Shown: positions 1 through 64,000 of the stretch, piece after piece
Layout: the number at the start of each line of letters is the position of its first letter
Position numbering within the stretch: the first letter of the stretch is position 1
Source: a virus
Taxonomy: Duplodnaviria; Caudoviricetes
DNA: 64,000 nucleotides
IMG/VR virus record: IMGVR_UViG_2747842453_000002
Location: 1 to 64,000 of that record
Reading direction: 5' to 3' (one strand)
The notes under the pieces: generated by a model
The model's database searches: none
The model's input: the letters and a program-made list of their open reading frames with translations, nothing else
What the model was told of the DNA's origin: nothing
Program-made: the position numbers and the translations under genes

Positions 1-2
1 AT

Positions 3-3000
3 AGTACAGTTCCTGGTCCTAAAGGCGACACTGGTGATGTCGGCCCAGCCGGCGCAGATAGTACAGTTCCTGGGCCAAAGGGAGATACTGGTGATATCGG
101 TCCAGCCGGTCCAGCAGGTGCTCAAGGGGAAACTGGAATTACTGGGCCAACTGGCCCACAGGGAATTCAAGGAATTCAAGGTGCTGCTGGTTTAGGTATC
201 ACCTTCTTAGGAGAAGTTGCAACTGAAAGTGCATTGCCTGCAGGTGGGAATACACAAGGCGATGCTTATCTAGTGCAAACAGATGACAGTTTACACGTGT
301 GGGATAACACTTCATGGGTAAGTGGAGGTTCTATTCAAGGACCACAGGGGATTCAAGGTGCTGCAGGTGAACAAGGAATTCAAGGAGAATCTGGAACTGA
401 CGGTTTAGATAGTACAGTTCCCGGGCCAAAGGGAGATACTGGCGATATAGGTCCAGCAGGTCCAGCAGGTGAAGCTGGACCAGCCGGCGCAGATGGGGCA
501 GACGGCACAAGTAATTGGGCTGATATAACCGGCACACCAACAACCTTAGCAGGTTACGGAATTACTGATGGCAATTCAGGTGGTGGTGTTTCATCATATA
601 ATGATTTAACAGACAAACCAACTATACCAGTTGATGTTGCTGATTTGACAGATAACGGCTTATTATTACTTCATAACGAAACTATTGTTTTATCCGATAT
701 CAGTGTCACATCAGAAACTCCTAGTGGCACAACAAGTACACTAGTATATAATGATAACACTGGTGTATTTACATTTACATCTGCAGTAGAAAGTTCAGGT
801 GGTGGTGTTTCATCATATAATGATTTAACAGACAAACCGACTATACCAGTTGATGTTGCTGATTTGACAGATAATGGACTTCTATTACTTCATAACGAAA
901 CTATTGTTTTATCTGATATTAGTGTTACATCAGAAACTCCTAGTGGCACAACAAGTACACTAGTATATGATGATAACACTGGTGTATTTACATTTACGTC
1001 CGCAGCAGAAAGTGTTGGCGAAAAAGGAGATACGGGGGATACAGGTCCAGCCGGCGCAGACGGGGCAGTAGGACCAGCCGGTCCAGCAGGCGCAGATGGG
1101 GCAGATAGTACAGTTCCTGGTCCTAAAGGCGACACTGGTGATATCGGCCCAGCCGGACCAGCAGGCGCAGATGGCGCAGATGGCGCAGATGGCGCAGATG
1201 GCGCAGATGGGGCAGATAGTACAGTTCCTGGTCCTAAAGGCGACACTGGTGATATCGGACCGGCAGGTGCTGATGGGGTAGATGGGGCAGTAGGCCCAGT
1301 CGGTCCGCAGGGTGCAACAGGCCCAATCGGTCCGGACGGTCTTCAAGGAGACATAGGGCCACAGGGGATACCTGGTATACAAGGTCCAGCCGGCGCAGAT
1401 GGGGCAGATGGGGCAGATAGTACAGTTCCTGGTCCTAAAGGCGATACTGGTGATATTGGCCCAGTAGGTCCAGCAGGCGCAGATGGCGCCGATGGCGCCG
1501 ATGGCGCAGTAGGTCCAGCGGGTGCTGATGGGGCAGACGGAACAAATGGGACAGATGGATTAGATAGCACTGTTGCAGGTCCACAGGGATTAAAAGGTGA
1601 CACTGGCGATACTGGTCCAACTGGACCAGCAGGTGCTACTACTATGACAGGACTAACTGATACTACGTTATCTAATGTTCAGAACTACAATTTTTTACAG
1701 TGGACTGGTTCTACATGGGCAAATAGTTACGCTTCGATACGTCACTTGATAGATGTTGATAGTGTAGGCCCATTGTCTACTGGTGATGTTCTAGTATGGA
1801 ATCAAAATGCAAATGAATTTGAATTTAGAGCACATCAAACTATTACATCATTAAGTATCAATGCAAACGTATTAAAATACACAGATGAAGATGGCGCAGA
1901 AACTAATATAGACTTGAGTACATATCTTGATGATACAAACTTAGCACGAATCTCAGGTGGTACGTTGAATGCATCAACAGGTGTAGCAACATTTACACGT
2001 GATGATGCTTCTACATTCACATTAGACCTAAGTGATTTGTTAAATATAACTTTATCAGATATAAGTGTAGGAACACCTGCTACAGCGAGTGGCAACGGTG
2101 ATCTATCATACGATAATACTACAGGTGTATTCACATATACTCCACCAATTATACCATCTGATATATCAGATTTAACTGATAATAGTAATGCAATACCATC
2201 AGATATATCAGATTTGACAGATACAACAAGTGTGATTCCAACTGACTTCTCTGATCTTACAGACAATAATAACACACTCGCGGGAACAATCGCAACAACC
2301 GATTTAGATATGAATGGCAAAAGAGTACTATTTGCAAACATATATAATAACGAAGTTGATTTACCAAGTGCAACAACATATCATGGCATGTTTGCGCATG
2401 TTCACGGTACCGGCAAGGGGTACTATGCCCATGCAGGTTCTTGGATTCCATTAGCAACAGAATCACAAGTTGCAAATATAACATTTAACGATATCAATTC
2501 CAAGCCAACCACTATTGCTGGATATGGTATTACAGATGCAGTAGAAGATTTTGCTGATTTAGGTACAACACCCACTACACTAGCAGGATATGGTATTACT
2601 GATGTTGTACCAACAGAATTATCTGATCTAACAGATGTATCGATTGTCTCACCATCTGATGGTCAAATAATGTTGTGGAATGCAACTAATAATAGATTTG
2701 AAGTGGGTGAAATTGGCAGTGCAATAACTACATTTGAAAAGGGTATATATGAAGTCGCAACTAGTAAATCACATGCACTTAATACGAATGTATCTGGCGA
2801 TGCTGCGGCTAACTCTGGTGGGACAGTAATATTTGATACATCAATAAATGGAAATCTGTTTCATTATTATAATAATCAATTGAATTCACCTTCCTGGACA
2901 GCGGATATTACTAATCTTCCGACTACTAATTATCAATTCACTAATGTCACAATAATAATAAAACAACGACCTTGGGGAGGTACAAGCACAGTAGGATCAT

Positions 3001-3194
3001 TGCCAACTGTGTATAAACTTGATGGTCAGACACATACCATACGGTGGGCAGATGGAGTGGCACCAAGTGCAACTGCTGATGGTGTTGATGTAATTCAATT
3101 AACTATTATGCCAATAGAAACATCAGATGGTACCGGAGTGCCTATATATAATACTATTCATATTTTAGGATCACATACTAGTCATCCATATTAA
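3..3194 (+). CDS. Collagen-like (Gly-X-Y) tail fibre protein, 5' truncated by the window edge
   Basis: The frame is open from position 3 ([11 protein letters not shown]...). It has long GXY runs, [11 protein letters not shown] fibre motifs and a C-terminal W-x-x-G-x-AP domain. The ORF-track start at 234 is internal. Confidence 0.85.
575..1012 (+). repeat. Tandem in-frame 219-bp duplication (73 aa)
   Basis: 575-793 and 794-1012 are near identical ([35 protein letters not shown]...). Confidence 0.9.
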
Positions 3195-3227
3195 AGATAA
3201 TTCAATACTAATACGAAGGAAAATACA

Positions 3228-6200
3228 ATGCCATTTATTTCTTTAGTCAACGGAACAATGACTAGCGCATTCGCACTTAATAGCGGTGCTATACCACTTG
3301 GACCAGGAGCAACTGCACCATTATTAAACAACGCAGCGACTCCGTATGTGTTGAATAATCCTAGATTGTTTGATTCTTCTAATGCGCAATATTCTTCATA
3401 TACAGGTGACGCTTTTGGCTCTTCAATAGATAGTAATAGCACATACGTTGCTGCAGGCGTTTACGATGAAGATCAAAATACGTCAAATGGATGGGAATTT
3501 AGTACAGGTGGCGGTGCAATATATGATGCTAATACTGGAGCATTATTATTTTCAATTTTAAATCCAAATACAAGGGACGCATACGAGGATCAAACTACAT
3601 TTAACACGTATTTCAATCCAAATAATATAAATTGGACTGGCGCGGATAAATTTGGTCAATACGTTTCAGTTACCGATAGTCGTGCAATTTTTAGTTCAAA
3701 TGAATCATACGGATCAGGCTCTAGTACGATACTTGGTGCGGGCGCATTGTACACATATGAATTACCAGGTGGAGGCCAAAAGAAAATAATACGAAGTCCA
3801 TTCATAAATCAGACAACTCCAGGTAGATACGTTTCAGGGTTGTTTAACATGTCAAGTCTTTCGAAGGAAACTTATCAGGACACTTTTACTATTGGTGCCT
3901 CTCCAGAGGCACATCCTGTAACAGGATTAGTAGTTGGAAGTGGAAGTACCAATAAGAGCTACGGTGGATGTGTGCTATTAATAGATGCTGTTACTGACAC
4001 TGTATTAAATACATTTGTTGCACCACAATATATGATAGAAACTGACCAATCTAGTCCTTGGAGAAATGGATTAAAAAGATCAGACGAATATAATGCAATT
4101 TATGGTGGCGAATTTTCCACATCAGCACAAAATAGTGATTATGTAGTGGCTAAGGGCCCAGCTTTAGCGAATGGACAAGCAATTGTACACGTATTTGATA
4201 GATTGGGCAGTAATTATCCAATACATGAAATTATTCAATCGGGGAATTTTGGTAATAGTATTTGTATGAACGAAGATTATTTGGCTATCAGTGACCCTTA
4301 TGTGGCAGATGATTATGGCAATGAGTCAGGAAAAGTTTATATTTATGAAGTGGGAACATGGAATCTATTATATGTAATAGACAATCCCAATGCATGGGGA
4401 GTAACTTTCGGCGATCTCTTTGGCATAAGAATGTCAATGGATGGCAGATATCTTTCAATTGATTCTGTAGACATGTATGCGACAACAGCAGATCATGAAG
4501 GGTATACCAGAGGCAATGGCAATCCTACATTAGGACAGGATAAAACATATATATATGATTTGACTGATGGCAGTCTTATATACAGAGTTGATGAACCGTT
4601 ACCATCAGCTTCATATGTAGTTGCTGCAACTGAACTTAACGATTTTAAATTATTTGTTGGATGTCCAGTAGCAGACAATAATGGTAGAGACAGAGATGGT
4701 GCAATATATGCATATAATATTCCAACGACAAGTGATTGGCAAAATTCTACATTAGTGAATCAGTTAGATAATCCAAATCCACTTGGAACATCAGAAGGTG
4801 ATAATTATGGCGGCGCTGTTGCGATATCTAATAACTTGGCAATTGTAAGTGCAAGATATGAAAGCGATGGCGGCGGTCTAAATTCTGGCAAAGTATACAT
4901 ATATGATGTTTCAGATGCAACTGCTAGTAGTTTAAAATATACAATATCAAATCCTAATGCATATAGTGCAAGTGCAGGAGATCAATTTGGTGTATCAGTT
5001 GCGATTGATGGTGACTTTGCAATTGTTGGTGCACCATATGAAGATGACGCTAATGGGTCTGATTCAGGAAAAGCATATATTTTTAATGTAGGTTCAAGTG
5101 GAAGCAGCACAGCACTACTTACCTTAGATAATCCTAATCCTACTGGAACAAGTGCGGATGACAACTTCGGTAGTAGTGTTGCAATTAATGATGACTATGC
5201 AATAGTAGGATCACCATATGAAGGTGACACTGGCGGTTTACAAGCTGGCAAAGTTTATATGTTTGATAAGAATGATGGCTCATTACTATTTACATTTGAT
5301 AATCCAAGTGATCAAACTGCCAACGATTTATTTGGTTCATCTGTTGCAATAAGCGGTAACACTTTAGCAATTAGTGCGCCATTGGATGATGATAACTCTG
5401 GAACAGACTCTGGAAGAGTATATTTATACAGTATCATAACAGGACAAATACTTCATACTATCAAAAATCCAAATCCTATTGGTACAAGCACAGACGATAC
5501 ATTTGGTAGCAGTATTGATTTACTAGGTGATTTCTTAGTGGTTGGTGCACCATATGAAGATGATCCATCATACACATACGCAGATGCAGGCAAAGCATAT
5601 TTGTTCAGTAGTATATCAGGAGAATTACTGTATACATTTAATAATCCAAACGGAGATGACACATCAGAAGATGACCATTTTGGATATGCAGTTTCATTAT
5701 CAGACAGTTATGTAATAATAAGTGGACACGATGAAGATGACAGTGCCAATTCTAGAACTGAAACTGGAAAAGCATACTTTTATAGTTTAGCAGATGGACT
5801 TCTAAAACACACTATAAGTAATCCTATTTCAGATTCAACTGCCCAGAGTGCTAAATTTTCACATTCAGTTGCGATTAATAACGAATATGCTATTATTGGT
5901 GCGCCAGGCGATCAATTTGCATCATTCCCGGGAAAAGTATTTGTATACTCAGCAGAAAAAATAATAGCAATGGGAAATCCAATTGTGTCAGTATCAGATA
6001 ATTGGGCAACGCCAGAAATAACATCACAAATAGAAAGTCCCTATTTTCTAACGCAATATGACATTGACGAAGGCAAATCTGCATACGTTGATGCTGATTG
6101 GGGAAGCTCAGTTGTAAGTTTTGGTGATTACATAGTATCAGGTATGCCAAAAGATGACTATGATTATACACCAGGCGGTCCAAATCCACCCTTTGAGATC

Positions 6201-8939
6201 ATTCAAACTGGAAGAATATTTGTGCATAGTGCTACTACTTCTGAACTATTATATGATATTAAGGCGCCAGAACCACTAGGAACACATACAAATGCATATA
6301 ATGCGGGTCATTTAGGTGCGATGGATAGACTTTGTGTGACAAGTAATTACATAATCGCAGGATATGGTCCTGGTAGTACTGTAGCACAAGATAGAAATAA
6401 AATTCATTTCTTTGATATAAAAACTGGAAATCTTGTACACACAATACGAGATCCGGAACATTCAACTGACCCTGGCAAACTCTGGCCACAGTTTATGGAT
6501 GTATCAGAAGATGGTAATTGGTTAGTGGTAACATGTTATAATAGAACTGTGAACGGAGTTGTAAATGCTGGTAGAGCTTATATCTATGATGTTTCTACTA
6601 AACAACTAGTTCACACATTAGACAGAATTCCCAATGATACTTCAATTTTCTATGGATATACGACCCCAAAAATCACAAATTCCCATACATTTATTCAACA
6701 GGCGTATTATGACAGTAACTTAGGTGGCATACACATGTATGAGAATTCCACTGGCAATTACATAAGAACAATTTCAAGTCCATGGGCTAACCATACTTTC
6801 ACGGGATCTCCTAATGGATATGCGAGTCTCGGTGGCACCGCTGGCGGATTTGCGGCATACGGTGGTATTTACGCTGTTAGCTCAAACGCATATGAATGGA
6901 ATGGTAGTACTTATGCATATACTTATAGAATCTTTCTATATTCTCTCGTTACAGGGAATGTAGTTCTTACTATTGATAAACCAGGTAACGGTTCAACTGG
7001 ATGGGGCGAGAAAATTACATTAGATTCTAATTATATTGTTACTACTGACAGCCTCAGAGTTTACATTTACAGTATCCAAAGTGGAAATCTTGCAGGTACA
7101 GTTAATCGGCCTGCGCAGCCTACCGATCATCAATATGACACAGGATATGATTGGGGTAAACTTTCAAATTTAGAGATACAAGGAAATAGAATTATTGTAG
7201 GATCAGAAAATTGGAGTAATATTTACGGCAGCGGGGCAGAGTCTGGCAGAATAACAATTATCACCGGTGATATGTGGGAAAATGCAGTTGCTGGTCAGCC
7301 TACTTTTGCTAGTGTGTCGCCTGCATCATATAGTGGTGGTGCAAACAGAAGTTTAACATTGACTGGTACTAAATTTGAATTAGATACTACAATAGAGTTG
7401 ATTGATTCTAATAACATTTCAACTACAGTAACCGATTTCACAACAATGGATACTAATACTATTGTATTTAATACACCAAAATCATATACAACCACTGAAG
7501 GTCCATTAAGTATAAAAATAACATCATCTACGGGCGAGTCTGTTACTGAAGTAAATGCATTAGCGACCGGTTTTAATCCAGTATGGACAACAGCATCAGG
7601 TAATTTGTCATCTGGTACTGCGGATGGAGCAGGAACAAATGCACATTATTTCTTAACAGAAGATGTATCAGAAACAATAGTTGCGACTGATACAGAAGAT
7701 TCAGAAGTAATATATACTATAGAAAGTGGTAGTCTACCACCAGGTTGCACAATTAATGCTAATTCTGGTGAAATTTCTGGTACAATTCCAGCAGCAGATA
7801 TTGGAAGTGATACTGTATATAACTTTACTGCCGGTGTAAATGATTCTGGTGGTAACTTAATAACCAGAGATTTTAGCATAACAGTTAAAAATTCTGCTGC
7901 TGTTAATTATGATTTCACATCATTTACATTTAGAGGAAAAGCAACTGGTGCCGCAGGGCCAACACTTAGCGAAACATTGGCTTTTTACGATACAACAACT
8001 TATTCTTGGTTAAATAATACTACATATTTCAATGTTAATTCAGACAATATGCAAATTTGGAAGGTTCCTGCGACAGGTAACTATAGAATAAAAACAATTG
8101 GAGCAGCAGGAGGATCACCAACTGCACAAATGAATATTGATAATGGCGGAATCGGTGGATATGGATCATATACTGAAGCAGATATATATCTTGAACGAAA
8201 TGCACATTTGTTAATTGTTCCTGGACATATGGGGTCAGCAGATTCACTTGGTGGCGCGGGTGGTGGCGGTGGCAGTTTTGTAGCGTATCGTCCATCTGGA
8301 GCAGGAACATCATTTACCGATGCTGATCTTATTTTTGCAGGCGGCGGTGGCGGCGGCGGTGCAAAGATGTCTACTTCAACAGGCATAGCTATTGGTGGCA
8401 ACGGCGGTCTTGAGTTTAAAGGTGAAAACTCACCAGATGGATATCGTACAGGTGCAGGCAATAGTGCAACACAAGGAAGCTTAACTAGTTACTTAGGCGA
8501 TAATGCCTATGGAGATGGCGGCAATTGGGGCGGCGGTAACGGTGCAGGTTGGTTAGGCGCTGGTAGAGCAAGTGGCGGCGGTGCTGGCTCTGCTGGTAGA
8601 TATGGTTCCGGTGGCGGTGCAGGTTTCAACGATTCATATGTTCCTCTAGGCGGTGGCCAATATCGTATTGAAGGTGGTTTTGGCGGCGGTGGCGCTCCTG
8701 GTGGTGCTAATAATGGAGAAGGTGGTGGCGGCGGCGGCGGTGGCTACAGTGGCGGCGCAGGTGATTATGCTGACTATGGAGGAAATGCAAATTGGTCCGA
8801 TTATAGATATATAAATGGCGGAGGCGGAGGTGGTCTATATTATCATAGTGATCCTACTCTTCCATCTATATCTAATTTGGCTACAGGTATTAATACAGTC
8901 CTAGAGCATGGTACTATAATAATTACACTGATTCCATAA
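3228..8939 (+). CDS. Large virion protein: FG-GAP beta-propeller repeats, IPT/Ig-like domains, Gly-rich C-terminus
   Basis: Repeated DNPN..GT...D.FG.SVAI...AIVGAPYEDD...SGKAYIF units; SGSLPPG Ig-like motif; terminal GGGGG-rich domain. Confidence 0.8.
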   Translation: MPFISLVNGTMTSAFALNSGAIPLGPGATAPLLNNAATPYVLNNPRLFDSSNAQYSSYTGDAFGSSIDSNSTYVAAGVYDEDQNTSNGWEFSTGGGAIYDANTGALLFSILNPNTRDAYEDQTTFNTYFNPNNINWTGADKFGQYVSVTDSRAIFSSNESYGSGSSTILGAGALYTYELPGGGQKKIIRSPFINQTTPGRYVSGLFNMSSLSKETYQDTFTIGASPEAHPVTGLVVGSGSTNKSYGGCVLLIDAVTDTVLNTFVAPQYMIETDQSSPWRNGLKRSDEYNAIYGGEFSTSAQNSDYVVAKGPALANGQAIVHVFDRLGSNYPIHEIIQSGNFGNSICMNEDYLAISDPYVADDYGNESGKVYIYEVGTWNLLYVIDNPNAWGVTFGDLFGIRMSMDGRYLSIDSVDMYATTADHEGYTRGNGNPTLGQDKTYIYDLTDGSLIYRVDEPLPSASYVVAATELNDFKLFVGCPVADNNGRDRDGAIYAYNIPTTSDWQNSTLVNQLDNPNPLGTSEGDNYGGAVAISNNLAIVSARYESDGGGLNSGKVYIYDVSDATASSLKYTISNPNAYSASAGDQFGVSVAIDGDFAIVGAPYEDDANGSDSGKAYIFNVGSSGSSTALLTLDNPNPTGTSADDNFGSSVAINDDYAIVGSPYEGDTGGLQAGKVYMFDKNDGSLLFTFDNPSDQTANDLFGSSVAISGNTLAISAPLDDDNSGTDSGRVYLYSIITGQILHTIKNPNPIGTSTDDTFGSSIDLLGDFLVVGAPYEDDPSYTYADAGKAYLFSSISGELLYTFNNPNGDDTSEDDHFGYAVSLSDSYVIISGHDEDDSANSRTETGKAYFYSLADGLLKHTISNPISDSTAQSAKFSHSVAINNEYAIIGAPGDQFASFPGKVFVYSAEKIIAMGNPIVSVSDNWATPEITSQIESPYFLTQYDIDEGKSAYVDADWGSSVVSFGDYIVSGMPKDDYDYTPGGPNPPFEIIQTGRIFVHSATTSELLYDIKAPEPLGTHTNAYNAGHLGAMDRLCVTSNYIIAGYGPGSTVAQDRNKIHFFDIKTGNLVHTIRDPEHSTDPGKLWPQFMDVSEDGNWLVVTCYNRTVNGVVNAGRAYIYDVSTKQLVHTLDRIPNDTSIFYGYTTPKITNSHTFIQQAYYDSNLGGIHMYENSTGNYIRTISSPWANHTFTGSPNGYASLGGTAGGFAAYGGIYAVSSNAYEWNGSTYAYTYRIFLYSLVTGNVVLTIDKPGNGSTGWGEKITLDSNYIVTTDSLRVYIYSIQSGNLAGTVNRPAQPTDHQYDTGYDWGKLSNLEIQGNRIIVGSENWSNIYGSGAESGRITIITGDMWENAVAGQPTFASVSPASYSGGANRSLTLTGTKFELDTTIELIDSNNISTTVTDFTTMDTNTIVFNTPKSYTTTEGPLSIKITSSTGESVTEVNALATGFNPVWTTASGNLSSGTADGAGTNAHYFLTEDVSETIVATDTEDSEVIYTIESGSLPPGCTINANSGEISGTIPAADIGSDTVYNFTAGVNDSGGNLITRDFSITVKNSAAVNYDFTSFTFRGKATGAAGPTLSETLAFYDTTTYSWLNNTTYFNVNSDNMQIWKVPATGNYRIKTIGAAGGSPTAQMNIDNGGIGGYGSYTEADIYLERNAHLLIVPGHMGSADSLGGAGGGGGSFVAYRPSGAGTSFTDADLIFAGGGGGGGAKMSTSTGIAIGGNGGLEFKGENSPDGYRTGAGNSATQGSLTSYLGDNAYGDGGNWGGGNGAGWLGAGRASGGGAGSAGRYGSGGGAGFNDSYVPLGGGQYRIEGGFGGGGAPGGANNGEGGGGGGGGYSGGAGDYADYGGNANWSDYRYINGGGGGGLYYHSDPTLPSISNLATGINTVLEHGTIIITLIP

Positions 8940-8960
8940 TAACACAAATATAATCTAAAG

Positions 8961-8989
8961 AAAAACTCGGCATTAATGTCGGGTTTTTT
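8961..8989 (+). terminator. Intrinsic terminator
   Basis: CTCGGCAT-TA-ATGTCGGG followed by a T run. Confidence 0.8.
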
Positions 8990-9020
8990 GTTGTTTATCT
9001 ACATAACTACGAATATAAAT

Positions 9021-9028
9021 GATAAATA
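9021..9028 (+). promoter_or_regulatory. T4-type late promoter variant GATAAATA
   Basis: GATAAATA recurs upstream of genes at 9021, 10828, 17382, 17730, 29677, 32857, 35965, 45235, 58697 and 60760. TATAAATA occurs at 18182, 26165 and on the minus strand at 26123-26130. Confidence 0.7.
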
Positions 9029-9052
9029 CTGTTGTAATTGGGAGAAGCCGCA

Positions 9053-9397
9053 ATGAATAAAGATAGCATATGGTGGAATGCACCTGAATATTTCAGTAGA
9101 TGGAGATTATTTCCACGTGCATTTATTTCAATGTATATATATCTTCTTTGGGATGTTGTTACGTGGTTTATGGAATTGCCTGATCCAAATATGAATCAAG
9201 CAGGACTTGTTAGTGTTATCGTTGGTGCAGGAGCAGCATGGTTTGGACTATATGTAAATTCTAATTCTACTAAGTTCGAACAAACTACACCGACAATGCC
9301 AACTACTACAATATATTCAGATGAATCAAGAAGAGAACCTAGTAGAGAACCAATAAGAGAACCTGAACCTAAAAAAGAAATAAAGAGTAGATACTAA
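9053..9397 (+). CDS. Two-TM membrane protein, holin-like
   Basis: WRLFPRAF.. TM1 and QAGLVSVIVGAGAAWFGLY TM2, with a charged tail. GGAG RBS before ATG 9053 and a late promoter upstream. Confidence 0.5.
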   Translation: MNKDSIWWNAPEYFSRWRLFPRAFISMYIYLLWDVVTWFMELPDPNMNQAGLVSVIVGAGAAWFGLYVNSNSTKFEQTTPTMPTTTIYSDESRREPSREPIREPEPKKEIKSRY

Positions 9398-9852
9398 TGA
9401 GTAAGAAAAATTTCAAACATCATATTCGAATTCAATTGAATGAAGAATTAGATAAGCATGATATAACTGGTATCTTAATGGTGCTTGAAAAATCTATTCC
9501 TAACATATTTGACGTAGATAAAAAAGAAGTAAATTATCATACTGAAGATAACAAACATCTATATGATTTTAAGATAGAGCGTTCATTAACAGAAGCAGAA
9601 GGCGAAGCAATACTTCACGTTATAGAAAAGTGGACATCAAATGATTTCTTGTTAGAGGTAACAACAACCGAAGATTACTTTCTACCTGAAAATGAATATG
9701 AAATTGATATGACTAGTATGCGTCATAATAGATGGATGGACGAAAAAGTAACAGAAGGATGGAGATACGGATTAGAATTCAATGAAAATCAAAAAACTGA
9801 TCCTAGATTGAGACCGTATCATGAATTAACAGATAAACTAAAAAATTTATAG
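9397..9852 (+). CDS. RyR-domain protein
   Basis: The C-terminal HNRWMDEKVTEGWRYG...KTDPRLRPYHEL matches the RyR domain pattern. Confidence 0.7.
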   Translation: MSKKNFKHHIRIQLNEELDKHDITGILMVLEKSIPNIFDVDKKEVNYHTEDNKHLYDFKIERSLTEAEGEAILHVIEKWTSNDFLLEVTTTEDYFLPENEYEIDMTSMRHNRWMDEKVTEGWRYGLEFNENQKTDPRLRPYHELTDKLKNL

Positions 9853-9858
9853 TATAAC

Positions 9859-9887
9859 TTGACAATACTAAATTTGTATTATATAAT
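9859..9887 (+). promoter_or_regulatory. sigma70 consensus promoter
   Basis: TTGACA-17 bp-TATAAT. Confidence 0.85.
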
Positions 9888-9913
9888 AGGTATTGTAGAA
9901 ACATAGGTAAAAA

Positions 9914-10453
9914 ATGTCCGGTATAAGGAAAACATATGATTTAACAGAGAAGAATTACTTCAAATTCTTCGGTGTTAAAGAGCAACAAAATTTAAGTGCA
10001 CGTAGTCTTACGACACACTATAAAAAAATTCTTACGATTTTAAGTAATGAAAATGATAGTTTTTACAAAAGAGAAAAATTAGATTTTGCCAATAGAGCAT
10101 TTGAGACCCTGGTGGATCCGATAAAACGTGCTAGATATATTTTAGAAATAAATGGCTTTGATAATGATGTCAGGGACACGGCAGATGCAAATGATTTTGT
10201 ATTCGTCAATCAATTGAATTTTCAATATGATAATGCAACTAACATAGAAGATATGAATGAGTTCATCCTTGAACTAAAAAATCAAACATCATGGATAAAA
10301 GAACAAATAGAAGAAAGTATTGATGTATATCAAAATTATAAGATAGCAGCAGGACTACTAAGTAGATTTTATGAGATTTCTAATATTCATAACAAATCTA
10401 AAGAAAAAAAATCAAATTTAGCGATAGGAATAAAGTATGCGGTCTTTGAATAA
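9914..10453 (+). CDS. hscB: HscB-like J-domain co-chaperone lacking the HPD motif
   Basis: NYFKFFG...ANRAFETLVDPIKRARYILEINGFD resembles HscB (DYFTLFG...[25 protein letters not shown]). It is adjacent to iscA. Confidence 0.65.
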   Translation: MSGIRKTYDLTEKNYFKFFGVKEQQNLSARSLTTHYKKILTILSNENDSFYKREKLDFANRAFETLVDPIKRARYILEINGFDNDVRDTADANDFVFVNQLNFQYDNATNIEDMNEFILELKNQTSWIKEQIEESIDVYQNYKIAAGLLSRFYEISNIHNKSKEKKSNLAIGIKYAVFE

Positions 10454-10465
10454 TTGGAATCTAAA

Positions 10466-10828
10466 ATGAGTATATTAACATTAACTACTGCCGCAGAAAA
10501 ACAAATTGATCTGTTAAGTGAAGAAAATGATTGCTATGGTATTACATTAAATATTAAGGGCGGTGGCTGCGCAGGCTTCGAATATGAATGGGGAACCATT
10601 GATACACCTGCTGAATTGCAAAAAGATGATGAAGTGGTTAAAACATCTAATGGGAGTGCCTTTGTAGTAGGTTCACATAGTTTAATGTTTTTAATTGGAA
10701 CAGAAGTAGATTATGTAAAGAGTTTAGTGGGCGCTAATTTTGAAATTAGAAATCCGAATGCACAAAGTAGTTGTGGTTGTGGGGTTAGTGTTAATTTCGA
10801 CATGGATAATTTAGTTCCTAAATTTTAG
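10466..10828 (+). CDS. iscA: A-type Fe-S carrier (IscA/SufA/HesB)
   Basis: GGGCAGFEY and NPNAQSSCGCGVS motifs. Confidence 0.9.
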   Translation: MSILTLTTAAEKQIDLLSEENDCYGITLNIKGGGCAGFEYEWGTIDTPAELQKDDEVVKTSNGSAFVVGSHSLMFLIGTEVDYVKSLVGANFEIRNPNAQSSCGCGVSVNFDMDNLVPKF

Positions 10829-10877
10829 ATAAATATAGTGAACCACAGTTATAATGTTGCATTCAGGAGAATATAAT

Positions 10878-11336
10878 ATGAAATTTTTAAGATGGTGGCT
10901 TTTCGCCTGTTTGACAGGTTTAGTAGCAGTTGTTGCAAATTACTTTGGATTTTTTCAAGAACTTTATGCAAATGATGCAACTAAGATAAGCTTTTTTATA
11001 ATAGTTATCTATGTATTCTCTACGTTATATGTGGGAAAACTAACATATAATCAAACTAAAGGCAAAAACATAAAATCTGGACTTAATACGTCTTGGTTTA
11101 CAAGTGAGGTATTGCTATCCTTGGGTATGATAGGAACAGTAGCAGGATTTATTCTGATGTTAGGTGACACTTTCGGGTCAATTGATACTACTAATCAAGA
11201 TTCTCTAAAGGATGCACTAAGTAATATGGCACTAGGTATGAGTACTGCACTTTATACAACACTTGTGGGATTGATACTAAGTCAGGCTCTAAAGATTCAA
11301 CTTGTAAATCTAGAGTCTGGAGAGGATGATGTCTAA
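10878..11336 (+). CDS. MotA/TolQ/ExbB-family ion-channel membrane protein
   Basis: LGMIGTVAGFILML...GMSTALYTTLVGLI signature; AGGAG RBS before ATG 10878. Confidence 0.75.
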   Translation: MKFLRWWLFACLTGLVAVVANYFGFFQELYANDATKISFFIIVIYVFSTLYVGKLTYNQTKGKNIKSGLNTSWFTSEVLLSLGMIGTVAGFILMLGDTFGSIDTTNQDSLKDALSNMALGMSTALYTTLVGLILSQALKIQLVNLESGEDDV

Positions 11337-12006
11337 TAGAAATCGTTTTAAGAGTACTACAGGCTTAAATGATTTACTATTTAATTTACTTATTGGATTC
11401 GTATTTCTATTTGTTGTTGCGTTCTTACTAATAAATCCCCCAACCAAAAAATCTGATGCTCCAAAAAAAGCAGAATATCTAATTGTAATCGAATGGGATA
11501 AAGATGCCAACGATGATGTTGACCTATGGGTGAAGGATCCAACAGGTGTAGTAGTATCATTTACAAACAAAATGGGCGGACTACTAAATCTGGAAAAGGA
11601 TGACTTAGGTTGGCAAAATGATAAATGGATGCAGCCAAATGGAAATGAAGTGATTATCCCAATTAATCGTGAGGTGATCACAATAAGAGGAATAGTACCA
11701 GGGGAGTATCAAGTAGCGGCACATATATACAGTAAAAAAGTAATGTATTCAATTGATACATCAAATGGAAAATATATAAAAAATGAAATTAACGATAGTG
11801 GGTATGTTACTGCAACTTTAATAAGAATAAATCCATATGGTGAAGTATATAAAACACAAAAAATATACACACTGAAAGGCCAAGTTTTACCAATGTTTAA
11901 CTTTATATTAGATTCAAACGGCGATGTAACTTCACTAGATGAACGTAGTAATAGTATAGTTACACGTGGCGGCAGAACGTTAACAGGAACAGGAACAGAT
12001 GAATAA
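11326..12006 (+). CDS. ExbD/MotB-like single-TM partner with periplasmic beta domain
   Basis: N-terminal TM with an Asp (NDLLFNLLIGF), then W..DANDDVDLWVKDP. It overlaps the MotA-like gene. Confidence 0.55.
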   Translation: MMSNRNRFKSTTGLNDLLFNLLIGFVFLFVVAFLLINPPTKKSDAPKKAEYLIVIEWDKDANDDVDLWVKDPTGVVVSFTNKMGGLLNLEKDDLGWQNDKWMQPNGNEVIIPINREVITIRGIVPGEYQVAAHIYSKKVMYSIDTSNGKYIKNEINDSGYVTATLIRINPYGEVYKTQKIYTLKGQVLPMFNFILDSNGDVTSLDERSNSIVTRGGRTLTGTGTDE

Positions 12007-12691
12007 CTATATACCAGCATATAACATAGACTTACTTCCTGTACTAATAGCATTGGTATTGTTATCAACTATAATGCTATGGATTGCAATTAAAAATTAC
12101 AAGAACTTAGCGGCTATGATAGTTATTATTCCGTTAACTATCTTTAGTGGATGGACTGTATATACAACAGTAGATAAACTATTAGGATATCCAGTGGTAG
12201 AAAATTTTACAGACAAAGCAGTATATCTATTCCATACAGAGGGACTAGATGGCGATTGGATATATGTATGGATTTTCAAATCAACAGATACCCGTCCAAA
12301 AGCAATTATGGTACCAAATACAGAAAATAATAAAGATGCACTAGAAGAGGCAAAACAAAGATCACAAGGCGGTGGTGTACCACAATTAATACGTTCGAAA
12401 GAAAATGCCAAAGGGCAAACTAATGGTGGCGAATTAGAAAGATATGATTTTGAAATGAATAATATACAAAATTTGAAAGATAACGAACCGCAAGCCACTG
12501 AGCCACAATCTAATAATACACAACATATAAGAAATCCAACATATCCAACATCAACCCCACCAAATAACAGACCAGATGGCAGTTCATCATTCACTGGTTT
12601 CGAATATACTGGGCCAACAATACAACATGGATTCACATTTGAAAAATCACAAAAACCACAAATACGTAAAATAATACCTTCCGGCAAGTAA
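11999..12691 (+). CDS. Membrane protein, third gene of the MotA/ExbD-like operon
   Basis: Two N-terminal TMs and an LLGYP motif; overlaps the upstream stop. Confidence 0.6.
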   Translation: MNNYIPAYNIDLLPVLIALVLLSTIMLWIAIKNYKNLAAMIVIIPLTIFSGWTVYTTVDKLLGYPVVENFTDKAVYLFHTEGLDGDWIYVWIFKSTDTRPKAIMVPNTENNKDALEEAKQRSQGGGVPQLIRSKENAKGQTNGGELERYDFEMNNIQNLKDNEPQATEPQSNNTQHIRNPTYPTSTPPNNRPDGSSSFTGFEYTGPTIQHGFTFEKSQKPQIRKIIPSGK

Positions 12692-12707
12692 AAATTTGAT
12701 TTAGCAC

Positions 12708-12736
12708 TTGACATCTGGATAGTAATAATATATAAA
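12708..12736 (+). promoter_or_regulatory. sigma70-type promoter
   Basis: TTGACA-17-TATAAA. Confidence 0.7.
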
Positions 12737-12762
12737 AACTATATAACAACTAGGGGGAGACA

Positions 12763-12954
12763 ATGGCAATAAAAAATCATAATAGCGTCCATGACAGCGG
12801 AAAACTTAGTAGCATGGAATGGGCCGCTATAGGAACATTAATGTTTGAACTTGGTAACCTACGATGCAAACAACAACCTTCAAATGAAGAACAAGTTGTT
12901 ATTGATTGGATGGAAACCAGAATATCTGAACTAGAATTACGAAAAGGTCTTTAA
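12763..12954 (+). CDS. Hypothetical small protein
   Basis: GGGGGAG RBS with a promoter upstream. Confidence 0.6.
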   Translation: MAIKNHNSVHDSGKLSSMEWAAIGTLMFELGNLRCKQQPSNEEQVVIDWMETRISELELRKGL

Positions 12955-12959
12955 AATAT

Positions 12960-13217
12960 ATGACAAATAATATTGTTGACGCCAGAAGTTACTTTCTTGG
13001 TAAGGCTATGTTGGACACACTTGATGCAATGCTTCAAGCCCATAATCAGTTGAATTATCATGCATATTATCTTCTATTGGAGGAAGATGGAACAGATTAT
13101 ATAGAACTAAGAATAAAAGATATAAATACAAATATACACACACTTATTGATAAATCTCCAGTAGTGGTATTAAATGATAGGCATACAAATGGCGAATCAC
13201 TCTTCCAAATCGGTTAA
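12960..13217 (+). CDS. Hypothetical protein
   Basis: 85-aa ORF in operon position. Confidence 0.5.
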   Translation: MTNNIVDARSYFLGKAMLDTLDAMLQAHNQLNYHAYYLLLEEDGTDYIELRIKDINTNIHTLIDKSPVVVLNDRHTNGESLFQIG

Positions 13218-13326
13218 AGAACTTAACTTATTAATTTCAAAAATGAGGAAATGGAAAAAACCTACCCATGCACAACTTATAGAATATCTACATATATGCA
13301 GTGAATTGGAATATAAATCTAAATAA
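13189..13326 (+). CDS. Possible 45-aa hypothetical protein (MANHSSKSVKE...LEYKSK)
   Basis: The open frame overlaps the upstream stop and fills the gap to the next promoter. Confidence 0.35.
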   Translation: MANHSSKSVKELNLLISKMRKWKKPTHAQLIEYLHICSELEYKSK

Positions 13327-13375
13327 TTAATAAAAAAAACTTGACAAATCAATTTCAATCTGTTATGTTAAGTCT

Positions 13376-13488
13376 ATGGGTACAACCTGAACACAAGGCA
13401 GAACATCCGAAGGCACTTATAACAATCCTTTTAAAAATTAATAGACAACTATATACTGAAATTCCCGGCATTTATTGTCGGGTTTTTC
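13376..13488 (+). ncRNA. Candidate small RNA of about 110 nt
   Basis: It has its own promoter (TTGACA 13341-17-TATGTT with extended TG) and terminator (13464-13487), with no ORF of note between them. Confidence 0.45.
13464..13487 (+). terminator. Intrinsic terminator
   Basis: CCCGGCA-TTTAT-TGTCGGG-TTTTT. Confidence 0.75.
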
Positions 13489-13499
13489 TATTTTAGCAC

Positions 13500-13528
13500 T
13501 TGACAATCTAAACGAATCACTATATAAA
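13500..13528 (+). promoter_or_regulatory. sigma70 promoter with CGAATC (GANTC) box
   Basis: TTGACA-N7-CGAATC-N4-TATAAA. Confidence 0.8.
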
Positions 13529-13566
13529 GAGTGTATAAGTTAAAGAAAACAACGGAAGTCAAAGAA

Positions 13567-15696
13567 ATGCTTAGTCAACATATCGAAGAACTTAAAAAAT
13601 TTAAAGCGCCGAGCGTCTTAGACGGTGTTAATAAGATTTACTTTCTCGAAGTTAAAGGTTCGGCACATAAAGGTTATGTCAAGATAGGTGACACACATCG
13701 CCAGGTTGAAGAACGTAATTCAGAAAGTATTATTAACGTTGCTTTGCATCTTAAAAATCCAGTAACATGGATTGTTGCTGAAAAGTTTGATGGTAGTTCA
13801 TTCCGTGACAAGTCATTTCATAAATTTCTTGAAAAGAAAAAGTATGTGCGTAAATTAAATCACAAAGGTGGCAAAAGTGAGTGGTTTAAAATTACTCTTG
13901 AACAAGCATTGTATGAGTTTTCAGAGTTTACTAAAAAGCCTGTTTTTAAAACAGTTGAACTTCGTCCTGCTCAACATTATCTATTGGATAAACTACAAGA
14001 AGCAGTAGACGACGGCTCTAACTATATCAATGCTGGACTTTGTGTTCGTGTTGGCAAAACAATCATTTCCTTGTCGCTTGCTGCTAAAAACAATTGGATG
14101 CCAGTTTATATTGGAAAGAACTTGACTTCACAAACATCAGCAAAAAAAGATAATAAAGAATTTGGCATTGTATCTGAAATGGCAACAGTATCAATTCACG
14201 GCAATGACTATGAACTAGAAGATGGCGACAGTGCTATTGTTAGTCGTGTTATTGCTAAGATTGATGCACAGAATAACCAAGACAAGCCAATTATTTTTTA
14301 TGTAGATGAAGTAGATGATGCGTCACACACAAAGCGTTCACGTGATGTTATCACACCAGTTATCAATCACTACAAAAAGCAAGGAAAGTTTGCTCGTATT
14401 GTTACTATGAGTGGCACACGGATTTATCGTGGTGAGAAAATTTTGAATGACTTGACACAAGATGCTATCAAGTCACTTTCACTTGAATACTATGAAATGC
14501 AGTTGTTACAACCAGAGACAACTTGCAAACGTAACTTCCGTCATATCAGTTTTTACACAGAAAGCGGCAACCTTGTTAGCATTTCTGATGCAATGAAGAA
14601 CAAAGATCAAGGACACAAGAGTCTTGCTACTTGTATTGTAAACTTACTAGGAACAAACAAGTTTGAGTTTTCAGTGAAGCAAGAATTCCCTCATTGGTTT
14701 GTGAAGTTTGCTACTGTTGGCAAAGGCAATGCAAATTCATTTGTGAAGTATATGAATCGCAATCACAGTGTAATTGAAAACAAAGAATTCTACTTTGCTG
14801 TTATTAATGGTGACGTTACTAAAGCAGAAGATGCACAAGATTATTGTAAAGACATTATTGAACAGCAAGAAGGTAAAACTTGTGTGTTTGTGTCACAGGG
14901 TATGGCAACAACTAGTTTTAGTGTAGAGACAATTGGTAACAGTGCTGTGTTTACTGATAATGAAATTAATAGTGATGATGTTCAAGCATTACACCGTAGT
15001 GCTACTTGGACAGAAGACAAAGATGATTGTAACATGATTGTTGTTACTACAAACGATTCAAAAGAACTTGCGTTTGATGATGCCTTTGAAGATGAAATGA
15101 AGGCAGCAAGGACACGTGAAGAAAAATCATTGTTGCTGACTACATTGCTTGACAACAACAGCATGATCCACTTCCACGAAGCAACGGGGTTTGCACCAGT
15201 TGATGTAAGCAAGGTCAAGGCAGAACAAATCATTGACAAAAAACAACAGGCAATGACAAAAGAAGCAAGCATTGTGAGTGTATTGCTTGACTTGGATGAA
15301 GACGTTCAAGAAGGCATTTACGAAACAGTGACTGGAAAGAAGTCAACTAGTGTAAAATCAAAAGGTGCCAAAGGTGAAAAGTTTGATCCACTTGGACTCA
15401 GCGAAGATGATACTACAACCACTAGCACAAAGACAAAAGAACTTACACCAAACAAGAAGCAACAAATCCTTCGTGCGTTTGTTGATGCCGTAGTAATGGT
15501 TCCAGCAGTAGCACGTGAACAAGGCACAACGATTGAAGAATTTGAGTTTTGGGATGAACTTGGTGTAAACGAAGAATTGTTCTTTGATGTATACAATGCT
15601 AGTTTGCAGTTCAAAGACCGTATTGACAGCATCTATAGTCTTTGTGAAGAAGAAAACTATCTCGTAAATCGTTATATTGACAAACTTGCTGCATAA
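13567..15696 (+). CDS. T5orf172/GIY-YIG-like domain fused to an SF2 helicase (restriction-like subunit)
   Basis: YVKIGDT..VEER..SEWF N-terminal domain; RVGKT Walker A; DEVDD Walker B; MSGT motif III. Confidence 0.7.
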   Translation: MLSQHIEELKKFKAPSVLDGVNKIYFLEVKGSAHKGYVKIGDTHRQVEERNSESIINVALHLKNPVTWIVAEKFDGSSFRDKSFHKFLEKKKYVRKLNHKGGKSEWFKITLEQALYEFSEFTKKPVFKTVELRPAQHYLLDKLQEAVDDGSNYINAGLCVRVGKTIISLSLAAKNNWMPVYIGKNLTSQTSAKKDNKEFGIVSEMATVSIHGNDYELEDGDSAIVSRVIAKIDAQNNQDKPIIFYVDEVDDASHTKRSRDVITPVINHYKKQGKFARIVTMSGTRIYRGEKILNDLTQDAIKSLSLEYYEMQLLQPETTCKRNFRHISFYTESGNLVSISDAMKNKDQGHKSLATCIVNLLGTNKFEFSVKQEFPHWFVKFATVGKGNANSFVKYMNRNHSVIENKEFYFAVINGDVTKAEDAQDYCKDIIEQQEGKTCVFVSQGMATTSFSVETIGNSAVFTDNEINSDDVQALHRSATWTEDKDDCNMIVVTTNDSKELAFDDAFEDEMKAARTREEKSLLLTTLLDNNSMIHFHEATGFAPVDVSKVKAEQIIDKKQQAMTKEASIVSVLLDLDEDVQEGIYETVTGKKSTSVKSKGAKGEKFDPLGLSEDDTTTTSTKTKELTPNKKQQILRAFVDAVVMVPAVAREQGTTIEEFEFWDELGVNEELFFDVYNASLQFKDRIDSIYSLCEEENYLVNRYIDKLAA

Positions 15697-15701
15697 AAAG
15701 G

Positions 15702-15730
15702 TTGACAGATTAAGCGAATCACGTTATAGT
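15702..15730 (+). promoter_or_regulatory. sigma70 promoter with CGAATC (GANTC) box
   Basis: TTGACA-N7-CGAATC-N4-TATAGT. Confidence 0.8.
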
Positions 15731-15767
15731 ATATATGTAAGTTGGGGTTATCAGGAGATAAGTATCT

Positions 15768-16832
15768 ATGTCAACACTACATATTTACAGCAATAGACAC
15801 ATTAAAGATCAGGTTAATGGCATTAAGAAAAGCGATTGTATATTTCTTGAAAACGGGATGTCTCGTAAGCGTTGGTCTTTATATTTTAAAAAAAATAATA
15901 TCAATGAAGAAAATCTTGATATCACTTACATTACACAAGAGGAGTATTTAAACTTGGCGACAGATAGTGGTAAATTCATGTTTGATGTAGGATTGGGCAA
16001 TCCTCCTTATAGTAGAAATAATAAAGGTAAAGGTGGTACAAGTGTATATCATGAACACTCAATTAAAGCGATGGAACTTTGTGAAACTGTTGGTTTCACT
16101 ACTCCTGGTGCGTTTGATGAAGGCACTAAGTTTGAAAAAATGCGTAGTATGATGAATGAACGTGGATTAATTAATATAGATTTTATTCCAGTTGATACAT
16201 ACGATGCTAATGTAGTTCGTCCATGCAAATGGCTAGTTGGTCCGAGTGGGGATAAAACAGTAGAAGAATTCTTTTCTACTCCAGAAAAAAAATTATTCAA
16301 TAAAATTACAGACAACACAGAATCGTTTGTTTGTAAATCTGGAAGAGGAGACGTATCAACAAGCGGTACCGAAAATATTTCACTTGAAAGGACAGATACC
16401 CATAGATATGTGTATATAGATAGAGTCAAAAAAGACGGTCAAGTACATGTTTATTGTAATGAAAAAATTAATATGAAAATAGAATCACCATTAATGGTAT
16501 TCGCTCAACGTGGTGGATTAGAACCCAAAATGTTTTATGAAGATATTGCAAACTCATATTCTCAAAATGTAATGGCTATACAAATTAAAAATAAAAATGA
16601 ATATGATAATCTTGAAATACTTCTAAAAACAAACGTGTATAAATTCTTATTACTACAGTTGTCTGGGGGTAAAACTACAACAAAGGCAGGATTCCCATCA
16701 GCATTTACTAAAGGAAAAATTAATAAATTGCCTAAATTGGATTTGTCTATAGTATGGACGGATGAAATGTTAAAAGGTGAATTTAATATTGACGAAAACG
16801 ATATGAGTTTTATTTTGGATCAGATTTCATGA
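15768..16832 (+). CDS. Eco57I-like N6-adenine methyltransferase, catalytic/TRD half
   Basis: FDVGLGNPPY motif IV; no evident motif I. Confidence 0.7.
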   Translation: MSTLHIYSNRHIKDQVNGIKKSDCIFLENGMSRKRWSLYFKKNNINEENLDITYITQEEYLNLATDSGKFMFDVGLGNPPYSRNNKGKGGTSVYHEHSIKAMELCETVGFTTPGAFDEGTKFEKMRSMMNERGLINIDFIPVDTYDANVVRPCKWLVGPSGDKTVEEFFSTPEKKLFNKITDNTESFVCKSGRGDVSTSGTENISLERTDTHRYVYIDRVKKDGQVHVYCNEKINMKIESPLMVFAQRGGLEPKMFYEDIANSYSQNVMAIQIKNKNEYDNLEILLKTNVYKFLLLQLSGGKTTTKAGFPSAFTKGKINKLPKLDLSIVWTDEMLKGEFNIDENDMSFILDQIS

Positions 16833-17305
16833 ATTTAGACCATTTTTACAAACATCTTTTTGACCGTGAGTATATGAGTGGAGTTGAACGTGAAAACAAC
16901 CGAGTTAAAGCAACAGGAGAGGTTTTCACGCCTACCCACATTGTAGAGCAAATGCTAGATGATATGGTCCAAGAATTATTTCATGATCCTACTAAAACTT
17001 TTATTGATCCATCTGGGTGCGGCGATGGTCAATTCTTGGCAAGTGTTCTTTATCGTAAACTACAAAATGGCATTGACTTTGAAACAGCATTGAGAACCAT
17101 ATATGGTGTAGACTTGATGCAAGACAACGTAAACTTGTGTAGAGAACGATTACTGTGCGGCAGAGAAGACTTGCGACACATCGTAGAAAAAAATATTGTG
17201 TGTGCAGACGGTCTTAGATACCATTATCGTTTTGATGACAGTCATCCATATGATGATGAAAAGAAACAATTAGATTTTGAAAATAGATGGAATAGTATGT
17301 TTTGA
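16829..17305 (+). CDS. N6-adenine methyltransferase, SAM-binding half
   Basis: GEVFTP (motif X), DPSGCGDGQFL (motif I) and IYGVDL are present, but no NPPY. ATGA overlap with the upstream gene. Confidence 0.7.
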   Translation: MNLDHFYKHLFDREYMSGVERENNRVKATGEVFTPTHIVEQMLDDMVQELFHDPTKTFIDPSGCGDGQFLASVLYRKLQNGIDFETALRTIYGVDLMQDNVNLCRERLLCGREDLRHIVEKNIVCADGLRYHYRFDDSHPYDDEKKQLDFENRWNSMF

Positions 17306-17381
17306 GCAGAGTGACACTAAAGAATTTGCCTAATTAATACATAACCTATAAGCATTTATAATCTGTTGTCTTTTTTTAAAG

Positions 17382-17404
17382 GATAAATAAAAGTAGAAGT
17401 TAAT
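17382..17404 (+). repeat. 23-bp direct repeat containing the late promoter (copy 1; copy 2 at 17730-17752)
   Basis: GATAAATAAAAGTAGAAGTTAAT is identical at both positions. Confidence 0.85.
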
Positions 17405-17414
17405 AAAAAAACTC

Positions 17415-17443
17415 TTGACAATCTACTCTTGATATGCTATATT
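17415..17443 (+). promoter_or_regulatory. sigma70 promoter of the tRNA cluster
   Basis: TTGACA-17-TATATT with extended TG. Confidence 0.75.
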
Positions 17444-17535
17444 AAGATTATAAGTTAAGATGCGGGTGAGAGCGATAAATATCTCCGTGTGGGACCAACG
17501 GTTAGTTCCACAATTTATAAAAAATTTAGTTTTAT

Positions 17536-17611
17536 TCCCTGTTAGCTCAGTTGGTAGAGCAATTGACTGTTAATCAATTTGTCGCTGGTTCGAGCCCAGC
17601 ACAGGGAGCCA
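17536..17611 (+). tRNA. tRNA-Asn(GTT)
   Basis: Full cloverleaf, ATTGA-CTGTTAA-TCAAT anticodon arm, encoded CCA. Confidence 0.95.
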
Positions 17612-17620
17612 ATATAATAT

Positions 17621-17708
17621 GGAGAGGTGGCAGAGTGGTCGAATGCGGCGGTCTTGAAAACCGTTGAGGTGAGAGCCTCCCAGGGTTCGAATCCCTGTCT
17701 CTCCGCCA
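17621..17708 (+). tRNA. tRNA-Ser(TGA)
   Basis: GCGGT-CTTGAAA-ACCGT arm, long variable arm, CCA. Confidence 0.95.
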
Positions 17709-17752
17709 AATATTGCTCATATTTTGAGTGATAAATAAAAGTAGAAGTTAAT

Positions 17753-17828
17753 GCTCCTATAGCTCAGTTGGTAGAGCAACTGATTTGTAATCAGTAGGTC
17801 CGCGGTTCAAGTCCGTGTGGGAGCACCA
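17753..17828 (+). tRNA. tRNA-Thr(TGT)
   Basis: ACTGA-TTTGTAA-TCAGT arm, CCA. Confidence 0.95.
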
Positions 17829-17833
17829 TTAAT

Positions 17834-17918
17834 GCGCCTGTGGTGAAATTGGTAGACACGCTAGATTTAGGTTCTAGTGCTTTACGGCGTGGGGGTTCAA
17901 GTCCCTCCAGGCGCACCA
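17834..17918 (+). tRNA. tRNA-Leu(TAG)
   Basis: CTAGA-TTTAGGT-TCTAG arm, variable arm, CCA. Confidence 0.93.
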
Positions 17919-17928
17919 AATGTTTAAC

Positions 17929-18004
17929 GGGGAATTAGCTCATCTGGGAGAGCGCCTGCTTTGCAAGCAGGAGGTGATCGGTTCGAGCCCGATATTCTCC
18001 ACCA
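17929..18004 (+). tRNA. tRNA-Ala(TGC)
   Basis: GGGGAAT acceptor with G3:U70, CCTGC-TTTGCAA-GCAGG arm, CCA. Confidence 0.95.
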
Positions 18005-18008
18005 AATA

Positions 18009-18093
18009 TATCAATGCAGGTTTGCTAACAGTAACAGATATTACAGGCGTCATATCAATTCTGCGGTGAGGTTCGAGTCCTCAATTGATACCA
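18009..18093 (+). ncRNA. tRNA-like RNA with acceptor stem, T-arm and CCA but no canonical D or anticodon arm
   Basis: TATCAAT/ATTGATA stem, TGAGG-TTCGAGT-CCTCA T-arm, terminal CCA, and an internal GCAG/CTGC helix enclosing two hairpins. Confidence 0.7.
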
Positions 18094-18099
18094 AGATAA

Positions 18100-18174
18100 G
18101 CGGGCGTAGCTCAGTGGTAGAGCCTTTCGTTGCCAACGAAACTGTCGAGAGTTCGAATCTCTTCGCCCGCTCCA
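18100..18174 (+). tRNA. tRNA-Gly(GCC)
   Basis: TTTCG-TTGCCAA-CGAAA arm, CCA. Confidence 0.95.
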
Positions 18175-18196
18175 TGAAAGGTATAAATATATTCAT

Positions 18197-18766
18197 ATGA
18201 ATTTTGTAAAACTTGATAACTTGCCAGTATTAGATTTAGAATTAGAGATTAATACTCTAATTGAAAATAATATTGTTAAATTTAATTCCAATACAACACA
18301 GATTTGTCTCAATACTGTAAAAGGAAAGGAAACAGATTATCAATTTGGACGTGGAAGTTTATACTACGACTGGGAAAACACGTATACAAATCAAAATGAA
18401 GAAGTTATTGTTCCGAAAAAAGATATTATATATGCGGAAGAAGATTTTACAGTTTTGTGTACACAATTTGTTGATACAGCGTTTGAAATAGTGTATAATG
18501 CTTTAAGCGCAAGATATATATTGGGCAGAGTTAGAATAATGAAAAGCAAGCCTAAGACTTGTTTGAGTTGGCACAATGACTTTCATCCGCGTGTACATTT
18601 TCCGATACAAACACAAGAGGGCTGTTTTATGGTTATAGAAGATGCAATTATGCATTTAAAAAAAGATACTTGGTATTTTACAAATACGTTACTACCTCAT
18701 ACTGCATTCAATGCTAGTTTGAAAGAGAGAATACACTTGGTTGCCACGATTGTAGGAGAACGATAA
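18197..18766 (+). CDS. AspH-like 2OG-Fe(II) oxygenase
   Basis: RVRIMKSKPKTCLSWHND...PHTAFNASLKERIHLV (HxD...H...R). TATAAATA at 18182. Confidence 0.75.
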   Translation: MNFVKLDNLPVLDLELEINTLIENNIVKFNSNTTQICLNTVKGKETDYQFGRGSLYYDWENTYTNQNEEVIVPKKDIIYAEEDFTVLCTQFVDTAFEIVYNALSARYILGRVRIMKSKPKTCLSWHNDFHPRVHFPIQTQEGCFMVIEDAIMHLKKDTWYFTNTLLPHTAFNASLKERIHLVATIVGER

Positions 18767-19482
18767 TGTCTATTATTACTGATTTTGAAAAATCGAAACC
18801 TTTTGTATATGAGTTAGAATGGACTGATGGTTTAAAATTTATTTACGAGCAGACACAGCAAATTTTTGCACACTTACCGAACATTTATACACGCAAACCA
18901 GAAAGTCAATATTATATTGACAATTACAAAGAGCATTATAATTTATATGATCCCGATAAGCCTGTTATGCAGGTTGTTAGTATAAATGATTTAAAAAATC
19001 ATAAAGAATTGTCTGCATCATTAGAAAAATATGGATTTACACAGAGTTTAAAATTTTTCCAAGCAGATCCTACTCAGCCGTCTTTTAAACAAGTAGAACA
19101 TTTATTTTTTAGTCACAGGCATCATACGAAAACTAGTGTAGCAAGTTTGATATTTCCAATAGCGGGATGCGATGAACACACATTAACCAGTTGGCCAGAT
19201 TATGAAGATGTTGATGGATATATTCCTGATGATCCGTCTACTGATGTTTATTGGAGTGAATATTACTGGAAAACATATAAAAAAGATAGCGATAAATACT
19301 TGTTAAGTGACAATGACGCAGCATGTAGATATGCCTTAACTGATAAGCCGGCACTATGGAATGTAAAGCAATGGCACGAAGCACACAACAAAGGCAACAA
19401 GCATAGAGTAATTTGTAATATTAATTTTAAAAGTAATACACAGACTTGGCAAGAAAGTATAGACATAGTGAGAGAAATTTAA
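18766..19482 (+). CDS. Divergent cupin/2OG-Fe(II) oxygenase-like protein
   Basis: HRHH..ASLIFPI...PALWNVKQWHEAHNKGNKHRVICNINF. Confidence 0.5.
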   Translation: MSIITDFEKSKPFVYELEWTDGLKFIYEQTQQIFAHLPNIYTRKPESQYYIDNYKEHYNLYDPDKPVMQVVSINDLKNHKELSASLEKYGFTQSLKFFQADPTQPSFKQVEHLFFSHRHHTKTSVASLIFPIAGCDEHTLTSWPDYEDVDGYIPDDPSTDVYWSEYYWKTYKKDSDKYLLSDNDAACRYALTDKPALWNVKQWHEAHNKGNKHRVICNINFKSNTQTWQESIDIVREI

Positions 19483-20132
19483 TGGATTGGATTTATATAA
19501 TAATTATTGGTTACCTGTGGGGGACACTTATCTCTCATTGGGGCGCAAGTATATTACTCCATAGATATTATTGTCATAAACAATTTAAAGTACCAGTCTG
19601 GTTTGAAACTATCGGCCTTGCTATGTTAATGGTAGCATGTATTCGCACCCCTATTGGTTGGATTGCCAGTCACAGAATGCATCACACATACAGTGATGGA
19701 CCGCAAGACCCACATGCAGCACAGCACGTAGGTTATTGGAAAGTTTTATTTACAACATGGGATATTCCCAAAATACCAATGAAGTATGCCAGAGACTTGT
19801 ATAATAATCCAAGATTGGTATTTTGTCACACGCATTGGCTAAAGATATTAATAATAGTATGGATTGTAAGTTTATTAATAAGTTTTAAATTTTTTGTTGC
19901 ATTTGCACTTATACCATTTATACATGCTAAACTTGGATTTGGACTTTTAAACACAGTTGGACACAAGCACGACGGCGGCGCAAATGTTCCTTGGTTAAAT
20001 TTGCTTATAGGGGGTGAAGGCTATCACAAAGAACATCATAAAAATTTTAAAAAAATTCGTCTACACAAATATGACAGCAGCGGCTGGATAACACAACAAT
20101 TATTAAAAGCAGGTATTTTTAAACAAGCATGA
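19482..20132 (+). CDS. Membrane fatty-acid desaturase family (delta-9-like)
   Basis: His boxes HRYYCH, HRMHH and GEGYHKEHH, with TM segments. TAATG coupling to the upstream gene. Confidence 0.85.
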   Translation: MDWIYIIIIGYLWGTLISHWGASILLHRYYCHKQFKVPVWFETIGLAMLMVACIRTPIGWIASHRMHHTYSDGPQDPHAAQHVGYWKVLFTTWDIPKIPMKYARDLYNNPRLVFCHTHWLKILIIVWIVSLLISFKFFVAFALIPFIHAKLGFGLLNTVGHKHDGGANVPWLNLLIGGEGYHKEHHKNFKKIRLHKYDSSGWITQQLLKAGIFKQA

Positions 20133-20215
20133 ACATCTTAATTTTTTCGAATATCCTACTAACAAGTATTTAGAAAGAAAATATACTAAACCACATTATG
20201 AAAGCATTATTCGAT

Positions 20216-20998
20216 ATGTCTAAAATACAAAAACTAATGGAGCAAAGTCTTGCTATTAGAAGCTTCCCTATTAAAGAAGTACAAGACGTAGTAAACAATT
20301 TCAAGTTAGAAAATCATGCAGAAGTAAAAATCTTTAATAGCAAAATCACTGAATATTTAAAACCTTATTGTGATTTAAGTGAATTTGAATATCTATACCC
20401 ATTAAACGGTATTACCGAAGGTCTTAATTATTGGATGTGGGGTGAACAGCGTACTATACAAATACGCAAAGGCGATTATGTGTGGGTTACCGGTGAACCA
20501 GTTGGCGATGTGCATTATTGGACAAGCCCTGCAAGTTTTGACGGCAATTACTGTGACATACCAACTGATAAGCCGGTTGTATTAGATGTTGCATACTTAT
20601 TAAGTACTGAAATTAGACAATTTAAAATACCGGATAATGTCGAAAAAGTATTTTTTAGTTTTAGCAAATGCTTCGGATTAAGGAATTATCGTATAGGGTA
20701 TTATTGGAGTCGTAAGCCTGACCGATGGTTAGAGCCATTAAATGTCAATGCGAAATATTATAACTATCATAGTATGGGATTGGGAGAAAAACTAATTGAA
20801 TCTATTCCTATTGATTTGGTATACAACACTTTAAGACCATTACAACTTGAAATTTGCACAGAATTAAATTTAACTCCAAGTGATGTAATTTGGCTTGCAA
20901 CTTCAGATGATCCATGTTATAATAAATTTAAAAGAAGCTATACTAATAGATTGTGTGTAGCCGACTTGATAAAGGAAAAATACTATGATACCATTTAG
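20216..20998 (+). CDS. PLP-dependent aminotransferase class I/II-like enzyme
   Basis: NGITEGLN, VVLDVAY and FSFSKCFGLRNYRIG (PLP lysine). The start could also be 20198. Confidence 0.75.
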   Translation: MSKIQKLMEQSLAIRSFPIKEVQDVVNNFKLENHAEVKIFNSKITEYLKPYCDLSEFEYLYPLNGITEGLNYWMWGEQRTIQIRKGDYVWVTGEPVGDVHYWTSPASFDGNYCDIPTDKPVVLDVAYLLSTEIRQFKIPDNVEKVFFSFSKCFGLRNYRIGYYWSRKPDRWLEPLNVNAKYYNYHSMGLGEKLIESIPIDLVYNTLRPLQLEICTELNLTPSDVIWLATSDDPCYNKFKRSYTNRLCVADLIKEKYYDTI

Positions 20999-21803
20999 AC
21001 ATACTAATGATATTAAATCACTAGATATATCAAATGTTACTAACGAATTACAAACAGTAGGCAGTATTGTATTTCACGAACAAAATTTAACCGAATCTGA
21101 TTATATCAATACAATGAAAAAGTTTGGAGAGTGCGAAGCACCAGACTTGTTTATGAATCCAAAAGAGCATCCTGAAATATTTTTAGTTACTGGCAAGAGA
21201 GATGACCACGGTAAAAAAATTGGCATGTTTGGAGATTCTGAACTTGGATGGCACAGCAACGGTAATAGCAGACATTTAATTGACAAAATTGTTATTGCAT
21301 TATATTGTATCGAAGAAGATATCAATACTACATTGAGCATATGCAATACAAGCGATCCGTTTTATGAGTTGTCCAAAGACGAACAAGAGTATTGGAAAAG
21401 TATTAAAGTTAAAATTAAATTTCAAAACAATACAATGTATCATCTTGAGGACAACGATCCCGAACTAGAATTTATGAGCAAAAACAGAGGAAGTATTAGA
21501 GAGTTAGTAGGAATTCATCCGCACACAGGAAAGCATTATTTTTATTTCCCTTATCATTTTATAGTTGGTGCTTGGGAAGGAAAAACAAAAATTAATCATG
21601 AAAAAATGATTGAACGGTTAATGCCTATCATTTTCAAATCAAAACACCAGTATCATCATATTTTTAAAAAAGGAGATTTGTTGTTAATGGACCAGTTTTT
21701 AACCTTACATCGCCGAACACCTATCTTAGATAAAAATAGATTACTATGGAGAATTGCTTGTGATTATCAACATGTCTCATCTCAAGAAGAATTACACTAT
21801 TGA
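20985..21803 (+). CDS. TauD/TfdA-family dioxygenase
   Basis: GSIVFHEQNL, LGWHSNGN and GDLLLMDQFLTLHRR...RLLWR. Confidence 0.8.
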   Translation: MIPFRHTNDIKSLDISNVTNELQTVGSIVFHEQNLTESDYINTMKKFGECEAPDLFMNPKEHPEIFLVTGKRDDHGKKIGMFGDSELGWHSNGNSRHLIDKIVIALYCIEEDINTTLSICNTSDPFYELSKDEQEYWKSIKVKIKFQNNTMYHLEDNDPELEFMSKNRGSIRELVGIHPHTGKHYFYFPYHFIVGAWEGKTKINHEKMIERLMPIIFKSKHQYHHIFKKGDLLLMDQFLTLHRRTPILDKNRLLWRIACDYQHVSSQEELHY

Positions 21804-22296
21804 AGATATGAGTTATCTCGACGGTAATGAAGCGTCTGTATTGTACAATTTTAAAGCAAATCTTATAAAAGATCAATACTATAAAAAAGTAGTCGATGTG
21901 GGTTGTCGTACTGGCGAGATTAATAAATACCTTACAGATTACGATTATCTGTATTATGGGTTTGATACAAGTTCCGAACCTATAGAGTATGCAAAACAAC
22001 AATATCCTTCCAAGTTCTTTGAACTTAGAGATTGGAATAATTTAAGATATCTTCCTTGTGATGTAATTGTATTTGGAAGTGTATTAGTATATGCACAAAA
22101 TCCAATTGAGATGTTTGAACGGATTTGCAACTTTTATAAGCCGAAATGTGCAATAGTACACGAAGTAAATAATAAAAATACAGAACAACTAACTTATACA
22201 AATTTAAATTATTTTGAACAATATGAGACAGAAATATACGAGTTTGAACTAAATATACCAGTAAAACATAGGACAATCTTAAATGTTAAATTATAG
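21772..22296 (+). CDS. Class I SAM-dependent methyltransferase
   Basis: VVDVGCRTGE, YYGFDTS and DVIVFGSVL. Confidence 0.8.
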   Translation: MSHLKKNYTIEDMSYLDGNEASVLYNFKANLIKDQYYKKVVDVGCRTGEINKYLTDYDYLYYGFDTSSEPIEYAKQQYPSKFFELRDWNNLRYLPCDVIVFGSVLVYAQNPIEMFERICNFYKPKCAIVHEVNNKNTEQLTYTNLNYFEQYETEIYEFELNIPVKHRTILNVKL

Positions 22297-23062
22297 AATA
22301 AAAAAATATGATTTGGAGTATGATGAAAATGGTATACCTATACGACAATATTTAAACAACGATCCTGGTAATCCAGGACCTGATCGTCCAGGCTGGGAAG
22401 ATTTAAGTTTACATCACGACTATGCTGGATATAGAGATATGATATGGACACCAATCGACTTGCCCTATTTAGATGTTGATTTAGATCAGATTGATGCAAT
22501 ACGACAAGATCAAAACAAGAAAAAAAACTTTTACGAAACTGAAAATGTAGGAACACTGCTATTTTTAAAATGTAACGAGTGCGGACAAATAGGGGAAGAT
22601 CCAACTTGGTTTGATTGGGCAGAACAAGAGTTTCCGCACATTAAAGAATACGTTGACCAATTACCTTTTAAAAGTATACATCAGTTATTTTTTGTTCAAA
22701 CACCTAAACCTATACCACCACACTACGACGAAGAAAAAATAATGGAAGGATTACTCAGGACACAGGCACCTAGTCATTTACATTTTCGTTGGAGTAAAGT
22801 AACCGACTGGCGAAATGAACATTTTTATATGAGTAAGGATAGCGGAGCCACAAGAGTGTTTCCAATGTTGCCTCCAGAAACGAATGCCTTTGCTTATGAC
22901 GGAGCAACTTACGAACACGGAGTTGAAAAGGGATTTGAGTTTAAAGATAGATGTCAGTTAGTTATTCACGGCGTGTATGATTTGCCGAAATGGCATAATC
23001 TATTAGAACGCAGTTATCAAAAGTACAAAGATTATGTTATTACACCAAAACATTTTGATTAA
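22283..23062 (+). CDS. 2OG-Fe(II) oxygenase-like cupin
   Basis: IPPHYD...YEHGV...RCQLVIHG. Confidence 0.55.
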   Translation: MLNYRIKKYDLEYDENGIPIRQYLNNDPGNPGPDRPGWEDLSLHHDYAGYRDMIWTPIDLPYLDVDLDQIDAIRQDQNKKKNFYETENVGTLLFLKCNECGQIGEDPTWFDWAEQEFPHIKEYVDQLPFKSIHQLFFVQTPKPIPPHYDEEKIMEGLLRTQAPSHLHFRWSKVTDWRNEHFYMSKDSGATRVFPMLPPETNAFAYDGATYEHGVEKGFEFKDRCQLVIHGVYDLPKWHNLLERSYQKYKDYVITPKHFD

Positions 23063-23642
23063 ACAGTATAGCGAAGATCCTGAATATTATAGAGATTTGA
23101 TTTATCCTTTTATACGTAAATCACGTTTAGAAGGTAATGATAGTATAAGAACAACAAATTATAATCCAGATGATCCAAATATTGAAACTTGGATGTGCTT
23201 CATCGAAGGAAAATTAATCAGTATAAGCGCAGTAGAACAAAGTCATTATACAAATGATCCTGATGTAGCTGCTAGAGTATGTAGATATCATATTTTAAAA
23301 GATTATAGATTTACACATTGTGGTTTAAGAATGGCAGACCTTCAAATAGATTGGGCTAGAAAAAACAAGTTCGAAATACTTTATATTACACACGATGTAA
23401 ATAATCGTGCAATTAATGCTCTATATCAACGTAAAAAGCGTATGACGGTGGAATCTTTTAAACAGTTTACAAATACTGAATGGTATAAAAATTTACAATT
23501 AGAAACTGATTTTTTATTTAAAACTGGTGATATGTTACAATATGTTTACAGCATTAGATTAAACAATTCTAATTTTATTTGGCAACCAGAGAGTAAATTT
23601 ATAACAAGGAATTTTGATGCAAGTCTTATTGAGTGCCCCTAG
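23034..23642 (+). CDS. GNAT-like acyltransferase
   Basis: RVCRYHILKDYRFTHCG and YITHDVNNRAINALY. Confidence 0.6.
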   Translation: MLLHQNILIKQYSEDPEYYRDLIYPFIRKSRLEGNDSIRTTNYNPDDPNIETWMCFIEGKLISISAVEQSHYTNDPDVAARVCRYHILKDYRFTHCGLRMADLQIDWARKNKFEILYITHDVNNRAINALYQRKKRMTVESFKQFTNTEWYKNLQLETDFLFKTGDMLQYVYSIRLNNSNFIWQPESKFITRNFDASLIECP

Positions 23643-24237
23643 GGCAGGATCCTCTTACGGTTATGAACAAGTACACGAATATAATTTAACATTGCCAAAT
23701 GTAAAATATATTGGTGTAGAAGAATATCTTGATCCTAATCAACTATGCTATATGACGTTAGAACAAAAAATTAATTTTTTAAAAAGTGAAAAAGACAAAG
23801 GTATAAATTATACATTTAAACACCATATAAATTATCTCGGAGACTATTATGAAAATTGGTTTAAAGAGTTTTACAAAGACGATGAAATATTAATACTCAA
23901 GCGTAAAGATAAATGGAAATGGTTCTTGAGTTTTTTATTCCAAGATTACAACAGTTGGTCAACGGCTGCTATAAAGATCGACAATAATTTATATAGTAAA
24001 GATATTAACGAAAACTGGACAGATTATGATTATAATAGAAGTTTAAAACAGTTTTTTGAAATCACAGAACAACTAAATAGATGTGAAGGCAAAATAATTT
24101 ACTATGAAGATTACTACCATACAAGTAAAAAATATAAAAAGTTATCTTCATTAGTAGATTACGAATCATATTTTTTAAACATACATGAAATAAAAGAACA
24201 TTTTGCAGATATATTATATAAAAGAGTACCGATATGA
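23614..24237 (+). CDS. Sulfotransferase-like P-loop protein
   Basis: VLLSAPRAGSSY (5'-PSB-like), LKRKD..FLS (3'-PB-like) and IYYED. Confidence 0.6.
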   Translation: MMQVLLSAPRAGSSYGYEQVHEYNLTLPNVKYIGVEEYLDPNQLCYMTLEQKINFLKSEKDKGINYTFKHHINYLGDYYENWFKEFYKDDEILILKRKDKWKWFLSFLFQDYNSWSTAAIKIDNNLYSKDINENWTDYDYNRSLKQFFEITEQLNRCEGKIIYYEDYYHTSKKYKKLSSLVDYESYFLNIHEIKEHFADILYKRVPI

Positions 24238-24854
24238 AAAAACACGATTTACCTACTATTGCTAATTTAAATTTAGATATTAATTTAGAAAATTTACGAG
24301 CGGCTACAAATAAACTTAATGAACAATTTGTAGATGTACGTACTGCTAATCCCATGCTTTGTGATAATCACATGGAACTAGTTGCTAGTGTATATGACAA
24401 CTTTGAACAAATTAATTTGACTACTCCGAGTGAAATATTACCATACGAAACTAGTATCAAAGAGCGTCTAAGGCGCCGCGAAGAACACTTATATAATATA
24501 CCGACTGAAGATTATACTGATAGTGTGTTTGAAAAGATTGTGACACAATGTAAGGCGCCAGCAAGCCGTATACGCATTACTAAACTCGAATCTGGTAAAA
24601 TTATACCTTTTCATGTGGACTATGATGTAAGCTATGCGGTGCGCTGTATAGTACCCATATACGGTGGAAGCAATGTTGTAAACTTATTTAAACGTGACGG
24701 GAAACTTGAGGCGTACAATCTAGAAGATGGCACAGCAAACTTCCTTAATATTGGATATCCACACGCGGTAGTTAATATGAGTAGCCAACCTCGCATTGCA
24801 TTAATGTTTAGTTTAGATGGCACTGAAGATATAAATAAATTATGTTTGAAATAG
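24234..24854 (+). CDS. AspH-like 2OG-Fe(II) oxygenase
   Basis: SRIRITKLESGKIIPFHVD...GYPHAVVNMSSQPRIALMF. Confidence 0.75.
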   Translation: MKKHDLPTIANLNLDINLENLRAATNKLNEQFVDVRTANPMLCDNHMELVASVYDNFEQINLTTPSEILPYETSIKERLRRREEHLYNIPTEDYTDSVFEKIVTQCKAPASRIRITKLESGKIIPFHVDYDVSYAVRCIVPIYGGSNVVNLFKRDGKLEAYNLEDGTANFLNIGYPHAVVNMSSQPRIALMFSLDGTEDINKLCLK

Positions 24855-25507
24855 ATATTCCTAAAGAAACAATTGATGCTTTATTTGATGTGGTTATTGA
24901 AAGATTGGGCAAGCGCAAGTTAGGTGATTTTCCTTTTTACACTCACGTACCAGATTATATAGTAACTGATTATATGTCTAAATGGATTGATATTGACAAA
25001 ATTTCAACTGGATATATCTATGGTCACAGTGAAACTATTCCTTTACATACAGATAAGTGGAAAACATCTACGTTTTATAATTTAAATATACCTCTTTATA
25101 ATACTGTAGATAATCAACAATTTCTAGTATTTGACCAGGAGTTTTTGGATAGAGGCTGTGAATGGCAGACCGAAGATATAGATCAAGAAAGACATCAACC
25201 ACTTACATCAGCGGACAAAAATAATAGCGATAAAGACAATGACCATCTCAAAAGTATATGTTATAAAGGTGTTCGTCCTATAGATACAGAAATATGTTAT
25301 GTAACTAATGATCCTGTAAATGAAGATATTGTAGACTTGTTACCGTTTAATAAAGACTTCTACTTTGGACTTACTGGAAAAAATTGGATTCAATCAGTTG
25401 GCAAAGGACTAATTTTCAAAACAACACAATTACACGGAACTGCAAAACAAAATTCATTTAAGGTAGGATGCGTGTTTTTGCTGAAATCTCAAGATTGTCT
25501 GTTGTAA
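24842..25507 (+). CDS. 2OG-Fe(II) oxygenase-like cupin
   Basis: IPLHTD...NIPL...VFDQ...QLHGT. Confidence 0.55.
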   Translation: MFEIDIPKETIDALFDVVIERLGKRKLGDFPFYTHVPDYIVTDYMSKWIDIDKISTGYIYGHSETIPLHTDKWKTSTFYNLNIPLYNTVDNQQFLVFDQEFLDRGCEWQTEDIDQERHQPLTSADKNNSDKDNDHLKSICYKGVRPIDTEICYVTNDPVNEDIVDLLPFNKDFYFGLTGKNWIQSVGKGLIFKTTQLHGTAKQNSFKVGCVFLLKSQDCLL

Positions 25508-26117
25508 ATTGTATAGTGCAGCCTATTTTACTCGACTGCATTTTACCCGTTGCATGTATTCTATTTGCAGGAAATAATAATGCTTTTCCGGGAGTGTAAC
25601 TCCATGCTTTTCCTGTTAATCCATGATACAAATCTTTTGTATATGGCAAATATTCAAATAATTGTTCATCGATAGATAACCCAGTGCATCCTTTTACAAA
25701 ATCTGTATCACAAGGTCTAGTACGCAAGGATGATTCATAATACATTTCTTTTAATTCCAGGTCTGTTTTATCGTCAAATATGTTATAGATCCAAGAAACT
25801 TCTTTATCACTATCTACAGTTTGATCAAAAACAATAAACTTTTGCTCTTTGTATGCTTGAATAGGAATTAGTAGAATTGATTTCTTTTTAGCACTTATAT
25901 CACTATGTATTGTAAAAGGTGACTCATGATTAAAAATATTTGAGTAATGAAAATATTTTATATCTATAAATTTTTTTAAAATATCTTTAATTTTGTCTTG
26001 TTCTTCTATTATAGACAAATCTTTCATATGTGTTTTATCACCGTTGATTGAAAGATTTATCAACTGATTTAATATATCTTTAGGTAAAGTTATTTCTATC
26101 ATTTCGTTAATTTTCAT
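25458..26117 (-). CDS. 2OG-Fe(II) oxygenase-like cupin, paralog of 24842..25507
   Basis: FTIHSD..LIPI..FIVFDQ..RPCDT..YHGLTGKAW..RIHAT. Minus-strand TATAAATA at 26123-26130. Confidence 0.6.
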   Translation of the reverse strand: MKINEMIEITLPKDILNQLINLSINGDKTHMKDLSIIEEQDKIKDILKKFIDIKYFHYSNIFNHESPFTIHSDISAKKKSILLIPIQAYKEQKFIVFDQTVDSDKEVSWIYNIFDDKTDLELKEMYYESSLRTRPCDTDFVKGCTGLSIDEQLFEYLPYTKDLYHGLTGKAWSYTPGKALLFPANRIHATGKMQSSKIGCTIQFTTDNLEISAKTRILP

Positions 26118-26213
26118 ACATATATTTATACTTAACAAACATAATAATCTGAATAAATACAATATATAAATATATCCACTGCGATGTATTAAAAATTAAA
26201 GAGGAGACATACT

Positions 26214-26459
26214 ATGAAATTTTTATATGTGGATGTCAAAAAAGGTAAATTAGTTGGAGTATTCAACAATGTTGCGGGCAATATAAAGTATTTGTCTGCA
26301 GACGATATTGAAATACAGAAAGATAAGCATCAGGCACTAAATCGTATTAACACTGTGAAAGAATTCAATGATGCGCTAGTTGCAATGCAAAATCATGACC
26401 AACCAAAAAAATTGTTTAAGATGTCTAATCCTTTCAAAAACGTTTTTAAAAAGAAATAA
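26214..26459 (+). CDS. Hypothetical late protein
   Basis: GAGGAG RBS; TATAAATA at 26165. Confidence 0.65.
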   Translation: MKFLYVDVKKGKLVGVFNNVAGNIKYLSADDIEIQKDKHQALNRINTVKEFNDALVAMQNHDQPKKLFKMSNPFKNVFKKK

Positions 26460-26494
26460 TAATTAATATAATATATTCTGTAGGAGAACTATAA

Positions 26495-29400
26495 ATGGCA
26501 TATGCTGTAAAATATAGACGCGGTACAACTGCTGAACATGCATCATTCACTGGTGCAGCAGGCGAAATAACTGTAAACACAACCACCAATCAATTAATAG
26601 TACACGATGGCGTCACGATTGGTGGCCATGCTATTAGTGCAGGAGTTAGTGGCGGTGGCGGGCCAAGTACATTGACTGATTTAAATATCAGTGATGGAAC
26701 TGATGGTCAAGTTCTTACTACTGATGGTACTGGAACATTCACGTTTACTACCGTAACAAATAGTGGAGGCAGCAGTCAAACTTCTACAATTATTTCCCCA
26801 TCTGCATTTGCATATGTCAATACAACATCAGATGGTTCAGGTACAAACATAAGTTGGTCAAATTGGAATAACTCCAATGGTACAATGGACTTTACATTTG
26901 AAACTGCACAGCCAGATGTAAATTATGCGGTCATAAGTGATGTAGAAAAATTCGATGATATCAATATTCAGGTTTCTTCTAAATCTACTACTGGATTTAC
27001 AATTACTATCTATGATGGTTTAGGAAACGTAGCAAGTCCTGATATAACAGGCACATTTTCTATTATAGTATATGCATCAACGCCTACATTAGAAGTGAAT
27101 GGATCAAGTAATAGTAGCAGTGTTGGCAGTGATGAAGTTTATATTCTCGCAGATATGCCAGCATTAATTGCAAAAACTGGAATGATTACAGGAGATAAAG
27201 CATATCTTACTTCAAACAACAATTTATATTTATATATAGGAACAGGTTGGTATCTAATTGCATCAGTACAGAATGATGCCCCATCTGCAATTACAAATGT
27301 TAATTCATCATACGTTCTTTCTATTGATGGCACACCTACTGTAATTACTGCAGCCTCAACCGATCCAGAAGGATTTCCTCTTACGTGGAGTTACGCAGTA
27401 ACGAGTGGTTCACTTGGCGCAACTACAATTTCACAAACTGATAATGTCTTTACTATTACTCCAAGTACTAATTCAGCAGACGAAGGTGAGTTTACATTAA
27501 CTATATCTGCAACTGACGGCACCAATGGTGCAGTAAACACAGCAACATCAATATCATTGCAATTCCAAGTTAGTGTCACTAATAGTAGATATACACAATT
27601 ACTAGTAACAGCAGTTGGTACATCAGATAATAGTAATGTAACAGATTCATCTACTAATAATTATAGCATGTCTAATATCGGCGAACCACAGGCTGGGACA
27701 TTTAGTCCATACAGACACGGTGGTTATAGTATGTACTTTAATGGAATATTTGATCAATTGAACATTGCAAGTCATGAGAGCTTGGGCTTTGGTACTGGGG
27801 ATTTCACAATAGAATTTTGGACTCAGTGGGGCGGCACCTTTTCGAGCGCATCTGGTGGTGCCATGGTAGACCTCAGGTCGGCAGTGGACGCCTCAGCAAC
27901 TGTTATCTACTTGAGCACAGCAAGTACAGGAGGCCAAATTACTTTCTATGATGGACCGGCGAATACAGAGATTTCTACTGGGATTGCTATAACTAAAGAA
28001 TGGACCCATATTGCCCTTGCTAGAGAGAGCGGAGTATGGAGAATATTTATTAATGGAACCCTTCGTGCCTCTAGAACTAGTAGTACCAACTTGGGCAGCA
28101 GCCAGCCTATTAGAATAGGCCAGGGAATAAATGGTTGGACCACTGCATATGACGGACATATTTCAGATCTTAGAATCGTAAAAGGTACTGCTATTTATAC
28201 TAGTAACTTCACTCCACCGGATGAACGCCTGGAGTCAGTACCAAACACTAGCCTTCTTACCTGTCACCGTCCTTATTATGCAGACGGTTCATCAAATAAC
28301 CATACTGTTATTCTCGGAGGACACATCCCAAAAATAGAACCATTTGCACCATATGACTATCCAGGGTACGGATCATCAACTAACGGTGGGTCTGTATATT
28401 TGGATGGTAGCAGCAGTGTCACAGTGCCTGATGCTCTTAATCTTGGCACAGATGATTTTACATATGAATTTTGGATTTGGACAGACGAAAATTGGAATCC
28501 TGGAGGTGCAGATGCAATAGCGGCACAGTCTACAAAACCAATTATTAGTGCTGAAACAAGTGGGACTGGTGTAGGCTGGACATTTGGGCCAAGTACATTA
28601 GATGGATTTAACGGTTTAACTTTTAGTTATGGTTTATATGGTAGTTTTATAGTTGGAAAATTTATTGATAACTATTGGATAGTCCCAAAAGAATGGACTC
28701 ATCTTGTCGCTCAAAGAAGAAACGGAATTGTTGAAATTTATGTAAATGGTGTAAGTCGAACATTAACTACCTACAATCAAAATGCAACTTGGAATGATGG
28801 AGCAGATATAACGAGTACTCAAACTTCTAGAACATTTTGTAATGGAGTTAATTGTTATATTTCGGATCTAAGATTAATTACTGGTTCTTATGTGTATGAT
28901 GGTGATTTTATTCCACCATCTGTCCCTTTACCCACAGTCACTGGAGCCGATTTGCACATCAAAGGCACAGATGCTTCTATCATAGATAAGGCACAAACCG
29001 GTAATCTACCTCTAATTGGCAATACTAGCGGTTCAACTACTCAAGTTAAGTTTGCAGATAGTAAGTCGATGTATTTTGATGGCAGTGGTTATGTTAGAGT
29101 AGAAGATTTAGGAAGTGGGCCATTAGCCACAAGCGAAGGATTTACAATCGAAGGTTGGATATATCCAATAACATTCTACAGCCCTTCGACCGCCTTCTTT
29201 GGTCTAAATAAAATTTCTAATGGAGATAATGTACTTGTGTTTGTAGGTGGCAACGGCGGAAGTTTATATTATGGATCGACCAGTTACTGGACGACCAGTA
29301 CGGATGTGCCTCAAAATGAATGGAGCCATATTGCAGTAGTTGTTGTAGGAACTTTAGTAAAAGTTTATTTAAATGGATCTGAAGTTATATCTAAAACATT

Positions 29401-29584
29401 GTCAAGTTTATCTACGATTAATTGGGATGATTGTATATTTGCAATTGGAGCAGAATATGACTCCGCAAACGGAGGCGGTATCGGTAATCGCTTGACAGGT
29501 TATATTCAGGACTTCCGTATTACCAAAGGTTTAGCAAGGTATACTGCAAACTTTACACCACCAACATCACCACTGGAAGGCTAA
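26495..29584 (+). CDS. Tail fibre/receptor-binding protein: Mtd_N-like N-terminus, Ig-like domain, three LamG domains
   Basis: RRGTTAEHASFTGAAGEITV..HDG; FTIEFW, WTHIAL and DLRIVKG..YTSNFTPP LamG motifs. Confidence 0.8.
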   Translation: MAYAVKYRRGTTAEHASFTGAAGEITVNTTTNQLIVHDGVTIGGHAISAGVSGGGGPSTLTDLNISDGTDGQVLTTDGTGTFTFTTVTNSGGSSQTSTIISPSAFAYVNTTSDGSGTNISWSNWNNSNGTMDFTFETAQPDVNYAVISDVEKFDDINIQVSSKSTTGFTITIYDGLGNVASPDITGTFSIIVYASTPTLEVNGSSNSSSVGSDEVYILADMPALIAKTGMITGDKAYLTSNNNLYLYIGTGWYLIASVQNDAPSAITNVNSSYVLSIDGTPTVITAASTDPEGFPLTWSYAVTSGSLGATTISQTDNVFTITPSTNSADEGEFTLTISATDGTNGAVNTATSISLQFQVSVTNSRYTQLLVTAVGTSDNSNVTDSSTNNYSMSNIGEPQAGTFSPYRHGGYSMYFNGIFDQLNIASHESLGFGTGDFTIEFWTQWGGTFSSASGGAMVDLRSAVDASATVIYLSTASTGGQITFYDGPANTEISTGIAITKEWTHIALARESGVWRIFINGTLRASRTSSTNLGSSQPIRIGQGINGWTTAYDGHISDLRIVKGTAIYTSNFTPPDERLESVPNTSLLTCHRPYYADGSSNNHTVILGGHIPKIEPFAPYDYPGYGSSTNGGSVYLDGSSSVTVPDALNLGTDDFTYEFWIWTDENWNPGGADAIAAQSTKPIISAETSGTGVGWTFGPSTLDGFNGLTFSYGLYGSFIVGKFIDNYWIVPKEWTHLVAQRRNGIVEIYVNGVSRTLTTYNQNATWNDGADITSTQTSRTFCNGVNCYISDLRLITGSYVYDGDFIPPSVPLPTVTGADLHIKGTDASIIDKAQTGNLPLIGNTSGSTTQVKFADSKSMYFDGSGYVRVEDLGSGPLATSEGFTIEGWIYPITFYSPSTAFFGLNKISNGDNVLVFVGGNGGSLYYGSTSYWTTSTDVPQNEWSHIAVVVVGTLVKVYLNGSEVISKTLSSLSTINWDDCIFAIGAEYDSANGGGIGNRLTGYIQDFRITKGLARYTANFTPPTSPLEG

Positions 29585-29606
29585 AATCTTAAAATATACG
29601 AAAACT

Positions 29607-29632
29607 AAAAAGCGTTCTTTGAACGCTTTTTT
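29607..29632 (+). terminator. Bidirectional intrinsic terminator
   Basis: AAAAAGCGTTC-TTT-GAACGCTTTTTT. Confidence 0.85.
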
Positions 29633-29728
29633 ATTGAAAAAGTAATTTAACTATACATATGCAAGAACGATATATTGATAAATACTATCAAAGTAATATC
29701 ATAACACGTAATTTAGGAGAATAATAAC

Positions 29729-32700
29729 ATGTCATATGCAGTACAATTTAGGCGTGGTACAACTGCTGAACATGCATCATTCACTGGTGCAGCAGGCGAA
29801 ATAACAGTAAACACAACTACTAATCAATTAATAGTGCACGATGGCGTCACTGTTGGCGGCCATGTTGTTGGTTCAGGCGGCGGTACAGGTGGTGCAAGTA
29901 CATTGACTGATTTAAATATCAGTGATGGAACTGATGGGCAAGTTCTTACTACTGATGGTGCTGGAACATTCACATTTACTACCCTATCAAATAGTGGAGG
30001 CAGTGGAGGCGGTGATATATCCTCAATTATTTCCCCATCTGCATTTGCATATGTCAATACCATATCTGATGGTTCAGGCACAAACATAAGTTGGTCAAAT
30101 TGGAATGGCGCTTCTGGTACAATGGACTTTACTTTTGCAACTGCGCAGACAGATGTAAATTATGCAGTCATAAGTGATGTAGAAGGATTCGATGATATCA
30201 ATATTCAGGTTTCTTCTAAATCTACTACTGGATTTACAGTTGCTATTTATAACGATTCGGGAAATGTGGGCAATCCTAGTACAACCGCAGCCTTCTCAAT
30301 TATGGTATATTCATCTGTTCCTTCTCCTTCTAGTAGCGCAAACACTTCTTCAACAGAAATATTGGCAGACATGCCAGCATTAATTGCAAAAACCGGAATG
30401 AGTGCAGGAGATCAGGTATATCTTACTTCAAATAATAATTTATATTTTTACACAGGAACAGGTTGGTATCTAATTGCAACAGTACAAAATAATGCCCCAT
30501 CTGCAATTACAAATGTTAATTCATCATACAATCTTAATGGAGATGGCACACCTACAGTAATTACTGCAGCCGCAACCGACCCAGAAGGATTCCCACTTAC
30601 ATGGAGTTATGCAATAACATCTGGATCACTTGGATCAACTGCTACAATATCACAAGCAGATAATGTTTTTACAATTACACCAGGTGCTGATTCAGCAGAC
30701 GAAGGTGAGTTTACATTGGCTATATCTGCAACTGATGGAACGAATGGCGCGGTAAGTACAACTACAGTATTATCTCTTTTCTTCAATATCACTAATAGTA
30801 GATATACACAATTACTAGTAACAGCAGTCGATACATCTAATAATGATATTATTGATCATTCATCTAATAATCATACTGTGAGTTTAGTAGGTGATCCAAT
30901 AGCTAATACATTTAGTCCATTCCGACACGGTGGCTACAGTATGTACTTTGATGGATCTGGTGGAGATTGGGTAAAATCAGACACGCATGCCGATTTTGGT
31001 TTTGGCACAGATGATTTTACAATAGAATGTTGGTATTATCCGGTATCAAAACTTCAGTCCTATCCTAGAATATGGAATTTTGGTCCATTTTGGCAAAACT
31101 CTCAGTCGTTGGCTTTCGTTGATAGGCATAATGATAACAACACTGTCCTTACCTTGAACAGCTGGACAGCAGGAGAAATTTTAAGGTCTACTACAACAAT
31201 AGAAAATAATAAATGGTACCATCTTACAGTCGAAAGAAGTGGCACTACTATAACTTTATATGTAAATGGTGTATCTGAAGATACATACGATGCTGGAACT
31301 TCTGAATTTATTACAAGTTCTCCCAGTTATGTTACTATTGGTAATGTTAGTGATGGGAGTAATTTATACGAGTCAGCACTTCAAGGAAATATTAGAGATT
31401 TTAGATATGTCAAAGGTACCGCAGTATATGGTGCAAACTTTACCCCACCAACCGAACCTTTAACAGAAGTTACTAATACAAAATTATTAACTGCTCAAGG
31501 GCTGCAATTTAGTGATGTCTCTGCTAACAATCACTCAATGTCAAAGACAGGCGATGTTTCCACAATGCCATTTACACCATATGACTATGCAGAATATGAT
31601 TCAACAAAACACGGCGGATCAATTTACTTTCCTGACAGTGGAGGATTATATATACCATCTGATAGTGTTGGGACAGTGAGCGATGATGATTTCACAGCAG
31701 AATGTTGGTTTTATCAGGAAGAGCCGGGCGGTAACTGTACATTGTTTGATAAAGATGGCAGAGCTAATATATCATTTGCACAAGTATCACTGAGCACAAC
31801 GACAAGTAAAGAAATTTACGCATACCTCGGTACCGGTAATGGGATTGGTGCGCGTCAAATTATACAAACAGGTTCTAATGTGTTTGATTTATCTACATGG
31901 AATCATGTTGCACTTGTTAAAGATGCTAATACGATTAAAATATACGTAAACGGTAACTTACAAGCAGAAGAAACAATTACTACGACAATCACAAATGGCG
32001 GACAACCCTTATACATAGGAATGAGAGCAACAGGCGATGTTCGTTTTCATGGCTATATTGCAGATTTTCGTTTTGTAAAAGGCCAAGCGTTGTATAATTC
32101 CAACTTCGTTCCAAATTCATTACCTGCAACGTCTACTGGAATGGATATTCATCTAAAAGGTACTGAATCTTCTATAATAGATAAAACTCAAAATAAAACT
32201 ATTCTCACTCTAGAAGGCAATACTACTGGTTCAACTACTCAAGTTAAGTTTGCAAATAGTAAGTCAATTTATGTTGATGGCAGTGGTGATAATGTAACTA
32301 TCACAGATTTAGAAATGGGATCAGCAGATTTGACATTTGAATTATGGATGTATCAAGATGTTGCACAGAGTGCTTCTTATAGAGGTATATTAAGTGCAAG
32401 TTCCTATACAGATAATAATCCATTTACTTTATATACACACAATTCAACATTACAGCTTTGGTTGAATCAAATGGATCCAAGTCCCAGTGCCAGTGGTCCA
32501 TTTACTGCATTTACTTGGCATCATGTGGCAATAGTAAGAAATTCTGGCACATGGACTTTATATATTGATGGGATATCTGTTGGTACATCTACAACCGGTG
32601 GAACTTATAACTTTACAAATACAATAGATTTTTTACTTGGTCAAAGGACTGGTGGATCATATGACTGGAAAGGTTATCTTCAAGATGTTAGATTCACAAA

Positions 32701-32758
32701 AGGTGTAGCAAGATATACCGCTAACTTTACACCACCTACTAGTTCACTCAAAGGTTAA
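29729..32758 (+). CDS. Tail fibre/receptor-binding protein, paralog of 26495..29584
   Basis: Same architecture, with near-identical N-terminal DNA blocks. Confidence 0.8.
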   Translation: MSYAVQFRRGTTAEHASFTGAAGEITVNTTTNQLIVHDGVTVGGHVVGSGGGTGGASTLTDLNISDGTDGQVLTTDGAGTFTFTTLSNSGGSGGGDISSIISPSAFAYVNTISDGSGTNISWSNWNGASGTMDFTFATAQTDVNYAVISDVEGFDDINIQVSSKSTTGFTVAIYNDSGNVGNPSTTAAFSIMVYSSVPSPSSSANTSSTEILADMPALIAKTGMSAGDQVYLTSNNNLYFYTGTGWYLIATVQNNAPSAITNVNSSYNLNGDGTPTVITAAATDPEGFPLTWSYAITSGSLGSTATISQADNVFTITPGADSADEGEFTLAISATDGTNGAVSTTTVLSLFFNITNSRYTQLLVTAVDTSNNDIIDHSSNNHTVSLVGDPIANTFSPFRHGGYSMYFDGSGGDWVKSDTHADFGFGTDDFTIECWYYPVSKLQSYPRIWNFGPFWQNSQSLAFVDRHNDNNTVLTLNSWTAGEILRSTTTIENNKWYHLTVERSGTTITLYVNGVSEDTYDAGTSEFITSSPSYVTIGNVSDGSNLYESALQGNIRDFRYVKGTAVYGANFTPPTEPLTEVTNTKLLTAQGLQFSDVSANNHSMSKTGDVSTMPFTPYDYAEYDSTKHGGSIYFPDSGGLYIPSDSVGTVSDDDFTAECWFYQEEPGGNCTLFDKDGRANISFAQVSLSTTTSKEIYAYLGTGNGIGARQIIQTGSNVFDLSTWNHVALVKDANTIKIYVNGNLQAEETITTTITNGGQPLYIGMRATGDVRFHGYIADFRFVKGQALYNSNFVPNSLPATSTGMDIHLKGTESSIIDKTQNKTILTLEGNTTGSTTQVKFANSKSIYVDGSGDNVTITDLEMGSADLTFELWMYQDVAQSASYRGILSASSYTDNNPFTLYTHNSTLQLWLNQMDPSPSASGPFTAFTWHHVAIVRNSGTWTLYIDGISVGTSTTGGTYNFTNTIDFLLGQRTGGSYDWKGYLQDVRFTKGVARYTANFTPPTSSLKG

Positions 32759-32779
32759 ATTTTTATATATATTAAAACT

Positions 32780-32807
32780 AAAAAAGCGTTCAAAGAACGC
32801 TTTTTTT
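32780..32807 (+). terminator. Bidirectional intrinsic terminator
   Basis: AAAAAAGCGTTC-AAA-GAACGCTTTTTTT. Confidence 0.85.
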
Positions 32808-32902
32808 ATTGTTGCAGTAATTAATATATATACATATATAAGATTAAACATGATTTGATAAATACTTGTAACATTATAAAGTATACTTTAGGAGAATTAT
32901 AA

Positions 32903-33490
32903 ATGGCATATGCTGTACAATTTAGACGTGGTACTACCGCAAACCACGCATCCTTCACGGGTGAGGCTGGTGAAGTAACTGTAAACACAACTACAAATGA
33001 ACTAGTAGTACATGATGGTACTACTGTTGGTGGGCATACAGTTGGCGGCGTATCGACTGATCCTTCATTTCAATCACTAACTGTTGTTGGTGACTTAGAC
33101 GTATCAGGTGCTACTAAACTAGCAGAAATACATGAAAATGTAACTACTAATATTAGTACAACTGGGACACTATTATTTGATGCTACTACACAAGGTGTTT
33201 TATTTGCTACTGTAGAACAAACTGCTGACAGAGAAATTAATTTTACAAATGTAAATTCAAGTCTTGCAGTTGGCGAAAGTTTCACTGCAGTAATACTATT
33301 GACACAGGGGACAACAGCGTACTATGTGAATGCATATAAAATTGATGATACAGTATGTACGCCAAAATGGTCTGGCGGTTCAGCACCAACAGAAGGAAAT
33401 GCAGATAGCATTGATACATACTCTTTTACAATTATCAAAACTGCTGATGCAACTTTCACTGTAATGGCAAGTCTCACACAATTTGCATAA
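32903..33490 (+). CDS. Short fibre/adaptor protein with Mtd_N-like N-terminus
   Basis: QFRRGTTANHASFTG..HDG; C-terminal KWSGGSAPTEGNADSIDTYSFTIIKT. Confidence 0.7.
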   Translation: MAYAVQFRRGTTANHASFTGEAGEVTVNTTTNELVVHDGTTVGGHTVGGVSTDPSFQSLTVVGDLDVSGATKLAEIHENVTTNISTTGTLLFDATTQGVLFATVEQTADREINFTNVNSSLAVGESFTAVILLTQGTTAYYVNAYKIDDTVCTPKWSGGSAPTEGNADSIDTYSFTIIKTADATFTVMASLTQFA

Positions 33491-33518
33491 AATTTAATAA
33501 TTCAATCGGAGATTTGAA

Positions 33519-34769
33519 ATGCCAAATAACTACAAAGGGCTGAATATATCAGGATTAAAATCAACAACTAAATTATCAAGAGTTCAAGTTGAACCAACTA
33601 TTGATTTTGTTGAGATTACAGATCGTGGATTACTTGATGAACCAATTGCAAAACTAAGAACAGCCGGTGCCGGTCATCAAAAAAGATCAAATGCAAGTCC
33701 AAAGTCTGCAATTGGTACATCTATTGATATGGGTGAATTATGGGAACCGGCATCAATCTATGATTATGGAGAAGTTGAAGAGGGTGCTTTCGCAGTAACA
33801 GAAGACGCTGTTTGGAGTGCTAGACGCAAATTAATGAACCCACCTCCTCCGCCGACAACACCATGGGTAAATAGAGATGATTGGAATGGTGGAACTACCA
33901 GTTACTATAGTGTTCCAACTGGTGATGGTACTTATGGTGCTCATGCTGGTATTCCTAGGGGTAATCAGAGATCAGTAACTTTTAACTCTGACGGTTCAAT
34001 TGGCTATATTATCGGACAAAGTTATATGAATGCATATAATTTATCAGTACCGTATGATCTTGATGCGTCTACAAGAACCAATAGTTATAGTTCATTTACT
34101 GTTACAAATGGATCAGGTAATGTTTCAGCATTAGAGGTGGTTGATAATGGTAACAGAGTTTTAAGAGGTTGGTATGATAGTGTGGCACTTTTTAATTTAC
34201 ATGAAAAAGACGTATTTACCTCGCCGTCTGCGTCTTCAACAGGTTTTCATATGGGTACGCTTACAACTAATCCAAGTTATTATAATTTTAATAATAGTGT
34301 GATGAGTTGGAACATTTCAGGAGATGGAACAAAACTAACTGCATTTATTCTTTGTTCATACTTATCTTACGATTCTGGTACTGATACATGGACCAGATAT
34401 CAAAGTGGTAGCACATACAATACTGGTGTAATTGTTTTCGATTTAACATCTGCATGGGATTTATCTACCGCCACATACTTTTCTTATGGCAATGTTAGTA
34501 ACAATTGGAATCAAACCAGACCTAAGGGGTTCATGGCTCCAGATGGCTTAACTATATGGCTACAGGGTCAAGGCCAAATAAAAATCTATTCATTAGCAAC
34601 TGCATTTGATATGTCATCAACTAGAACATTATTGAGCCAAGCAAATCACTCTAAGCAATTCACTGACACTACATTGACAGTGAGCCCAGATGGTAGATAT
34701 GCATATAGTACTCCAGACCAACCATCGAATGGTAACAGACTAGATATGACAGATTTCGGCGCACCATAA
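33519..34769 (+). CDS. Virion receptor-binding-type protein with beta-propeller-like head
   Basis: N-terminus shared with 34787; YNLSVPYDL, DLTSAWDLSTA and YSLATAFDMSS repeats. Confidence 0.6.
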   Translation: MPNNYKGLNISGLKSTTKLSRVQVEPTIDFVEITDRGLLDEPIAKLRTAGAGHQKRSNASPKSAIGTSIDMGELWEPASIYDYGEVEEGAFAVTEDAVWSARRKLMNPPPPPTTPWVNRDDWNGGTTSYYSVPTGDGTYGAHAGIPRGNQRSVTFNSDGSIGYIIGQSYMNAYNLSVPYDLDASTRTNSYSSFTVTNGSGNVSALEVVDNGNRVLRGWYDSVALFNLHEKDVFTSPSASSTGFHMGTLTTNPSYYNFNNSVMSWNISGDGTKLTAFILCSYLSYDSGTDTWTRYQSGSTYNTGVIVFDLTSAWDLSTATYFSYGNVSNNWNQTRPKGFMAPDGLTIWLQGQGQIKIYSLATAFDMSSTRTLLSQANHSKQFTDTTLTVSPDGRYAYSTPDQPSNGNRLDMTDFGAP

Positions 34770-34786
34770 TCAATTAGGAGAATACG

Positions 34787-35884
34787 ATGCCAAATAACTA
34801 CAAAGGGTTGAATATATCAGGATTAAAATCAACAACTAAATTATCAAGAGTTCAAGTTGAACCAACTATTGATTTTGTTGAGATTACAGATCGTGGATCA
34901 ATCAGTGAAAATCCTAGTAAATTGAGAACAGCCGGTGCCGGTCATCAAAAAAGATCAAATGCAAGTCCCAAGTCGGCAATTGGTACATCTATTGATATGG
35001 GTGGATTATGGGAACCGGCATCAGAATATGACTATGGTAACGTATCTGCCGATGCTTTTGCAGTCGAAGAAGACTCTGTTTGGATTAAACGAAGAAATTT
35101 ATATTCTGTTACAGCACCAACAGCACCATCTATAGAGTATGATACAACATTACTTATTAAAGGAGTTTTCAATCCACTCAGCGCGAGCCCATATGACAAC
35201 TTTAGCGTATCCACAGCAGATGGAACATTAGATGGCACTGAACGCGGACCGGGCTTGGGGCCAGTGGCTGGCACTTCTTTTGACGCAAATGAGTCACCAT
35301 ATGCTAGTGGCGCTGGGGCAACTTATCATTTGTCAAACCATTATTACAAAATTGGCAGTGATTACTATCCTCGGACCGGTGGTTTCACTGGTGCATTTAC
35401 ATTTGAGATGTGGATAAAATGTGAAGCATTACCACCAACAACTGGTGGGAACATTTTGGGATATGACGGCAACCAAGGCGGCAACAAAATATACATTGGT
35501 AATTCTGGAAATGGTAATAAGCTGTATTTCCATAATTGGCACAACGAACCGAGAGCCTGCGATCTCACAAGACACGACATCGGAGACGGAAATTGGCACC
35601 ATATTGCATGGACAAGAGATGATAATTTGGATAGTAGAGTATTTTATGATGGAGTACAGAAAAACACAAGCCCTACCAACGCGAACACTAACTACTATAA
35701 TCCTATAACTTTTCCTGATGCATCATGGAATGACACAAGACCGTGGCACACCCAATCACATCCGCCATACATACATTGTGCACAAACCAGTGGCTGGACT
35801 ACAGATGTTAGATGGATAAACGGTGGAGCATTGTATACTTCGTCGTTCACACCACCAACCGCACCTCTGACTGCTATTCCATAA
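34787..35884 (+). CDS. Virion receptor-binding-type protein with LamG head
   Basis: First 37 aa identical to 33519; FTFEMWIK, WHHIAWTR and YTSSFTPP. Confidence 0.65.
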   Translation: MPNNYKGLNISGLKSTTKLSRVQVEPTIDFVEITDRGSISENPSKLRTAGAGHQKRSNASPKSAIGTSIDMGGLWEPASEYDYGNVSADAFAVEEDSVWIKRRNLYSVTAPTAPSIEYDTTLLIKGVFNPLSASPYDNFSVSTADGTLDGTERGPGLGPVAGTSFDANESPYASGAGATYHLSNHYYKIGSDYYPRTGGFTGAFTFEMWIKCEALPPTTGGNILGYDGNQGGNKIYIGNSGNGNKLYFHNWHNEPRACDLTRHDIGDGNWHHIAWTRDDNLDSRVFYDGVQKNTSPTNANTNYYNPITFPDASWNDTRPWHTQSHPPYIHCAQTSGWTTDVRWINGGALYTSSFTPPTAPLTAIP

Positions 35885-35913
35885 AGAATTAGGAAAATTA
35901 CTATTATTAAGTT

Positions 35914-35948
35914 AAAACTCTAGCAATATTACATTGTTAGAGTTTTTT
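35914..35948 (+). terminator. Intrinsic terminator
   Basis: AAAACTCTAGCAAT-ATTAC-ATTGTTAGAGTTTTTT. Confidence 0.75.
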
Positions 35949-36009
35949 ATTATTGATTATAAAAGATAAATACACTTGAGTTATTTAAATACACAGGAAC
36001 TATACTACA

Positions 36010-36999
36010 ATGAGACTATTTGATTTAATAGAAAATGAAAATACAAGGGTAGTTATTATCTATCCGGGAAGGTTTCATCCTTTTCATATTGGACATGGAA
36101 AAGTATTTAAGTATCTAAAACAGAAATTTAAAGGTGCACAAGTTTTTATTGCTAGTTCAGGCAAAACAGATGCGCATAAATCTCCATTTTCATTTGATGA
36201 AAAGAAACGTATGATGATGTTAGCAGGTGTTGATCCAAATTCAATAGTACAAGCAAAAATTCCATATGTTGCAAGTGAAATCACAGATAGATATGATCCT
36301 GATAACACAGTTGTTATATATGCGGTATCGGAAAAAGATATGGCCGAAGATCCAAGATTTGATTTTCCTACATCTGGACTAAAGACTAAAAAGAATGGTG
36401 ATCCAGCACATATTCAATTATGGCGAGGAATTGACAATGCAAAGTCACTAAGACAACATTCTTATATTGTAACAGTTCCTACATTTACCTTTAAAATTAG
36501 AGGCAAAGCAGTGAATAGTGCTACACAGATTCGAAATATGATTTCAACTGCGGACGACACAGCGTTAAATCAAATATTACAAGACTTGTACGGGCGCAGT
36601 GATATTCCAGAAAATGTAATAGAAATGTTTAAAAGAAAACTTGGAAGTTCAACTGTTAGTGAAAATTGGGAAGAAGAAGATTTATATTCAATATTACTTG
36701 AAGCAGAATTGCAGCATCAGATGATCACAGAAGACAAATCTGATGTGGAATCCTTTGATGTTAAAACTGCAAGAGCATTGAATAATTTAAAAGTTAAATA
36801 TCCAGGTGCTGATAATTTATTAGGTGCATTAGTTGCTGATGTAGAAGATTCACAAACAGTAAGCAAGAAAAATGATATACAACATAGTATTGACATTGCA
36901 ACAGTTGAAGACAAAATAGATAACAGTATTGCCAAATTAGAGAAACAAATAAATTCACTAACACAGGAATTGAAAAATCTAAAGACTAGTAGAAAATAA
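36010..36999 (+). CDS. HxGH cytidylyltransferase-like nucleotidyltransferase with coiled-coil tail
   Basis: IYPGRFHPFHIGH, SPFSFDEKK and NSATQIR; late promoter at 35965. Confidence 0.75.
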   Translation: MRLFDLIENENTRVVIIYPGRFHPFHIGHGKVFKYLKQKFKGAQVFIASSGKTDAHKSPFSFDEKKRMMMLAGVDPNSIVQAKIPYVASEITDRYDPDNTVVIYAVSEKDMAEDPRFDFPTSGLKTKKNGDPAHIQLWRGIDNAKSLRQHSYIVTVPTFTFKIRGKAVNSATQIRNMISTADDTALNQILQDLYGRSDIPENVIEMFKRKLGSSTVSENWEEEDLYSILLEAELQHQMITEDKSDVESFDVKTARALNNLKVKYPGADNLLGALVADVEDSQTVSKKNDIQHSIDIATVEDKIDNSIAKLEKQINSLTQELKNLKTSRK

Positions 37000-37018
37000 A
37001 GAATATGTGAGAAGATAG

Positions 37019-38737
37019 ATGAAAATTAATGAATTAGATAAAAATATAGGTGTAACACAACAACAACTAGATTCACTTGAAAATGTTCTAGATCGTGTAT
37101 TTGCAAGTGTAGGCATTGATGTTGAGTTTACAAAACACTTTATAGATCGTGTTAATGATGAACGTAATATTCGTCCTATAACTATCAAAGAACTTGCAAT
37201 GTTATTTAAAAAAGAATTTGTTAAATATGGTAAACCAATTGCACAACTAGGCCCAGATGCTCAAGCAGTAATGAAGGACTTAGAAACTGATATTAATATA
37301 CCATTTGTTCTTAATTGGAATGGCGAAGAATTAGAACTAGTTGCAAAAACTGTAATGCGCAAAAAAGATTTTAAATCATCAAATAAAGAATTTGCAGTTG
37401 AAAGTGATGATATTATGGTAAAAGGAAAAAAATCAGATTTTCCAGACAATTATGATGCTACTAACGACACAACATTTAATGATTTTTCTAAAAAAGAATT
37501 TAAACAGGTCGCTATGAAGGCTATCTCATCTCTTAATAAGCAAGAACAAATGGTAATAAAGGCAAGATTTGGATTAGAACCATTCAATACATCATACACG
37601 CTACAACAAATAGCAGATGCTATGAATTTGAGCAGGACACGTATTCGCCAGATTCAAGACAGAGCATTACGTATACTAAAACATCCGAGCCGCTCAAGAG
37701 GCATGAGAAGTTATCTGAACCAGAGTAAAGAATTCACAGTTGAAAGTGATAACCAATCTGGTGTGTATTCCGATGAAAAGAATAACGTTGAAATTCATTG
37801 GAAACGAATAGATCATCCCAGCGTAGCAAAAGATCATCTAGACATAGAAGCATATCAAAATGGCAAGCGCGTGGATATTAATAATCAACAAGCAGATCAT
37901 TATAGATATTTAATTAATCAGGAAATGAATGAAACTGAAACATTGGGATCTAAAATAAACTTTCCTGGAATGTCTGGCACAACAGTAAATACATCGACCA
38001 CTACTAAAACAAGAGTGCCAACTCCTAAACCAGCTAGAAATAGATTTGACAAAATTGTAAATTGGAGTAAAAGTTTATTCAATTCAGAAGGAATAAATGA
38101 AGATATCGGTTCATTACCTCCATTAGTAGACTTGATTGTTCTTGCTGTACTAGCACAGACTACAGTTGCTGGTATTAAAACAATGTTTAAAGTTGCAGTT
38201 AAAACTGGCAAAGGTCTTAACAAACTTCGTAAACTTACAAAACAAGCAGGTATAGCATTAGATGCCAAGTTATCAGAAAGTGAAATGGTAGAAGATTTTT
38301 TAGCAGATAAGTCTGAACAAGAAAAGAAATTTTGGAATGCAGCATTGGAAGCACTACATAGATTACAAGGATCTAAAGAGTCAAAACAGTCAATTGAAAG
38401 TTATGCGTTTGACATTGCAAGATCATTCAATGGAATGAGTTCAAAAGAATTATTGGCATTGTATAAATTAAAATATGGAATTGATGAGACTTTAGAAGAA
38501 GCAAAACAAAGTAATCCATTAGTAGTATTGGACAAACTTGCAGATAGATCAGACAACAATGCATTTCCTGTCAAGTTTTATGATGATACTGTAATAAAAG
38601 TAACACCCAAAAAAGCAAAGAAATTTATGGATGTATACTATCAAATGGCAGATGAACAACGTGATGTTATCAACAAATATATAAAAACGAAAAAAGGATT
38701 TATGCAGGCTATTAACGATTTTAATATTCCTATATAG
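37019..38737 (+). CDS. Modular putative internal head polyprotein including a sigma70 region-4 domain
   Basis: MKINE start; FTKHFIDRVND module; RFGL..YTLQQIA..NLSRTRIRQIQDRALRILKHPSRS (RpoD-r4-like); E-ending linkers. Confidence 0.7.
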   Translation: MKINELDKNIGVTQQQLDSLENVLDRVFASVGIDVEFTKHFIDRVNDERNIRPITIKELAMLFKKEFVKYGKPIAQLGPDAQAVMKDLETDINIPFVLNWNGEELELVAKTVMRKKDFKSSNKEFAVESDDIMVKGKKSDFPDNYDATNDTTFNDFSKKEFKQVAMKAISSLNKQEQMVIKARFGLEPFNTSYTLQQIADAMNLSRTRIRQIQDRALRILKHPSRSRGMRSYLNQSKEFTVESDNQSGVYSDEKNNVEIHWKRIDHPSVAKDHLDIEAYQNGKRVDINNQQADHYRYLINQEMNETETLGSKINFPGMSGTTVNTSTTTKTRVPTPKPARNRFDKIVNWSKSLFNSEGINEDIGSLPPLVDLIVLAVLAQTTVAGIKTMFKVAVKTGKGLNKLRKLTKQAGIALDAKLSESEMVEDFLADKSEQEKKFWNAALEALHRLQGSKESKQSIESYAFDIARSFNGMSSKELLALYKLKYGIDETLEEAKQSNPLVVLDKLADRSDNNAFPVKFYDDTVIKVTPKKAKKFMDVYYQMADEQRDVINKYIKTKKGFMQAINDFNIPI

Positions 38738-38747
38738 TAACTATACC

Positions 38748-40469
38748 ATGAACATAAATGAAATACAATCACCAAAGATAAAAATTACAGACAATACACT
38801 AACGGAATCTGTAAATAAAGTAGTGGCGATTAATGAAGGTTACAAGTTACAACTAGAGCGTGACACTGATATGATGGTGTTACATATTACTGATACGGCA
38901 ACTGGCAAGCGTACAGAAGTTCGTGGTAAGAGTGGCTACGAAACAGGCGGATATGATTCAACAGATAGCTTGCATATTCTACTAGACAAGATAGGCAAAA
39001 GTGCTAATATCAGTGACCTAATGAATGGCGATACTGTTGGCATTAATCCTAAACATCCTAAAGGTGCAAGTGCAAACGCTGCAGCAACTACAGCGTTTAA
39101 TGAATCCTTAAACAACCCATATCCATTTAATCTTACTGGACCAAGTGAGTCACAAGAATTTTCAGCAATTGCAAAAACACCAAATGGTGTGTTAAGAATG
39201 GACTTTGAAACAACTGACTATGATAACTTTGGTATTGACTTTTCAGTTGGCAAGAGCATGGGCAAAACAGATGCAGGTGACGAGTTTAGAGTATTCTCAA
39301 CTGTAGTTGCAATGATGACAAAGTGGATCAAAACAGTTGGTATTGAACACGTAGAAAGTTTTGATTTTGGTGCTAACAAAGGTGAACATGCTAGTGACGG
39401 CAGAGCAAAACTGTATACTAGATTTGCTAAACAACTTGCTAGTAAACTAGGTTGGAAGTTAGAGCAAAGTACCACAAGAGATAATAACACAGCATTCTTT
39501 AGACTAGTTAATCCTAAACCAATACCACGTGAACAAGAGTATTGGGATGCACTAGATGAAGGAGTTGAAGTATCGTTACACGGTGATGCTAAAAAAGGTT
39601 ATGTGTTATCTAAGATTGAAGTATCAGGCGATGAGCGTAATGCTGGTCAAGGTACAAAAGCAATGCAAGACATTGTTGACAGAATGGATAGAGAAGGTGC
39701 TATTATCGCACTAACACCAGACGATGCGTTTGGTGGAAACAAGAATAGATTAATCAAATTCTATAAGCGTTTTGGTTTCGTACCAAACAAAGGTCGTAAC
39801 AAAGATTTTCGTTTTAGAGAAACAATGATCCGTTATCCACAAGGCAACGAAAGTGTTAATGAAGTATCAAAAGAAGAGTTTGATGCTATTCAGAATGGAT
39901 ACGTTGATATTGAGTTTGATAAGAAATGGTGGCCTCTAAACGATGATTATCCACTGGTCAAACATATAGGTAATGCTATTGGTGCAACTAGTTGGACTAG
40001 TTGGGGCAAAGTTGGAGTTCCATGGTCTGAAACAGAAATGATTGGTGGGGGTGGCACATATATGCTTAAAGGAGACTTTGGACATATACTGTTGGATACT
40101 GCAAAGAGTTATCGCCCAGATAAAATCGTAATGTCACAAATATCAACGTCCAAACGAGGCGGTGGCATTGGTGCTAAAGTTATGAATGCAATAAAATCAT
40201 ATTCAGATCAAAACAAATTACCATTAACAATATATAAAGTAACTAATCAGAAGTTTTTTGACAAGTTTGAATGGCTAAAAAAGACAGGTGTTGATACATA
40301 CGAATATAGTGTCAATGAAGTTAAAGAATCTGCTGGTGTTGGTCGTGTCGTAAAAGGTGTTAACACTACTGTTGACGTAGGTGTAGATGAAATCATCAAT
40401 CAAGTCAAAAAGTTTGGCAATGATGTTGATAGAGATGGCAAACCAAAAAAGAATTTAAGAAACAAATGA
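38748..40469 (+). CDS. Modular putative internal head polyprotein with two GNAT domains
   Basis: MNINE start; ERNAGQGTKAM..RLIKFYKRFGF and KRGGGIGAKVM GNAT motifs; ESVNE linkers. Confidence 0.7.
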   Translation: MNINEIQSPKIKITDNTLTESVNKVVAINEGYKLQLERDTDMMVLHITDTATGKRTEVRGKSGYETGGYDSTDSLHILLDKIGKSANISDLMNGDTVGINPKHPKGASANAAATTAFNESLNNPYPFNLTGPSESQEFSAIAKTPNGVLRMDFETTDYDNFGIDFSVGKSMGKTDAGDEFRVFSTVVAMMTKWIKTVGIEHVESFDFGANKGEHASDGRAKLYTRFAKQLASKLGWKLEQSTTRDNNTAFFRLVNPKPIPREQEYWDALDEGVEVSLHGDAKKGYVLSKIEVSGDERNAGQGTKAMQDIVDRMDREGAIIALTPDDAFGGNKNRLIKFYKRFGFVPNKGRNKDFRFRETMIRYPQGNESVNEVSKEEFDAIQNGYVDIEFDKKWWPLNDDYPLVKHIGNAIGATSWTSWGKVGVPWSETEMIGGGGTYMLKGDFGHILLDTAKSYRPDKIVMSQISTSKRGGGIGAKVMNAIKSYSDQNKLPLTIYKVTNQKFFDKFEWLKKTGVDTYEYSVNEVKESAGVGRVVKGVNTTVDVGVDEIINQVKKFGNDVDRDGKPKKNLRNK

Positions 40470-40503
40470 TGTATAAAATCAACGAACACATAGGAGCAAT
40501 GAA

Positions 40504-40608
40504 ATGCCAATAATGTTACCAACTCGTCCAAGGGATGGAAAAGAAGTAAAAGTAAATAATAAAACATTTCGTTGGAATCAAAGTAAAAACAGATGGGAAA
40601 TGGTATAA
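40504..40608 (+). CDS. 34-aa microprotein MPIMLPTRPRDGKEVKVNNKTFRWNQSKNRWEMV
   Basis: AGGAG RBS 7 nt upstream; resembles the FP..P..G......T..W...W fibre N-terminal motif. Confidence 0.55.
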   Translation: MPIMLPTRPRDGKEVKVNNKTFRWNQSKNRWEMV

Positions 40609-40636
40609 TTACCATTTATAATTTAGGAGAGTTATA

Positions 40637-43600
40637 ATGCCAATTCTAGGATCATTCGCAAGTGGTGCAATCGGCACGGTCGGACTTGCACAACAAGCAA
40701 TGCTTGCATTTTTAAAAGCATCAACCGCAATATCAGGATCATCATTCGTCCTACAACAACTTATAGGAGGGCCAGATGGCTCGTACATTGCTGGGCGGAA
40801 TAATAGTATTAACGGACAAAGTAGTTTTGCTGCTGATGGTGATTATTTAGTTACTGGGTCGGGTTGGACTAATGAAGTTTTGGTTTGGAACTTATCAGAC
40901 GGTTCGTTACATATGACTATACCAGCCCCATCGCCACCTCCACAGACTAACGGCTATGGTTGGCAAATTGATATACATGGAGATTATTTTATTACAGGTA
41001 ACGGCGGCACCGGCGGTGGCTATACAACCATACATAATGTATCAACCGGGGCTCTAATTACATCATTTACCGGCGCAGCTAGAAATGTTGCAATTGATGA
41101 AAATTATGCAGCGGCGTGTGCCAATGGTGGACCGATTAAAATATTTGAATTGGCAACCAGCACTCTTACAACCTTCCCGGATCCAAATGGCGGATTAGCT
41201 GACTTGATGGATATATCTGGTAATAATTTGATACTTGCGCCAAATAATGGCTCCCTAATAACAGTGCATGATATACCTACTGCTTTATCTAATGGCAATT
41301 TAAATACTACTAGCCTGACAATAAATACAACAGTTAGTTACTTTCAAACATTGATCGCTGGAGGTAATTATTTGGCGTTAGGCAGAACAGGTGCCGGAGA
41401 CCAAAGCATTTTGATTTATGATCTAACTACGGGAACACTACTTCATACTTTGCCCGCACCAGTAGGCGCGAGTGCAGCGTTTGGTAATGCGATAGATATA
41501 AAAGGCAATTATTTAGTTGCGGGACATCGAGGACAGGAACAGTATTCCCCTGCTGCAGTATATGATTTAACAACTGGCATATTATTACAAACGTTCACAG
41601 GCGATGATATTCCCGACACATCTACATGGCAGAATACAGACGTTGATAAGCTATTAGGCACCGCAGTAGCAATCACTGACAGTAAAACCATTATCGGTTC
41701 TAGCAGTGGCGGTGAAAGTGCAAACAATTGGCTTGGTGCGTTTCTTATATACTCTAATCCTGGCCAAGCAGCAATATCTGAAGAAGTATCCTTGGACTGG
41801 AGTAATATTACATTAGAACATACACTAGATAATCCAAATCCATTTGGTACTAGTGAGAATGATCAATTTGGCATGGATATTGCAATGTCTAGTACACATG
41901 CAATTATTGGTACATACGCAGAAGACGATGCTGGCGGTACTAATTCAGGTAAAGCCTATATCTTTGATCTAACAACAGGATTATTACTTCATACATTAGA
42001 TAATCCAAATCCAGTTGGCACAAGTACTGATGATTGGTTTGCATATTCAGTCGCAATATCTGATACATATGCAATAGTTGGTGCTTTTAGAGAAGAGCAT
42101 AATTCAGTAACTGGTGGGAATGCAGGGAAAGCATATATCTATAAGCTATCTGATGGATCATTAATAAAGACATTGATCAACCGGGATACGAATGGCAATC
42201 CGATTGGTGATCTGTTTGGCCACGGAGTTGCAATATCTGATACACATGCGATTGTTAGTGCGTGGGGCGAAGATTGGGGCTCTACGGGCACGGTGTCTGG
42301 TGTTGGGAGCGTTTATATCTATGACATATCACCCGAGGGGATAGTGACAGGGCCTCGTGCGTCAATGATTATAAGCAATCCCTCGGACTATCCGAATGGT
42401 TATTTTGGCTGGGGAGTTGAGATGAATGATAATTATGTAATTGTTACTTCACCCAATGATGAAGTAGGCAAAGCATATATCTTTAATGTATCCGATGGAT
42501 CATTAGTATATACATTAGATAATCCAGGTGGATTTGACGCGGCGTCGAGAAATGATAATTTTGGTGCAACACGAAATTTCTGGCATTCGACAAGTCAGGC
42601 GGCGATATCTGATAATTATGCAATTGTTAGTGCACCATATGAAAATGACGCTGATGGACTTTTTGCCTCGGGCATAGTATATGTTTTTGACATGTCAGAT
42701 GGATCATTAGCACATACACTTTATAATCCAAATCCATTTGGTACTACTCAAGAAGATTATTTTGGCATGTCAGTTGATCTTGATGGTGACTTTGTAATTG
42801 TTGGCGCACCATATGAAGATGATGCAGGTACTAACTACGCAGGCAAGGCCTATATCTTTGATCTAACAGATGGATCATTAGTAAATACAATAGATGATCC
42901 AAATGCCTTTGGTACTACTGATAATGATAGATTTGGCCACGCAGTTGCAATGTCCGATGGGCGTGCTCTTATAAGTGCTAGTAGAGAAGATGATGGCAGT
43001 GGCACTTCTGCAAATTCTTCAGGCAAGGCTTATATCTTTAGTGCACAAACTACAGTAGCAAGTGCACCTGCAGCGGGACCTGCAGACTGGAGTAATGCTA
43101 CATTAGCATATACATTAGATAATCCAAATCCGTATGGTACGAGTCAGAATGATTACTTTGCTAATGTCGCAATATCTAGCACATATGCAATTATAGGTGC
43201 GCAAAATGAAATGCTAAATGAATCGGAGACTTATGGTGGTATAGCCTATATTGTTGACCCATCAGATGGATCATTAGTATATACACTACATAATCCCAAT
43301 CAGGGTACTGGTTCAGAAATTGGGGATATGTTTGGCATTTCGACCGCAATATCTGATACACATGCAATTGTAGGTGCGTATAGCGAAGATGATTCAAATG
43401 GTCTTAATTCAGGTATAGCCTACATTTTTGACTTATCAGATGGATCATTGGCACATACAATAAATAATCCAAATGCGTATGGTACTGCTACGTCGAATGG
43501 CTACTCCAATGATGGATTTGGATATGCAGTGGCAATATCTGATACACACGCAATCGTTGGTGTACCATCTGAAGATGATGCCAATGGCGCTGGGAGTGCA

Positions 43601-45178
43601 TTCAGTGGGAATGATTCGGGTAAAGCCTACATTTTTAACGTATCTGATGGTTCATTATTACATACCTTAGATAATCCAGATGCTTATGGTGACGGTGTAT
43701 ACGATTGGTTTGGCGGGTCAGTAGCAATATCTGATACACACGTAATCGTTGGCGCGCGTGGCGAAGATGATACTGGTGGCGATGGATCAGGTAAAGCATA
43801 TATCTTCAATGTGACTTCAGGTTCTCTAGTTTATACCTTAGATAATCCTAATGCATATAGTACAAGTGCAGGAGATCAATTTGGCCAATCAGTAGCAATA
43901 TCTGATACACATGCAATTGTAGGTGCGTATAACGAAGATGATGCTGGTGGTACAACTTCAGGTAAAGCATATATCTTTGACCTATCAGATGGATCATTAG
44001 CATATACACTACATAATCCAAATCAACATGGTACTAGTCAAAACGATCATTTTGGGTGGACAGTTTCAATATCTGATACACATGCAATTGTAAGTGCAAT
44101 GTTAGAAGAGGATGCTGATGGTAATAGTTCAGGTAAAGTCTACATATACGACTTATCAGATGGATCATTAACAAATACATTAGATAATCCAAATGCTTAT
44201 GGTACTAGTGAGGGTGATAGATTCGGTAGCACAGTGGCAATATCTGGCTCAAATATAATTGTAGGCGCAGTATTTGAAGATGACGCTGGTGGTACAAGTT
44301 CAGGCAAATCCTATATCTTTAGTGCAAGTGCACCTGCAGAAGAATCTACTGGATGGACTATTGATCTTTCTAATGTGACATATGACTCTGAATTTAGTTT
44401 AAACAATCAAATGACAAGTTATGCGACTGGTCAAACCTTAAGCACTGACGGTACAAAGTTATATGTAGTTGGTCAGAATCAATTCGCACCCACGACATGG
44501 ATTACACAGGTGTGGCAATATTCCTTATCCACTGCCTTCGATATCAGTACCGCTTCATATGATAATGTTACCTTTAATCCATCTAGTCAGGATACTAATC
44601 CTATGGGCATAGATTTCAATACTGACGGTACGAAGATGTATTTAGTCGGTACTAATAGTGATTTGGTGCTTCAATATTCTCTCAGTACTCCATGGGATGT
44701 AAGTACCGCTTCATATGACAATGTATCGATTAGTGCACCGGGTACGTTTGGCCTATATTTCAAAGATGATGGCACGAAAATGTATACGACTGGGTTTGAT
44801 GCGAACTTAACAGGCGTGAGATCATTTTCTTTATCAACAGGTTTCGATCTAAGTACTGCCACTGATGATCTCTCAACTTACAGTTCAATTGCCGTCACTG
44901 GAGGAAATCCTTTTGTCGCGGCTTTGAACCCAGATGGCACAAAAATGTATATCCTTGGTAACAGATCAATATACCGTTATTCCTTATCGACAGCTTTTGA
45001 CGTAAGTACAGCCACCTACGATAACGAAAGTATTTCTTTAAGTAATGAGTTCCATTTGATGTATAACATGGAGATATCACGTGATGGCACTAAGATATAT
45101 GCAGTTGGAACCTCGCCTGGGACGGGCCCCACCACTGGTTCTAGTAGAAGCGTAGTGCAATTCGACACAGGTTTATGA
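40637..45178 (+). CDS. Large FG-GAP repeat virion protein with C-terminal propeller repeats
   Basis: Many LDNPN.YGT..D.FG.SVAISDTHAIVGA..EDD..SGKAYIF units; DGTKMY..YSLSTAFDVSTA repeats. Confidence 0.8.
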   Translation: MPILGSFASGAIGTVGLAQQAMLAFLKASTAISGSSFVLQQLIGGPDGSYIAGRNNSINGQSSFAADGDYLVTGSGWTNEVLVWNLSDGSLHMTIPAPSPPPQTNGYGWQIDIHGDYFITGNGGTGGGYTTIHNVSTGALITSFTGAARNVAIDENYAAACANGGPIKIFELATSTLTTFPDPNGGLADLMDISGNNLILAPNNGSLITVHDIPTALSNGNLNTTSLTINTTVSYFQTLIAGGNYLALGRTGAGDQSILIYDLTTGTLLHTLPAPVGASAAFGNAIDIKGNYLVAGHRGQEQYSPAAVYDLTTGILLQTFTGDDIPDTSTWQNTDVDKLLGTAVAITDSKTIIGSSSGGESANNWLGAFLIYSNPGQAAISEEVSLDWSNITLEHTLDNPNPFGTSENDQFGMDIAMSSTHAIIGTYAEDDAGGTNSGKAYIFDLTTGLLLHTLDNPNPVGTSTDDWFAYSVAISDTYAIVGAFREEHNSVTGGNAGKAYIYKLSDGSLIKTLINRDTNGNPIGDLFGHGVAISDTHAIVSAWGEDWGSTGTVSGVGSVYIYDISPEGIVTGPRASMIISNPSDYPNGYFGWGVEMNDNYVIVTSPNDEVGKAYIFNVSDGSLVYTLDNPGGFDAASRNDNFGATRNFWHSTSQAAISDNYAIVSAPYENDADGLFASGIVYVFDMSDGSLAHTLYNPNPFGTTQEDYFGMSVDLDGDFVIVGAPYEDDAGTNYAGKAYIFDLTDGSLVNTIDDPNAFGTTDNDRFGHAVAMSDGRALISASREDDGSGTSANSSGKAYIFSAQTTVASAPAAGPADWSNATLAYTLDNPNPYGTSQNDYFANVAISSTYAIIGAQNEMLNESETYGGIAYIVDPSDGSLVYTLHNPNQGTGSEIGDMFGISTAISDTHAIVGAYSEDDSNGLNSGIAYIFDLSDGSLAHTINNPNAYGTATSNGYSNDGFGYAVAISDTHAIVGVPSEDDANGAGSAFSGNDSGKAYIFNVSDGSLLHTLDNPDAYGDGVYDWFGGSVAISDTHVIVGARGEDDTGGDGSGKAYIFNVTSGSLVYTLDNPNAYSTSAGDQFGQSVAISDTHAIVGAYNEDDAGGTTSGKAYIFDLSDGSLAYTLHNPNQHGTSQNDHFGWTVSISDTHAIVSAMLEEDADGNSSGKVYIYDLSDGSLTNTLDNPNAYGTSEGDRFGSTVAISGSNIIVGAVFEDDAGGTSSGKSYIFSASAPAEESTGWTIDLSNVTYDSEFSLNNQMTSYATGQTLSTDGTKLYVVGQNQFAPTTWITQVWQYSLSTAFDISTASYDNVTFNPSSQDTNPMGIDFNTDGTKMYLVGTNSDLVLQYSLSTPWDVSTASYDNVSISAPGTFGLYFKDDGTKMYTTGFDANLTGVRSFSLSTGFDLSTATDDLSTYSSIAVTGGNPFVAALNPDGTKMYILGNRSIYRYSLSTAFDVSTATYDNESISLSNEFHLMYNMEISRDGTKIYAVGTSPGTGPTTGSSRSVVQFDTGL

Positions 45179-45193
45179 TAATGTAGCAAGTTA

Positions 45194-45221
45194 AATGGAT
45201 GCGATTTTATTCGCATCCATT
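45194..45221 (+). terminator. Hairpin after the FG-GAP gene (weak U-tract)
   Basis: AATGGATGCGA...TCGCATCCATT. Confidence 0.5.
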
Positions 45222-45247
45222 ATCTGTTTAATTTGATAAATACTATT

Positions 45248-45454
45248 ATGAAAATAAATGAGATCATATCTGAAAACTTTGCCGGAGCATTTGCTAGTGT
45301 TCCCATGGGATTGGGTGCGGGTGATCCAAATGCAAGTGTGTATGCAAAAAAGCCTGCCACTAAAAAGAAAAAGAAATCAAAGATGGGATATAGTGCAGAT
45401 GTAGGCAACCTTGCTTACACAACTCCAGTAAAAAGCCCAATGATTAAACGATAA
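45248..45454 (+). CDS. Small basic putative internal head protein
   Basis: MKINEIISE start 5 nt after the GATAAATA box; Lys-rich. Confidence 0.65.
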   Translation: MKINEIISENFAGAFASVPMGLGAGDPNASVYAKKPATKKKKKSKMGYSADVGNLAYTTPVKSPMIKR

Positions 45455-45465
45455 GGTAGATTAAA

Positions 45466-47295
45466 ATGAAACTGTCACAACTAATTGAATCTTTTGTAAT
45501 CTCTAATGATGAATTCGAAGATTATTTAAATAGAGCAACTGAACAACTAGTATCAGAATTATCATCAGGTAAAAATCCACGTGATGCAGTTCATGATTTA
45601 GCATTAACTTTTGCAGATCAACACAATAAATCTTATGATGCATACCAACGTATGGCAGACTCACTTGAGGCTCGGATGCACACGTTGGAAATGAATAGTC
45701 CCACCGATATGATGAACGGGCCAGAAGATGATATGGGAATGGGCAGTGTTGATGAGCCAGAAATGATGAGTGATCCAATGGGCAACATGGAAATGAATAC
45801 ACCAGCAAGTTCTGAGATGCCAAGTGACAGTGACATGGAAGATTATTCAGCGGTAATGGGCGAAGGTCGTATGAGTGATCAACTTATTGATGATGCTGAA
45901 AACATGACTAAGAAAGAATTTGAGAAGAAACACGGTAAAGAAGCAGCAAGAGATATGTTTGACGAATCTATTAACGAAGATTCAGATGAAGAAAAAGCGC
46001 GCCAACGTGCACTTGCTAAAGCAGATGAACCAGAGCGTGGCGAAGAGAGAAAGAAAGTATCTCTAAAGAAAGCACCATGGGAAGAATCAATAAAAGAAGA
46101 AGAAGAAGAATGCAAATATTGCGGCGGTGATTGCCCTAATGATGAAGAACACGCTTGTGACGGCTACTTGGGCGACATTGATGGACTATATGAAGCACCT
46201 TGGGAAGAGTCAGTAAATGAAAAATACCGTCAGTCAACACAAGCGGAAATTGATGCAGATGAGAAAAAATACCGCAAATCTGCAGGTAAAAAACGTCCAA
46301 GCATATCACCCAAATCTATTGACAAAAATATGTACGATAATATGAAAGGCAAACTGAAAGAAGGTGATAAAGAACAAGTTAAAGTAATCTTTAGAAAATT
46401 CCCCGAGGGCGATGTGATTGCATTGTTCCCAGAAGTTGATCAGGGTCGCGGTCTGATTGGTTCATACATGACAATTGGTCAGCATGGTGACGCAGCAAAG
46501 TCATTGATTACTGACTTAGAACCAGCGTCAAAAGAAGAATATGCAAAACTAGCCGCTGAACTAGAGCGTATTGGTTATGATATTGTTATAGCTGAGTCAG
46601 TTAATGAATTAACTATTGCTGATGTGAAAGCGGCTACAGAAAAAGCAAAAAAGCGCCAAGAAAAAGAAAGAAAAGATACAGGAAAGAGTAGTGTATCTAC
46701 TACTGATCTTGCTTCACGACTTAAAGAAGCAAAAGCAATGGATACAATTCGTAAAATTGCAGATGAAAAAAGTGCAATGAAAGTTAAATTTGATAATGGT
46801 CAAATGATGGTCGATATGTTTACTGCATCTGCAATTAAATCAGTATATGATAACGTAAATGATGCAAATAAAGAAAAACTAGACAACCTAATGAAAACAA
46901 AAGACGGCATGATGAAAGTGGCAAATCTTTCAATGAAAATGCTGAAAGAAGGCAAAATTGGCGATCTTGCAAGTAAAGGCATCGGCGCAGCCAAAAGAGG
47001 CATTAGCGCATTATCTGATAAAAATAAAGATATGAAAAATATGTCTATTGCTAAAAAACAAGATATCGCAAATAAAGGTATGGCAATTTCAAAGAAAGCG
47101 GCAGATGTTACTGGGAAAGTAAGTTCACGTTTACAATCTGTTGGTAAAGTAGCAAAAGGTATAGGATCAGCAATCGCAGCGCAGCCGGAATTTGGTTTAG
47201 GTGGCAGTTCATATTCGGGCAGAAGAGAATCAATCGAATCAATCACAGATAAAATCATGAATGAATCGATCAAAAAGGCAAACAAAGAAAAATAA
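45466..47295 (+). CDS. Acidic/basic modular putative prohead-core or internal polyprotein
   Basis: MKLSQLIES start; repeated ESINE, ESVNE and LKEG linkers; VIFRKF..GDVIALFPE..GQHG and VKFDNG..VDMFTASAI modules. Confidence 0.65.
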   Translation: MKLSQLIESFVISNDEFEDYLNRATEQLVSELSSGKNPRDAVHDLALTFADQHNKSYDAYQRMADSLEARMHTLEMNSPTDMMNGPEDDMGMGSVDEPEMMSDPMGNMEMNTPASSEMPSDSDMEDYSAVMGEGRMSDQLIDDAENMTKKEFEKKHGKEAARDMFDESINEDSDEEKARQRALAKADEPERGEERKKVSLKKAPWEESIKEEEEECKYCGGDCPNDEEHACDGYLGDIDGLYEAPWEESVNEKYRQSTQAEIDADEKKYRKSAGKKRPSISPKSIDKNMYDNMKGKLKEGDKEQVKVIFRKFPEGDVIALFPEVDQGRGLIGSYMTIGQHGDAAKSLITDLEPASKEEYAKLAAELERIGYDIVIAESVNELTIADVKAATEKAKKRQEKERKDTGKSSVSTTDLASRLKEAKAMDTIRKIADEKSAMKVKFDNGQMMVDMFTASAIKSVYDNVNDANKEKLDNLMKTKDGMMKVANLSMKMLKEGKIGDLASKGIGAAKRGISALSDKNKDMKNMSIAKKQDIANKGMAISKKAADVTGKVSSRLQSVGKVAKGIGSAIAAQPEFGLGGSSYSGRRESIESITDKIMNESIKKANKEK

Positions 47296-47299
47296 TCTA

Positions 47300-47328
47300 T
47301 TGACAACCTAACAATACTATGCTATATT
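47300..47328 (+). promoter_or_regulatory. sigma70 promoter of the replication operon
   Basis: TTGACA-17-TATATT with extended TG. Confidence 0.8.
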
Positions 47329-47358
47329 AAATGGAGTTCTTAGAGAGCTCCATTTTTT
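47329..47358 (+). terminator. Intrinsic terminator of the upstream late operon
   Basis: AAATGGAGTTCT-TAG-AGAGCTCCATTTTTT. Confidence 0.75.
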
Positions 47359-47381
47359 ATATCTAATTAGGAGATTATTAT

Positions 47382-47642
47382 ATGTCACTAGATTCAGTTA
47401 CAAGCGAAGAAAAAGCAAAATTAAAACAATTGGTAGATGAAGGGTGTTCTGTTCTACAGGAAGTTGACGACCTAAAGGGTGGACTGCGCGATACTGTAAA
47501 AGCAATTGCAGAAGAATTAGATATTAAACCTGCAGTACTTAATAAGGCTATTTCACTAGCACATAAAGCAAATCTACAGGGAGCAAAGCAAGACTTTGAA
47601 GATGTAGAGACCGTACTTGAAACTGTGGGACGCACACTATAA
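47382..47642 (+). CDS. T4 DsbA/GapR-like dsDNA-binding protein
   Basis: 86-aa helical protein, LKQLVDE..LKGGLRDTVKAIAEELDIKPAVLNKAI, located before the polymerase. Confidence 0.6.
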   Translation: MSLDSVTSEEKAKLKQLVDEGCSVLQEVDDLKGGLRDTVKAIAEELDIKPAVLNKAISLAHKANLQGAKQDFEDVETVLETVGRTL

Positions 47643-50441
47643 ATGAGTTATGTAGATGCATACTACAACAAAGACAAAGATATTGTAAATGTCGTTGAAC
47701 GAAAAGACGGCAAACGTATATATCAAGATTATCCAGCGTGGCGTACATTTTATGTGCGCGATGATAGAGGATCACATACTAGTATTCATGGTGAAAAAGT
47801 TCGTCAGGTAAAGGTAAAACGATTAAAAGACATGCACAAAGAATTGCGTATGAATTCTGATAAAAAAATATATGAGAGTGATATAAAACCTGAGGTTAGA
47901 TGTCTTGCTGAAAACTATCTGAATTTAGATTCACCAAAATTAAATGTTGCATTCTTCGATATTGAAGTTGACTTTGACGCTGATAAAGGATTTGCGCCAC
48001 CTGAAGATCCTTTTATGCCAATTACTGCTATTACAGTACACTTACAATGGTCAAATCAACTTGTTACCTTTGTTATGCCACCAGAGCATATGAGGGATGG
48101 TGAAGGTCTAGTAGAAGCACAGCGTCTATGTGATAAATTTCCAGATACATTTCTATATCTAAGTGAAGCCGACATGTTAAATGACTTCTTAACACTTATA
48201 GATGATGCAGATGTTCTTAGCGGATGGAATAGCGAAGGCTTTGATATTCCGTACACCGTAAATCGTATTGTTCGAGTTTTAAGCAAATCACATACTCGTA
48301 AATTATGCCTCTGGGACCTTCTTCCAAAAGCAAAGACTATCGTTAAGTATGGCAAAGAACAAATTAGTTATGTTTTAAGTGGACGTATTCATCTAGATTA
48401 TCTAGAATTATATCGCAAATATACATACCATGAAATGCATTCATACTCACTTGATGCAATTGGCGAATATGAATTAAGTGAACGAAAAGTTGCATATGAA
48501 GGTACATTGGATCAACTATATAATCAAGATTTTTATAAGTTTATAGAATATAATAGACAAGATGTTGCATTACTTGATAACCTAGATAAAAAACTAAGAT
48601 TCATTGATCTAGCGAATGAAATCGCGCATGACAATACCGTTAATATTCAAACTACAATGGGTGCTGTTGCTGTTACCGAACAGGCAATTATCAATGAAGC
48701 ACATCGTCGAGGTATGGTTGTGCCCGATAGAAAAAAACGTAGTTGGGATGTGGAAGATGAAGATTATGAACCAACACTAGAAGAGGAAGCAGCCGCAGAA
48801 GCACAGAAAGCAGCGGGCGCATTTGTTGCTAATCCTCAGATTGGCGTACAACGATGGGTAGCAGGTATTGATATTAATTCTCTATACCCGAGTATTATTC
48901 GTGCATTGAATATGTCGCCGGAAACCATCACTGCACAACTAAGACAAGATTATACAGAAGAAATGATACAAAATCGTATCAGGTCTGGACGCGGTGGTAA
49001 GAACAAAGGCTATGGTGCAGCACAAGCATGGGAAGATACATTTTCAACAGAAGAATTTAGGTTCTTTAATGAAAAAGATAAAACAACCATAATGAATTTA
49101 GACATGGAGAATGGTGAGGTACATGAAGTTACTGGTGCAGAAGCATTCGATTTAGTATATAATTCAGATTTGCCATGGGCTATAAGTGCGAATGGTACCG
49201 TATTCAAACAAGATATTCAAGGTATTATTCCTAGTCTGTTAGAACGCTGGTATGCTGAACGTAAAGTTCTTCAAAAGAATATGCGTGAAGTTAGAGAAAA
49301 CGGTGGCTCAGATGAAGAAATTGCGTTTTGGGATAAACGACAACTAGTTAAGAAGATTAACTTGAACAGCCTATACGGTGCGATTTTGAATCAAGGCTGT
49401 CGATTTTATGATAAGCGCATCGGACAATCTACTACTCTGTCAGGTCGTTGCATCACAAGACATATGGGTGCAAAGACAAATGAAGTAATCGATGGCACAT
49501 ATGATTATAAAGGCAAATCCGTGATATACGGTGACACAGATTCTATCTATTATTCAATGTATCCATCATATCAAAAAGAGATTGATAGTGGTGAGATTGA
49601 ATGGAATAAAGAAATTGCTCTTACAATGTATGATGAAATCGCCAATCAAGTTAATGCTAGTTTTCCAGATTTTATGAAAGAGTTTTTCAATTGTCCACGC
49701 AACCAAGGCGAAATCATTGCCGCTGGACGTGAGAACTTAGCAACTATGGCTATCTTTATTAAGAAGAAAAGATATGCTATGCTTATCTATGATGATGATG
49801 GTATACGGCGTGATATTGATGGCAAACCTGGCAAAGTAAAAGCAATGGGACTTGACTTGAAACGTAGTGATACTCCTGATTATATGCAAAACTTTCTTAG
49901 TGAATGTCTTGTTAAAGTTCTTACCGGCGGCGAACAAAACGATATTATTACAATGGTTAAAGAATTCAAAAAAGAATTTCGTGAAAAGCCTGGTTGGGAG
50001 AAAGGCACTCCTAAACGTGTTAATAATTTAACTAAGTTTAAAAATGATGTATCAAAATATAAACGTGCACAAAATGCAGATTTTAAATTACGAAGATCAG
50101 AAGACAAACTGGAAAAGCCACGTTTACCCGGACATGTTAGTGCAGCATTGAATTGGAATACTTTGCGTGAAATGAATGGTGATAGATACTCAGTTGAAAT
50201 AACTGATGGTATGAAAACTATTGTATGTAAATTACGTGATAATCCAATGAAAATGACAAGTATTGCATATCCAATTGATGAACCTCGTATTCCACAATGG
50301 TTTCAGGATCTTCCATTTGACCATGATTCTATGGAAATAGCAATTATTGATAAAAAGATTGATAATCTAATTGGTGTTCTAAAGTGGGATCTTAGTGCTG
50401 CAAACACCAGTGAACAATTTGAAAATTTATTTGAGTTTTAA
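47643..50441 (+). CDS. Family B DNA polymerase (gp43-like)
   Basis: FFDIEVD (Exo I), GWNSEGFDIPY, DINSLYPSII, KINLNSLYG and YGDTDS. Confidence 0.95.
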   Translation: MSYVDAYYNKDKDIVNVVERKDGKRIYQDYPAWRTFYVRDDRGSHTSIHGEKVRQVKVKRLKDMHKELRMNSDKKIYESDIKPEVRCLAENYLNLDSPKLNVAFFDIEVDFDADKGFAPPEDPFMPITAITVHLQWSNQLVTFVMPPEHMRDGEGLVEAQRLCDKFPDTFLYLSEADMLNDFLTLIDDADVLSGWNSEGFDIPYTVNRIVRVLSKSHTRKLCLWDLLPKAKTIVKYGKEQISYVLSGRIHLDYLELYRKYTYHEMHSYSLDAIGEYELSERKVAYEGTLDQLYNQDFYKFIEYNRQDVALLDNLDKKLRFIDLANEIAHDNTVNIQTTMGAVAVTEQAIINEAHRRGMVVPDRKKRSWDVEDEDYEPTLEEEAAAEAQKAAGAFVANPQIGVQRWVAGIDINSLYPSIIRALNMSPETITAQLRQDYTEEMIQNRIRSGRGGKNKGYGAAQAWEDTFSTEEFRFFNEKDKTTIMNLDMENGEVHEVTGAEAFDLVYNSDLPWAISANGTVFKQDIQGIIPSLLERWYAERKVLQKNMREVRENGGSDEEIAFWDKRQLVKKINLNSLYGAILNQGCRFYDKRIGQSTTLSGRCITRHMGAKTNEVIDGTYDYKGKSVIYGDTDSIYYSMYPSYQKEIDSGEIEWNKEIALTMYDEIANQVNASFPDFMKEFFNCPRNQGEIIAAGRENLATMAIFIKKKRYAMLIYDDDGIRRDIDGKPGKVKAMGLDLKRSDTPDYMQNFLSECLVKVLTGGEQNDIITMVKEFKKEFREKPGWEKGTPKRVNNLTKFKNDVSKYKRAQNADFKLRRSEDKLEKPRLPGHVSAALNWNTLREMNGDRYSVEITDGMKTIVCKLRDNPMKMTSIAYPIDEPRIPQWFQDLPFDHDSMEIAIIDKKIDNLIGVLKWDLSAANTSEQFENLFEF

Positions 50442-50442
50442 A

Positions 50443-51018
50443 ATGGCTAAAAAGACTTATACAAAACTAGTACAAAATTTAGGCAGAAATGCTGCATCAG
50501 ACGAGTGTTATACACCGCCTGATAGTATAGAACCGCTGTTGAAGTACTTAGACAAGAATGCGACTTACTATGAAGCAACAAGTGGCAAATCAGGTCTTAT
50601 TGTAGAAGGGTTTACCAAATTTGGTTACAATATTGAGCCAAGCAACGGTAAAGATTTCTTTGAATGTGTGCCACGTGATGTACATGACGGAGTAATCACA
50701 AATCCTCCCTACTCCATAAAAGATAAGTTTATCCGGCATTGTTATGATTTGGGCAAACCATTTGCATTATTCTTGCCCGTTGCAAGTTTTCAAGGAGCGG
50801 GAAGAGGCAAAATGTTTATGGAATATGGTATGTCTGCACTAGTTTACAATAATCGTGTTGACTTTACTGGTGGTGGCTCACCACCATTTGGAAACGCCTG
50901 GTTTATACATGGATTTTTACCACCGAATACAATCTATTGGGTTGATAATCCATCTACAGCAAATCCAAGAAAAACAAAAGAACAACAATCATCTCAATTC
51001 GATATTTTATTTGAATAA
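50443..51018 (+). CDS. Phage N6-adenine DNA methyltransferase-like protein
   Basis: DECYTP, GKDFF, ITNPPYS and KPFALFLP. Confidence 0.7.
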   Translation: MAKKTYTKLVQNLGRNAASDECYTPPDSIEPLLKYLDKNATYYEATSGKSGLIVEGFTKFGYNIEPSNGKDFFECVPRDVHDGVITNPPYSIKDKFIRHCYDLGKPFALFLPVASFQGAGRGKMFMEYGMSALVYNNRVDFTGGGSPPFGNAWFIHGFLPPNTIYWVDNPSTANPRKTKEQQSSQFDILFE

Positions 51019-51023
51019 AACAC

Positions 51024-51052
51024 TTGACATTTATTTCTACCTCTGATATAAA
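51024..51052 (+). promoter_or_regulatory. sigma70-type promoter
   Basis: TTGACA-17-TATAAA with extended TG. Confidence 0.7.
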
Positions 51053-51090
51053 ACAATCATAGATAGAATCAATACCGAAAGGTTATATAA

Positions 51091-53682
51091 ATGTTTAAGA
51101 ATACACAATGTAATACAATAACAATGGCAAGTACATTGTCAATGTTACTATGTACTACTGCTATTGCTGATACTAGTTCCATGCAATCAGATAGTGATGG
51201 ATTACTACAAAATCAATGGATTAAAACAGGTATTAATCAAGAATCAGGAACATTCGGTAGTGGAGATAGTAATACTCCCGGTGTACTATTCGATCCTACC
51301 GGTACAGGATCATTTAATAATAATTATGACTATCTAACACCAGGTGCACCATTTGATGGTCAAGCACTTATGGTAGACGGTGCAAATTATAAAAATAACA
51401 ACTGGTCAGTGTATTCAACTGATATTGTTGATTCAGATGGACTTTCAGATGGAACTAGTAGCATAACATGGAGTGGCGATGTCAGCCATAATGATTCCAC
51501 TTGGAATGTTAAGAATGTATTTAAACTAGAAGATAACAAATCTTACATTGATGTTACAACAACGGTGACCGCTGGTTCAGATGCAGCATCAGTAAATTAT
51601 GGAAAGTACATCGATCCAGATTCACAAGGTGTGGCAGGCGATACCAGCGCAACTGAAAATGTATTAGGTTATTCTGGTGTTCCAGAGACTAATCTGGTTA
51701 TTAGCGAAGCAAATGTTTCAAAATATGCACTAGGATTATATACAACAGATACTAACGTAACTGCAGGTATTCAATCATGGGCAACAGATGCGGATGCATA
51801 TGATGGTTCAAAATATAAAAATGCGGACGGTGAAGAAGTTCCATATGGAACAGGCGACGATACAATTGGTATTAGTTGGCACTGGACTGATGTTGCAGTA
51901 GGTGATATTCTTTCAATAAACTATGCATACATTTTAGGCGAAACTGTCTTTGATGCCATTGAAGATTCAGAAGACGCTGGCGGTGGTGCTGATAATGATT
52001 GGGTGGTTGAAGATATTGGAACTGCAACAGAAGCCGCAATCGCTGCACCAGCACGTGAGGCGGCAGCGGCAGAAGCCGCAGAAGCAGAAGCAGCGCGGGT
52101 AGCAGCCGCAGAGGCAGAGGCGGCACGTGTAGCAGAGGCAGAGGCAGAGGCAGCACGTATTGCAGCCGCAGACGCAGAGGCGGCACGTGTAGCAGCCGCA
52201 GAAGCAGAAGCAGCGCGGGTAGCAGAGGCAGAGGCAGAAGCAGCGCGGGTAGCAGAAGCAGATGCAGAAGCAGCACGTTTTGCAGCCGCAGAAGCAGAGG
52301 CGGCACGTGTAGCAGCCGTAGAAGCAGCAGAGGCAGCAGAGGCAGCACGTATTGCAGCGGAAGCAGCAGAAGCGGCAGAAGCGGCAGAAGCAGCAGAGGT
52401 GGCACGTGTTGCGGCAGAAGAGGCGGCAGCAGCAGAAGAGGCACGTATTGCAGCAATAGAGGCAGAAGCGGCACGTGTAGCGGCGGCGGAAGAGGCGGCG
52501 GCGGAAGAGGCGGCGGCGGCAGAAGCGGCGCGAGTAGTAGCCGAAAAGGTTGTAGAAGTTGCTGAAGATACGGCTATAATTTCTGAACCAATGGTAATGG
52601 GATTTGGTTTCCAACGTGCTGTTTTTATTGCGCCTTCGATAATAGATACATCTAATGAAACTATTACATCAACAACTGAAACGCAAAGTACCACATTGCC
52701 AGTGCTAACATCTAACATCATAAAGTATGATTCTACAGTTGATAATAACTTGCAAACTATCTCTAAAGAAAATTTCACACTAGTAACAACGCCAATGGAC
52801 GTTATAACAAATTCATTTGTTCGTACTACAGAAACATATGATGATGGTTCAGAGGTAGTAACAGATGGAGATACAACTACAACAACAATCGTGCGAAATG
52901 ATATTGTCAAAACATCTAGTAATATTGAATCAGTTGTTGGTAGAGTTGATCAGGTAGAACAATTGTTAGGCATTGACATTCATAGAAATATGGATATTAA
53001 TAATGGCATCACTGTTACAAAAACAGATCATAAGATGAATAATGGCTATAATGCAGAAACAAATGTGTATAGCGTTGGCATCGAAGACATTGGAAGTAAT
53101 GATAATATATTGTTTGGTGTAGAGTATAATGAAGTTAATACAACTATGACAGGAAGTGATAGTAATGGTAGTATGAAAACCCACGCATATAGAATTGATA
53201 TTGGCAAATCATTTGATAACAATGATACAAAATTAACCACATCATTTAATCATACAACATCCGATATTTCATATTCTAGAACAATTGGCAACTATGCAGC
53301 AGGCGGCGTGACTACCTCAACCGATAATTATGCAAGTCTTATGTTAGAAAAAGAAACTGGCAATGTTCGTCCATTCTTTGGTTACACAATCGGAAATCGA
53401 AAAACTCAAGGTCACACCGAAACTGGTGATGTACTAGCAGTTTTAGATTATACAACTGAAAGTGACACATATAATTATGCAACAGTTGGTGTTAACATTG
53501 ATTATGGTATTATTACTGCAAGTATTCGCAAAGATTTTGATACATATAATACCACCAGCATTGATTTAGATATCAATAAATCGATTGATGATAAAGTTAA
53601 TTTGATTCTAGGAGTTAATCGGAATATATCAAACTATGATACTAGTGATTCCGTAACTGCAGGTTTATCTTGGACTTTCTAA
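51091..53682 (+). CDS. Autotransporter/outer-membrane-protein-like protein with Ala/Glu coiled-coil stalk
   Basis: Signal-peptide-like LSMLLCTTAIA-D, AEAEAARVA repeats, and an amphipathic beta-rich C-terminus ending AGLSWTF. Confidence 0.6.
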   Translation: MFKNTQCNTITMASTLSMLLCTTAIADTSSMQSDSDGLLQNQWIKTGINQESGTFGSGDSNTPGVLFDPTGTGSFNNNYDYLTPGAPFDGQALMVDGANYKNNNWSVYSTDIVDSDGLSDGTSSITWSGDVSHNDSTWNVKNVFKLEDNKSYIDVTTTVTAGSDAASVNYGKYIDPDSQGVAGDTSATENVLGYSGVPETNLVISEANVSKYALGLYTTDTNVTAGIQSWATDADAYDGSKYKNADGEEVPYGTGDDTIGISWHWTDVAVGDILSINYAYILGETVFDAIEDSEDAGGGADNDWVVEDIGTATEAAIAAPAREAAAAEAAEAEAARVAAAEAEAARVAEAEAEAARIAAADAEAARVAAAEAEAARVAEAEAEAARVAEADAEAARFAAAEAEAARVAAVEAAEAAEAARIAAEAAEAAEAAEAAEVARVAAEEAAAAEEARIAAIEAEAARVAAAEEAAAEEAAAAEAARVVAEKVVEVAEDTAIISEPMVMGFGFQRAVFIAPSIIDTSNETITSTTETQSTTLPVLTSNIIKYDSTVDNNLQTISKENFTLVTTPMDVITNSFVRTTETYDDGSEVVTDGDTTTTTIVRNDIVKTSSNIESVVGRVDQVEQLLGIDIHRNMDINNGITVTKTDHKMNNGYNAETNVYSVGIEDIGSNDNILFGVEYNEVNTTMTGSDSNGSMKTHAYRIDIGKSFDNNDTKLTTSFNHTTSDISYSRTIGNYAAGGVTTSTDNYASLMLEKETGNVRPFFGYTIGNRKTQGHTETGDVLAVLDYTTESDTYNYATVGVNIDYGIITASIRKDFDTYNTTSIDLDINKSIDDKVNLILGVNRNISNYDTSDSVTAGLSWTF
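52055..52545 (+). repeat. GC-rich coding tandem repeats (AEAEAARVAAA)
   Basis: Repeated GCAGAGGCGGCACGTGTAGCA-type units. Confidence 0.9.
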
Positions 53683-53767
53683 GATTATAAAAATACAAAG
53701 TTGTCGATTTATATTGACAACTTTGCTTAATTATGATAATATATAACATATAACATAGGAGAACGCA

Positions 53768-54523
53768 ATGCGTGACATTTTAAAAGATATTGTAAAACAC
53801 ACACATGGTCTTGGTATTATCCAAGCAGTGAAAGTTACAACAGATGATAATTCAACCGTATTAGATGCAATGGATGATGATAGAACTGTTGTGCTACGAG
53901 CAAAAATGCACAATCGGGTAGAAGAATTTGCAGGCAAATTTGGTATGGGACGCTTGGGTGTAACAAGTGGATATCTATCATACGAAAACACAGATGATAG
54001 TGGTAAAAGTTACGGTGCTGATATAAGTGTAGGAACAATGGAACGTAATGGTGAAACTGTTCCATCTGAGTTTAAATTTTCAATGAAGGGTGTATTTGAT
54101 GCTACGTATCGTGTAATTTCGAGTGAACTAGTAGACTCACAAATTAAAACAGCAAACTTCAGAGGGGCTAAATGGGATGTAGAAATTATGCCTTCTTCGA
54201 AGGCCGTTAAAGATTTACAGACATTTGCAGGTATTTTGAGTGCATATGATCCATTATTTACGGTGAAAACTGAAGGAAATGATCTACTGTTTCATATCGG
54301 TGATGCAGCAACAGATAAACTAAGTTTGAAGTTTGCGACAAACGTAGAGGGCACACTAAGTACTGGTTGGAGTTTTCCACTTGCAACAGTTTTAACTATT
54401 TTAAAATTAGGCGATACTTCTACAATGAGCATCAAAATTTCAGATCAGGGGGCAATGGCAATTCATATTGATTCTGGTATGGGATTGTATGAGTATATTC
54501 TACCAGCAAAATCTGGCAACTAA
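53768..54523 (+). CDS. Sliding-clamp-like protein (gp45/beta-clamp fold)
   Basis: 251 aa alternating alpha/beta pattern ending GLYEYILPA; replication context; sigma70 promoter at 53714. Confidence 0.55.
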   Translation: MRDILKDIVKHTHGLGIIQAVKVTTDDNSTVLDAMDDDRTVVLRAKMHNRVEEFAGKFGMGRLGVTSGYLSYENTDDSGKSYGADISVGTMERNGETVPSEFKFSMKGVFDATYRVISSELVDSQIKTANFRGAKWDVEIMPSSKAVKDLQTFAGILSAYDPLFTVKTEGNDLLFHIGDAATDKLSLKFATNVEGTLSTGWSFPLATVLTILKLGDTSTMSIKISDQGAMAIHIDSGMGLYEYILPAKSGN

Positions 54524-54579
54524 TAGTTGCCAGACATTTCATTATATAATAATATCATAGTATGGAGGATAACTAAAGT

Positions 54580-54759
54580 ATGCATATTGACAAAAAATTA
54601 CAAAGATTAGAACAACTAAAAATCGAACATCGAACACTTGATACCCGTGTAAAAAAAGAGTACAATCTAAGAAATGATGTAGCAGAACTAAAAGTGAAAA
54701 AACTTAGATTGAAGCAAGAAATTTTAGATATTGAAAAGGACCTAAATATCATTGAATAA
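54580..54759 (+). CDS. YdcH/DUF465-like coiled-coil protein (59 aa)
   Basis: LKIEHRTLD...LKVKKLRLKQEI; GGAGG RBS. Confidence 0.7.
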   Translation: MHIDKKLQRLEQLKIEHRTLDTRVKKEYNLRNDVAELKVKKLRLKQEILDIEKDLNIIE

Positions 54760-54766
54760 ATTCTAA

Positions 54767-55219
54767 GTTAATTTAAGAATATTATACCCAGGATCAAAAA
54801 ATGTTACATTCGAAACCAACACTACGCAGCATCTTTGCGATGAACTCTTCAATTATTTCAACAATAATGATTACCTTCAAGTCACTTTTAGTTGCTCACC
54901 AAAACTATCCGTTTCGGGCGAGTCTTGGGATGATTCTATTAAGCCTAACATTGCTTATGAGTATAATATTTTGGATGCTAGTGACGTTTACTTTAAGTTT
55001 GTTGTTTCTGATAGAAACGATGTTGACGAAGTTACTAGGGCTGTTCAGCAATACAGGAATGCCGGGTTGGAATGCCCAGTATATCTTATGCCGATGGGGG
55101 GACGCAGTGAAGAATATTCCCTTAACGTACAGGAAGTGGCGAAACTCTGCATGGCGCAAGGATGAAGATTTGCACCAAGACTCCACATATCTTTATTCGG
55201 AAATGCCTGGGGGACTTGA
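54767..55219 (+). pseudogene. queE: queE (7-carboxy-7-deazaguanine synthase) C-terminal remnant
   Basis: NVTFETNTTQ..FSCSPKLS..YFKFVV..VYLMPMG..QG*RFAPRLHISLFGNAWGT. The radical-SAM N-terminus is absent and there is an in-frame TGA at 55163-55165. Confidence 0.8.
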
Positions 55220-55285
55220 CGAGGTTGCAAAATATAATCGTGGTATTACATCAGATGAACAATTGGAAAATATTAGGAAAAAAAT

Positions 55286-55468
55286 ATGAAAGATCCAAAG
55301 GTAGAAGACATGATTAAGGAACTAAAAACATTGATGAAAGACCTTAATAAATTAAATGTAAAATTGTATAAGCAAGGGGTGTCATATAGGCTAAACGATG
55401 GTTATGATGAAAAAACAGTATCTAAATTTATAGAAATACAACACCTAAAACAAACTGTGGAGTACTAA
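55286..55468 (+). CDS. Hypothetical protein
   Basis: 60-aa ORF with an AGGA RBS. Confidence 0.6.
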   Translation: MKDPKVEDMIKELKTLMKDLNKLNVKLYKQGVSYRLNDGYDEKTVSKFIEIQHLKQTVEY

Positions 55469-55472
55469 TCTT

Positions 55473-55946
55473 ATGAGTAAAATAAAAGATTGGTTCATAA
55501 CAATTCTTATGGATCAAAAAAGTAAAGAAAAATATCTCATTGAAAAGGCGCCGGATAATGATTCAAAAAAAAGAAAACTTTTAGATTATAATCTAAAACA
55601 TTCTAATATTACACAAGATGAATTTGATAAACAAACGGCAACATTGGATGGTGAGCCGTATATTCGTGTCGTTAATTTAGAAATGGATTCCAAATCGCCA
55701 AGTGCGGGATATTTTGAACTAGACTTTAATGAAAATTTTGTTGAATATCTTGCTGATAGTGGATATGAAGGTGTAGAGCCAGATGAAATAGTTGATAATT
55801 GGTTCAATGATTTGTGTCAAAATATTGTAATGGAAGGATTAGAAGATAGCGATGGCATAACAAAAAGTGTAGATACAAAAAGCAAACAAGGTCTAATCAT
55901 TCAAAAATTAAAAACTGATAATGATGATACAGTAGAATACTCTTGA
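55473..55946 (+). CDS. Hypothetical phage protein
   Basis: ATLDGEPYIRV..GYFELDFN..VDNWFNDLC; operon position. Confidence 0.65.
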   Translation: MSKIKDWFITILMDQKSKEKYLIEKAPDNDSKKRKLLDYNLKHSNITQDEFDKQTATLDGEPYIRVVNLEMDSKSPSAGYFELDFNENFVEYLADSGYEGVEPDEIVDNWFNDLCQNIVMEGLEDSDGITKSVDTKSKQGLIIQKLKTDNDDTVEYS

Positions 55947-55999
55947 CATTCACAATAAAATCATCTATGATAGAATCATATTCATAAACAGAGGTAATA

Positions 56000-57001
56000 A
56001 TGGCTACTTTCATTCTAGTTGATAGTCTCAACATGTATCATCGTGCAAAGCATGTGACACATCGTGGTGCTGATATCGACACTAAAATTGGCATGTCTTT
56101 TCACATTATGATGTCCAGTGTGAAGATGTGCTATAATATGTTTAATGCAGATCATGCAGTTTTTTGTTTAGAAGGACGCAGTTGGCGTAAGGACTTCTAT
56201 ACACCATATAAAGCACAGCGTAGAGCCGCACAGATGGCAAAAAGTGAACGTGAACAAGAAGAAGATGCTATCATGTTTGGTGCATATGATAATATGATAA
56301 AGTTCTTAGATGAACGCACCAATTGTACATTGTTACAAAATCCAGAAGCAGAAGCAGATGATATGATTGCGCTGTTTATTGAATCGCATCCAAATGATCA
56401 TCATGTTATTATCAGTAGTGATAGCGATTATCAACAGTTAATTTGTGATAACGTGACAATCTACGATGGTGTACAAAATCGTATTATTACACCAGATGGA
56501 TTCTTCAAAGATGATAAGAAACGTACACCCATTAAAGATAAAAAAACCAAAGAAGTATTATCTCCACCTGACCCCGAGTGGTTGCTTTTTGAAAAGTGTA
56601 TTCGTGGCGATACAAGTGATAATATATTCAGTGCTTATCCTGGTTGTCGCAAGAAAGGCACTAAGAACAAAGTAGGCATGATTGAAGCATATGAAGATCG
56701 TAATACAGGTGGCTTCAATTGGAATAACTTTATGCTACAGCGTTGGACAGATCATAATGGCGAAGAACATACAGTACGTGATATGTATGAACGTAATAAA
56801 AAGTTGATTGATCTTACTGCGCAGCCACAAGATTTAAAGATAAAGTTTATTGAAACTATCGCTGATCGCAGTATTCCTAAGAACAAAGCAGGTGTTGGCG
56901 TAAACTTTCTTCGCTGGTGCGGCGAATGGGACTTACAAAATCTAGCAAAAGCACCAGATGAAATGGCTGCTATCTTAAATAAAGGTTATCCACATGCTTA
57001 G
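56000..57001 (+). CDS. rnh: T4 RNase H-like 5'-3' exonuclease
   Basis: LVDSLN, SWRKDFYTPYK, EADD, SSDSD and GDTSDNI; promoter TTGACA 55943-17-TATGAT. Confidence 0.85.
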   Translation: MATFILVDSLNMYHRAKHVTHRGADIDTKIGMSFHIMMSSVKMCYNMFNADHAVFCLEGRSWRKDFYTPYKAQRRAAQMAKSEREQEEDAIMFGAYDNMIKFLDERTNCTLLQNPEAEADDMIALFIESHPNDHHVIISSDSDYQQLICDNVTIYDGVQNRIITPDGFFKDDKKRTPIKDKKTKEVLSPPDPEWLLFEKCIRGDTSDNIFSAYPGCRKKGTKNKVGMIEAYEDRNTGGFNWNNFMLQRWTDHNGEEHTVRDMYERNKKLIDLTAQPQDLKIKFIETIADRSIPKNKAGVGVNFLRWCGEWDLQNLAKAPDEMAAILNKGYPHA

Positions 57002-57710
57002 ATTCATCTTTGATGTAGATGGCACACTAACTCCAAGTAGATGTGCTATTGATCCAAAGTTTTTAAGATTTATGTTGAGATTTGTAAAAGACAATTCTGT
57101 ATACTTAGCAACAGGAAGTGATGCGCCAAAGACTATTGAGCAAATAGGAAAAGAATTATTTAATTCTGTAACACGTTCTTATAACTGTAATGGTAATTCT
57201 GTATGGGAGAAAGGTGTAAATATACATAATAATCCATGGAAGATAAAAGTACCAGCACATCAAACATTACGATACTGGTTAGAAAATACAAAATTTCCAC
57301 ATCTTACCGGCACTCATATTGAAGAACGCCCGGGCATGGTTAACTTCTCAATTGTGGGACGGGGTGCTAATACTGAACAACGTGCAGAGTATGTAAAGTG
57401 GGACAAAGAATATAATGAACGTGAAAACATGGCATTGTATATTAATTACAACAATGATGAATTTAAAGATGTAACTGCCACGGTAGGTGGAGAGACTGGT
57501 ATTGATATAGGTCCCACGGGCTCTGATAAGAGCCAGATACTTACAGACTTCAATAAAAATGATACAATTGTATTCTTTGGAGATGGCATCTTTGATGGCG
57601 GAAATGATTACACACTAGCACAGACAATTAAGAAAAAAGGTGTAGGTAGAACCCACAAAGTATCCAAGTGGGAAGAAACATATGAGATTTTAAAGAATGT
57701 ATACAGTTGA
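56994..57710 (+). CDS. HAD-IIB phosphomannomutase-like enzyme
   Basis: FDVDGTLTPSR, IEERPGMVNFSIVGR, GGETGIDI and FFGD..GGNDY. Confidence 0.85.
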   Translation: MLRFIFDVDGTLTPSRCAIDPKFLRFMLRFVKDNSVYLATGSDAPKTIEQIGKELFNSVTRSYNCNGNSVWEKGVNIHNNPWKIKVPAHQTLRYWLENTKFPHLTGTHIEERPGMVNFSIVGRGANTEQRAEYVKWDKEYNERENMALYINYNNDEFKDVTATVGGETGIDIGPTGSDKSQILTDFNKNDTIVFFGDGIFDGGNDYTLAQTIKKKGVGRTHKVSKWEETYEILKNVYS

Positions 57711-58203
57711 AATAGTAACAGATAAATTTTGGATAATTGAAGATACTGGAATAAAACTTGGTATTATAAGAAAAGTAAAATCGGGTGACTATGAAATAAT
57801 TATGCAAGATACAAATGATATTGAAATCTTGTCATTCAATAATCTTGTCAAAAAATTTGGAAGTAAAATTCTAGAATCTCGCCAAGTTAAAAAAATTGAA
57901 AGTGTAGGCAAAGACAGTGGATATTCAATTGATGAAGTTGAAGGGTATCCATGTAAACATCGTGCATTCAATATAGAAACGATAGAATTAAAAGGTAAAC
58001 AAATTCCAACATATACAAAGAGTATCACAAGTAAAGTACGTTATGCAGCAGGATACTATGGAGTAAGATTTCCAAGTGATTGGAGATGGTTTTATGGTGG
58101 CAAACTTGATACATTAAATTCATGTAACTTTATAGGACCATATAAAACAAAATCTGAAATGCAAACAGAGACACTTATGGCAAATAAACGGGAAGTAGTA
58201 TAA
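57697..58203 (+). CDS. Hypothetical phage protein
   Basis: PTYTKS..YAAGYY..FIGPYKT; overlaps the upstream gene. Confidence 0.65.
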   Translation: MYTVEIVTDKFWIIEDTGIKLGIIRKVKSGDYEIIMQDTNDIEILSFNNLVKKFGSKILESRQVKKIESVGKDSGYSIDEVEGYPCKHRAFNIETIELKGKQIPTYTKSITSKVRYAAGYYGVRFPSDWRWFYGGKLDTLNSCNFIGPYKTKSEMQTETLMANKREVV

Positions 58204-58205
58204 AT

Positions 58206-58394
58206 ATGTCGTATACACAAATAAAAAGTTTTCTTATTTCGGTTAATAAATCTGCAGTTAGAAAAGATCCATATATTCGTATAAGTATGGAAGATGCAGT
58301 TAAATTACAAACAGAATTATCTCTACTTCTTATGGAATTAAAAGATACAAACACAACACCAAAAACAGTCACATTTGACGGGGGAAAATTTTAA
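58206..58394 (+). CDS. Hypothetical protein
   Basis: 62 aa ending DGGKF; coupled to its neighbours. Confidence 0.6.
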   Translation: MSYTQIKSFLISVNKSAVRKDPYIRISMEDAVKLQTELSLLLMELKDTNTTPKTVTFDGGKF

Positions 58395-58696
58395 TGCCAG
58401 ATTTTAACGCAGTTATGATTATAGGACACTTTGTTGTTTCTATATTTCAAATTCCACTAGGACAACCACTATATCAATTTATGCCATTTCCAAGTATGGA
58501 TAGATGCCAAGAATATGTACAATATGCAGTAACACAACCAGCAGGATTCACTATGGATCTAGAATATAAAATGTATAAGACAGCACAATGTGTTACAAAA
58601 GAAGAATTTCAAAGACAAATGGAATTGTATAATAAACAAAATGTAGCACCATCAACTCCAGAATTACCAGAAGAAAATAAGGATGGATGGAAATAA
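58394..58696 (+). CDS. Small membrane/secreted protein with a Cys pair
   Basis: Hydrophobic N-terminus; FPSMDRC...AQCV. Confidence 0.55.
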   Translation: MPDFNAVMIIGHFVVSIFQIPLGQPLYQFMPFPSMDRCQEYVQYAVTQPAGFTMDLEYKMYKTAQCVTKEEFQRQMELYNKQNVAPSTPELPEENKDGWK

Positions 58697-58733
58697 GATA
58701 AATATACTATAATACCAATAAGGAATATAGTAT

Positions 58734-59606
58734 ATGAAATATCTAAGTAAAGCACGTGAAGTCGCAATCTTAACAATAAAATCAACTTGGATATATAAAC
58801 AACTTATAAAACTTGTATCAAAACCTATGTATCTATTGCTAATTGTTGTAGTTATAGTGCTAGGTGGGTTGCACTTAAAAAACTATGTGAATTCATATAT
58901 AGCAGAATTTAAAAGACTAAATGATGCAGATGTGCAGGCAGAAAAACTAAAAGCAGAAGAAGAAAAGCATTTAGATTTTGTTAAGATAGATGATTTCTTA
59001 TACACATTAACTGGCAGTGTTGGTGATGGCGACTGTGACCGTATCGTTCCCAATATGCCAATGGACTTTACTGTTATTCTAGAAAGCCCAGGTGGCAATC
59101 TAGCAGAAGGATCTTGTATTGCAGCACACTTTAAATTAAGAAATGTTGTGACAGTTGTGCGTGATACACCAGTAATGAATGAAAACGGTAAAATTATATA
59201 CTCTCCAGGTAAAGTTGGAGATGAATTAGATATAGACCATCTAAAAAATAAAACAGTATGCGCAAGTGCATGTGGTCTTATGTTTTTAGGCGGAGATAGA
59301 AGATATCTTATAGGTGATGTTTGGTTCGGTATTCACGGACCAGGTACACCAGAACAATTTATTAGTAGAATGCCTGCTAGACAAGCAGAATCTGGGGCAT
59401 ATCGTACTGCTAGTAATCTCTTGGGATTATTAGAAGAACTTGGGGTTGACGATCCAGAAGTTCGTAAATTGTTTATACAAATCCCAAATCAAACTATGTA
59501 TTGGTTGAAACCAACTGACTTCAAAGCGAAGTCAGGACTAGTTTCTTTGGCAACAAATTATGTAAATTTTTGGGGTTTGACTACTGCAACACTTAATCCA
59601 GTATAA
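58734..59606 (+). CDS. Membrane-anchored ClpP/crotonase-fold protein
   Basis: N-terminal TM; LESPGGNL, CASACGLMFLGGDRR and GIHGP; late promoter at 58697. Confidence 0.65.
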   Translation: MKYLSKAREVAILTIKSTWIYKQLIKLVSKPMYLLLIVVVIVLGGLHLKNYVNSYIAEFKRLNDADVQAEKLKAEEEKHLDFVKIDDFLYTLTGSVGDGDCDRIVPNMPMDFTVILESPGGNLAEGSCIAAHFKLRNVVTVVRDTPVMNENGKIIYSPGKVGDELDIDHLKNKTVCASACGLMFLGGDRRYLIGDVWFGIHGPGTPEQFISRMPARQAESGAYRTASNLLGLLEELGVDDPEVRKLFIQIPNQTMYWLKPTDFKAKSGLVSLATNYVNFWGLTTATLNPV

Positions 59607-59637
59607 GGATAAGGTTGCCAAATAGGAGGACTACAAA

Positions 59638-60675
59638 ATGCTAAAGAGTTTCTTTTGGACTCCATCGCAATTTCTATATGCTTGGCTAATGCTTGCTTGG
59701 CTGTTATTCATTGGATGGTATAATGTTCAAATTCTAGTTTATTATAACGCATGGAACCGAGAGTTTTATGATGCTATACAAACACTACAAGAGGCAAGAT
59801 TTTGGGAACTATTCTGGAGTTTTAATCCAGTTAGACTATGGGAGTTTATCACGTTCAGTATGGACGAAACAACCACTGTTCCTAGTTTCTTAGAAATACT
59901 TCTTATCTATGTACCAATGGCAACGTATGCCACATGGCAAACACAACGATTTACATTCCGTTGGAGAGAAGCAAATACACATTACTATCTAAAGCGGTGG
60001 GAATCTTCTACAGCAAAGATTGAAGGTGGTTCACAGCGTATTCAAGAGGATCTAATGATCTTTGGTAAAACCCTACAATCACTATTCACTGGTTTTGTCA
60101 ATAAGATTTTCATTCTTGCTGCATTCTTACCTGTATTATGGACATTAAGTGAAGGTCTACCCGTTTGGAATGGTCAAATTATTCCTGGCTTTCTAGTTTG
60201 GGCTGCACTTATAATGAGTATAGGTGGAACACTATTATCATTCTTGCTAGGTATTAAACTTCCAGGTTTGGAATATAAAAACCAAGTAGTAGAAGCAAAG
60301 TTTCGTAAAAAACTTGTTCATAGTGAAGATGATTTTAAAGAACGATTATCAGAAGACTTGTTCCCAATGTTTGCATCCATCAAACGTAACTACTATCGCC
60401 TATTCAACTACTATATGGGCTTTGGTATATGGCAAACTGGATTTTCATTACTAGCAGGTAATGTTGCTATTGTAATATTAGCACCAAGTTATTTTGCACA
60501 GTTGATTACATTTGGTGTTCTTATTCAGGTGCTAAATGCATTTGGCAGAGTAGAAGGTGCACTAACATTCTTTATCGATAGATGGACAACGATTGTTGAT
60601 TTCCAATCTGTAATTAAACGATTAAGAGAGTTTAATAAAGTTCTTGATGAAGCAGATAATAACGCTACGTCCTAA
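59638..60675 (+). CDS. sbmA: SbmA/BacA-family peptide transporter
   Basis: NAWNREFYDAIQ, FRWR, IEGGSQRIQED, LPGLEYKNQVVEAKFRKKLV and LNAFGRV. Confidence 0.85.
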   Translation: MLKSFFWTPSQFLYAWLMLAWLLFIGWYNVQILVYYNAWNREFYDAIQTLQEARFWELFWSFNPVRLWEFITFSMDETTTVPSFLEILLIYVPMATYATWQTQRFTFRWREANTHYYLKRWESSTAKIEGGSQRIQEDLMIFGKTLQSLFTGFVNKIFILAAFLPVLWTLSEGLPVWNGQIIPGFLVWAALIMSIGGTLLSFLLGIKLPGLEYKNQVVEAKFRKKLVHSEDDFKERLSEDLFPMFASIKRNYYRLFNYYMGFGIWQTGFSLLAGNVAIVILAPSYFAQLITFGVLIQVLNAFGRVEGALTFFIDRWTTIVDFQSVIKRLREFNKVLDEADNNATS

Positions 60676-60700
60676 TAGCACAGTGTCAATATATCACATT

Positions 60701-60728
60701 AAAAAGCGTCTAAATTGGACGCTTTTTT
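60701..60728 (+). terminator. Bidirectional intrinsic terminator
   Basis: AAAAAGCGTCTA-AAT-TGGACGCTTTTTT. Confidence 0.85.
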
Positions 60729-60794
60729 ACATTATATCGGTACATAATTGTTAAATTTAGATAAATATGTTTAACAATCAAGGAATAAAATAAT

Positions 60795-61085
60795 ATGGCT
60801 AGACCTAAACCAAATATAATACTAGAGTACACTAATGCAAAGACGTATAGAAGTGAACAAGTACTACAGGCAGATGCAATATTTGCAGTATTCTATAAAG
60901 GAAAAGCAATAAATTTACGAAGCCTTAATAGTCTTGTAAATTTTCCTGGTCCTAAATATAAAAAAGTATCATTTTCTAATTCTGGACACGCATTCAATCT
61001 AGCAGAGAAACTAAATGATTTGTTCAAATGTGATGATTTTGAAGTTTTTAAATTGTCAGAAGGAGAAAAGTTATATCCAAAATAA
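60795..61085 (+). CDS. Hypothetical phage protein (MARPKP...)
   Basis: AAGGA RBS; late promoter at 60760; GPKYKKVSFSNSGHAFNLA. Confidence 0.7.
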   Translation: MARPKPNIILEYTNAKTYRSEQVLQADAIFAVFYKGKAINLRSLNSLVNFPGPKYKKVSFSNSGHAFNLAEKLNDLFKCDDFEVFKLSEGEKLYPK

Positions 61086-61095
61086 CTTATATAAA

Positions 61096-61461
61096 ATGAC
61101 AAAAAATGAACTAATAGAATATTTGAATAAAAATACATCTGGTAAAAAAGCAGGAAGAAAAGAATTTAGAATTAATGATATTTTTATTAGTTCATCAAAT
61201 CAAACCCAAAACTTTAGACTCACTGGTCTCGGCAAAGGTACAATGTCTAAATACTTTCAAAAATATGAATTAATTTTATATTCATCGTCTAAACTAGAGA
61301 CAGGATCACAAATAATAGAGTTAGATAAGTATATGAAAACGCCATACTATCTTAAAAATGGCAAACTTACTATTTTTGAAGAAACTCTTGCAGCAGAATT
61401 TGTGCTATTAAGCTGCGATTTTGATCTATGGATACAAAACAAAAAATTTGCACAATTATAA
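61096..61461 (+). CDS. Hypothetical protein
   Basis: FRLTGLG...PYYL; probable start at 61096. Confidence 0.6.
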   Translation: MTKNELIEYLNKNTSGKKAGRKEFRINDIFISSSNQTQNFRLTGLGKGTMSKYFQKYELILYSSSKLETGSQIIELDKYMKTPYYLKNGKLTIFEETLAAEFVLLSCDFDLWIQNKKFAQL

Positions 61462-61480
61462 ATTTCATGTAAAATAACTC

Positions 61481-61509
61481 TTGACTTCCATAACGAATCA
61501 CTCTATATA
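61481..61509 (+). promoter_or_regulatory. sigma70 promoter with CGAATC (GANTC) box
   Basis: TTGACT-N7-CGAATC-N4-TATATA. Confidence 0.75.
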
Positions 61510-61540
61510 TAATGTATAAGTTGGTCAAAAGGATAAGAAC

Positions 61541-61780
61541 ATGTCTACCGGTATTAATAACTTTATGAACGCAATATATAACGCTATTGGCACAGAGGTT
61601 AGTGGTTATTATAAAAATACTCCTTTTCTTGGCAAAATTATCTCTACACGTACAAAGTACGGCAATGATATCCAAGTGACTGTAGAGGATGATGATGGTC
61701 GCTGGTTTCTTATTGATGCAACCGAACTTCTAAATGGTGATACTAGTGTCTATACCAATCTTCATGTTTATTTAAAATAA
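61541..61780 (+). CDS. Small early hypothetical protein
   Basis: Own promoter and AAGGA RBS. Confidence 0.7.
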   Translation: MSTGINNFMNAIYNAIGTEVSGYYKNTPFLGKIISTRTKYGNDIQVTVEDDDGRWFLIDATELLNGDTSVYTNLHVYLK

Positions 61781-61793
61781 TTCAAGAAAGTTG

Positions 61794-61822
61794 TTGACAA
61801 TAGAAACGAATCGCTATATAAA
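61794..61822 (+). promoter_or_regulatory. sigma70 promoter with CGAATC (GANTC) box
   Basis: TTGACA-N7-CGAATC-N4-TATAAA. Confidence 0.8.
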
Positions 61823-61853
61823 GAATACATAGACAGTAATAAAGGGATATGAT

Positions 61854-62162
61854 ATGTTTGTTGTCAAAACACAAATTCTGGAAAATTATGGTGCACATTC
61901 AGCCGATGGCAAATTTTCAAATGGCAATGCTTACTGGAAAATGAAGGGCGGCAATGAATATATTGTGAACGATGTAGAACGTCCACAAGATGCTATGGCA
62001 TTTATTGCTGCAAAATATATGGTAAATGATCTGTATTGCAAAGAATTTCCGTTAGAAGCAATTACATGGAAAGAATGGCAGAACGAGTTAATGGATGTGG
62101 ACGAAGGTTATCGTGCTTTTCTAGTAGAAAATGCAATTCCAGTATCACCTCTCCAGTCTTAA
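61854..62162 (+). CDS. Small early hypothetical protein
   Basis: TQILENYGAH..YWKMKGG; own promoter. Confidence 0.7.
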   Translation: MFVVKTQILENYGAHSADGKFSNGNAYWKMKGGNEYIVNDVERPQDAMAFIAAKYMVNDLYCKEFPLEAITWKEWQNELMDVDEGYRAFLVENAIPVSPLQS

Positions 62163-62214
62163 AAAGTTCTTGACAGTGTAATCCAACTACGCTATACTAT
62201 AATAGTAATAAACA

Positions 62215-62421
62215 ATGAAAGAGAATCAAATGAACGTAAATTTTACAAAAATAACTGATATCGAATTTGAAGGTATCGATATGGCAGACTATCCTAAGTT
62301 CTGTGATGCGTATATTGAATCTGCTGTTATCGATGGCGTTGAAGCTACCGAAAAACAACTTGACGTAATCAACGCAGACTATTCGTTTGTCTACGAAAAA
62401 CTACAAGAGTGGTTATACTAA
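62215..62421 (+). CDS. Small early hypothetical protein
   Basis: GIDMADYPKFCDAYI; promoter TTGACA 62170-17-TATACT. Confidence 0.7.
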   Translation: MKENQMNVNFTKITDIEFEGIDMADYPKFCDAYIESAVIDGVEATEKQLDVINADYSFVYEKLQEWLY

Positions 62422-62425
62422 AAAC

Positions 62426-62454
62426 TTGACAAATATTTCGAATCACGCTATAGT
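62426..62454 (+). promoter_or_regulatory. sigma70 promoter with CGAATC (GANTC) box
   Basis: TTGACA-N7-CGAATC-N4-TATAGT. Confidence 0.8.
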
Positions 62455-62482
62455 ATATAAGTAATCAAAAAAGGAATACAAT

Positions 62483-63613
62483 ATGTCTGCAACTGTTTCA
62501 ACACATGATATGGATGTTCGTCTAGTTCGCCCAAGCGATATTCGTGAAGAAGTTAACTATGCAATGAATCGTAAGCGCCCTGTCTTTATTTGGGGACCTC
62601 CTGGTATTGGCAAATCTGAAATTGTAAGTTCTATTACGCAAGAACGCTCAGGCTATATGATTGATATGCGTCTTGCACTTATGGAGCCCACTGATTTGCG
62701 TGGTATTCCTGTTCCAAATATTGAGACTGGGCTTATGGAATGGTTGCCACCTGCTGATCTCCCTACTCAAGAACTTGCTGACCAATTTGATTGTGTTGTT
62801 TTATTCTTAGACGAAATGAACCAAGCACCGCAATCAGTACAGGCTGCAGCATATCAATTAATTCTTAATCGCCGCTTAGGGAATTATCATCTTCCCGACA
62901 ATGTTCTTATTGTTGCTGCTGGTAATCGGGAGAGCGACCGTGGTGTTGCGTATCGTATGCCTAGCGCACTTGCCAATCGCTTTGTTCACTTAGAAATGAC
63001 TACAGATTTCGAAGATTGGCAAGTTTGGGCATTACTTAACAATATGAATCCAGAAGTTATAGGCTATGTTACTGCTAATAAAATGGATCTAATGAACTTT
63101 GATCCTCGTACTGCTTCACGTGCATTTGCTACTCCTCGTTCATGGACTTTTGTTTCACAAATGCTTCCACAACCTGGCGAAGAAATTAGCACAAGCCGAT
63201 TGCATGATTTGATTGCTGGCACAGTAGGTGATGGCATTGCTACTAAGTTTATGGCTCACCGTGCACTAACAGGTAAACTTCCTAATCCAACTGATATCTT
63301 AAATGGAACAGTTACCACACTTTCACCTGAAGCGCGTGAAATCTCTGCTATGTTCTCACTAACTGCATCGCTATGCTACGAACTTAAAGATTTTCTAGAC
63401 CGCAATGGTAAAGAAAAAATGGAAGAGTTATATAAAATGGCTGATAATTTTTTCAACTTTATGATGGATAACTTTGAAACTGAAATGACTGTACTTGGTG
63501 GTCGCACCGCATTGAAAGTTTATAAACTGCCACTTGAGCCTCGCAAAGTTCCTTGCATTGAAAAGTTTTTCAAAAAATATGGCAAACTAATCATTGATGC
63601 ACACAATGCTTAA
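62483..63613 (+). CDS. MoxR-like AAA+ ATPase
   Basis: WGPPGIGKS, LFLDEMN, AAGN, ALANRF and TPRSW. Confidence 0.9.
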   Translation: MSATVSTHDMDVRLVRPSDIREEVNYAMNRKRPVFIWGPPGIGKSEIVSSITQERSGYMIDMRLALMEPTDLRGIPVPNIETGLMEWLPPADLPTQELADQFDCVVLFLDEMNQAPQSVQAAAYQLILNRRLGNYHLPDNVLIVAAGNRESDRGVAYRMPSALANRFVHLEMTTDFEDWQVWALLNNMNPEVIGYVTANKMDLMNFDPRTASRAFATPRSWTFVSQMLPQPGEEISTSRLHDLIAGTVGDGIATKFMAHRALTGKLPNPTDILNGTVTTLSPEAREISAMFSLTASLCYELKDFLDRNGKEKMEELYKMADNFFNFMMDNFETEMTVLGGRTALKVYKLPLEPRKVPCIEKFFKKYGKLIIDAHNA

Positions 63614-63617
63614 AAAT

Positions 63618-63644
63618 AAAAAGTGATCTTCGGATCACTTTTTT
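63618..63644 (+). terminator. Intrinsic terminator with cUUCGg loop
   Basis: AAAAAGTGATC-TTCG-GATCACTTTTTT. Confidence 0.9.
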
Positions 63645-63706
63645 CTTGACATATTATAAATACCTGTGATATGTTATTAAAGTAATCAGACACAAGGACG
63701 AATCAC

Positions 63707-64000
63707 ATGCGTATCGAACCAGAAAAAATTACAACTGAAGATGATTTTAATTCAGTGTTTGATGATTTACTTAAAGAAAATGGTATTGAAGTTGACGAAA
63801 ATTCAGAAGAACCAGTGGTATTTGAATACACCGACCTAGAAGTCAAAGAAATGATTGTATCTGGTCGTGTTCGTATGCTAATTAAGCATCCATTCTTCGG
63901 CACTCTTGCGACTCGTTTAAAACTAGTAGAAGCAGAATGGTGTCCAACCGCCGCGGTAGATGGTAAGCACTTCTATTATAACTCGGATTTCTTCCGTACA
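63707..64000 (+). CDS. DUF2201-type metallopeptidase/VWA partner of the AAA ATPase, 3' truncated
   Basis: MRIEPEK...HPFFGTLATRL..CPTAAVDGKHFYYN; AAGGA RBS. Confidence 0.75.
   Translation, partial: MRIEPEKITTEDDFNSVFDDLLKENGIEVDENSEEPVVFEYTDLEVKEMIVSGRVRMLIKHPFFGTLATRLKLVEAEWCPTAAVDGKHFYYNSDFFRT

What the first reader, a model, noticed from the sequence alone, without database searches (positions are those of the whole stretch)
18009..18093. tRNA top-half RNA with a non-tRNA lower domain inside the tRNA array
Seen: a 7-bp acceptor-like stem followed directly by CCA and a canonical T-arm (GTTCGAGTC). In place of the D and anticodon arms, a GCAG/CTGC helix closes a junction with two hairpins (GTTTGCT-AAC-AGTAAC and GATAT..AC-AGGC-GT..ATATC). 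There is no 7-nt anticodon loop and no G3:U70. Known: T4 tRNA clusters encode stable non-tRNA species of unknown function, and the acceptor stem plus T-arm is what RNase P and the CCA enzyme recognise. Inference: a processed tRNA mimic, possibly a decoy for anticodon nucleases, synthetases or RelA-type sensors.
Basis: partly seen in the sequence, partly recalled or inferred. Interest (0 to 1): 0.7.

Follow-up and report, generated by a model that had tools for sequence, protein, structure and literature searches.

The report
Conserved phage tRNA-shaped RNA without anticodon
Between two ordinary tRNA genes this large phage carries a gene for a small tRNA-shaped RNA that cannot read codons; it belongs to a conserved, phage-only family I could not find described, which keeps seven loop letters unchanged and whose job is unknown.

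Summary
The element at 18009-18093 is real and is not a decayed tRNA. ARAGORN and Rfam do not call it. It has a perfect acceptor stem, a canonical T arm and an encoded CCA, and it lies 4 nt after tRNA-Ala and 6 nt before tRNA-Gly.

Pattern scans of IMG/VR and JGI metagenomes found 38 full-length homologues, 34 of them distinct. All lie in phage tRNA arrays on the tRNA strand. None turned up in 50,697 GenBank phage records, and a pattern scan of 185,579 prokaryotic species genomes found none.

The GCAG/CTGC helix and first hairpin are replaced by a compact cloverleaf:
- a 6-bp acceptor stem, with a seventh pair in some members;
- a mini D arm, 3 bp with a GGUU loop;
- a long two-part arm, helix X, internal loop and helix Y;
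- a 9-11-nt loop with invariant AGGCGUC;
- a 3-nt variable region, T arm and CCA.

Most likely this is a processed, stable, non-decoding RNA. It would use the tRNA frame for maturation and present the invariant loop to an unknown partner. A decoy role was not tested, and expression could not be checked. Other first readers of this scan noted members of the family on other DNA. No paper or Rfam family found describes it.

The parts
17415..17443 (+). Sigma-70-like promoter (TTGACA, 17 nt, TATATT, with TG) upstream of the tRNA array. It probably drives the transcript that contains the element.
   Evidence: 11 of 12 matches. Conserved in related contigs L064, L067, L068 and L069.
17536..18174 (+). 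tRNA array: Asn(GUU), Ser(UGA), Thr(UGU), Leu(UAG), Ala(UGC), the element, then Gly(GCC). All tRNAs encode CCA.
18009..18093 (+). The tRNA-shaped RNA gene, 85 nt including the facultative first base. The 5' end is probably 18009 or 18010 and the 3' end is the encoded CCA.
   Evidence: Family model R3 scores 97.1 bits, E = 7e-24. Ordinary tRNAs score 31 bits or less.
18009..18015 (+). 5' strand of the acceptor stem (TATCAAT). 18010-18015 form the six conserved pairs. 18009 pairs with A18090 here but in only about 65% of family members.
   Evidence: columns 1-7 with 101-110: pairs 2-6 are 100% paired, pair 7 is paired in 31 of 34, and all seven show compensatory changes.
18016..18025 (+). Mini D arm: stem GCA/TGC (18016-18018 with 18023-18025) and 4-nt loop GGTT (18019-18022) with a near-invariant GGT.
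   Evidence: 97% paired; GC, AU, CG and UA types; predicted by RNAalifold on a MAFFT alignment; 92.6%.
18029..18031 (+). Helix X, 5' strand (CAG). It pairs with CTG at 18061-18063 and forms the base of the elongated anticodon-position arm. In this clade A18033 and A18034 can also pair with T18059 and T18060.
   Evidence: (97.1% paired; 7, 11 and 10 double changes).
18037..18041 (+). Helix Y, 5' strand (GATAT). It pairs with ATATC at 18052-18056.
   Evidence: (91% paired; all 5 pairs have compensatory changes).
18042..18051 (+). 10-nt terminal loop TACAGGCGTC. AGGCGTC (18045-18051) is invariant in all 34 distinct family members.
   Evidence: consensus line. Members found through the D-loop pattern, which did not fix the loop, also carry AGGCGTC.
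18052..18056 (+). Helix Y, 3' strand (ATATC).
18061..18063 (+). Helix X, 3' strand (CTG).
18064..18066 (+). 3-nt variable region (CGG).
18067..18083 (+). Canonical T arm: stem TGAGG/CCTCA and loop TTCGAGT.
   Evidence: 94-99% paired with covariation. Both collection patterns fixed the T-loop sequence, so its conservation is not independent evidence.
18084..18093 (+). 3' strand of the acceptor stem (ATTGAT), A18090 (discriminator or seventh pair) and the encoded CCA (18091-18093).
   Evidence: CCA is present in most members; L072 and L117 have TCA.

Best explanation
This is a gene for a small (about 84 nt), stable, tRNA-shaped RNA that does not decode. It belongs to a conserved family found only in uncultured phage contigs.

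Inferred from position: it is transcribed with the neighbouring tRNAs.

Inferred from established RNase P and CCA biology: it is cut out of the precursor by the host tRNA-processing machinery, because it keeps exactly what that machinery reads. Those features are the coaxial acceptor/T-arm stack, the T loop, a D loop with GG for the elbow, and an encoded CCA.

Shown by covariation: the fold is a compact cloverleaf.
- The D arm is shrunk to 3 bp with a 4-nt loop.
- The linker between acceptor and D stem is 0-1 nt.
- The variable region is 3 nt.
- The anticodon arm is replaced by a roughly 10-12-layer arm: helix X, a variable internal loop and helix Y.
- The arm ends in a 9-11-nt loop whose seven letters AGGCGUC never change, while every stem around it does.

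Most likely mechanism (inferred): the tRNA frame supplies maturation, stability and perhaps access to tRNA-binding proteins. The invariant loop, held about seven base-pair layers further out than an anticodon, is the working part and is recognised sequence-specifically by a trans-acting partner, either protein or RNA. The partner is not identified.
For: Not a canonical tRNA.

Size and separation of the family:
- 38 hits, 34 distinct, score 51-97 bits with model R3, against 31 bits or less for ordinary tRNAs.
- Every member lies in a phage tRNA array on the tRNA strand, often 3-6 nt from its neighbours and beside different tRNAs.

Covariation:
- 91.9% of 838 cells are paired, against 69% in shuffles.
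- 202 cells carry double changes, against 49 in shuffles.
- The covariation score is 0.687, against 0.232 in shuffles (0 of 500 reach it) and 0.10 or less when partners are slid.
- MAFFT plus RNAalifold, which did not see my structure, predicts the same fold, and counts on that alignment agree.
- tRNA-Ser in the same array shows compensatory changes between contigs, a positive control.

Loop and D loop:
- AGGCGUC is invariant, including in members retrieved without fixing the loop.
- The GG of the D loop is near-invariant in members retrieved without fixing the D loop.

Partner and transcription:
- No protein gene is consistently adjacent; the best cluster occurs in 7 of 45 loci. A partner is therefore not encoded next door.
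- A promoter-like site lies upstream.
Against: - No expression or processing data exist.
- The single sequence is not more stable than shuffles (z = -0.82).
- Family members were collected with patterns that fixed either the loop or the D loop, and always the T loop. The membership cut uses a model that rewards the loop, so invariance of AGGCGUC is partly circular. RNAs with a similar frame but a different loop exist (L258 and L269).
- The acceptor end is odd. Only 12 nt lie between the T loop and CCA, against 13 in a tRNA. RNase P and CCA handling is therefore assumed, not shown.
- A 4-nt D loop may be too short to reach the T loop.
- The rival GCAG/CUGC pairing is still possible in 70-90% of members, so a second conformer cannot be excluded.
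Confidence: 0.6

Rival explanations
1. Decoy or bait for a host tRNA-targeting defence or tRNA enzyme. The tRNA frame attracts an anticodon nuclease, an acceptor-end toxin or a modification enzyme. The invariant loop mimics the targeted anticodon loop and titrates or blocks the enzyme.
For: - The tRNA top half and elbow elements are intact and conserved.
- The loop is invariant while the stems vary, as expected for a protein-recognised site.
- The family is phage-only in what was searched.
- From my own knowledge: phage tRNAs are known to counter tRNA-cleaving defences. The 3' half of the loop (C-GUC-A) resembles a GUN-type anticodon context.
Against: - The loop is 9-11 nt on an arm about twice the normal length. 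It has no U33 or purine-37 frame, so it is a poor mimic of any anticodon loop.
- No defence or anti-defence gene travels with it.
- No target nuclease with this specificity is known to me.
- Nothing here tests binding.
Confidence: 0.15
2. A working acceptor RNA. It would be aminoacylated through acceptor, discriminator or elbow identity and used either in unusual decoding or as an amino-acid donor outside the ribosome.
For: - CCA is encoded and the discriminator is mostly A.
- The core is compact: a 3-nt variable region, a short acceptor-D linker, a small D loop and a lengthened anticodon stem. It recalls tRNA-Pyl and mitochondrial tRNA-Ser(UCN), which are functional (PMC7609411).
Against: - No 7-nt loop and no U33.
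- The arm is about 7 layers too long for the ribosomal decoding site.
- Acceptor-stem sequences vary freely and there is no conserved G3:U70 or other identity pair.
- No synthetase-like or transferase gene is linked.
Confidence: 0.08
3. A cis-acting processing or punctuation module. The tRNA-like top half would exist only to direct RNase P and 3' processing of the polycistronic tRNA precursor or neighbouring RNAs, and the excised piece would have no function of its own.
For: - Spacing to neighbours is tight (4 and 6 nt).
- In several lineages it is preceded by other conserved non-tRNA modules that would need a 3' processing site.
Against: - A punctuation mark needs neither an invariant 7-nt loop nor two covarying helices far from the cleavage sites.
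- Flanking tRNAs carry their own processing signals.
Confidence: 0.07
4. An antisense or docking RNA for host 23S rRNA. The loop CAGGCGUCA is perfectly complementary to UGACGCCUG at about 1821-1829 of E. coli 23S rRNA (domain IV), so the RNA might interfere with 50S assembly or function.
For: The 9-nt complement was verified in E. coli 23S rRNA. An invariant loop across phages of presumably different hosts would fit a universally conserved target.
Against: - The statistics are weak. Only 7 nt are invariant in the family, and a random 7-mer, 8-mer or 9-mer has a complement in E. coli rRNAs with P = 0.23, 0.066 or 0.014.
- The match was noticed after the fact.
- The target segment is probably base-paired in mature 23S (my recollection).
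- The hosts are unknown.
Confidence: 0.05
5. A decaying tRNA pseudogene whose top half happens to be intact.
For: - It is not called by tRNA finders.
- The single-sequence fold is no more stable than shuffles.
- The best ordinary-tRNA match of the models is a tRNA-Arg(UCU), which could hint at ancestry.
Against: 34 distinct homologues in different arrays keep all five helices through compensatory changes and keep the loop invariant. This is incompatible with neutral decay.
Confidence: 0.03

Closest known systems
Canonical bacterial and phage tRNA (Rfam RF00005)
   Same: Array position and strand; acceptor stem stacked on a 5-bp T stem; TTCGANT T loop; GG in the D loop; encoded CCA; overall cloverleaf topology.
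   Different: - No 5-bp stem with 7-nt anticodon loop. Instead a two-part arm of about 10-12 layers ends in a 9-11-nt loop.
- The D arm is 3 bp with a 4-nt loop.
- The acceptor-D linker is 0-1 nt.
- The variable region is 3 nt.
- There is one nucleotide too few between the T stem and CCA.
- It is below every tRNA detection threshold.
Phage T4 RNAC (species 1) and RNAD (species 2), the small stable RNAs of the T4 tRNA cluster
   Same: Non-tRNA small RNAs encoded inside a T4-type phage tRNA gene cluster. RNAC also carries a canonical T arm near its 3' end. Their roles are still unknown (PMC3014915, PMC9697503).
   Different: - They are 139 and 119 nt and not cloverleaf-sized.
- They have no AGGCGUC loop.
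- The family model R2 does not hit them.
- They resemble this RNA in setting, not in sequence.
tRNA-Pyl and mammalian mitochondrial tRNA-Ser(UCN), the compact-core tRNAs (review PMC7609411)
   Same: 3-nt variable region, shortened acceptor-D linker, small D loop and lengthened anticodon stem (compared).
   Different: Those tRNAs lengthen the stem by one pair and keep a 7-nt anticodon loop that decodes. This RNA roughly doubles the arm and has no anticodon.
Bacillus cereus tRNA-Other, a chromosomal pseudo-tRNA (PMC3399842)
   Same: A tRNA-shaped RNA that, according to that paper's abstract, does not function in translation yet has a phenotype.
   Different: It is bacterial, chromosomal and not phage-borne. 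I did not compare the sequences, so no relation is claimed.
YrlA-type Y RNAs (Rfam RF02553; PMC4201824)
   Same: Non-coding RNAs that mimic a tRNA. According to an earlier AI note of this scan (e1-272486, not checked here), related RNAs occur in phage tRNA operons beside a Ro60-like gene.
   Different: - The only match is 14.5 bits against a gathering score of 69. It spans the T arm and the next tRNA.
- No Ro60-type gene was seen among the conserved neighbours.
Phage 'tRNA-chassis RNAs with swappable cargo', noted earlier in this scan (e1-5410580, e1-5802566; AI notes, unpublished)
   Same: Phage tRNA arrays that hold RNAs with a tRNA upper body and a non-anticodon insert. I saw RNAs with a similar frame but other loops in loci L258, L269, L168 and L106:3260-3351.
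   Different: - This family has a single, invariant 'cargo' loop and its own miniature D arm.
- It usually occurs once per array rather than as a tandem set.
- I did not test homology to those families.

Membership tests
Canonical tRNA (Rfam RF00005 / ARAGORN) | Scores above the family threshold (29 bits) or is called by a tRNA finder. | tested here: not met
   There was no RF00005 match, even at E up to 10, on 17380-18250. ARAGORN finds nothing at default settings. At lowered thresholds it returns only a spurious fold that borrows the tRNA-Ala CCA.
Canonical tRNA (Rfam RF00005 / ARAGORN) | A 5-bp anticodon stem closing a 7-nt loop with U33 and a purine at 37. | tested here: not met
   The loop is 10 nt here and 9-11 nt in the family. 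It sits on a two-part arm.
Canonical tRNA (Rfam RF00005 / ARAGORN) | A 7-bp acceptor stem, a discriminator and CCA, stacked on a 5-bp T stem with a TTCRANY loop. | tested here: inconclusive
   The T arm and CCA are present. Only 7 nt separate the T stem from CCA, so the stem is either 7 bp without a discriminator or 6 bp with A73. The top pair is kept in about 65% of members.
Canonical tRNA (Rfam RF00005 / ARAGORN) | A D arm with GG able to form the elbow with the T loop. | tested here: inconclusive
   A 3-bp stem with a GGUU loop covaries and GGU is near-invariant. Whether a 4-nt loop reaches the T loop cannot be tested with these tools.
tmRNA | A tRNA-Ala-like acceptor with G3:U70 and a tag reading frame, called by ARAGORN or Rfam. 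| tested here: not met
   There is no G3:U70. ARAGORN's tmRNA mode finds nothing, and no Rfam tmRNA hit covers the element.
T4 rnaC / rnaD stable RNAs | Sequence and structure homology to T4 species 1 or species 2 RNA. | tested here: not met
   Model R2, run on the T4 tRNA region, hits only ordinary tRNAs at 19 bits or less. The sequences were read.
YrlA / Y RNA (RF02553) | Reaches the gathering score (69 bits) and has a Ro60-binding helix. | tested here: not met
   14.5 bits, E = 7.6, spanning the T arm and the next tRNA.
The new AGGCGUC-loop tRNA-shaped family, defined here (models R2 and R3) | Compact cloverleaf with a mini D arm, helices X and Y, an AGGCGUC loop, a T arm and CCA, located in a phage tRNA array. 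| tested here: met
   The window element scores 97.1 bits and is the top hit. All helices are present. The caveat is that it was one of the seed sequences.

The most novel reading that the evidence does not exclude
The family is an RNA-based counter-defence or host-takeover tool of a new kind. It would be a tRNA look-alike made by the cell's own tRNA machinery. Its invariant AGGCGUC loop would specifically capture a conserved host factor, such as a tRNA-targeting immune nuclease, a tRNA or rRNA enzyme, or a conserved stretch of 23S rRNA.
Probability: 0.15. Interest if true: 0.8.

Novelty: new variant of a known kind. Interest (0 to 1): 0.6.

Why it matters
Phage tRNA clusters have been known since T4 to hold small stable RNAs with no known role. 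Reviews still list T4 RNAC and RNAD as unexplained (PMC3014915, PMC9697503).

This case offers a family of at least 34 variants with a well-supported fold and one sharply defined candidate active site, seven invariant loop letters. That makes the question open to experiment: mutate the loop, pull down what binds it, and map the RNA ends.

It also shows that annotation pipelines miss a recurrent gene class in large uncultured phages. It adds a natural example of how far the tRNA frame can be shrunk (D arm, linker, variable region) and stretched (anticodon arm) while the features for processing are kept.

Tried and rejected
- **Standard, intron-containing or mitochondrial-type tRNA.** ARAGORN with introns, mitochondrial mode and lowered thresholds gave only spurious folds. 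Manual attempts at Sec-like, allo-tRNA and class II folds failed.
It is the MFE of the single sequence, but comparative data support it less well (against 52, 82, 88, 98). I keep it only as a possible alternative conformer.
- **Homologues through synteny.** Relatives of the flanking hydroxylase and methylase do not carry the array next to those genes. The related jumbo-phage records G001-G004 lack the family.
- **BLAST against GenBank phages.** Four family members gave no match beyond T-arm fragments.
- **Bacterial or archaeal copies.** A pattern scan of 185,579 species genomes gave 8 chance hits, none scoring as family.
- **Rfam.** Nothing matched the element or the 165-nt upstream module.
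- **T4 rnaC and rnaD homology.** None found.
- **Conserved neighbouring protein.** None found.
- **Targets in the phage's own genome.** The complement of the loop occurs once as an 8-mer, at 102898, which is what chance predicts.
- **23S rRNA complementarity.** It is real but statistically weak.
- **Codon or anticodon readings of the loop.** I considered GGC against the adjacent tRNA-Gly(GCC), and GUC as an Asp-like anticodon, by eye only. Any 8-mer contains six triplets and the neighbouring tRNAs vary, so I dropped this.
It found only a truncated copy and an ordinary tRNA-Arg.

Full report
**What is at the coordinates**

The window is the first 64 kb of a 120,762-bp IMG/VR viral record, estimated about 30% complete. 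It is 34.7% G+C and carries a T4-type family-B DNA polymerase and tail-fibre genes.

Positions 17536-18174 hold six ARAGORN/Rfam tRNAs on the + strand: Asn, Ser, Thr, Leu, Ala and Gly. All encode CCA. They lie behind a near-consensus sigma-70-like promoter at 17415-17443.

The 95 nt between tRNA-Ala and tRNA-Gly contain the element. The sequence shows:
- TATCAAT (18009-18015) pairs perfectly with ATTGATA (18084-18090).
- This stem directly abuts a canonical T arm (18067-83, loop TTCGAGT).
- CCA follows immediately.

No tRNA finder or Rfam family matches, even at E = 10 or with ARAGORN's intron, mitochondrial and low-threshold modes. A top-half scan of my own over the whole 120-kb record picks up only the six tRNAs, this element and three weak AT-rich chance hits. 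The single sequence is not unusually stable, with MFE -17.2 kcal/mol and z = -0.82. The case has to rest on comparison with homologues.

**Finding relatives**

Synteny did not help. Relatives of the flanking genes carry no array nearby. Four related jumbo-phage records lack the element.

An exact scan with the T-loop plus 3' acceptor found seven metagenome copies and one IMG/VR copy. These are near-identical and therefore uninformative, with two exceptions:
- Two contigs (L064, L067) carry an extra roughly 165-nt module between tRNA-Ala and the element.
- The same two contigs have two substitutions: A to G at 18010, giving G·U, and T to C at 18023.

In the same alignment the variable arm of tRNA-Ser shows compensatory changes between contigs. 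This serves as a useful positive control.

The break came from an earlier first-reader note in this scan (e1-5834860). It described a tRNA-like RNA elsewhere with a loop containing CAGGCGTC, the same octamer as in this loop. A viral-contig scan for CAGGCGTC, 14-24 nt, then GGTTCGANTCC returned 89 stretches. About 35 of them are clearly homologous, giving 30 distinct sequences. A second scan fixed the D-loop motif instead and left the loop free. It added 13 more loci whose loops read TAGGCGTC or AAGGCGTC.

**The fold**

The family alignment shows immediately that GCA-GGTT-TGC behaves as a small hairpin. Variants include GCG-GGTT-CGC, ATG-GGTT-TAT, CTA-TGGT-TAG and GTG-TGGT-CAC.

I tested two structures:
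- S2 has the acceptor stem, a mini D arm, helix X (CAG/CUG), an internal loop, helix Y (GATAT/ATATC), the loop, a 3-nt variable region and the T arm.

Results on an alignment fitted to an S2 model:

| Feature | Cells paired | Note |
|---|---|---|
| S2 D stem | 96-97% | compensatory changes in every pair |
| S2 helix X | 97% | compensatory changes in every pair |
| S2 helix Y | 91% | compensatory changes in every pair |
| S1 GCAG/CTGC helix | 75% | few double changes |
| S1 hairpin 1 | 74% | few double changes |

That alignment leans towards S2, so I repeated the test on a plain MAFFT alignment of 33 distinct sequences.
- RNAalifold, given no structure, predicts S2. It returns a 6-bp acceptor, the 3-bp D stem, a 4-bp helix X, helix Y and the T arm, and 20 of 22 pairs show compensatory changes.
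- On that alignment the S2-specific D stem is 92.6% paired and the three outer helix-X pairs are about 88-97% paired.
- The S1-specific helices are 72.6% and 72.5% paired.

For the whole S2 structure on 34 distinct sequences:
- 91.9% of cells pair, against 69.0% in shuffles.
- 202 cells carry double changes, against 49 in shuffles.
- The covariation score is 0.687, against 0.232 in shuffles (0 of 500 reach it) and 0.10 or less when partners are slid.

Several points limit these conclusions:
- The two inner helix-X pairs I first drew (A18033 and A18034 with T18059 and T18060) are specific to this clade. Elsewhere that region is a variable internal loop.
- The U18009-A18090 pair is kept in about 65% of members (UA 17, AU 4, CG 1, other 12). 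Two lineages have TCA instead of CCA.
- The most economical reading is a 6-bp acceptor with discriminator A and encoded CCA. That is one base pair short of a tRNA.
- The GCAG/CUGC pairing stays possible in 70-90% of members, because the D-stem 5' strand and the helix-X 5' strand resemble each other. I cannot exclude a second conformer.

**What is conserved**

AGGCGTC in the terminal loop is invariant in all 34 distinct sequences. GGT in the D loop and the CCA are near-invariant. Every stem varies.

Ascertainment matters here. The T loop was fixed in both scans. The loop was fixed in the first scan and the D loop in the second. The family cut uses a model that rewards the loop. RNAs with the same D-arm motif but other inserts do exist (L258 and L269; also L168 and L106:3260-3351). 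The honest statement is this: there is a well-separated family (51-97 bits against 31 or less for tRNAs) in which the loop never changes. It sits within a looser population of tRNA-framed phage RNAs.

**Distribution and context**

- Every member lies in a phage tRNA array on the tRNA strand, often 3-6 nt from its neighbours. The neighbours differ: Gly(GCC), Glu, Gln, Asp, Trp, Arg(UCU), Ala, Leu and Ser.
- Contigs range from a few kb to more than 100 kb.
- No protein family is consistently nearby. The best cluster occurs in 7 of 45 loci.
- There is no match in 50,697 GenBank phage records for four different members.
- No family-level hit appears in one genome each of 185,579 prokaryotic species. 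This scan used a pattern, so it reaches only the main D-loop type.
- There is no Rfam family.
- The literature searches turned up no description of it.

**How it probably works**

Shown: it is a conserved, structured RNA gene with a tRNA frame and no anticodon.

Inferred from established knowledge: RNase P recognises the acceptor/T-arm stack and the 3' RCCA, and the CCA-adding and trimming enzymes recognise the same top half. The RNA is therefore probably excised from the array transcript like its neighbours and is stable.

Inferred from the conservation pattern: the working part is the invariant loop, displayed at the end of an arm about twice the length of an anticodon arm. This rules out ordinary decoding and points to sequence-specific recognition by a partner that is not encoded next door.

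I could not identify the partner.
- The loop plus the following A is complementary to UGACGCCUG at about 1821-1829 of E. coli 23S rRNA. I recalled this match and then verified it.
- Only 7 nt are invariant, and the chance of such a match is 0.014 to 0.23 depending on the length counted. It is a lead, not a finding.
- The decoy idea remains possible but untested, and the loop is a poor copy of any anticodon loop.

**Comparison with known systems**

- In setting, the nearest precedent is T4 RNAC and RNAD, small RNAs of unknown role in the T4 tRNA cluster. The family model does not hit them.
- In architecture, the compact core recalls tRNA-Pyl and mitochondrial tRNA-Ser(UCN) (PMC7609411). Those tRNAs keep a decoding loop.
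- It fails the defining tests for tRNA, tmRNA and YrlA.
- Other first readers of this scan flagged members of this same family on other DNA (e1-5349689, e1-5354407, e1-5834860). No follow-up on them was shown.

**Verdict**

The proposed lower-domain fold is wrong in detail. The general reading, a processed tRNA mimic, is plausible and partly supported, and the function is unknown. I rate it a new variant of a known kind, namely tRNA-like small RNAs of phage tRNA clusters, with interest 0.6.

Noticed in passing
L064:2548-2716 (also L067, L102:1607-1775 on the minus strand, L081:8319-8489 on the minus strand): A conserved module of about 165 nt sits between the preceding tRNA and the element in several lineages and is absent from this window. 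It has long-range helices, and 4 predicted pairs show compensatory changes between three variants. It has no Rfam match and no match in GenBank phages. It is possibly another undescribed array-borne RNA.
   Followed up: partly
L078, L084, L148 and L139: roughly 85-140 nt upstream of their elements (sequences): A second, different conserved module lies upstream of the element. It ends in AAACTGCTTACACTAATT directly before the acceptor stem. L072 shares that end motif. It could be another small RNA or a promoter or processing signal.
   Followed up: no
window 17447-17535: The array leader holds two hairpins and a GATAAATA box. The second hairpin (about 17486-17508, loop CAACGGTTA) keeps its loop and changes its stem compensatorily in contig L066 (GTGGGAC/GTTCCAC becomes GTAGAT/GTCTGC). 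The box plus AAAGTAGAAGTTAAT recurs at about 17340 and 17725, before tRNA-Thr, like repeated late-promoter modules.
   Followed up: partly
L258:2887-2974, L269, L168:534-626 (minus strand), L106:3260-3351: These are other tRNA-framed RNAs in phage arrays. They have the same GCAGGTTTGC-type D arm or a related frame, but entirely different inserts in place of the AGGCGUC arm. They score only about 31-37 bits with the family model. This suggests a wider population of tRNA-frame RNAs with exchangeable inserts.
   Followed up: partly
window 17753-18174 compared with L064-L069: The block from tRNA-Thr to tRNA-Gly, spacers included, is identical in contigs whose upstream tRNAs (Asn and Ser in L066) and downstream genes differ. 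The array is a recombinational mosaic of cassettes.
   Followed up: partly
L106 (IMGVR_UViG_3300025652_000621): ARAGORN reports two 'tRNA-???' genes with 2-letter anticodons (tg, ga) in the same array as a family member. These are further non-canonical tRNA-like genes.
   Followed up: no
window 18016-18019, 18029-18031 and 18061-18064: The 3' strand CTGC can pair either with the 5' strand of helix X (CAG) or with the 5' strand of the D stem (GCAG). The same double complementarity recurs with different letters in the distant L095 clade (TCAT with GTGA or ATGG) and in L117. The RNA may switch conformation, or this may be a by-product of sequence similarity between the strands.
   Followed up: partly

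Follow-up and report, generated by a model that had tools for sequence, protein, structure and literature searches.

This study identified a locus of five genes (O1, O2, O3, O4s, and O5) with a similar short N-terminal leader in a 64,000-nt stretch of viral DNA, hereafter the window, which belongs to a 120-kb viral record. The presence of leader-bearing modular genes with Glu-ending linkers was confirmed and is well above chance. Direct observations comprise the arrangement in modules, the leader, the invariant Glu of the junctions, module shuffling at the joints, and the presence of a gp21-type protease in relatives. Because every module joint resembles the cut site of a head-maturation protease, the genes probably encode strings of injected host-takeover proteins. 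On the basis of the sequences, we favor with moderate confidence the explanation that the five products are head-packaged, protease-released effector polyproteins of a T4-related giant myovirus. The features of the locus are listed in Table 1.

Table 1. Features of the locus and its surroundings in the window (↓, position directly after a Glu).
Feature	Position	Strand	Remark
Minus-strand ORF with leader MKINEMIE	25458-26117	-	leader pattern match
Terminator-like hairpin	35914-35946		precedes the GATAAATA box of O1
GATAAATA box, T4 late-promoter-like	35965-35972	+	38 nt 5' of O1
O1	36010-36999	+	leader MRLFDLIE, 36010-36033; HxGH nucleotidyltransferase module; spacers; coiled-coil tail
O1 HxGH nucleotidyltransferase module	36034-36663	+	residues 9-218; PF01467, E 3e-10; phrog_395
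O1 short spacers			end in TVSE↓N and MITE↓D
O2	37019-38737	+	leader MKINE, 37019-37033
O2 module A (BECR fold)	37034-37402	+	phrog_23027; AF2 and fold search, RelE/RegB
Direct repeat, left copy	37389-37409	+	encodes KEFAVESD; flanks sigma-4 cassette
O2 sigma-70 region 4 cassette	37403-37741	+	PF04545, E 6e-14; RpoD C-terminus in PDB
Direct repeat, right copy	37731-37751	+	encodes KEFTVESD; flanks sigma-4 cassette
O2 module C	37742-38101	+	ortholog alignment
O2 hydrophobic and C-terminal modules	38102-38734	+	
O3	38748-40469	+	leader with three x-x-E sites, 38748-38837
O3 module I	38838-39104	+	
O3 module II	39105-39560	+	DUF6934-like
O3 GNAT1	39561-39863	+	Pfam GNAT
O3 GNAT2	39864-40319	+	Pfam GNAT
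O3 basic tail	40320-40466	+	
FG-GAP repeat protein	40637-45178	+	1513 aa; PF14312, 13 repeats, E 2e-108
Terminator-like hairpin	45194-45221		after FG-GAP gene
Second GATAAATA box	45235-45242	+	5 nt 5' of O4s start codon
O4s	45248-45454	+	leader MKINEIISE↓, then small Lys-rich protein; 68 aa
O5	45466-47295	+	leader MKLSQLIE↓, 45466-45489
O5 acidic Met-rich N-domain	up to 45864	+	conserved
O5 variable cassette zone	45865-46362	+	ES[IV]NE joints; Cys-rich mini-module
O5 APWEES repeats	46063-46101 and 46186-46224		repeat family D16
O5 VIFRKF..GQHG module	46363-46608	+	
O5 C-terminal region	46609-47292	+	
Right border of locus	47300-47355	+	sigma-70-like promoter and terminator-like hairpin, ahead of DNA polymerase operon
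DNA polymerase	47643-50441		phrog_262

A first-pass annotation had reported similar N-termini in five late-region genes, and the ORFs and their starts proved to be as described (MRLFDLIE, MKINEL, MNINEI, MKINEIISE, and MKLSQLIES). The leaders are amphipathic and comprise 8-13 residues with the consensus M-K/R-(I/L/F)-x-(E/D)-(I/L)-x-E; AF2 modelling showed a disordered leader. The pattern M-[KRNL]-[ILFM]-x-[EDQ]-[ILFVM] was searched at the N-termini of the 114 ORFs of the 120-kb record and matched six, namely the five genes of the locus and one minus-strand ORF, against a roughly estimated chance expectation of about 0.3. The motif [IVL]NE occurred 10 times in the 1822 aa of the leader genes, compared with 0.7 per 1000 aa in the rest of the genome. 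The sole site in the O2 leader is I-N-E at residues 3-5 and thus implies a 5-residue propeptide, which would be shorter than the shortest propeptide known in T4, the 7 residues of Alt.

The junction motif (a hydrophobic or small residue, any residue, and Glu) fits the site of T4 gp21, which cleaves after L/I-x-E (PMC9026906). In sequence, the leaders are similar to two T4 peptides, the gp24 propeptide MAKINELLRE and the capsid-targeting sequence (CTS) MKTYQEFIAE. Genes for a gp21-type protease (PF03420), with the catalytic His and Ser conserved, and for a gp23-type capsid protein are present in the relatives G001-G003; predicted capsid maturation sites are HLAE↓N and YIAE↓S. Protease and capsid genes were not found in the 120-kb record of the window, a gap that is uninformative because the record is approximately 30% complete. 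The scaffold and the polyprotein of G001, the most complete relative, ranked as the top two of 381 ORFs in hydrophobic-N-E density (11.0 and 9.8 per 1000 aa, respectively; background, 1.36). The scaffold is the canonical prohead protease substrate. Five of these 381 ORFs carry the leader pattern, among them a prohead-core gene; the small prohead-core gene adjoining the protease gene starts with MKLFEFFE. BLASTP of O1 and O5 against the G001 head-core proteins revealed no significant similarity, and the resemblance between leaders is therefore that of a short pattern.

The T4 late-promoter-like box of O1 also occurs, as GATAAATAC, 39-45 nt ahead of tail-fibre-like genes at 29729 and 32903. The second GATAAATA box is too near the O4s start codon for a usual leader RNA, and its role is uncertain. 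The right-border promoter is strong (TTGACA-17-TATATT, 11 of 12 hexamer matches, TG before the second hexamer). The products might instead be unpackaged cytoplasmic host-takeover proteins, with N-termini shaped by translation-start selection (A/T-rich codons after ATG) and linkers cut, if at all, by another Glu-specific protease. This explanation is improbable, although the DNA polymerase operon adjoins the locus, the sigma region 4, acetyltransferases, and RNase-like domain would be fitting for early takeover, the leader is missing from many module A homologs, and the sigma-70 and late promoters are predicted ones. The leader is not general; all but one of its occurrences in the record lie in this locus, and those in G001 include a prohead-core gene. 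Moreover, a terminator and the strong sigma-70-like promoter separate the locus from the polymerase operon, the locus shares its box with the tail-fibre genes, and no further Glu-specific protease was identified; a gene of ClpP-like type is located elsewhere in the record.

Several of the module identities proposed in the first-pass annotation were confirmed. The HxGH nucleotidyltransferase of O1 matched CTP_transf_like, and the RpoD region-4 domain of O2 matched Sigma70_r4 as well as the RpoD C-terminus in PDB (E 5e-13). Both predicted GNATs lie in O3 and carry R-x-x-G-x-G, the first barely exceeding the Pfam cut-off and the second being a weak match. The HF-DRV nuclease-like module corresponds to O2 module A, which AF2 modelling and fold search predict to be a RelE/RegB-like, BECR-type RNase-like domain (RelE, Z 6.9; T4 RegB, Z 6.4). 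No Pfam, PHROG, or PDB match was found for O5, including its VIFRKF..GQHG module.

The linkers ending in Glu, also claimed at first pass, mostly coincided with homology breakpoints seen among relatives (AVE↓S at residue 128, TVE↓S at 241, INE↓D at 361, FNE↓S at 119, LDE↓G at 271, ESVNE at 372/524, and ESINE at 171), whereas LTE↓S lies inside the O3 leader (residue 20) and LKE↓G (O5 residue 299) is loosely supported. For six module families, Glu occupied the final or penultimate position ahead of the conserved module start in 59 of 59 internal junction contexts, and the third residue back from the module start was hydrophobic in 48 of 49. The residue following the module was Glu in 57 of 60 contexts for module A with a further module next, in 51 of 53 for module I, in 27 of 28 for GNAT1, and in 35 of 43 for module II (Asp in 8). 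When module A ended the protein, Glu was missing in 7 of 8 contexts, indicating that the junction Glu is tied to a following module. The sequence upstream of Glu varied (KVDE, KTNE, TVVE, IYTE, and KLSE), with the Glu and the hydrophobic residue two before it kept. Linker Ser residues used both AGT and TCA/TCT, and this encoding of the same junction peptide by different codons indicates that selection acts on the peptide. Hydrophobic-x-E was depleted within the O3 modules (2 observed vs 7.4 expected, p = 0.007), with no depletion in control genes (437 vs 409). At the joints of module A, the third position back is occupied by Ala, Thr, or Pro (F-A-V-E), a pattern closer to A-x-E, the motif of the phiKZ/SPN3US group, than to L/I-x-E.

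Comparison with about 40 contigs of related viruses and with several hundred homologs from databases revealed that modules are gained, lost, and permuted among relatives, with breakpoints at the linkers. Module gain and loss in orthologs had been set as a refutation test of the first-pass proposal, and the changes coincided with the x-x-E linkers. For O1, the orthologs either terminate or diverge at residues 217/218 and 241/242. Alignment of eight O2 orthologs revealed that the sigma-4 cassette, whose flanking repeats belong to families D17/D20 (89-93% identity, repeat search), is unique to the window copy; it is missing in an ortholog with flanks 98% and 94% identical. Module C is deleted exactly between VE↓ and xxE↓ in L006, L009, and L024. 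O3 has 467 database homologs, with many other domain combinations among the matches listed, and its module order is permuted in relatives. Its tblastn breakpoints clustered at residues 27-30, 113-122, 267-273, 365-372, and 520-527; four of its five junctions fall in the segments of low AF2 confidence (1-29, 264-301, 366-392, and 523-573), and the module I-II junction lies within a helix predicted with fair confidence. Cassettes of O5 come and go at the ES[IV]NE joints, and its Cys-rich mini-module is at another joint in L006. O4s is kept at 73-100% in the syntenic relatives L004-L009 and L017 and is reminiscent of the small basic internal proteins of T4. The FG-GAP gene lies within the interval but has neither leader nor linkers and was rejected as a member of the system; it is missing between O3 and O4s in L004, whose O3 ortholog is 98% identical.

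These patterns could also be produced by uncleaved multi-domain polyvalent proteins, packaged or not, that act as single chains and whose Glu linkers are recombination joints unread by any protease, an explanation to which we assign a minor but appreciable probability. Extensive domain mosaicism is a known property of polyvalent proteins, some of which, such as the N4 virion RNA polymerase, are packaged uncut (PMC5512222); furthermore, two cassettes are flanked by short DNA repeats, and the O3 I-II junction was modelled as a continuous helix. However, recombination joints should be conserved as DNA, yet both types of Ser codon occur, and the sequence before Glu is diverse, with constancy limited to the Glu itself and the hydrophobic residue two positions ahead of it. 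The loss of Glu where no module follows, the depletion of the motif within modules, and its frequency in the scaffold, a known protease substrate, also argue against uncleaved chains.

Outside the locus, standalone module A homologs start with MKTFLQFE in phage Melnitz (family Kyanoviridae) and with MKSFEQYIEE in phage GD1, and many others have no leader (e.g., MDQPVTQ and MAEITQ). A GNAT2-like module is fused to a Phage_Mu_F head protein in L039. The phiM12 homolog (gp159) is annotated just as hypothetical, and its neighbour gene is labelled virion structural protein.

The computable predictions of the packaged-polyprotein hypothesis were all borne out, and the proposed mechanism is well supported by what we infer from these patterns, with some standalone homologs of one module lacking the leader. 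The leader would bring the protein into the prohead core, like the T4 CTS and the gp24 propeptide. It is followed by independently folding modules, whose short linkers each end in Glu with a hydrophobic or small residue two before it and often Asn between. A gp21-type prohead serine protease would cut the joints at head maturation, so that one leader would yield several separate 10-17 kDa proteins, including a nucleotidyltransferase, a BECR-type RNase-like domain, a free sigma-70 region 4, two acetyltransferases, and small basic proteins. The released proteins would be retained in the head until they enter the host together with the DNA. Packaging of whole proteins, with cutting delayed until after injection and done by host or co-injected proteases, or with the chain threading through the tail as a string, seems the least likely course; for polyvalent proteins, processing after injection has been suggested (PMC5512222), but neither these proteins nor the relatives examined yielded a peptidase domain, and the motif fits the head protease, which is active inside the prohead. 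Under the proposal of release in the head, each module would be autonomous once freed, making module order immaterial. The linker DNA, at times together with the final codons of the preceding module, may serve as a short-homology joint for the insertion, deletion, and movement of cassettes between related phages; the shuffling itself was observed, and the flanking repeats suggest recombination as its mechanism.

Similar to the products described here, the T4 internal proteins IPI, IPII, IPIII, and Alt have a short N-terminal leader ending in hydrophobic-x-Glu, are cut after Glu by the gp21-family prohead protease, are injected as small basic or enzymatic cargo, and are encoded at a locus differing from one related phage to another (PMC9026906); cutting and injection would be the counterparts here. 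However, the T4 proteins have no sequence homology to those of the locus and carry one cargo and one cut per leader (Alt is cut at both ends), whereas here one leader precedes up to five or six permuted modules with a site at each joint. The polyvalent proteins of phages and conjugative elements (Iyer, Burroughs, Anand, de Souza, Aravind 2017; PMC5512222) likewise combine several effector-type domains per chain (shared types are BECR RNase-like, ParB, GNAT, and nucleotidyltransferase domains), are encoded near virion genes, are predicted to be injected, and are strongly mosaic. Their processing has been attributed to a built-in zincin-like peptidase (MPTase), or none is proposed; the proteins of the locus have no such domain and instead display a prohead-protease-type site at every joint and T4-type leaders. 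The giant phages phiKZ, 201phi2-1, and SPN3US, of a lineage other than the T4-like one here, have many head-internal proteins, and their ejection or inner-body proteins are cut by the prohead protease at (S/A/G)-x-E, several times per chain (PMC5694885, PMC10052503), a motif resembled by the module A joints A-V-E and T-V-E. There, the multiple cuts take off long propeptides; the passages of these papers that were covered describe neither unrelated enzymes strung together as modules nor any shuffling at the cut sites. Finally, in MuF-fused polymorphic toxins and effectors, effector modules enter the head on a head-targeting part, and the GNAT2-like-Phage_Mu_F fusion is alike; the carrier there is a whole head protein domain with one effector per chain, whereas the carrier here would be a short cleavable leader.

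This study examined O1, O2, O3, O4s, and O5, five plus-strand genes whose ORFs and N-termini are exactly those given by the first-pass annotation, which had proposed that the products are head-packaged polyproteins, cut after linker Glu residues by a gp21-type protease and injected as effectors. Their leaders follow a family-wide consensus, M-K/R-(I/L/F)-x-(E/D)-(I/L)-x-E. The pattern M-[KRNL]-[ILFM]-x-[EDQ]-[ILFVM] stood at the start of only six of the record's 114 ORFs, namely the five genes and one minus-strand ORF, and [IVL]-N-E was ~8 times as frequent in O1-O5 as elsewhere in the genome. The minus-strand ORF, which has the same leader as the polyprotein genes, had no Pfam or PHROG match and may represent a sixth cargo gene that lies beyond the interval first described.

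Several of the domain assignments proposed from the sequence were recovered by database searches. O1 carries a cytidylyltransferase-like HxGH module (Pfam, PHROGs), O2 a sigma-70 region 4 whose match in solved RpoD structures is the extreme C-terminus (E 5e-13), and O3 GNAT signatures (Pfam/PHROGs); O5 gave no lead from Pfam, PHROG, PDB sequences, or the ESM Atlas. A BECR-like domain (module A) and sigma-70 region 4 are combined within the single polypeptide of O2, and two GNATs (GNAT1 and GNAT2) and two other modules (I and the DUF6934-like II) within that of O3.

Table. Features of the polyprotein locus, its surroundings, and related records (window coordinates unless another record or residues are named; a slash marks a putative cut position)
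Feature	Position	Remark
O1	36010-36999	Leader MRLFDLIE/
O2	37019-38737	Leader MKINE/
O3	38748-40469	Leader MNINE/...AINE/
O4s	45248-45454	Leader MKINEIISE/
O5	45466-47295	Leader MKLSQLIE/
Minus-strand ORF	25458-26117	219 aa, starts MKINEMIE
Tail-fibre-like genes	26495-35884	Flank of the locus
Genes with common N-terminus	26495-33490	Three consecutive genes
34-aa ORF	40505-40609	Starts MPIMLPTRPRDGKEV...; AGGAG upstream
FG-GAP gene	40637-45178	1513 aa
Family-B DNA polymerase	47643-50441	Operon flanks the locus
Terminator-like hairpin	35914-35946	
Terminator-like hairpin	45194-45221	
Terminator-like hairpin	47329-47355	
Strong sigma-70-like promoter	47300-47328	
GATAAATA boxes, window	9021, 10828, 29677, 32857, 35965, 45235, 58697, 60760	
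GATAAATA boxes, rest of the record (G000)	81797, 104127, 118288	
ClpP-like ORF	G000:C1:118587-119186	Outside the window; starts MPTLVPMVVDQSANGERSYDIF
O3 breakpoint cluster (tblastn)	residues 27-30	AINE/G
O3 breakpoint cluster (tblastn)	residues 113-122	AFNE/S
O3 breakpoint cluster (tblastn)	residues 267-273	LDE/G
O3 breakpoint cluster (tblastn)	residues 365-372	NE/SVNE/V
O3 breakpoint cluster (tblastn)	residues 520-527	SVNE/VKE/S
ORF with radical-SAM-like Cys motif	L052 (G001) 8950-9972	Motif SFCNLHCPQCP
phiM12 gp159	L070 2540-4348	602 aa

The record comprises 120,762 bp and is estimated to be ~30% complete; the window is its first 64 kb, and nearly all window genes lie on the plus strand. 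The DNA polymerase was closest to those of Phosso, Atu_ph07, XbC2, and GAP32, which are giant T4-related phages (42-49% identity), and we therefore consider the phage a T4-related jumbo myovirus. Its homologs came from Tara and other water metagenomes, so that its host is probably aquatic. A megablast comparison of the locus with 50,697 phage records returned zero matches.

The hairpins and the sigma-70-like promoter set the locus apart from its neighbours, including the polymerase operon. A GATAAATAC box lies 38 nt upstream of O1, and the tail-fibre-like genes 29729 and 32903 have the same box at a distance of 39-45 nt, positions that suggest T4-type late transcription; a second box lies only 5 nt before O4s. 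The form GATAAATA (often GATAAATAC) recurs 5-45 nt before start codons, including those of tail-fibre-like genes, and is likely a late-promoter variant of the T4 TATAAATA box. The canonical TATAAATA showed no excess in the window (11 against 11.9 by chance), and thus only the position of the [G/T]ATAAATA boxes before genes is informative.

Several neighbouring genes were also characterized. The three genes with a common N-terminus, MAYAV(K/Q)(Y/F)RRGTTAEH/NHASFTG (phrog_9648, tail protein), differ in their bodies, and genes 33519 and 34787 have MPNNYKGLNISGLKSTTKLSRV in common; these are paralogous receptor-binding proteins. The FG-GAP gene encodes a likely surface or fibre protein that has 13 FG-GAP repeats and, at its C-terminus, four repeats of ~50 aa each. 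In a related contig (L004) whose O3 is 98% identical, the gene is absent from the stretch separating the O3 and O4s orthologs, which indicates a recent insertion into the cargo locus. The 34-aa ORF lies between O3 and this gene. Farther along the record, another ORF appeared ClpP protease subunit-like on inspection of its sequence.

We analyzed the joints, the linkers between modules, in two directions. The forward test took the conserved opening residues of six module families as anchors and covered all distinct contexts upstream of them in the window and the related loci. Each of the 59 internal junctions had the Glu, which closed the linker in 49 and stood one residue before its end in 10. 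Two positions ahead of the junction Glu, 48 of 49 contexts had I, L, V, F, M, or Y, and the middle residue was most commonly Asn. The reverse test considered the residue following the conserved end of a module among database homologs. Glu came next in 57 of 60 contexts for module A (Gln in 3), 51 of 53 for module I, 35 of 43 for module II (Asp in 8), and 27 of 28 for GNAT1. Where module A was the last module, the protein ended in ...F-x-V without Glu in seven of eight contexts, indicating that the Glu belongs to the joint and not to the module. Hydrophobic-x-E was depleted inside the O3 modules (2 observed against 7.4 expected, p = 0.007), and control genes of the genome exhibited no such depletion.

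In ESVNE, Ser is encoded by AGT, TCA, or TCT, and several Val, Ile, and Asn codons are used; this variation indicates that the peptide is what is conserved. Two other explanations of the linkers, as relics of TAATG stop-start gene junctions and as internal translation starts, were considered unlikely and dropped: the linkers contain no in-frame Met, the frames are continuous, and the linker codons vary.

The prediction that orthologs in related phages gain or lose modules at the linkers was upheld: breakpoints in O2, O3, and O5 fall on Glu-ending joints. The five proteins were compared by tblastn with 41 related loci obtained from two scans of viral contigs. Closer relatives retain the syntenic cluster O1, O2, O3, O4s, O5, yet the internal make-up of the genes differs. 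The five O3 breakpoint clusters correspond to five of the 10 hydrophobic-x-E sites of O3, and the module orders in relatives include II-GNAT1-GNAT2-I-tail, GNAT2-I, and GNAT1-I-II'-II. Across loci L004-L044 and among the 467 database homologs of O3, modules were permuted, inserted, and deleted. Extra partners in relatives included ParB_N, a poly(A)-polymerase/CCA-adding head domain (PolyA_pol), a second nucleotidyltransferase (cytidylyltransferase), and DUF6934, to which the database homologs added NT5C; module A was carried by 2100 short proteins.

In an alignment of eight O2 orthologs, the sigma-70 region 4 cassette (O2 residues 129-241) was present in the window only. The L005 ortholog lacks the cassette, and its flanks are 98% and 94% identical; the cassette is bounded by KEFAVE/SD and KEFTVE/SD, which are short repeats at the DNA level as well. 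Other O2 orthologs had module C deleted or a small module inserted exactly between Glu-ending joints, and a Cys-rich mini-module of O5, flanked by APWEES, occupied different joints in different phages. Unanchored BLAST-HSP breakpoints in 88 non-redundant homologs lay <=4 residues from hydrophobic-x-E in 35.8% of 875 clusters, compared with 14.5% of random positions, although this analysis is noisy and a less clean test than the counts anchored at module starts and ends.

ParB_N and MuF domains occur among the relatives, and contig L039 has a GNAT2-like module fused to a Mu-F head protein. Sinorhizobium phage phiM12 gp159 carries module A at its C-terminal end and is similar in its N-terminal part to the nucleotidyltransferase module of L027. 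This cultured phage of the T4 superfamily provides a system in which packaging could be tested.

Module A was modelled with AlphaFold (36 sequences, pLDDT 74). The predicted fold is helix-strand-helix-helix-three-strand, with residues 1-9 and 128-131 disordered. The best structural matches were RelE (Z 6.9), T4 RegB (Z 6.4), CdiA-CT, and ParE, with a Foldseek E of 0.08; both structure searches point to a BECR fold, at modest scores. An invariant His40 within a helix and Thr111 in the last strand fit the PBECR configuration described for polyvalent proteins. Whole O3 reached a pLDDT of only 58, and its AF2 model was used for the confidence profile only. Its low-confidence stretches took in the leader and four joints; the fifth, between modules I and II, was modelled as a helix.

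T4 gp21 cleaves after the Glu of L/I-x-E, removing propeptides of 7-65 residues and chopping core proteins (PMC9026906). The T4 capsid-targeting sequence is MKTYQEFIAE, and the gp24 propeptide in the T4 record, MAKINELLRE, is close to MKINEL, MNINEI, and MKINEIISE in the present genes. As a pattern match, the leaders fit a short targeting propeptide ending in L/I-x-E. Neither a PF03420 protease nor a PF07068 capsid gene was found in the phage's own record, which is a fragment and would for that reason lack them; the protease was also absent from the fragments of five further relatives. In three relatives, G001 (300 kb), G002, and G003, which carry homologous polyproteins, a PF03420 protease (in G001 at 245158-245784) scored above the cut-off with catalytic His and Ser conserved, adjoining scaffold and gp23-type capsid genes. 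Their capsid proteins contain HLAE/N and YIAE/S at the expected maturation position, and the relatives' core proteins start with MKLFEFFE and MNKFEQLIE and contain LVNE/D and MDE/SIDE/S.

When the 381 ORFs of G001 were ranked by hydrophobic-N-E density, the scaffold headed the list (11.0 per 1000 aa), with the polyprotein next (9.8) and a background of 1.36. BLASTP detected no significant similarity of O5 and O1 to the acidic and small prohead-core proteins of G001, and the N-terminal likeness to these proteins thus stays a short-pattern resemblance. Standalone module A homologs begin with MKTFLQFE in phage Melnitz (family Kyanoviridae) and MKSFEQYIEE in phage GD1; phiM12, too, has module A together with a CTS-like leader. 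The literature yielded no usable proteome of any isolate in the group, including the GD1 virus and phiM9/phiM12. In the head module of G001, the ORF with the radical-SAM-like Cys motif is flanked by the portal and prohead-core genes.

Processing of the phiKZ/SPN3US type, in which a gp175/gp245-type protease recognizes (S/A/G)-x-E, was considered as well. Resemblance to that motif is confined to the A/T-V-E joints of module A, and this candidate was rejected in view of the T4-related polymerase and the gp23-type capsid and PF03420 genes of the relatives.

The invariant Glu specific to the junctions, the hydrophobic residue two positions before it, the T4-like leaders, and the gp21-type protease of the relatives argue for O1-O5 as prohead-protease substrates. 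The simplest account is that they are head-packaged polyproteins whose modules are released separately, and we regard this full mechanism as fairly probable on these sequence patterns. One capsid-targeting leader would bring several unrelated enzymes, linked in series, into the prohead, and the head protease would cut each joint, freeing the modules as separate effectors to be injected. That the modules are freely permuted is in keeping with independently working parts. The linker-coding DNA may double as a recombination joint, as the flanking repeats suggest. Four observations weigh against the full mechanism: some standalone module A homologs have no leader, the O2 propeptide MKINE is very short, the module A joints have the form A/T/P-V-E, and the protease gene is missing from the available genome fragment. 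For a family of aquatic T4-related giant phages, we place slightly better than even odds on a 'beads-on-a-string' payload in which one leader serves the whole string, every joint is cut, and joints act as universal splice points, so that effectors could be swapped, reordered, and stacked combinatorially.

If true, this arrangement would show how large phages diversify the proteins injected at the first moment of infection, before phage gene expression, in a modular format in which a few residues per joint encode targeting, release, and exchange. It would explain why modules tolerate any order, and leader plus Glu-ending joints would constitute a simple sequence rule by which head-delivered effectors could be recognized in metagenomes. 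Many activities would become candidates for host takeover or counter-defence, among them a free sigma-70 region 4, a RelE/RegB-like RNase, and acetyltransferases, in addition to nucleotidyltransferases, ParB-like nucleases, and a CCA-adding-type enzyme. The arrangement would also be a natural plug-and-play format for proteins delivered from the head, and a design on which T4-type capsids could be loaded with several proteins.

The T4 internal proteins that bear a capsid-targeting sequence vary between T-even phages (PMC9026906); each carries a single cargo, whereas the present genes encode strings of unrelated enzymes. Polyvalent proteins are multi-domain, mosaic, and predicted to be injected (Iyer et al. 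2017, PMC5512222). Similarly, O2 and O3 each contain at least two unrelated effector-type domains per polypeptide, and domain architectures are mosaic among orthologs. Polyvalent proteins differ in being self-processing; no built-in peptidase was found here, and no MPTase domain was detected in these proteins or the relatives examined. Multi-site processing after Glu is described for phiKZ-like phages (PMC5694885, PMC10052503). The literature searched contained no publication linking 'polyprotein' with prohead protease and ejection proteins, nor the full combination of an enzyme string behind one T4-type leader, a site at each joint, no peptidase, and shuffling at the joints. T4 internal proteins, polyvalent proteins, and phiKZ-like multi-site processing were known already.

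Follow-up and report, generated by a model that had tools for sequence, protein, structure and literature searches.

Related systems and the phage

Small free phage products which occupy or imitate the position of sigma region 4 to redirect the host RNA polymerase are already known, among them gp33 and AsiA of T4, the minimal single-HTH sigma factor of the group-2 jumbo phages (PMC7824862) and the LtrA family of late activators with its Sigma70_r4-like region (PMC3753634). These proteins are encoded by stand-alone genes with a fixed role in the transcription programme.

In phage T4, Alt acts on the host RNA polymerase, and RegB is an early enzyme which does not belong to the virion. Alt and the T4 internal proteins are accessory proteins which are diverse and evolve fast but have a short conserved sequence in common; they are targeted by the capsid-targeting sequence (CTS), processed by gp21 and enter the cell together with the injected DNA. 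By means of the CTS such a diverse and fast-evolving protein set is brought into the T4 heads (PMC9026906, PMC3012670). Cleavage after Glu is the rule in T4, where gp21 cuts after L/I-X-E, and the proteases of giant phages also cut after Glu with few other determinants (PMC9026906, PMC3012670). The polyvalent proteins (Iyer et al. 2017, PMC5512222) combine unrelated domains within one polypeptide, are extremely mosaic and contain BECR-type RNase-like domains, alone or fused, as well as GNAT and ParB-like parts.

The gene described here lies in a stretch of 64,000 nucleotides, hereafter the window, which comprises the first 64 kb of a 120.8-kb IMG/VR viral record with a CheckV completeness of 30%. 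The phage is an Atu_ph07/Rak2-like myovirus with a genome of roughly 400 kb, known from marine metagenomes. As judged by the DNA polymerase its nearest cultured relatives are the Atu_ph07- and Rak2-type jumbo phages; the closest polymerases are from jumbo myoviruses including Sinorhizobium phage Phosso (469 kb, 49%), Agrobacterium phage Atu_ph07 (490 kb), Xanthomonas XbC2 and Cronobacter GAP32. Such jumbo phages are included in group 2 of Iyer et al., which is characterized by a gp23-type capsid and by phage sigma factors, one of them in the minimal single-HTH form (PMC7824862). The related viral fragments are 7-27% complete, and members of the protein family described below occur on contigs of up to 338 kb (P0063 and P0099 on contigs of 331-338 kb).

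The gene encodes a protein of 572 aa (P0001) that carries a sigma region 4 module. This module is homologous to the primary sigma factors (RpoD/SigA) from the end of region 3.2 to their native C-terminus. In contrast to them it lacks regions 1-3, is optional, lies inside an unrelated modular protein and is only 42-49% identical; most of its relatives in addition have an extra N-terminal extension. Unlike gp33, AsiA, the minimal sigma factor and LtrA, it is an optional cassette in a mosaic, effector-like protein.

As in the T4 internal proteins and Alt, the members of the P0001 family are diverse and fast-evolving accessory proteins with a conserved shared sequence. However, the shared element here is a domain of about 120 aa together with its tail and with internal E-ending linkers, not an N-terminal leader of 10 residues. 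With the polyvalent proteins the family shares the combination of at least two disparate domains with mosaic orthologues, namely the N-domain and the sigma-4 module in P0001 and GNAT, nucleotidyltransferase and ParB-like partners in relatives. It differs from them in that its modules are small and joined by E-ending linkers, no processing metallopeptidase was seen and none of the PBECR Pfam models matches, and the term sigma has 0 occurrences in PMC5512222. A sigma region 4 module as an optional cassette in proteins of this kind appears to be undescribed in the literature searched. The remark of the initial annotation that it knew of no described virion-delivered sigma-4 mimic agrees with this literature as well, although small free sigma-4-like phage proteins are known (PMC3753634, PMC7824862).

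A mosaic gene and its N-terminal domain

The features of the gene and of its two neighbours are as follows.

36010..36999, + strand: upstream neighbour, HxGH cytidylyltransferase-like protein; homologues are fused to a long sigma-4 cassette in P0257, P0259, P0266 and P0334
37019..38737, + strand: 572-aa ORF P0001 with N-domain, sigma-4 cassette, module C, Ser/Thr/Pro-rich module D, hydrophobic segment and conserved C-terminal domain
37019..37402, + strand: N-terminal domain, aa 1-128, ending in the tail N-K-E-F-x-V-E
37384..37408, + strand: left 25-nt repeat, KEFAVESD, the native tail of the N-domain; empty alleles retain this left version
37403..37744, + strand: facultative cassette of 342 nt or 114 codons, aa 129-242 (SDDIMVKG...KEFTVE), placed so that both borders follow Glu
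37520..37684, + strand: Sigma70_r4 match (Pfam), aa 168-222
37726..37750, + strand: right 25-nt repeat, KEFTVESD, in which the N-domain tail recurs after the end of the sigma-4 module
37745..37933, + strand: module C, about aa 243-305 (SDNQSGVY...QEMNE), facultative; missing in P0008, P0009 and P0016
38117..38188, + strand: conserved hydrophobic segment (PPLVDLIVLAVLAQTTVAG...), followed by a Lys-rich stretch
38306..38734, + strand: conserved C-terminal region, mostly helical in the model
38748..40469, + strand: downstream neighbour, modular protein with a GNAT domain; P0035 and P0070, which are of the P0001 type, carry its N-terminal module fused to their ends

The gene is a mosaic of modules which are arranged like beads on a string and mostly end in Glu. 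By pairwise comparison of 120 homologues 191 distinct clean indel events of at least 25 aa were obtained. In 76 of them the border can be set such that the insert and the sequence preceding it both end in Glu, compared to about 21 expected for one border alone; as the events are mutually dependent and the linkers acidic, this count is to be taken as support and not as proof. Typical junctions are ..VE|SD.., ..VE|TT.., ..MNE|TE.., ..GYGPVEE|.. and ..SVNE|DFGS... Since the N-terminal module of the downstream protein is found at the C-terminal ends of P0035 and P0070, the adjacent genes 37019 and 38748 have been fused in other phages.

For the C-terminal domain nothing usable was obtained from Pfam, the Atlas or Foldseek against the PDB, and no family or fold was recognisable. 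The hydrophobic segment at 38117..38188 is a candidate for membrane interaction and may have this role. Such a possibly membrane-interacting segment suits a soluble RNA polymerase ligand poorly, unless the sigma-4 module is released.

The N-domain belongs to a large family in which the small and the long members each number more than 1,100. More than 1,181 homologues have a length of 71-228 aa, and nearly all of the small ones carry the tail MRKK.F(K/R)(T/S).N.EF.VE. Many of these stop at or just after the tail motif, others run on into quite unrelated sequence. Most of the 120 long homologues contain the motif at about residue 123, after which very different architectures follow. Methylophilales phage Melnitz and Paraglaciecola phage GD1 each encode the domain as a small separate protein, the gene being located among small genes beside primase and ligase, whereas in Sinorhizobium phage phiM12 the domain forms the C-terminus of a 602-aa protein.

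His40, Arg44 and Thr111 are invariant in the N-domain. An AlphaFold model (pLDDT 72) predicts a beta-alpha-alpha-beta-beta-beta core for the domain and disorder for the tail (aa 118-130). The best fold matches are RelE (Z 6.9, rmsd 4.9, 86 residues aligned) and T4 RegB (Z 6.3, 112 aligned), together with ParE and HigB, and Foldseek searches with the same model gave E values of 0.02-0.1. These similarities are weak, though they agree with each other, and none of the known PBECR models of Pfam matches; the predicted RelE/RegB-like (BECR) fold is to be regarded as a lead only. Modules are exchanged at the short, conserved and predicted disordered tail, which acts as their junction.

The sigma region 4 module, its repeats and its empty alleles

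The initial annotation had proposed a region 4 fragment of RpoD between the repeats, and its identification as Sigma70_r4 was confirmed by HMM search. The Pfam model PF04545 is matched over its full length (1-50) with an E value of 6e-14 and 51.7 bits at a cut-off of 24.1. In a six-frame search the match scored 55.5 bits and was the sole one of its kind in the 120.8-kb record. The homology to RpoD extends from about aa 138, at the end of region 3.2, through regions 4.1 and 4.2 to aa 234, which corresponds to the native C-terminus of RpoD. Accordingly the NCBIfam RpoD model PRK05658 is matched at positions 543-630 of 631 (E 6e-20), RpoD in the PDB (7ye1_F) is aligned at residues 578-651 of 652, and the alignment with region 4 of E. 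coli (1tlh_B) runs through the recognition helix and the tail HPSRS..LRS(F/Y)L. The motifs shared with RpoD are ARFG, the recognition helix R.RQIE.(K/R)ALR and HPSRS..LRS(F/Y)L, the last of these being the group-1 C-terminal tail (HPSRS..LRSFL). The description of the fragment as closely resembling RpoD is somewhat generous, since the identity of the core to cellular-type sigma factors is only 42-49%. Sigma regions 2 and 3, which serve core binding and -10 recognition, were not found in the 572-aa protein. Containing region 4 only, the module is a domain and not a sigma factor.

An exhaustive profile-free search returned 13,471 matches, mostly sigma factors with 42-49% identity over the core. 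Matches to the entire cassette, including the part missing from RpoD, are found in about 20 other clusters defined at 50% identity, which consist of modular proteins of phage type. In these long-form cassettes the module has a conserved N-terminal extension, YNPDS.TYR..RIPNS.S.SK.DIT.K.K..D.PD, which is not present in RpoD. Their partners are HxGH nucleotidyltransferases like the product of 36010 (P0257, P0259, P0266, P0334), a GNAT domain (P0248), a ParB-like part (P0254), the hydrophobic segment and other modules. The long forms end in a native ..(L/M/V)D(E/D) with the next module directly after, and in the subgroup of the window the cassette ends in ..LNQS followed by KEFTVE. Across the about 20 diverged clusters the cassettes are 41-68% identical, keep the sigma-4 motifs intact and are always in frame.

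A word-based search of longer proteins, which returned family members only, as well as the exhaustive search gave no near-identical cellular donor. A recent capture from a host RpoD was therefore rejected, the best identity outside the phage module family being 42-49%.

In E. coli numbering the -35 recognition motif includes R584 and E585. In the majority of the long-form cassettes R584 is replaced by Pro, Gly or Val; in the cassette of the window E585 is replaced by Thr. Due to these substitutions the classical reading of the -35 element may be altered.

Direct comparison of the two 25-mers bore out the repeat as it had been reported, with respect to its coordinates, the match at 23 of 25 positions and the encoded KEFAVESD and KEFTVESD. 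The copies are spaced by 342 nt, or 114 codons, and lie in frame within the ORF 37019-38737. No pair with 23 of 25 matches arose in 300 codon shuffles of this ORF, the best value of 22 being reached once; the agreement of the two peptides in 7 of 8 residues was equalled in 1 of 200 residue shuffles. Owing to the repeat the borders of the cassette are ambiguous, and any placement up to 37409-37750 is equally valid. An assembly chimera was ruled out because both repeats are crossed, without differences, by independent contigs of 2318 nt and 976 nt that come from two other studies. The 342-nt skip was absent from the contigs of four runs, contigs being a form of the data in which rare variants are dropped. 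In one run (X1) the assembly is interrupted at both repeats, and two variants of the cassette coexist there.

The initial annotation also suggested a search for relatives with a single KEFxVESD and without the segment, and these do exist. In a large protein collection empty alleles with a single motif are represented by P0005, P0007, P0010, P0011, P0012, P0013 and P0014, so that at least seven protein clusters, together with four syntenic viral contigs, lack exactly these 114 codons. P0005 comprises 458 aa, that is 572 minus 114, is 94% identical to P0001 and reads ...NKEFAVESDNQSGVY..., with the motif occurring once. The same length difference of 114 aa separates the members of three pairs (P0001/P0005, P0004/P0011 and P0006/P0013). 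At the DNA level the comparison of the window with the IMG/VR contig L004 shows one clean gap of 342 nt with flanks of about 97% identity. In BLASTN all of the four contigs (L004-L007) split at 37408|37726 with an overlap of 25 nt that matches both repeats, and the same neighbour genes are located on either side of the break.

The alleles are also recombined among each other. P0016 combines an N-domain with 100% identity to that of P0001 and a C-terminal part which shares 97-99% identity with P0004/P0011 but only 67% with P0001; it has neither the sigma-4 cassette nor module C. Within the close group the cassettes are 80-94% identical, which is on par with the flanking domains. An independent second case of a duplicated tail is provided by P0054, which relative to P0052 and P0074 carries a different cassette of 116 aa between KEFPVE and KDFPVE. 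The sigma-4 module at this locus is facultative and in frame, a duplicated tail marks its borders, and the gene around it is a mosaic that recombines.

With regard to its origin, an insertion by recombination at the cleavage-site sequence had been suggested. The part of this claim concerning the structure holds, the cassette being bounded by the repeat and empty alleles existing, but the left copy belongs natively to a widespread N-domain, whose conserved tail it represents. The event thus duplicated the tail, and a dedicated insertion site is not required. The founding event may have been a gain or a loss, as a recombinant gene offers no root. An autonomous mobile element was rejected: the 342 nt code only for the in-frame sigma-4 module, no inverted repeats were found at the ends of the cassette and neither a transposase nor an endonuclease within it.

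Possible functions of the module

Overall we consider it probable that the gene carries an optional sigma-4 module which is exchanged by means of the repeats and directed at the host RNA polymerase. With high confidence the repeats would be handles for homologous recombination, an exchange between them leading to deletion of the module. We are equally confident that co-infecting relatives would exchange the module between backbones through the conserved flanks. The mosaic pattern of the whole gene fits both deletion via the repeats and exchange via the flanks.

The assignment of the module as an accessory part aimed at the host RNA polymerase, which we make with moderate confidence, is suggested by its sequence. 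It would most likely dock on the beta-flap tip of the core RNA polymerase, on -35-like DNA or on both, because the determinants of the sigma-4 fold and most residues of the recognition helix are kept across diverged carriers. In doing so it would be a competitor of host sigma region 4 or a means of recruiting the attached modules to the polymerase. A dispensable and strain-variable module is what would be expected for a function in an arms race or in host takeover. The module may work while still part of the full protein, or after release, for which a Glu-specific protease would cut at the E-ending borders.

As a tentative possibility the protein could be made after infection and remain uncleaved, the sigma-4 module acting in cis as an address tag by which the RNase-like N-domain and the remaining modules reach RNA polymerase or promoter DNA. 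In agreement with this there are single polypeptides in which the cassette is joined to an HxGH nucleotidyltransferase, a GNAT domain or a ParB-like part, and a fusion to such diverse enzymes makes sense if the cassette targets them to a common substrate. The weak similarity of the N-domain to RelE/RegB with its invariant His40, Arg44 and Thr111 points in the same direction. T4 Alt and RegB, which modify or process the transcription apparatus or its products, would then be loose functional analogues. However, the module is freely gained and lost with the rest of the protein unchanged, so the other modules are independent of it, and the E-ending borders and the duplicated tail are left without a role.

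A role for these borders would be given if the protein were a polyprotein packaged into the head, which we regard as doubtful. A prohead protease would in this case cut behind the Glu of each E-ending linker, KEFxVE included, and a free sigma-4 module of about 13 kDa would be injected with the DNA and act on the host RNA polymerase or as a decoy at the start of infection. The presence of Glu on both sides at 76 of the 191 indel borders (about 21 expected for one side) is consistent with such processing, but acidic linkers alone would raise this number. Further arguments are that the tail motif is strongly conserved yet predicted to be disordered, that cassettes behind the tail bring their own copy of it in two separate cases, that the long forms end in a native ..(L/M)DE right before the next module, and that the N-termini of the neighbouring genes 36010, 37019, 38748 and 45466 are similar to each other. 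As regards specificity, F-(A/T/P/S)-V-E has the required Glu at P1, but at P3 it has A/T/P/S instead of L/I and does not conform to L/I-X-E; other borders (I-N-E, V-N-E, V-T-E) do fit L/I-X-E.

In searches for Peptidase_S77 and Gp23 no prohead protease, capsid or other head gene was found on the 120-kb record or on the four related fragments, all of which are 7-30% complete, and control genomes were equally silent. Against a virion protein speak the stand-alone N-domain genes of Melnitz and GD1, which lie among small genes by primase and ligase, and the weak resemblance of the N-domain to RNases including RegB, which in T4 is made early and is not a virion protein. A T4 late promoter at the gene was rejected, as TATAAATA is not enriched above chance frequency in the window and has no site near the gene. 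A scan for sigma-70 promoters likewise gave no more matches than shuffled sequences.

That cleavage and packaging occur together is in our estimate rather doubtful. The most far-reaching form of the idea is unlikely: a shuffling pool of small effector modules, joined by E-ending linkers and preceded by a conserved leader domain, would be packaged, cut by a Glu-specific prohead protease and injected. One of the modules would be a free sigma-4 mimic which, within seconds of the onset of infection, takes the beta-flap or titrates a regulator or defence sensor that binds sigma-4. If the packaged-and-injected reading were true, the family would represent a polyprotein version of the T4 internal-protein system, and its sigma-4 mimic would be the first to be delivered by a virion. 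Provided that the E-ending linkers are cut by a protease, the family would extend the idea of internal and polyvalent proteins to polyprotein arsenals, with RNA polymerase mimicry as a further element.

It is very unlikely that the module is a functionless scar, picked up as a sigma fragment by illegitimate recombination. The module is dispensable in close relatives and the gene is a hot spot of recombination, as a scar would suggest, but about 20 diverged clusters (41-68% identity) have retained the cassette with its motifs intact, its non-RpoD extension conserved and its frame unbroken, and within the close group it is conserved as well (80-94%) as the flanking domains. Least probable is a role as a decoy, the target being a regulator or defence system of the host which senses sigma region 4, such as an MzaA-type sigma factor system or an anti-sigma factor: the MzaA model scores as well as RpoD (NCBIfam 1e-19; PADLOC 8e-9), but the match covers only the shared sigma-70 C-terminal domain without a specific signature, for which reason an identity with MzaA was rejected, and the literature search gave nothing relevant.

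Since the same gene occurs with and without the module in several backbones, the function of the module is directly testable. The alleles form a natural presence/absence series for a domain derived from a host sigma factor in abundant marine jumbo phages. The stretch is present in 20 runs from 11 marine, estuarine and reef studies.

Domains and N-termini of the modular protein

The N-domain (37019-37402) of the 572-aa modular protein belongs to a very large and strongly conserved family, which comprises more than 1,181 small proteins with 57-91% identity and shares the invariant motif GIDVEFT(R/K)HF.DRVND.RN. The predicted fold is weakly RelE/RegB-like, and the family may represent an uncharacterised group of phage RNases. 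The stand-alone N-domain proteins of the type found in the Methylophilales phage Melnitz begin with MKTF.QFEQS, a start reminiscent of the capsid-targeting leader of T4.

Similar N-termini are found in four genes of the window, namely the gene of the modular protein itself (37019, MKINELDK), its cytidylyltransferase-like upstream neighbour (36010, MRLFDLIE), its GNAT-containing downstream neighbour (38748, MNINEIQS) and 45466 (MKLSQLIE). Starts of this kind (MKINEV, MKLTDF, MLLRELFE) are also found in proteins elsewhere that carry the sigma-4 cassette.

A further conserved element occurs in nearly all long members of the family:

38117-38188, conserved hydrophobic stretch, then a Lys-rich segment

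In the long members this stretch is always preceded by the acidic junction (E/D)-(D/E)-(F/L/I)-G-S-x-P-P-L.

Cassette matches in other proteins

The matches to the sigma-4 cassette include the proteins P0246, P0255, P0262 and P0302, in which 5-9 sigma-4-like repeats are arranged in tandem; one such tandem protein contains nine copies in 938 aa. These tandem-repeat proteins show no apparent relationship to the cassette family of the phages. In one marine sample (run X1) two contigs match the cassette only from 37425 or 37475 on, with unrelated sequence upstream. This gives a weak hint, with one contig for each start point, that the cassette also resides in other genes of that community.

Gene content of the locus and of the remaining record

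Comparison of the window with the related contigs L004-L006 reveals that entire genes are present or absent from relative to relative. Two regions are missing in both L005 and L006:

26495-35884, tail-fibre-like gene block
40637-45178, FG-GAP repeat gene (1513 aa)

In these two contigs the junctions are 26463|35906 and 40610|45234. L004 instead has FG-GAP-like sequence upstream of the 36010 homologue.

One open reading frame outside the window was noted by eye only:

G000:C1:118587-119186, ORF with a ClpP-like N-terminus

As judged from this inspection, its N-terminus looks like that of a genuine ClpP protease. The record also contains a long run of genes on the minus strand (68-101 kb), several of which have Cys-rich, radical-SAM-like N-termini.
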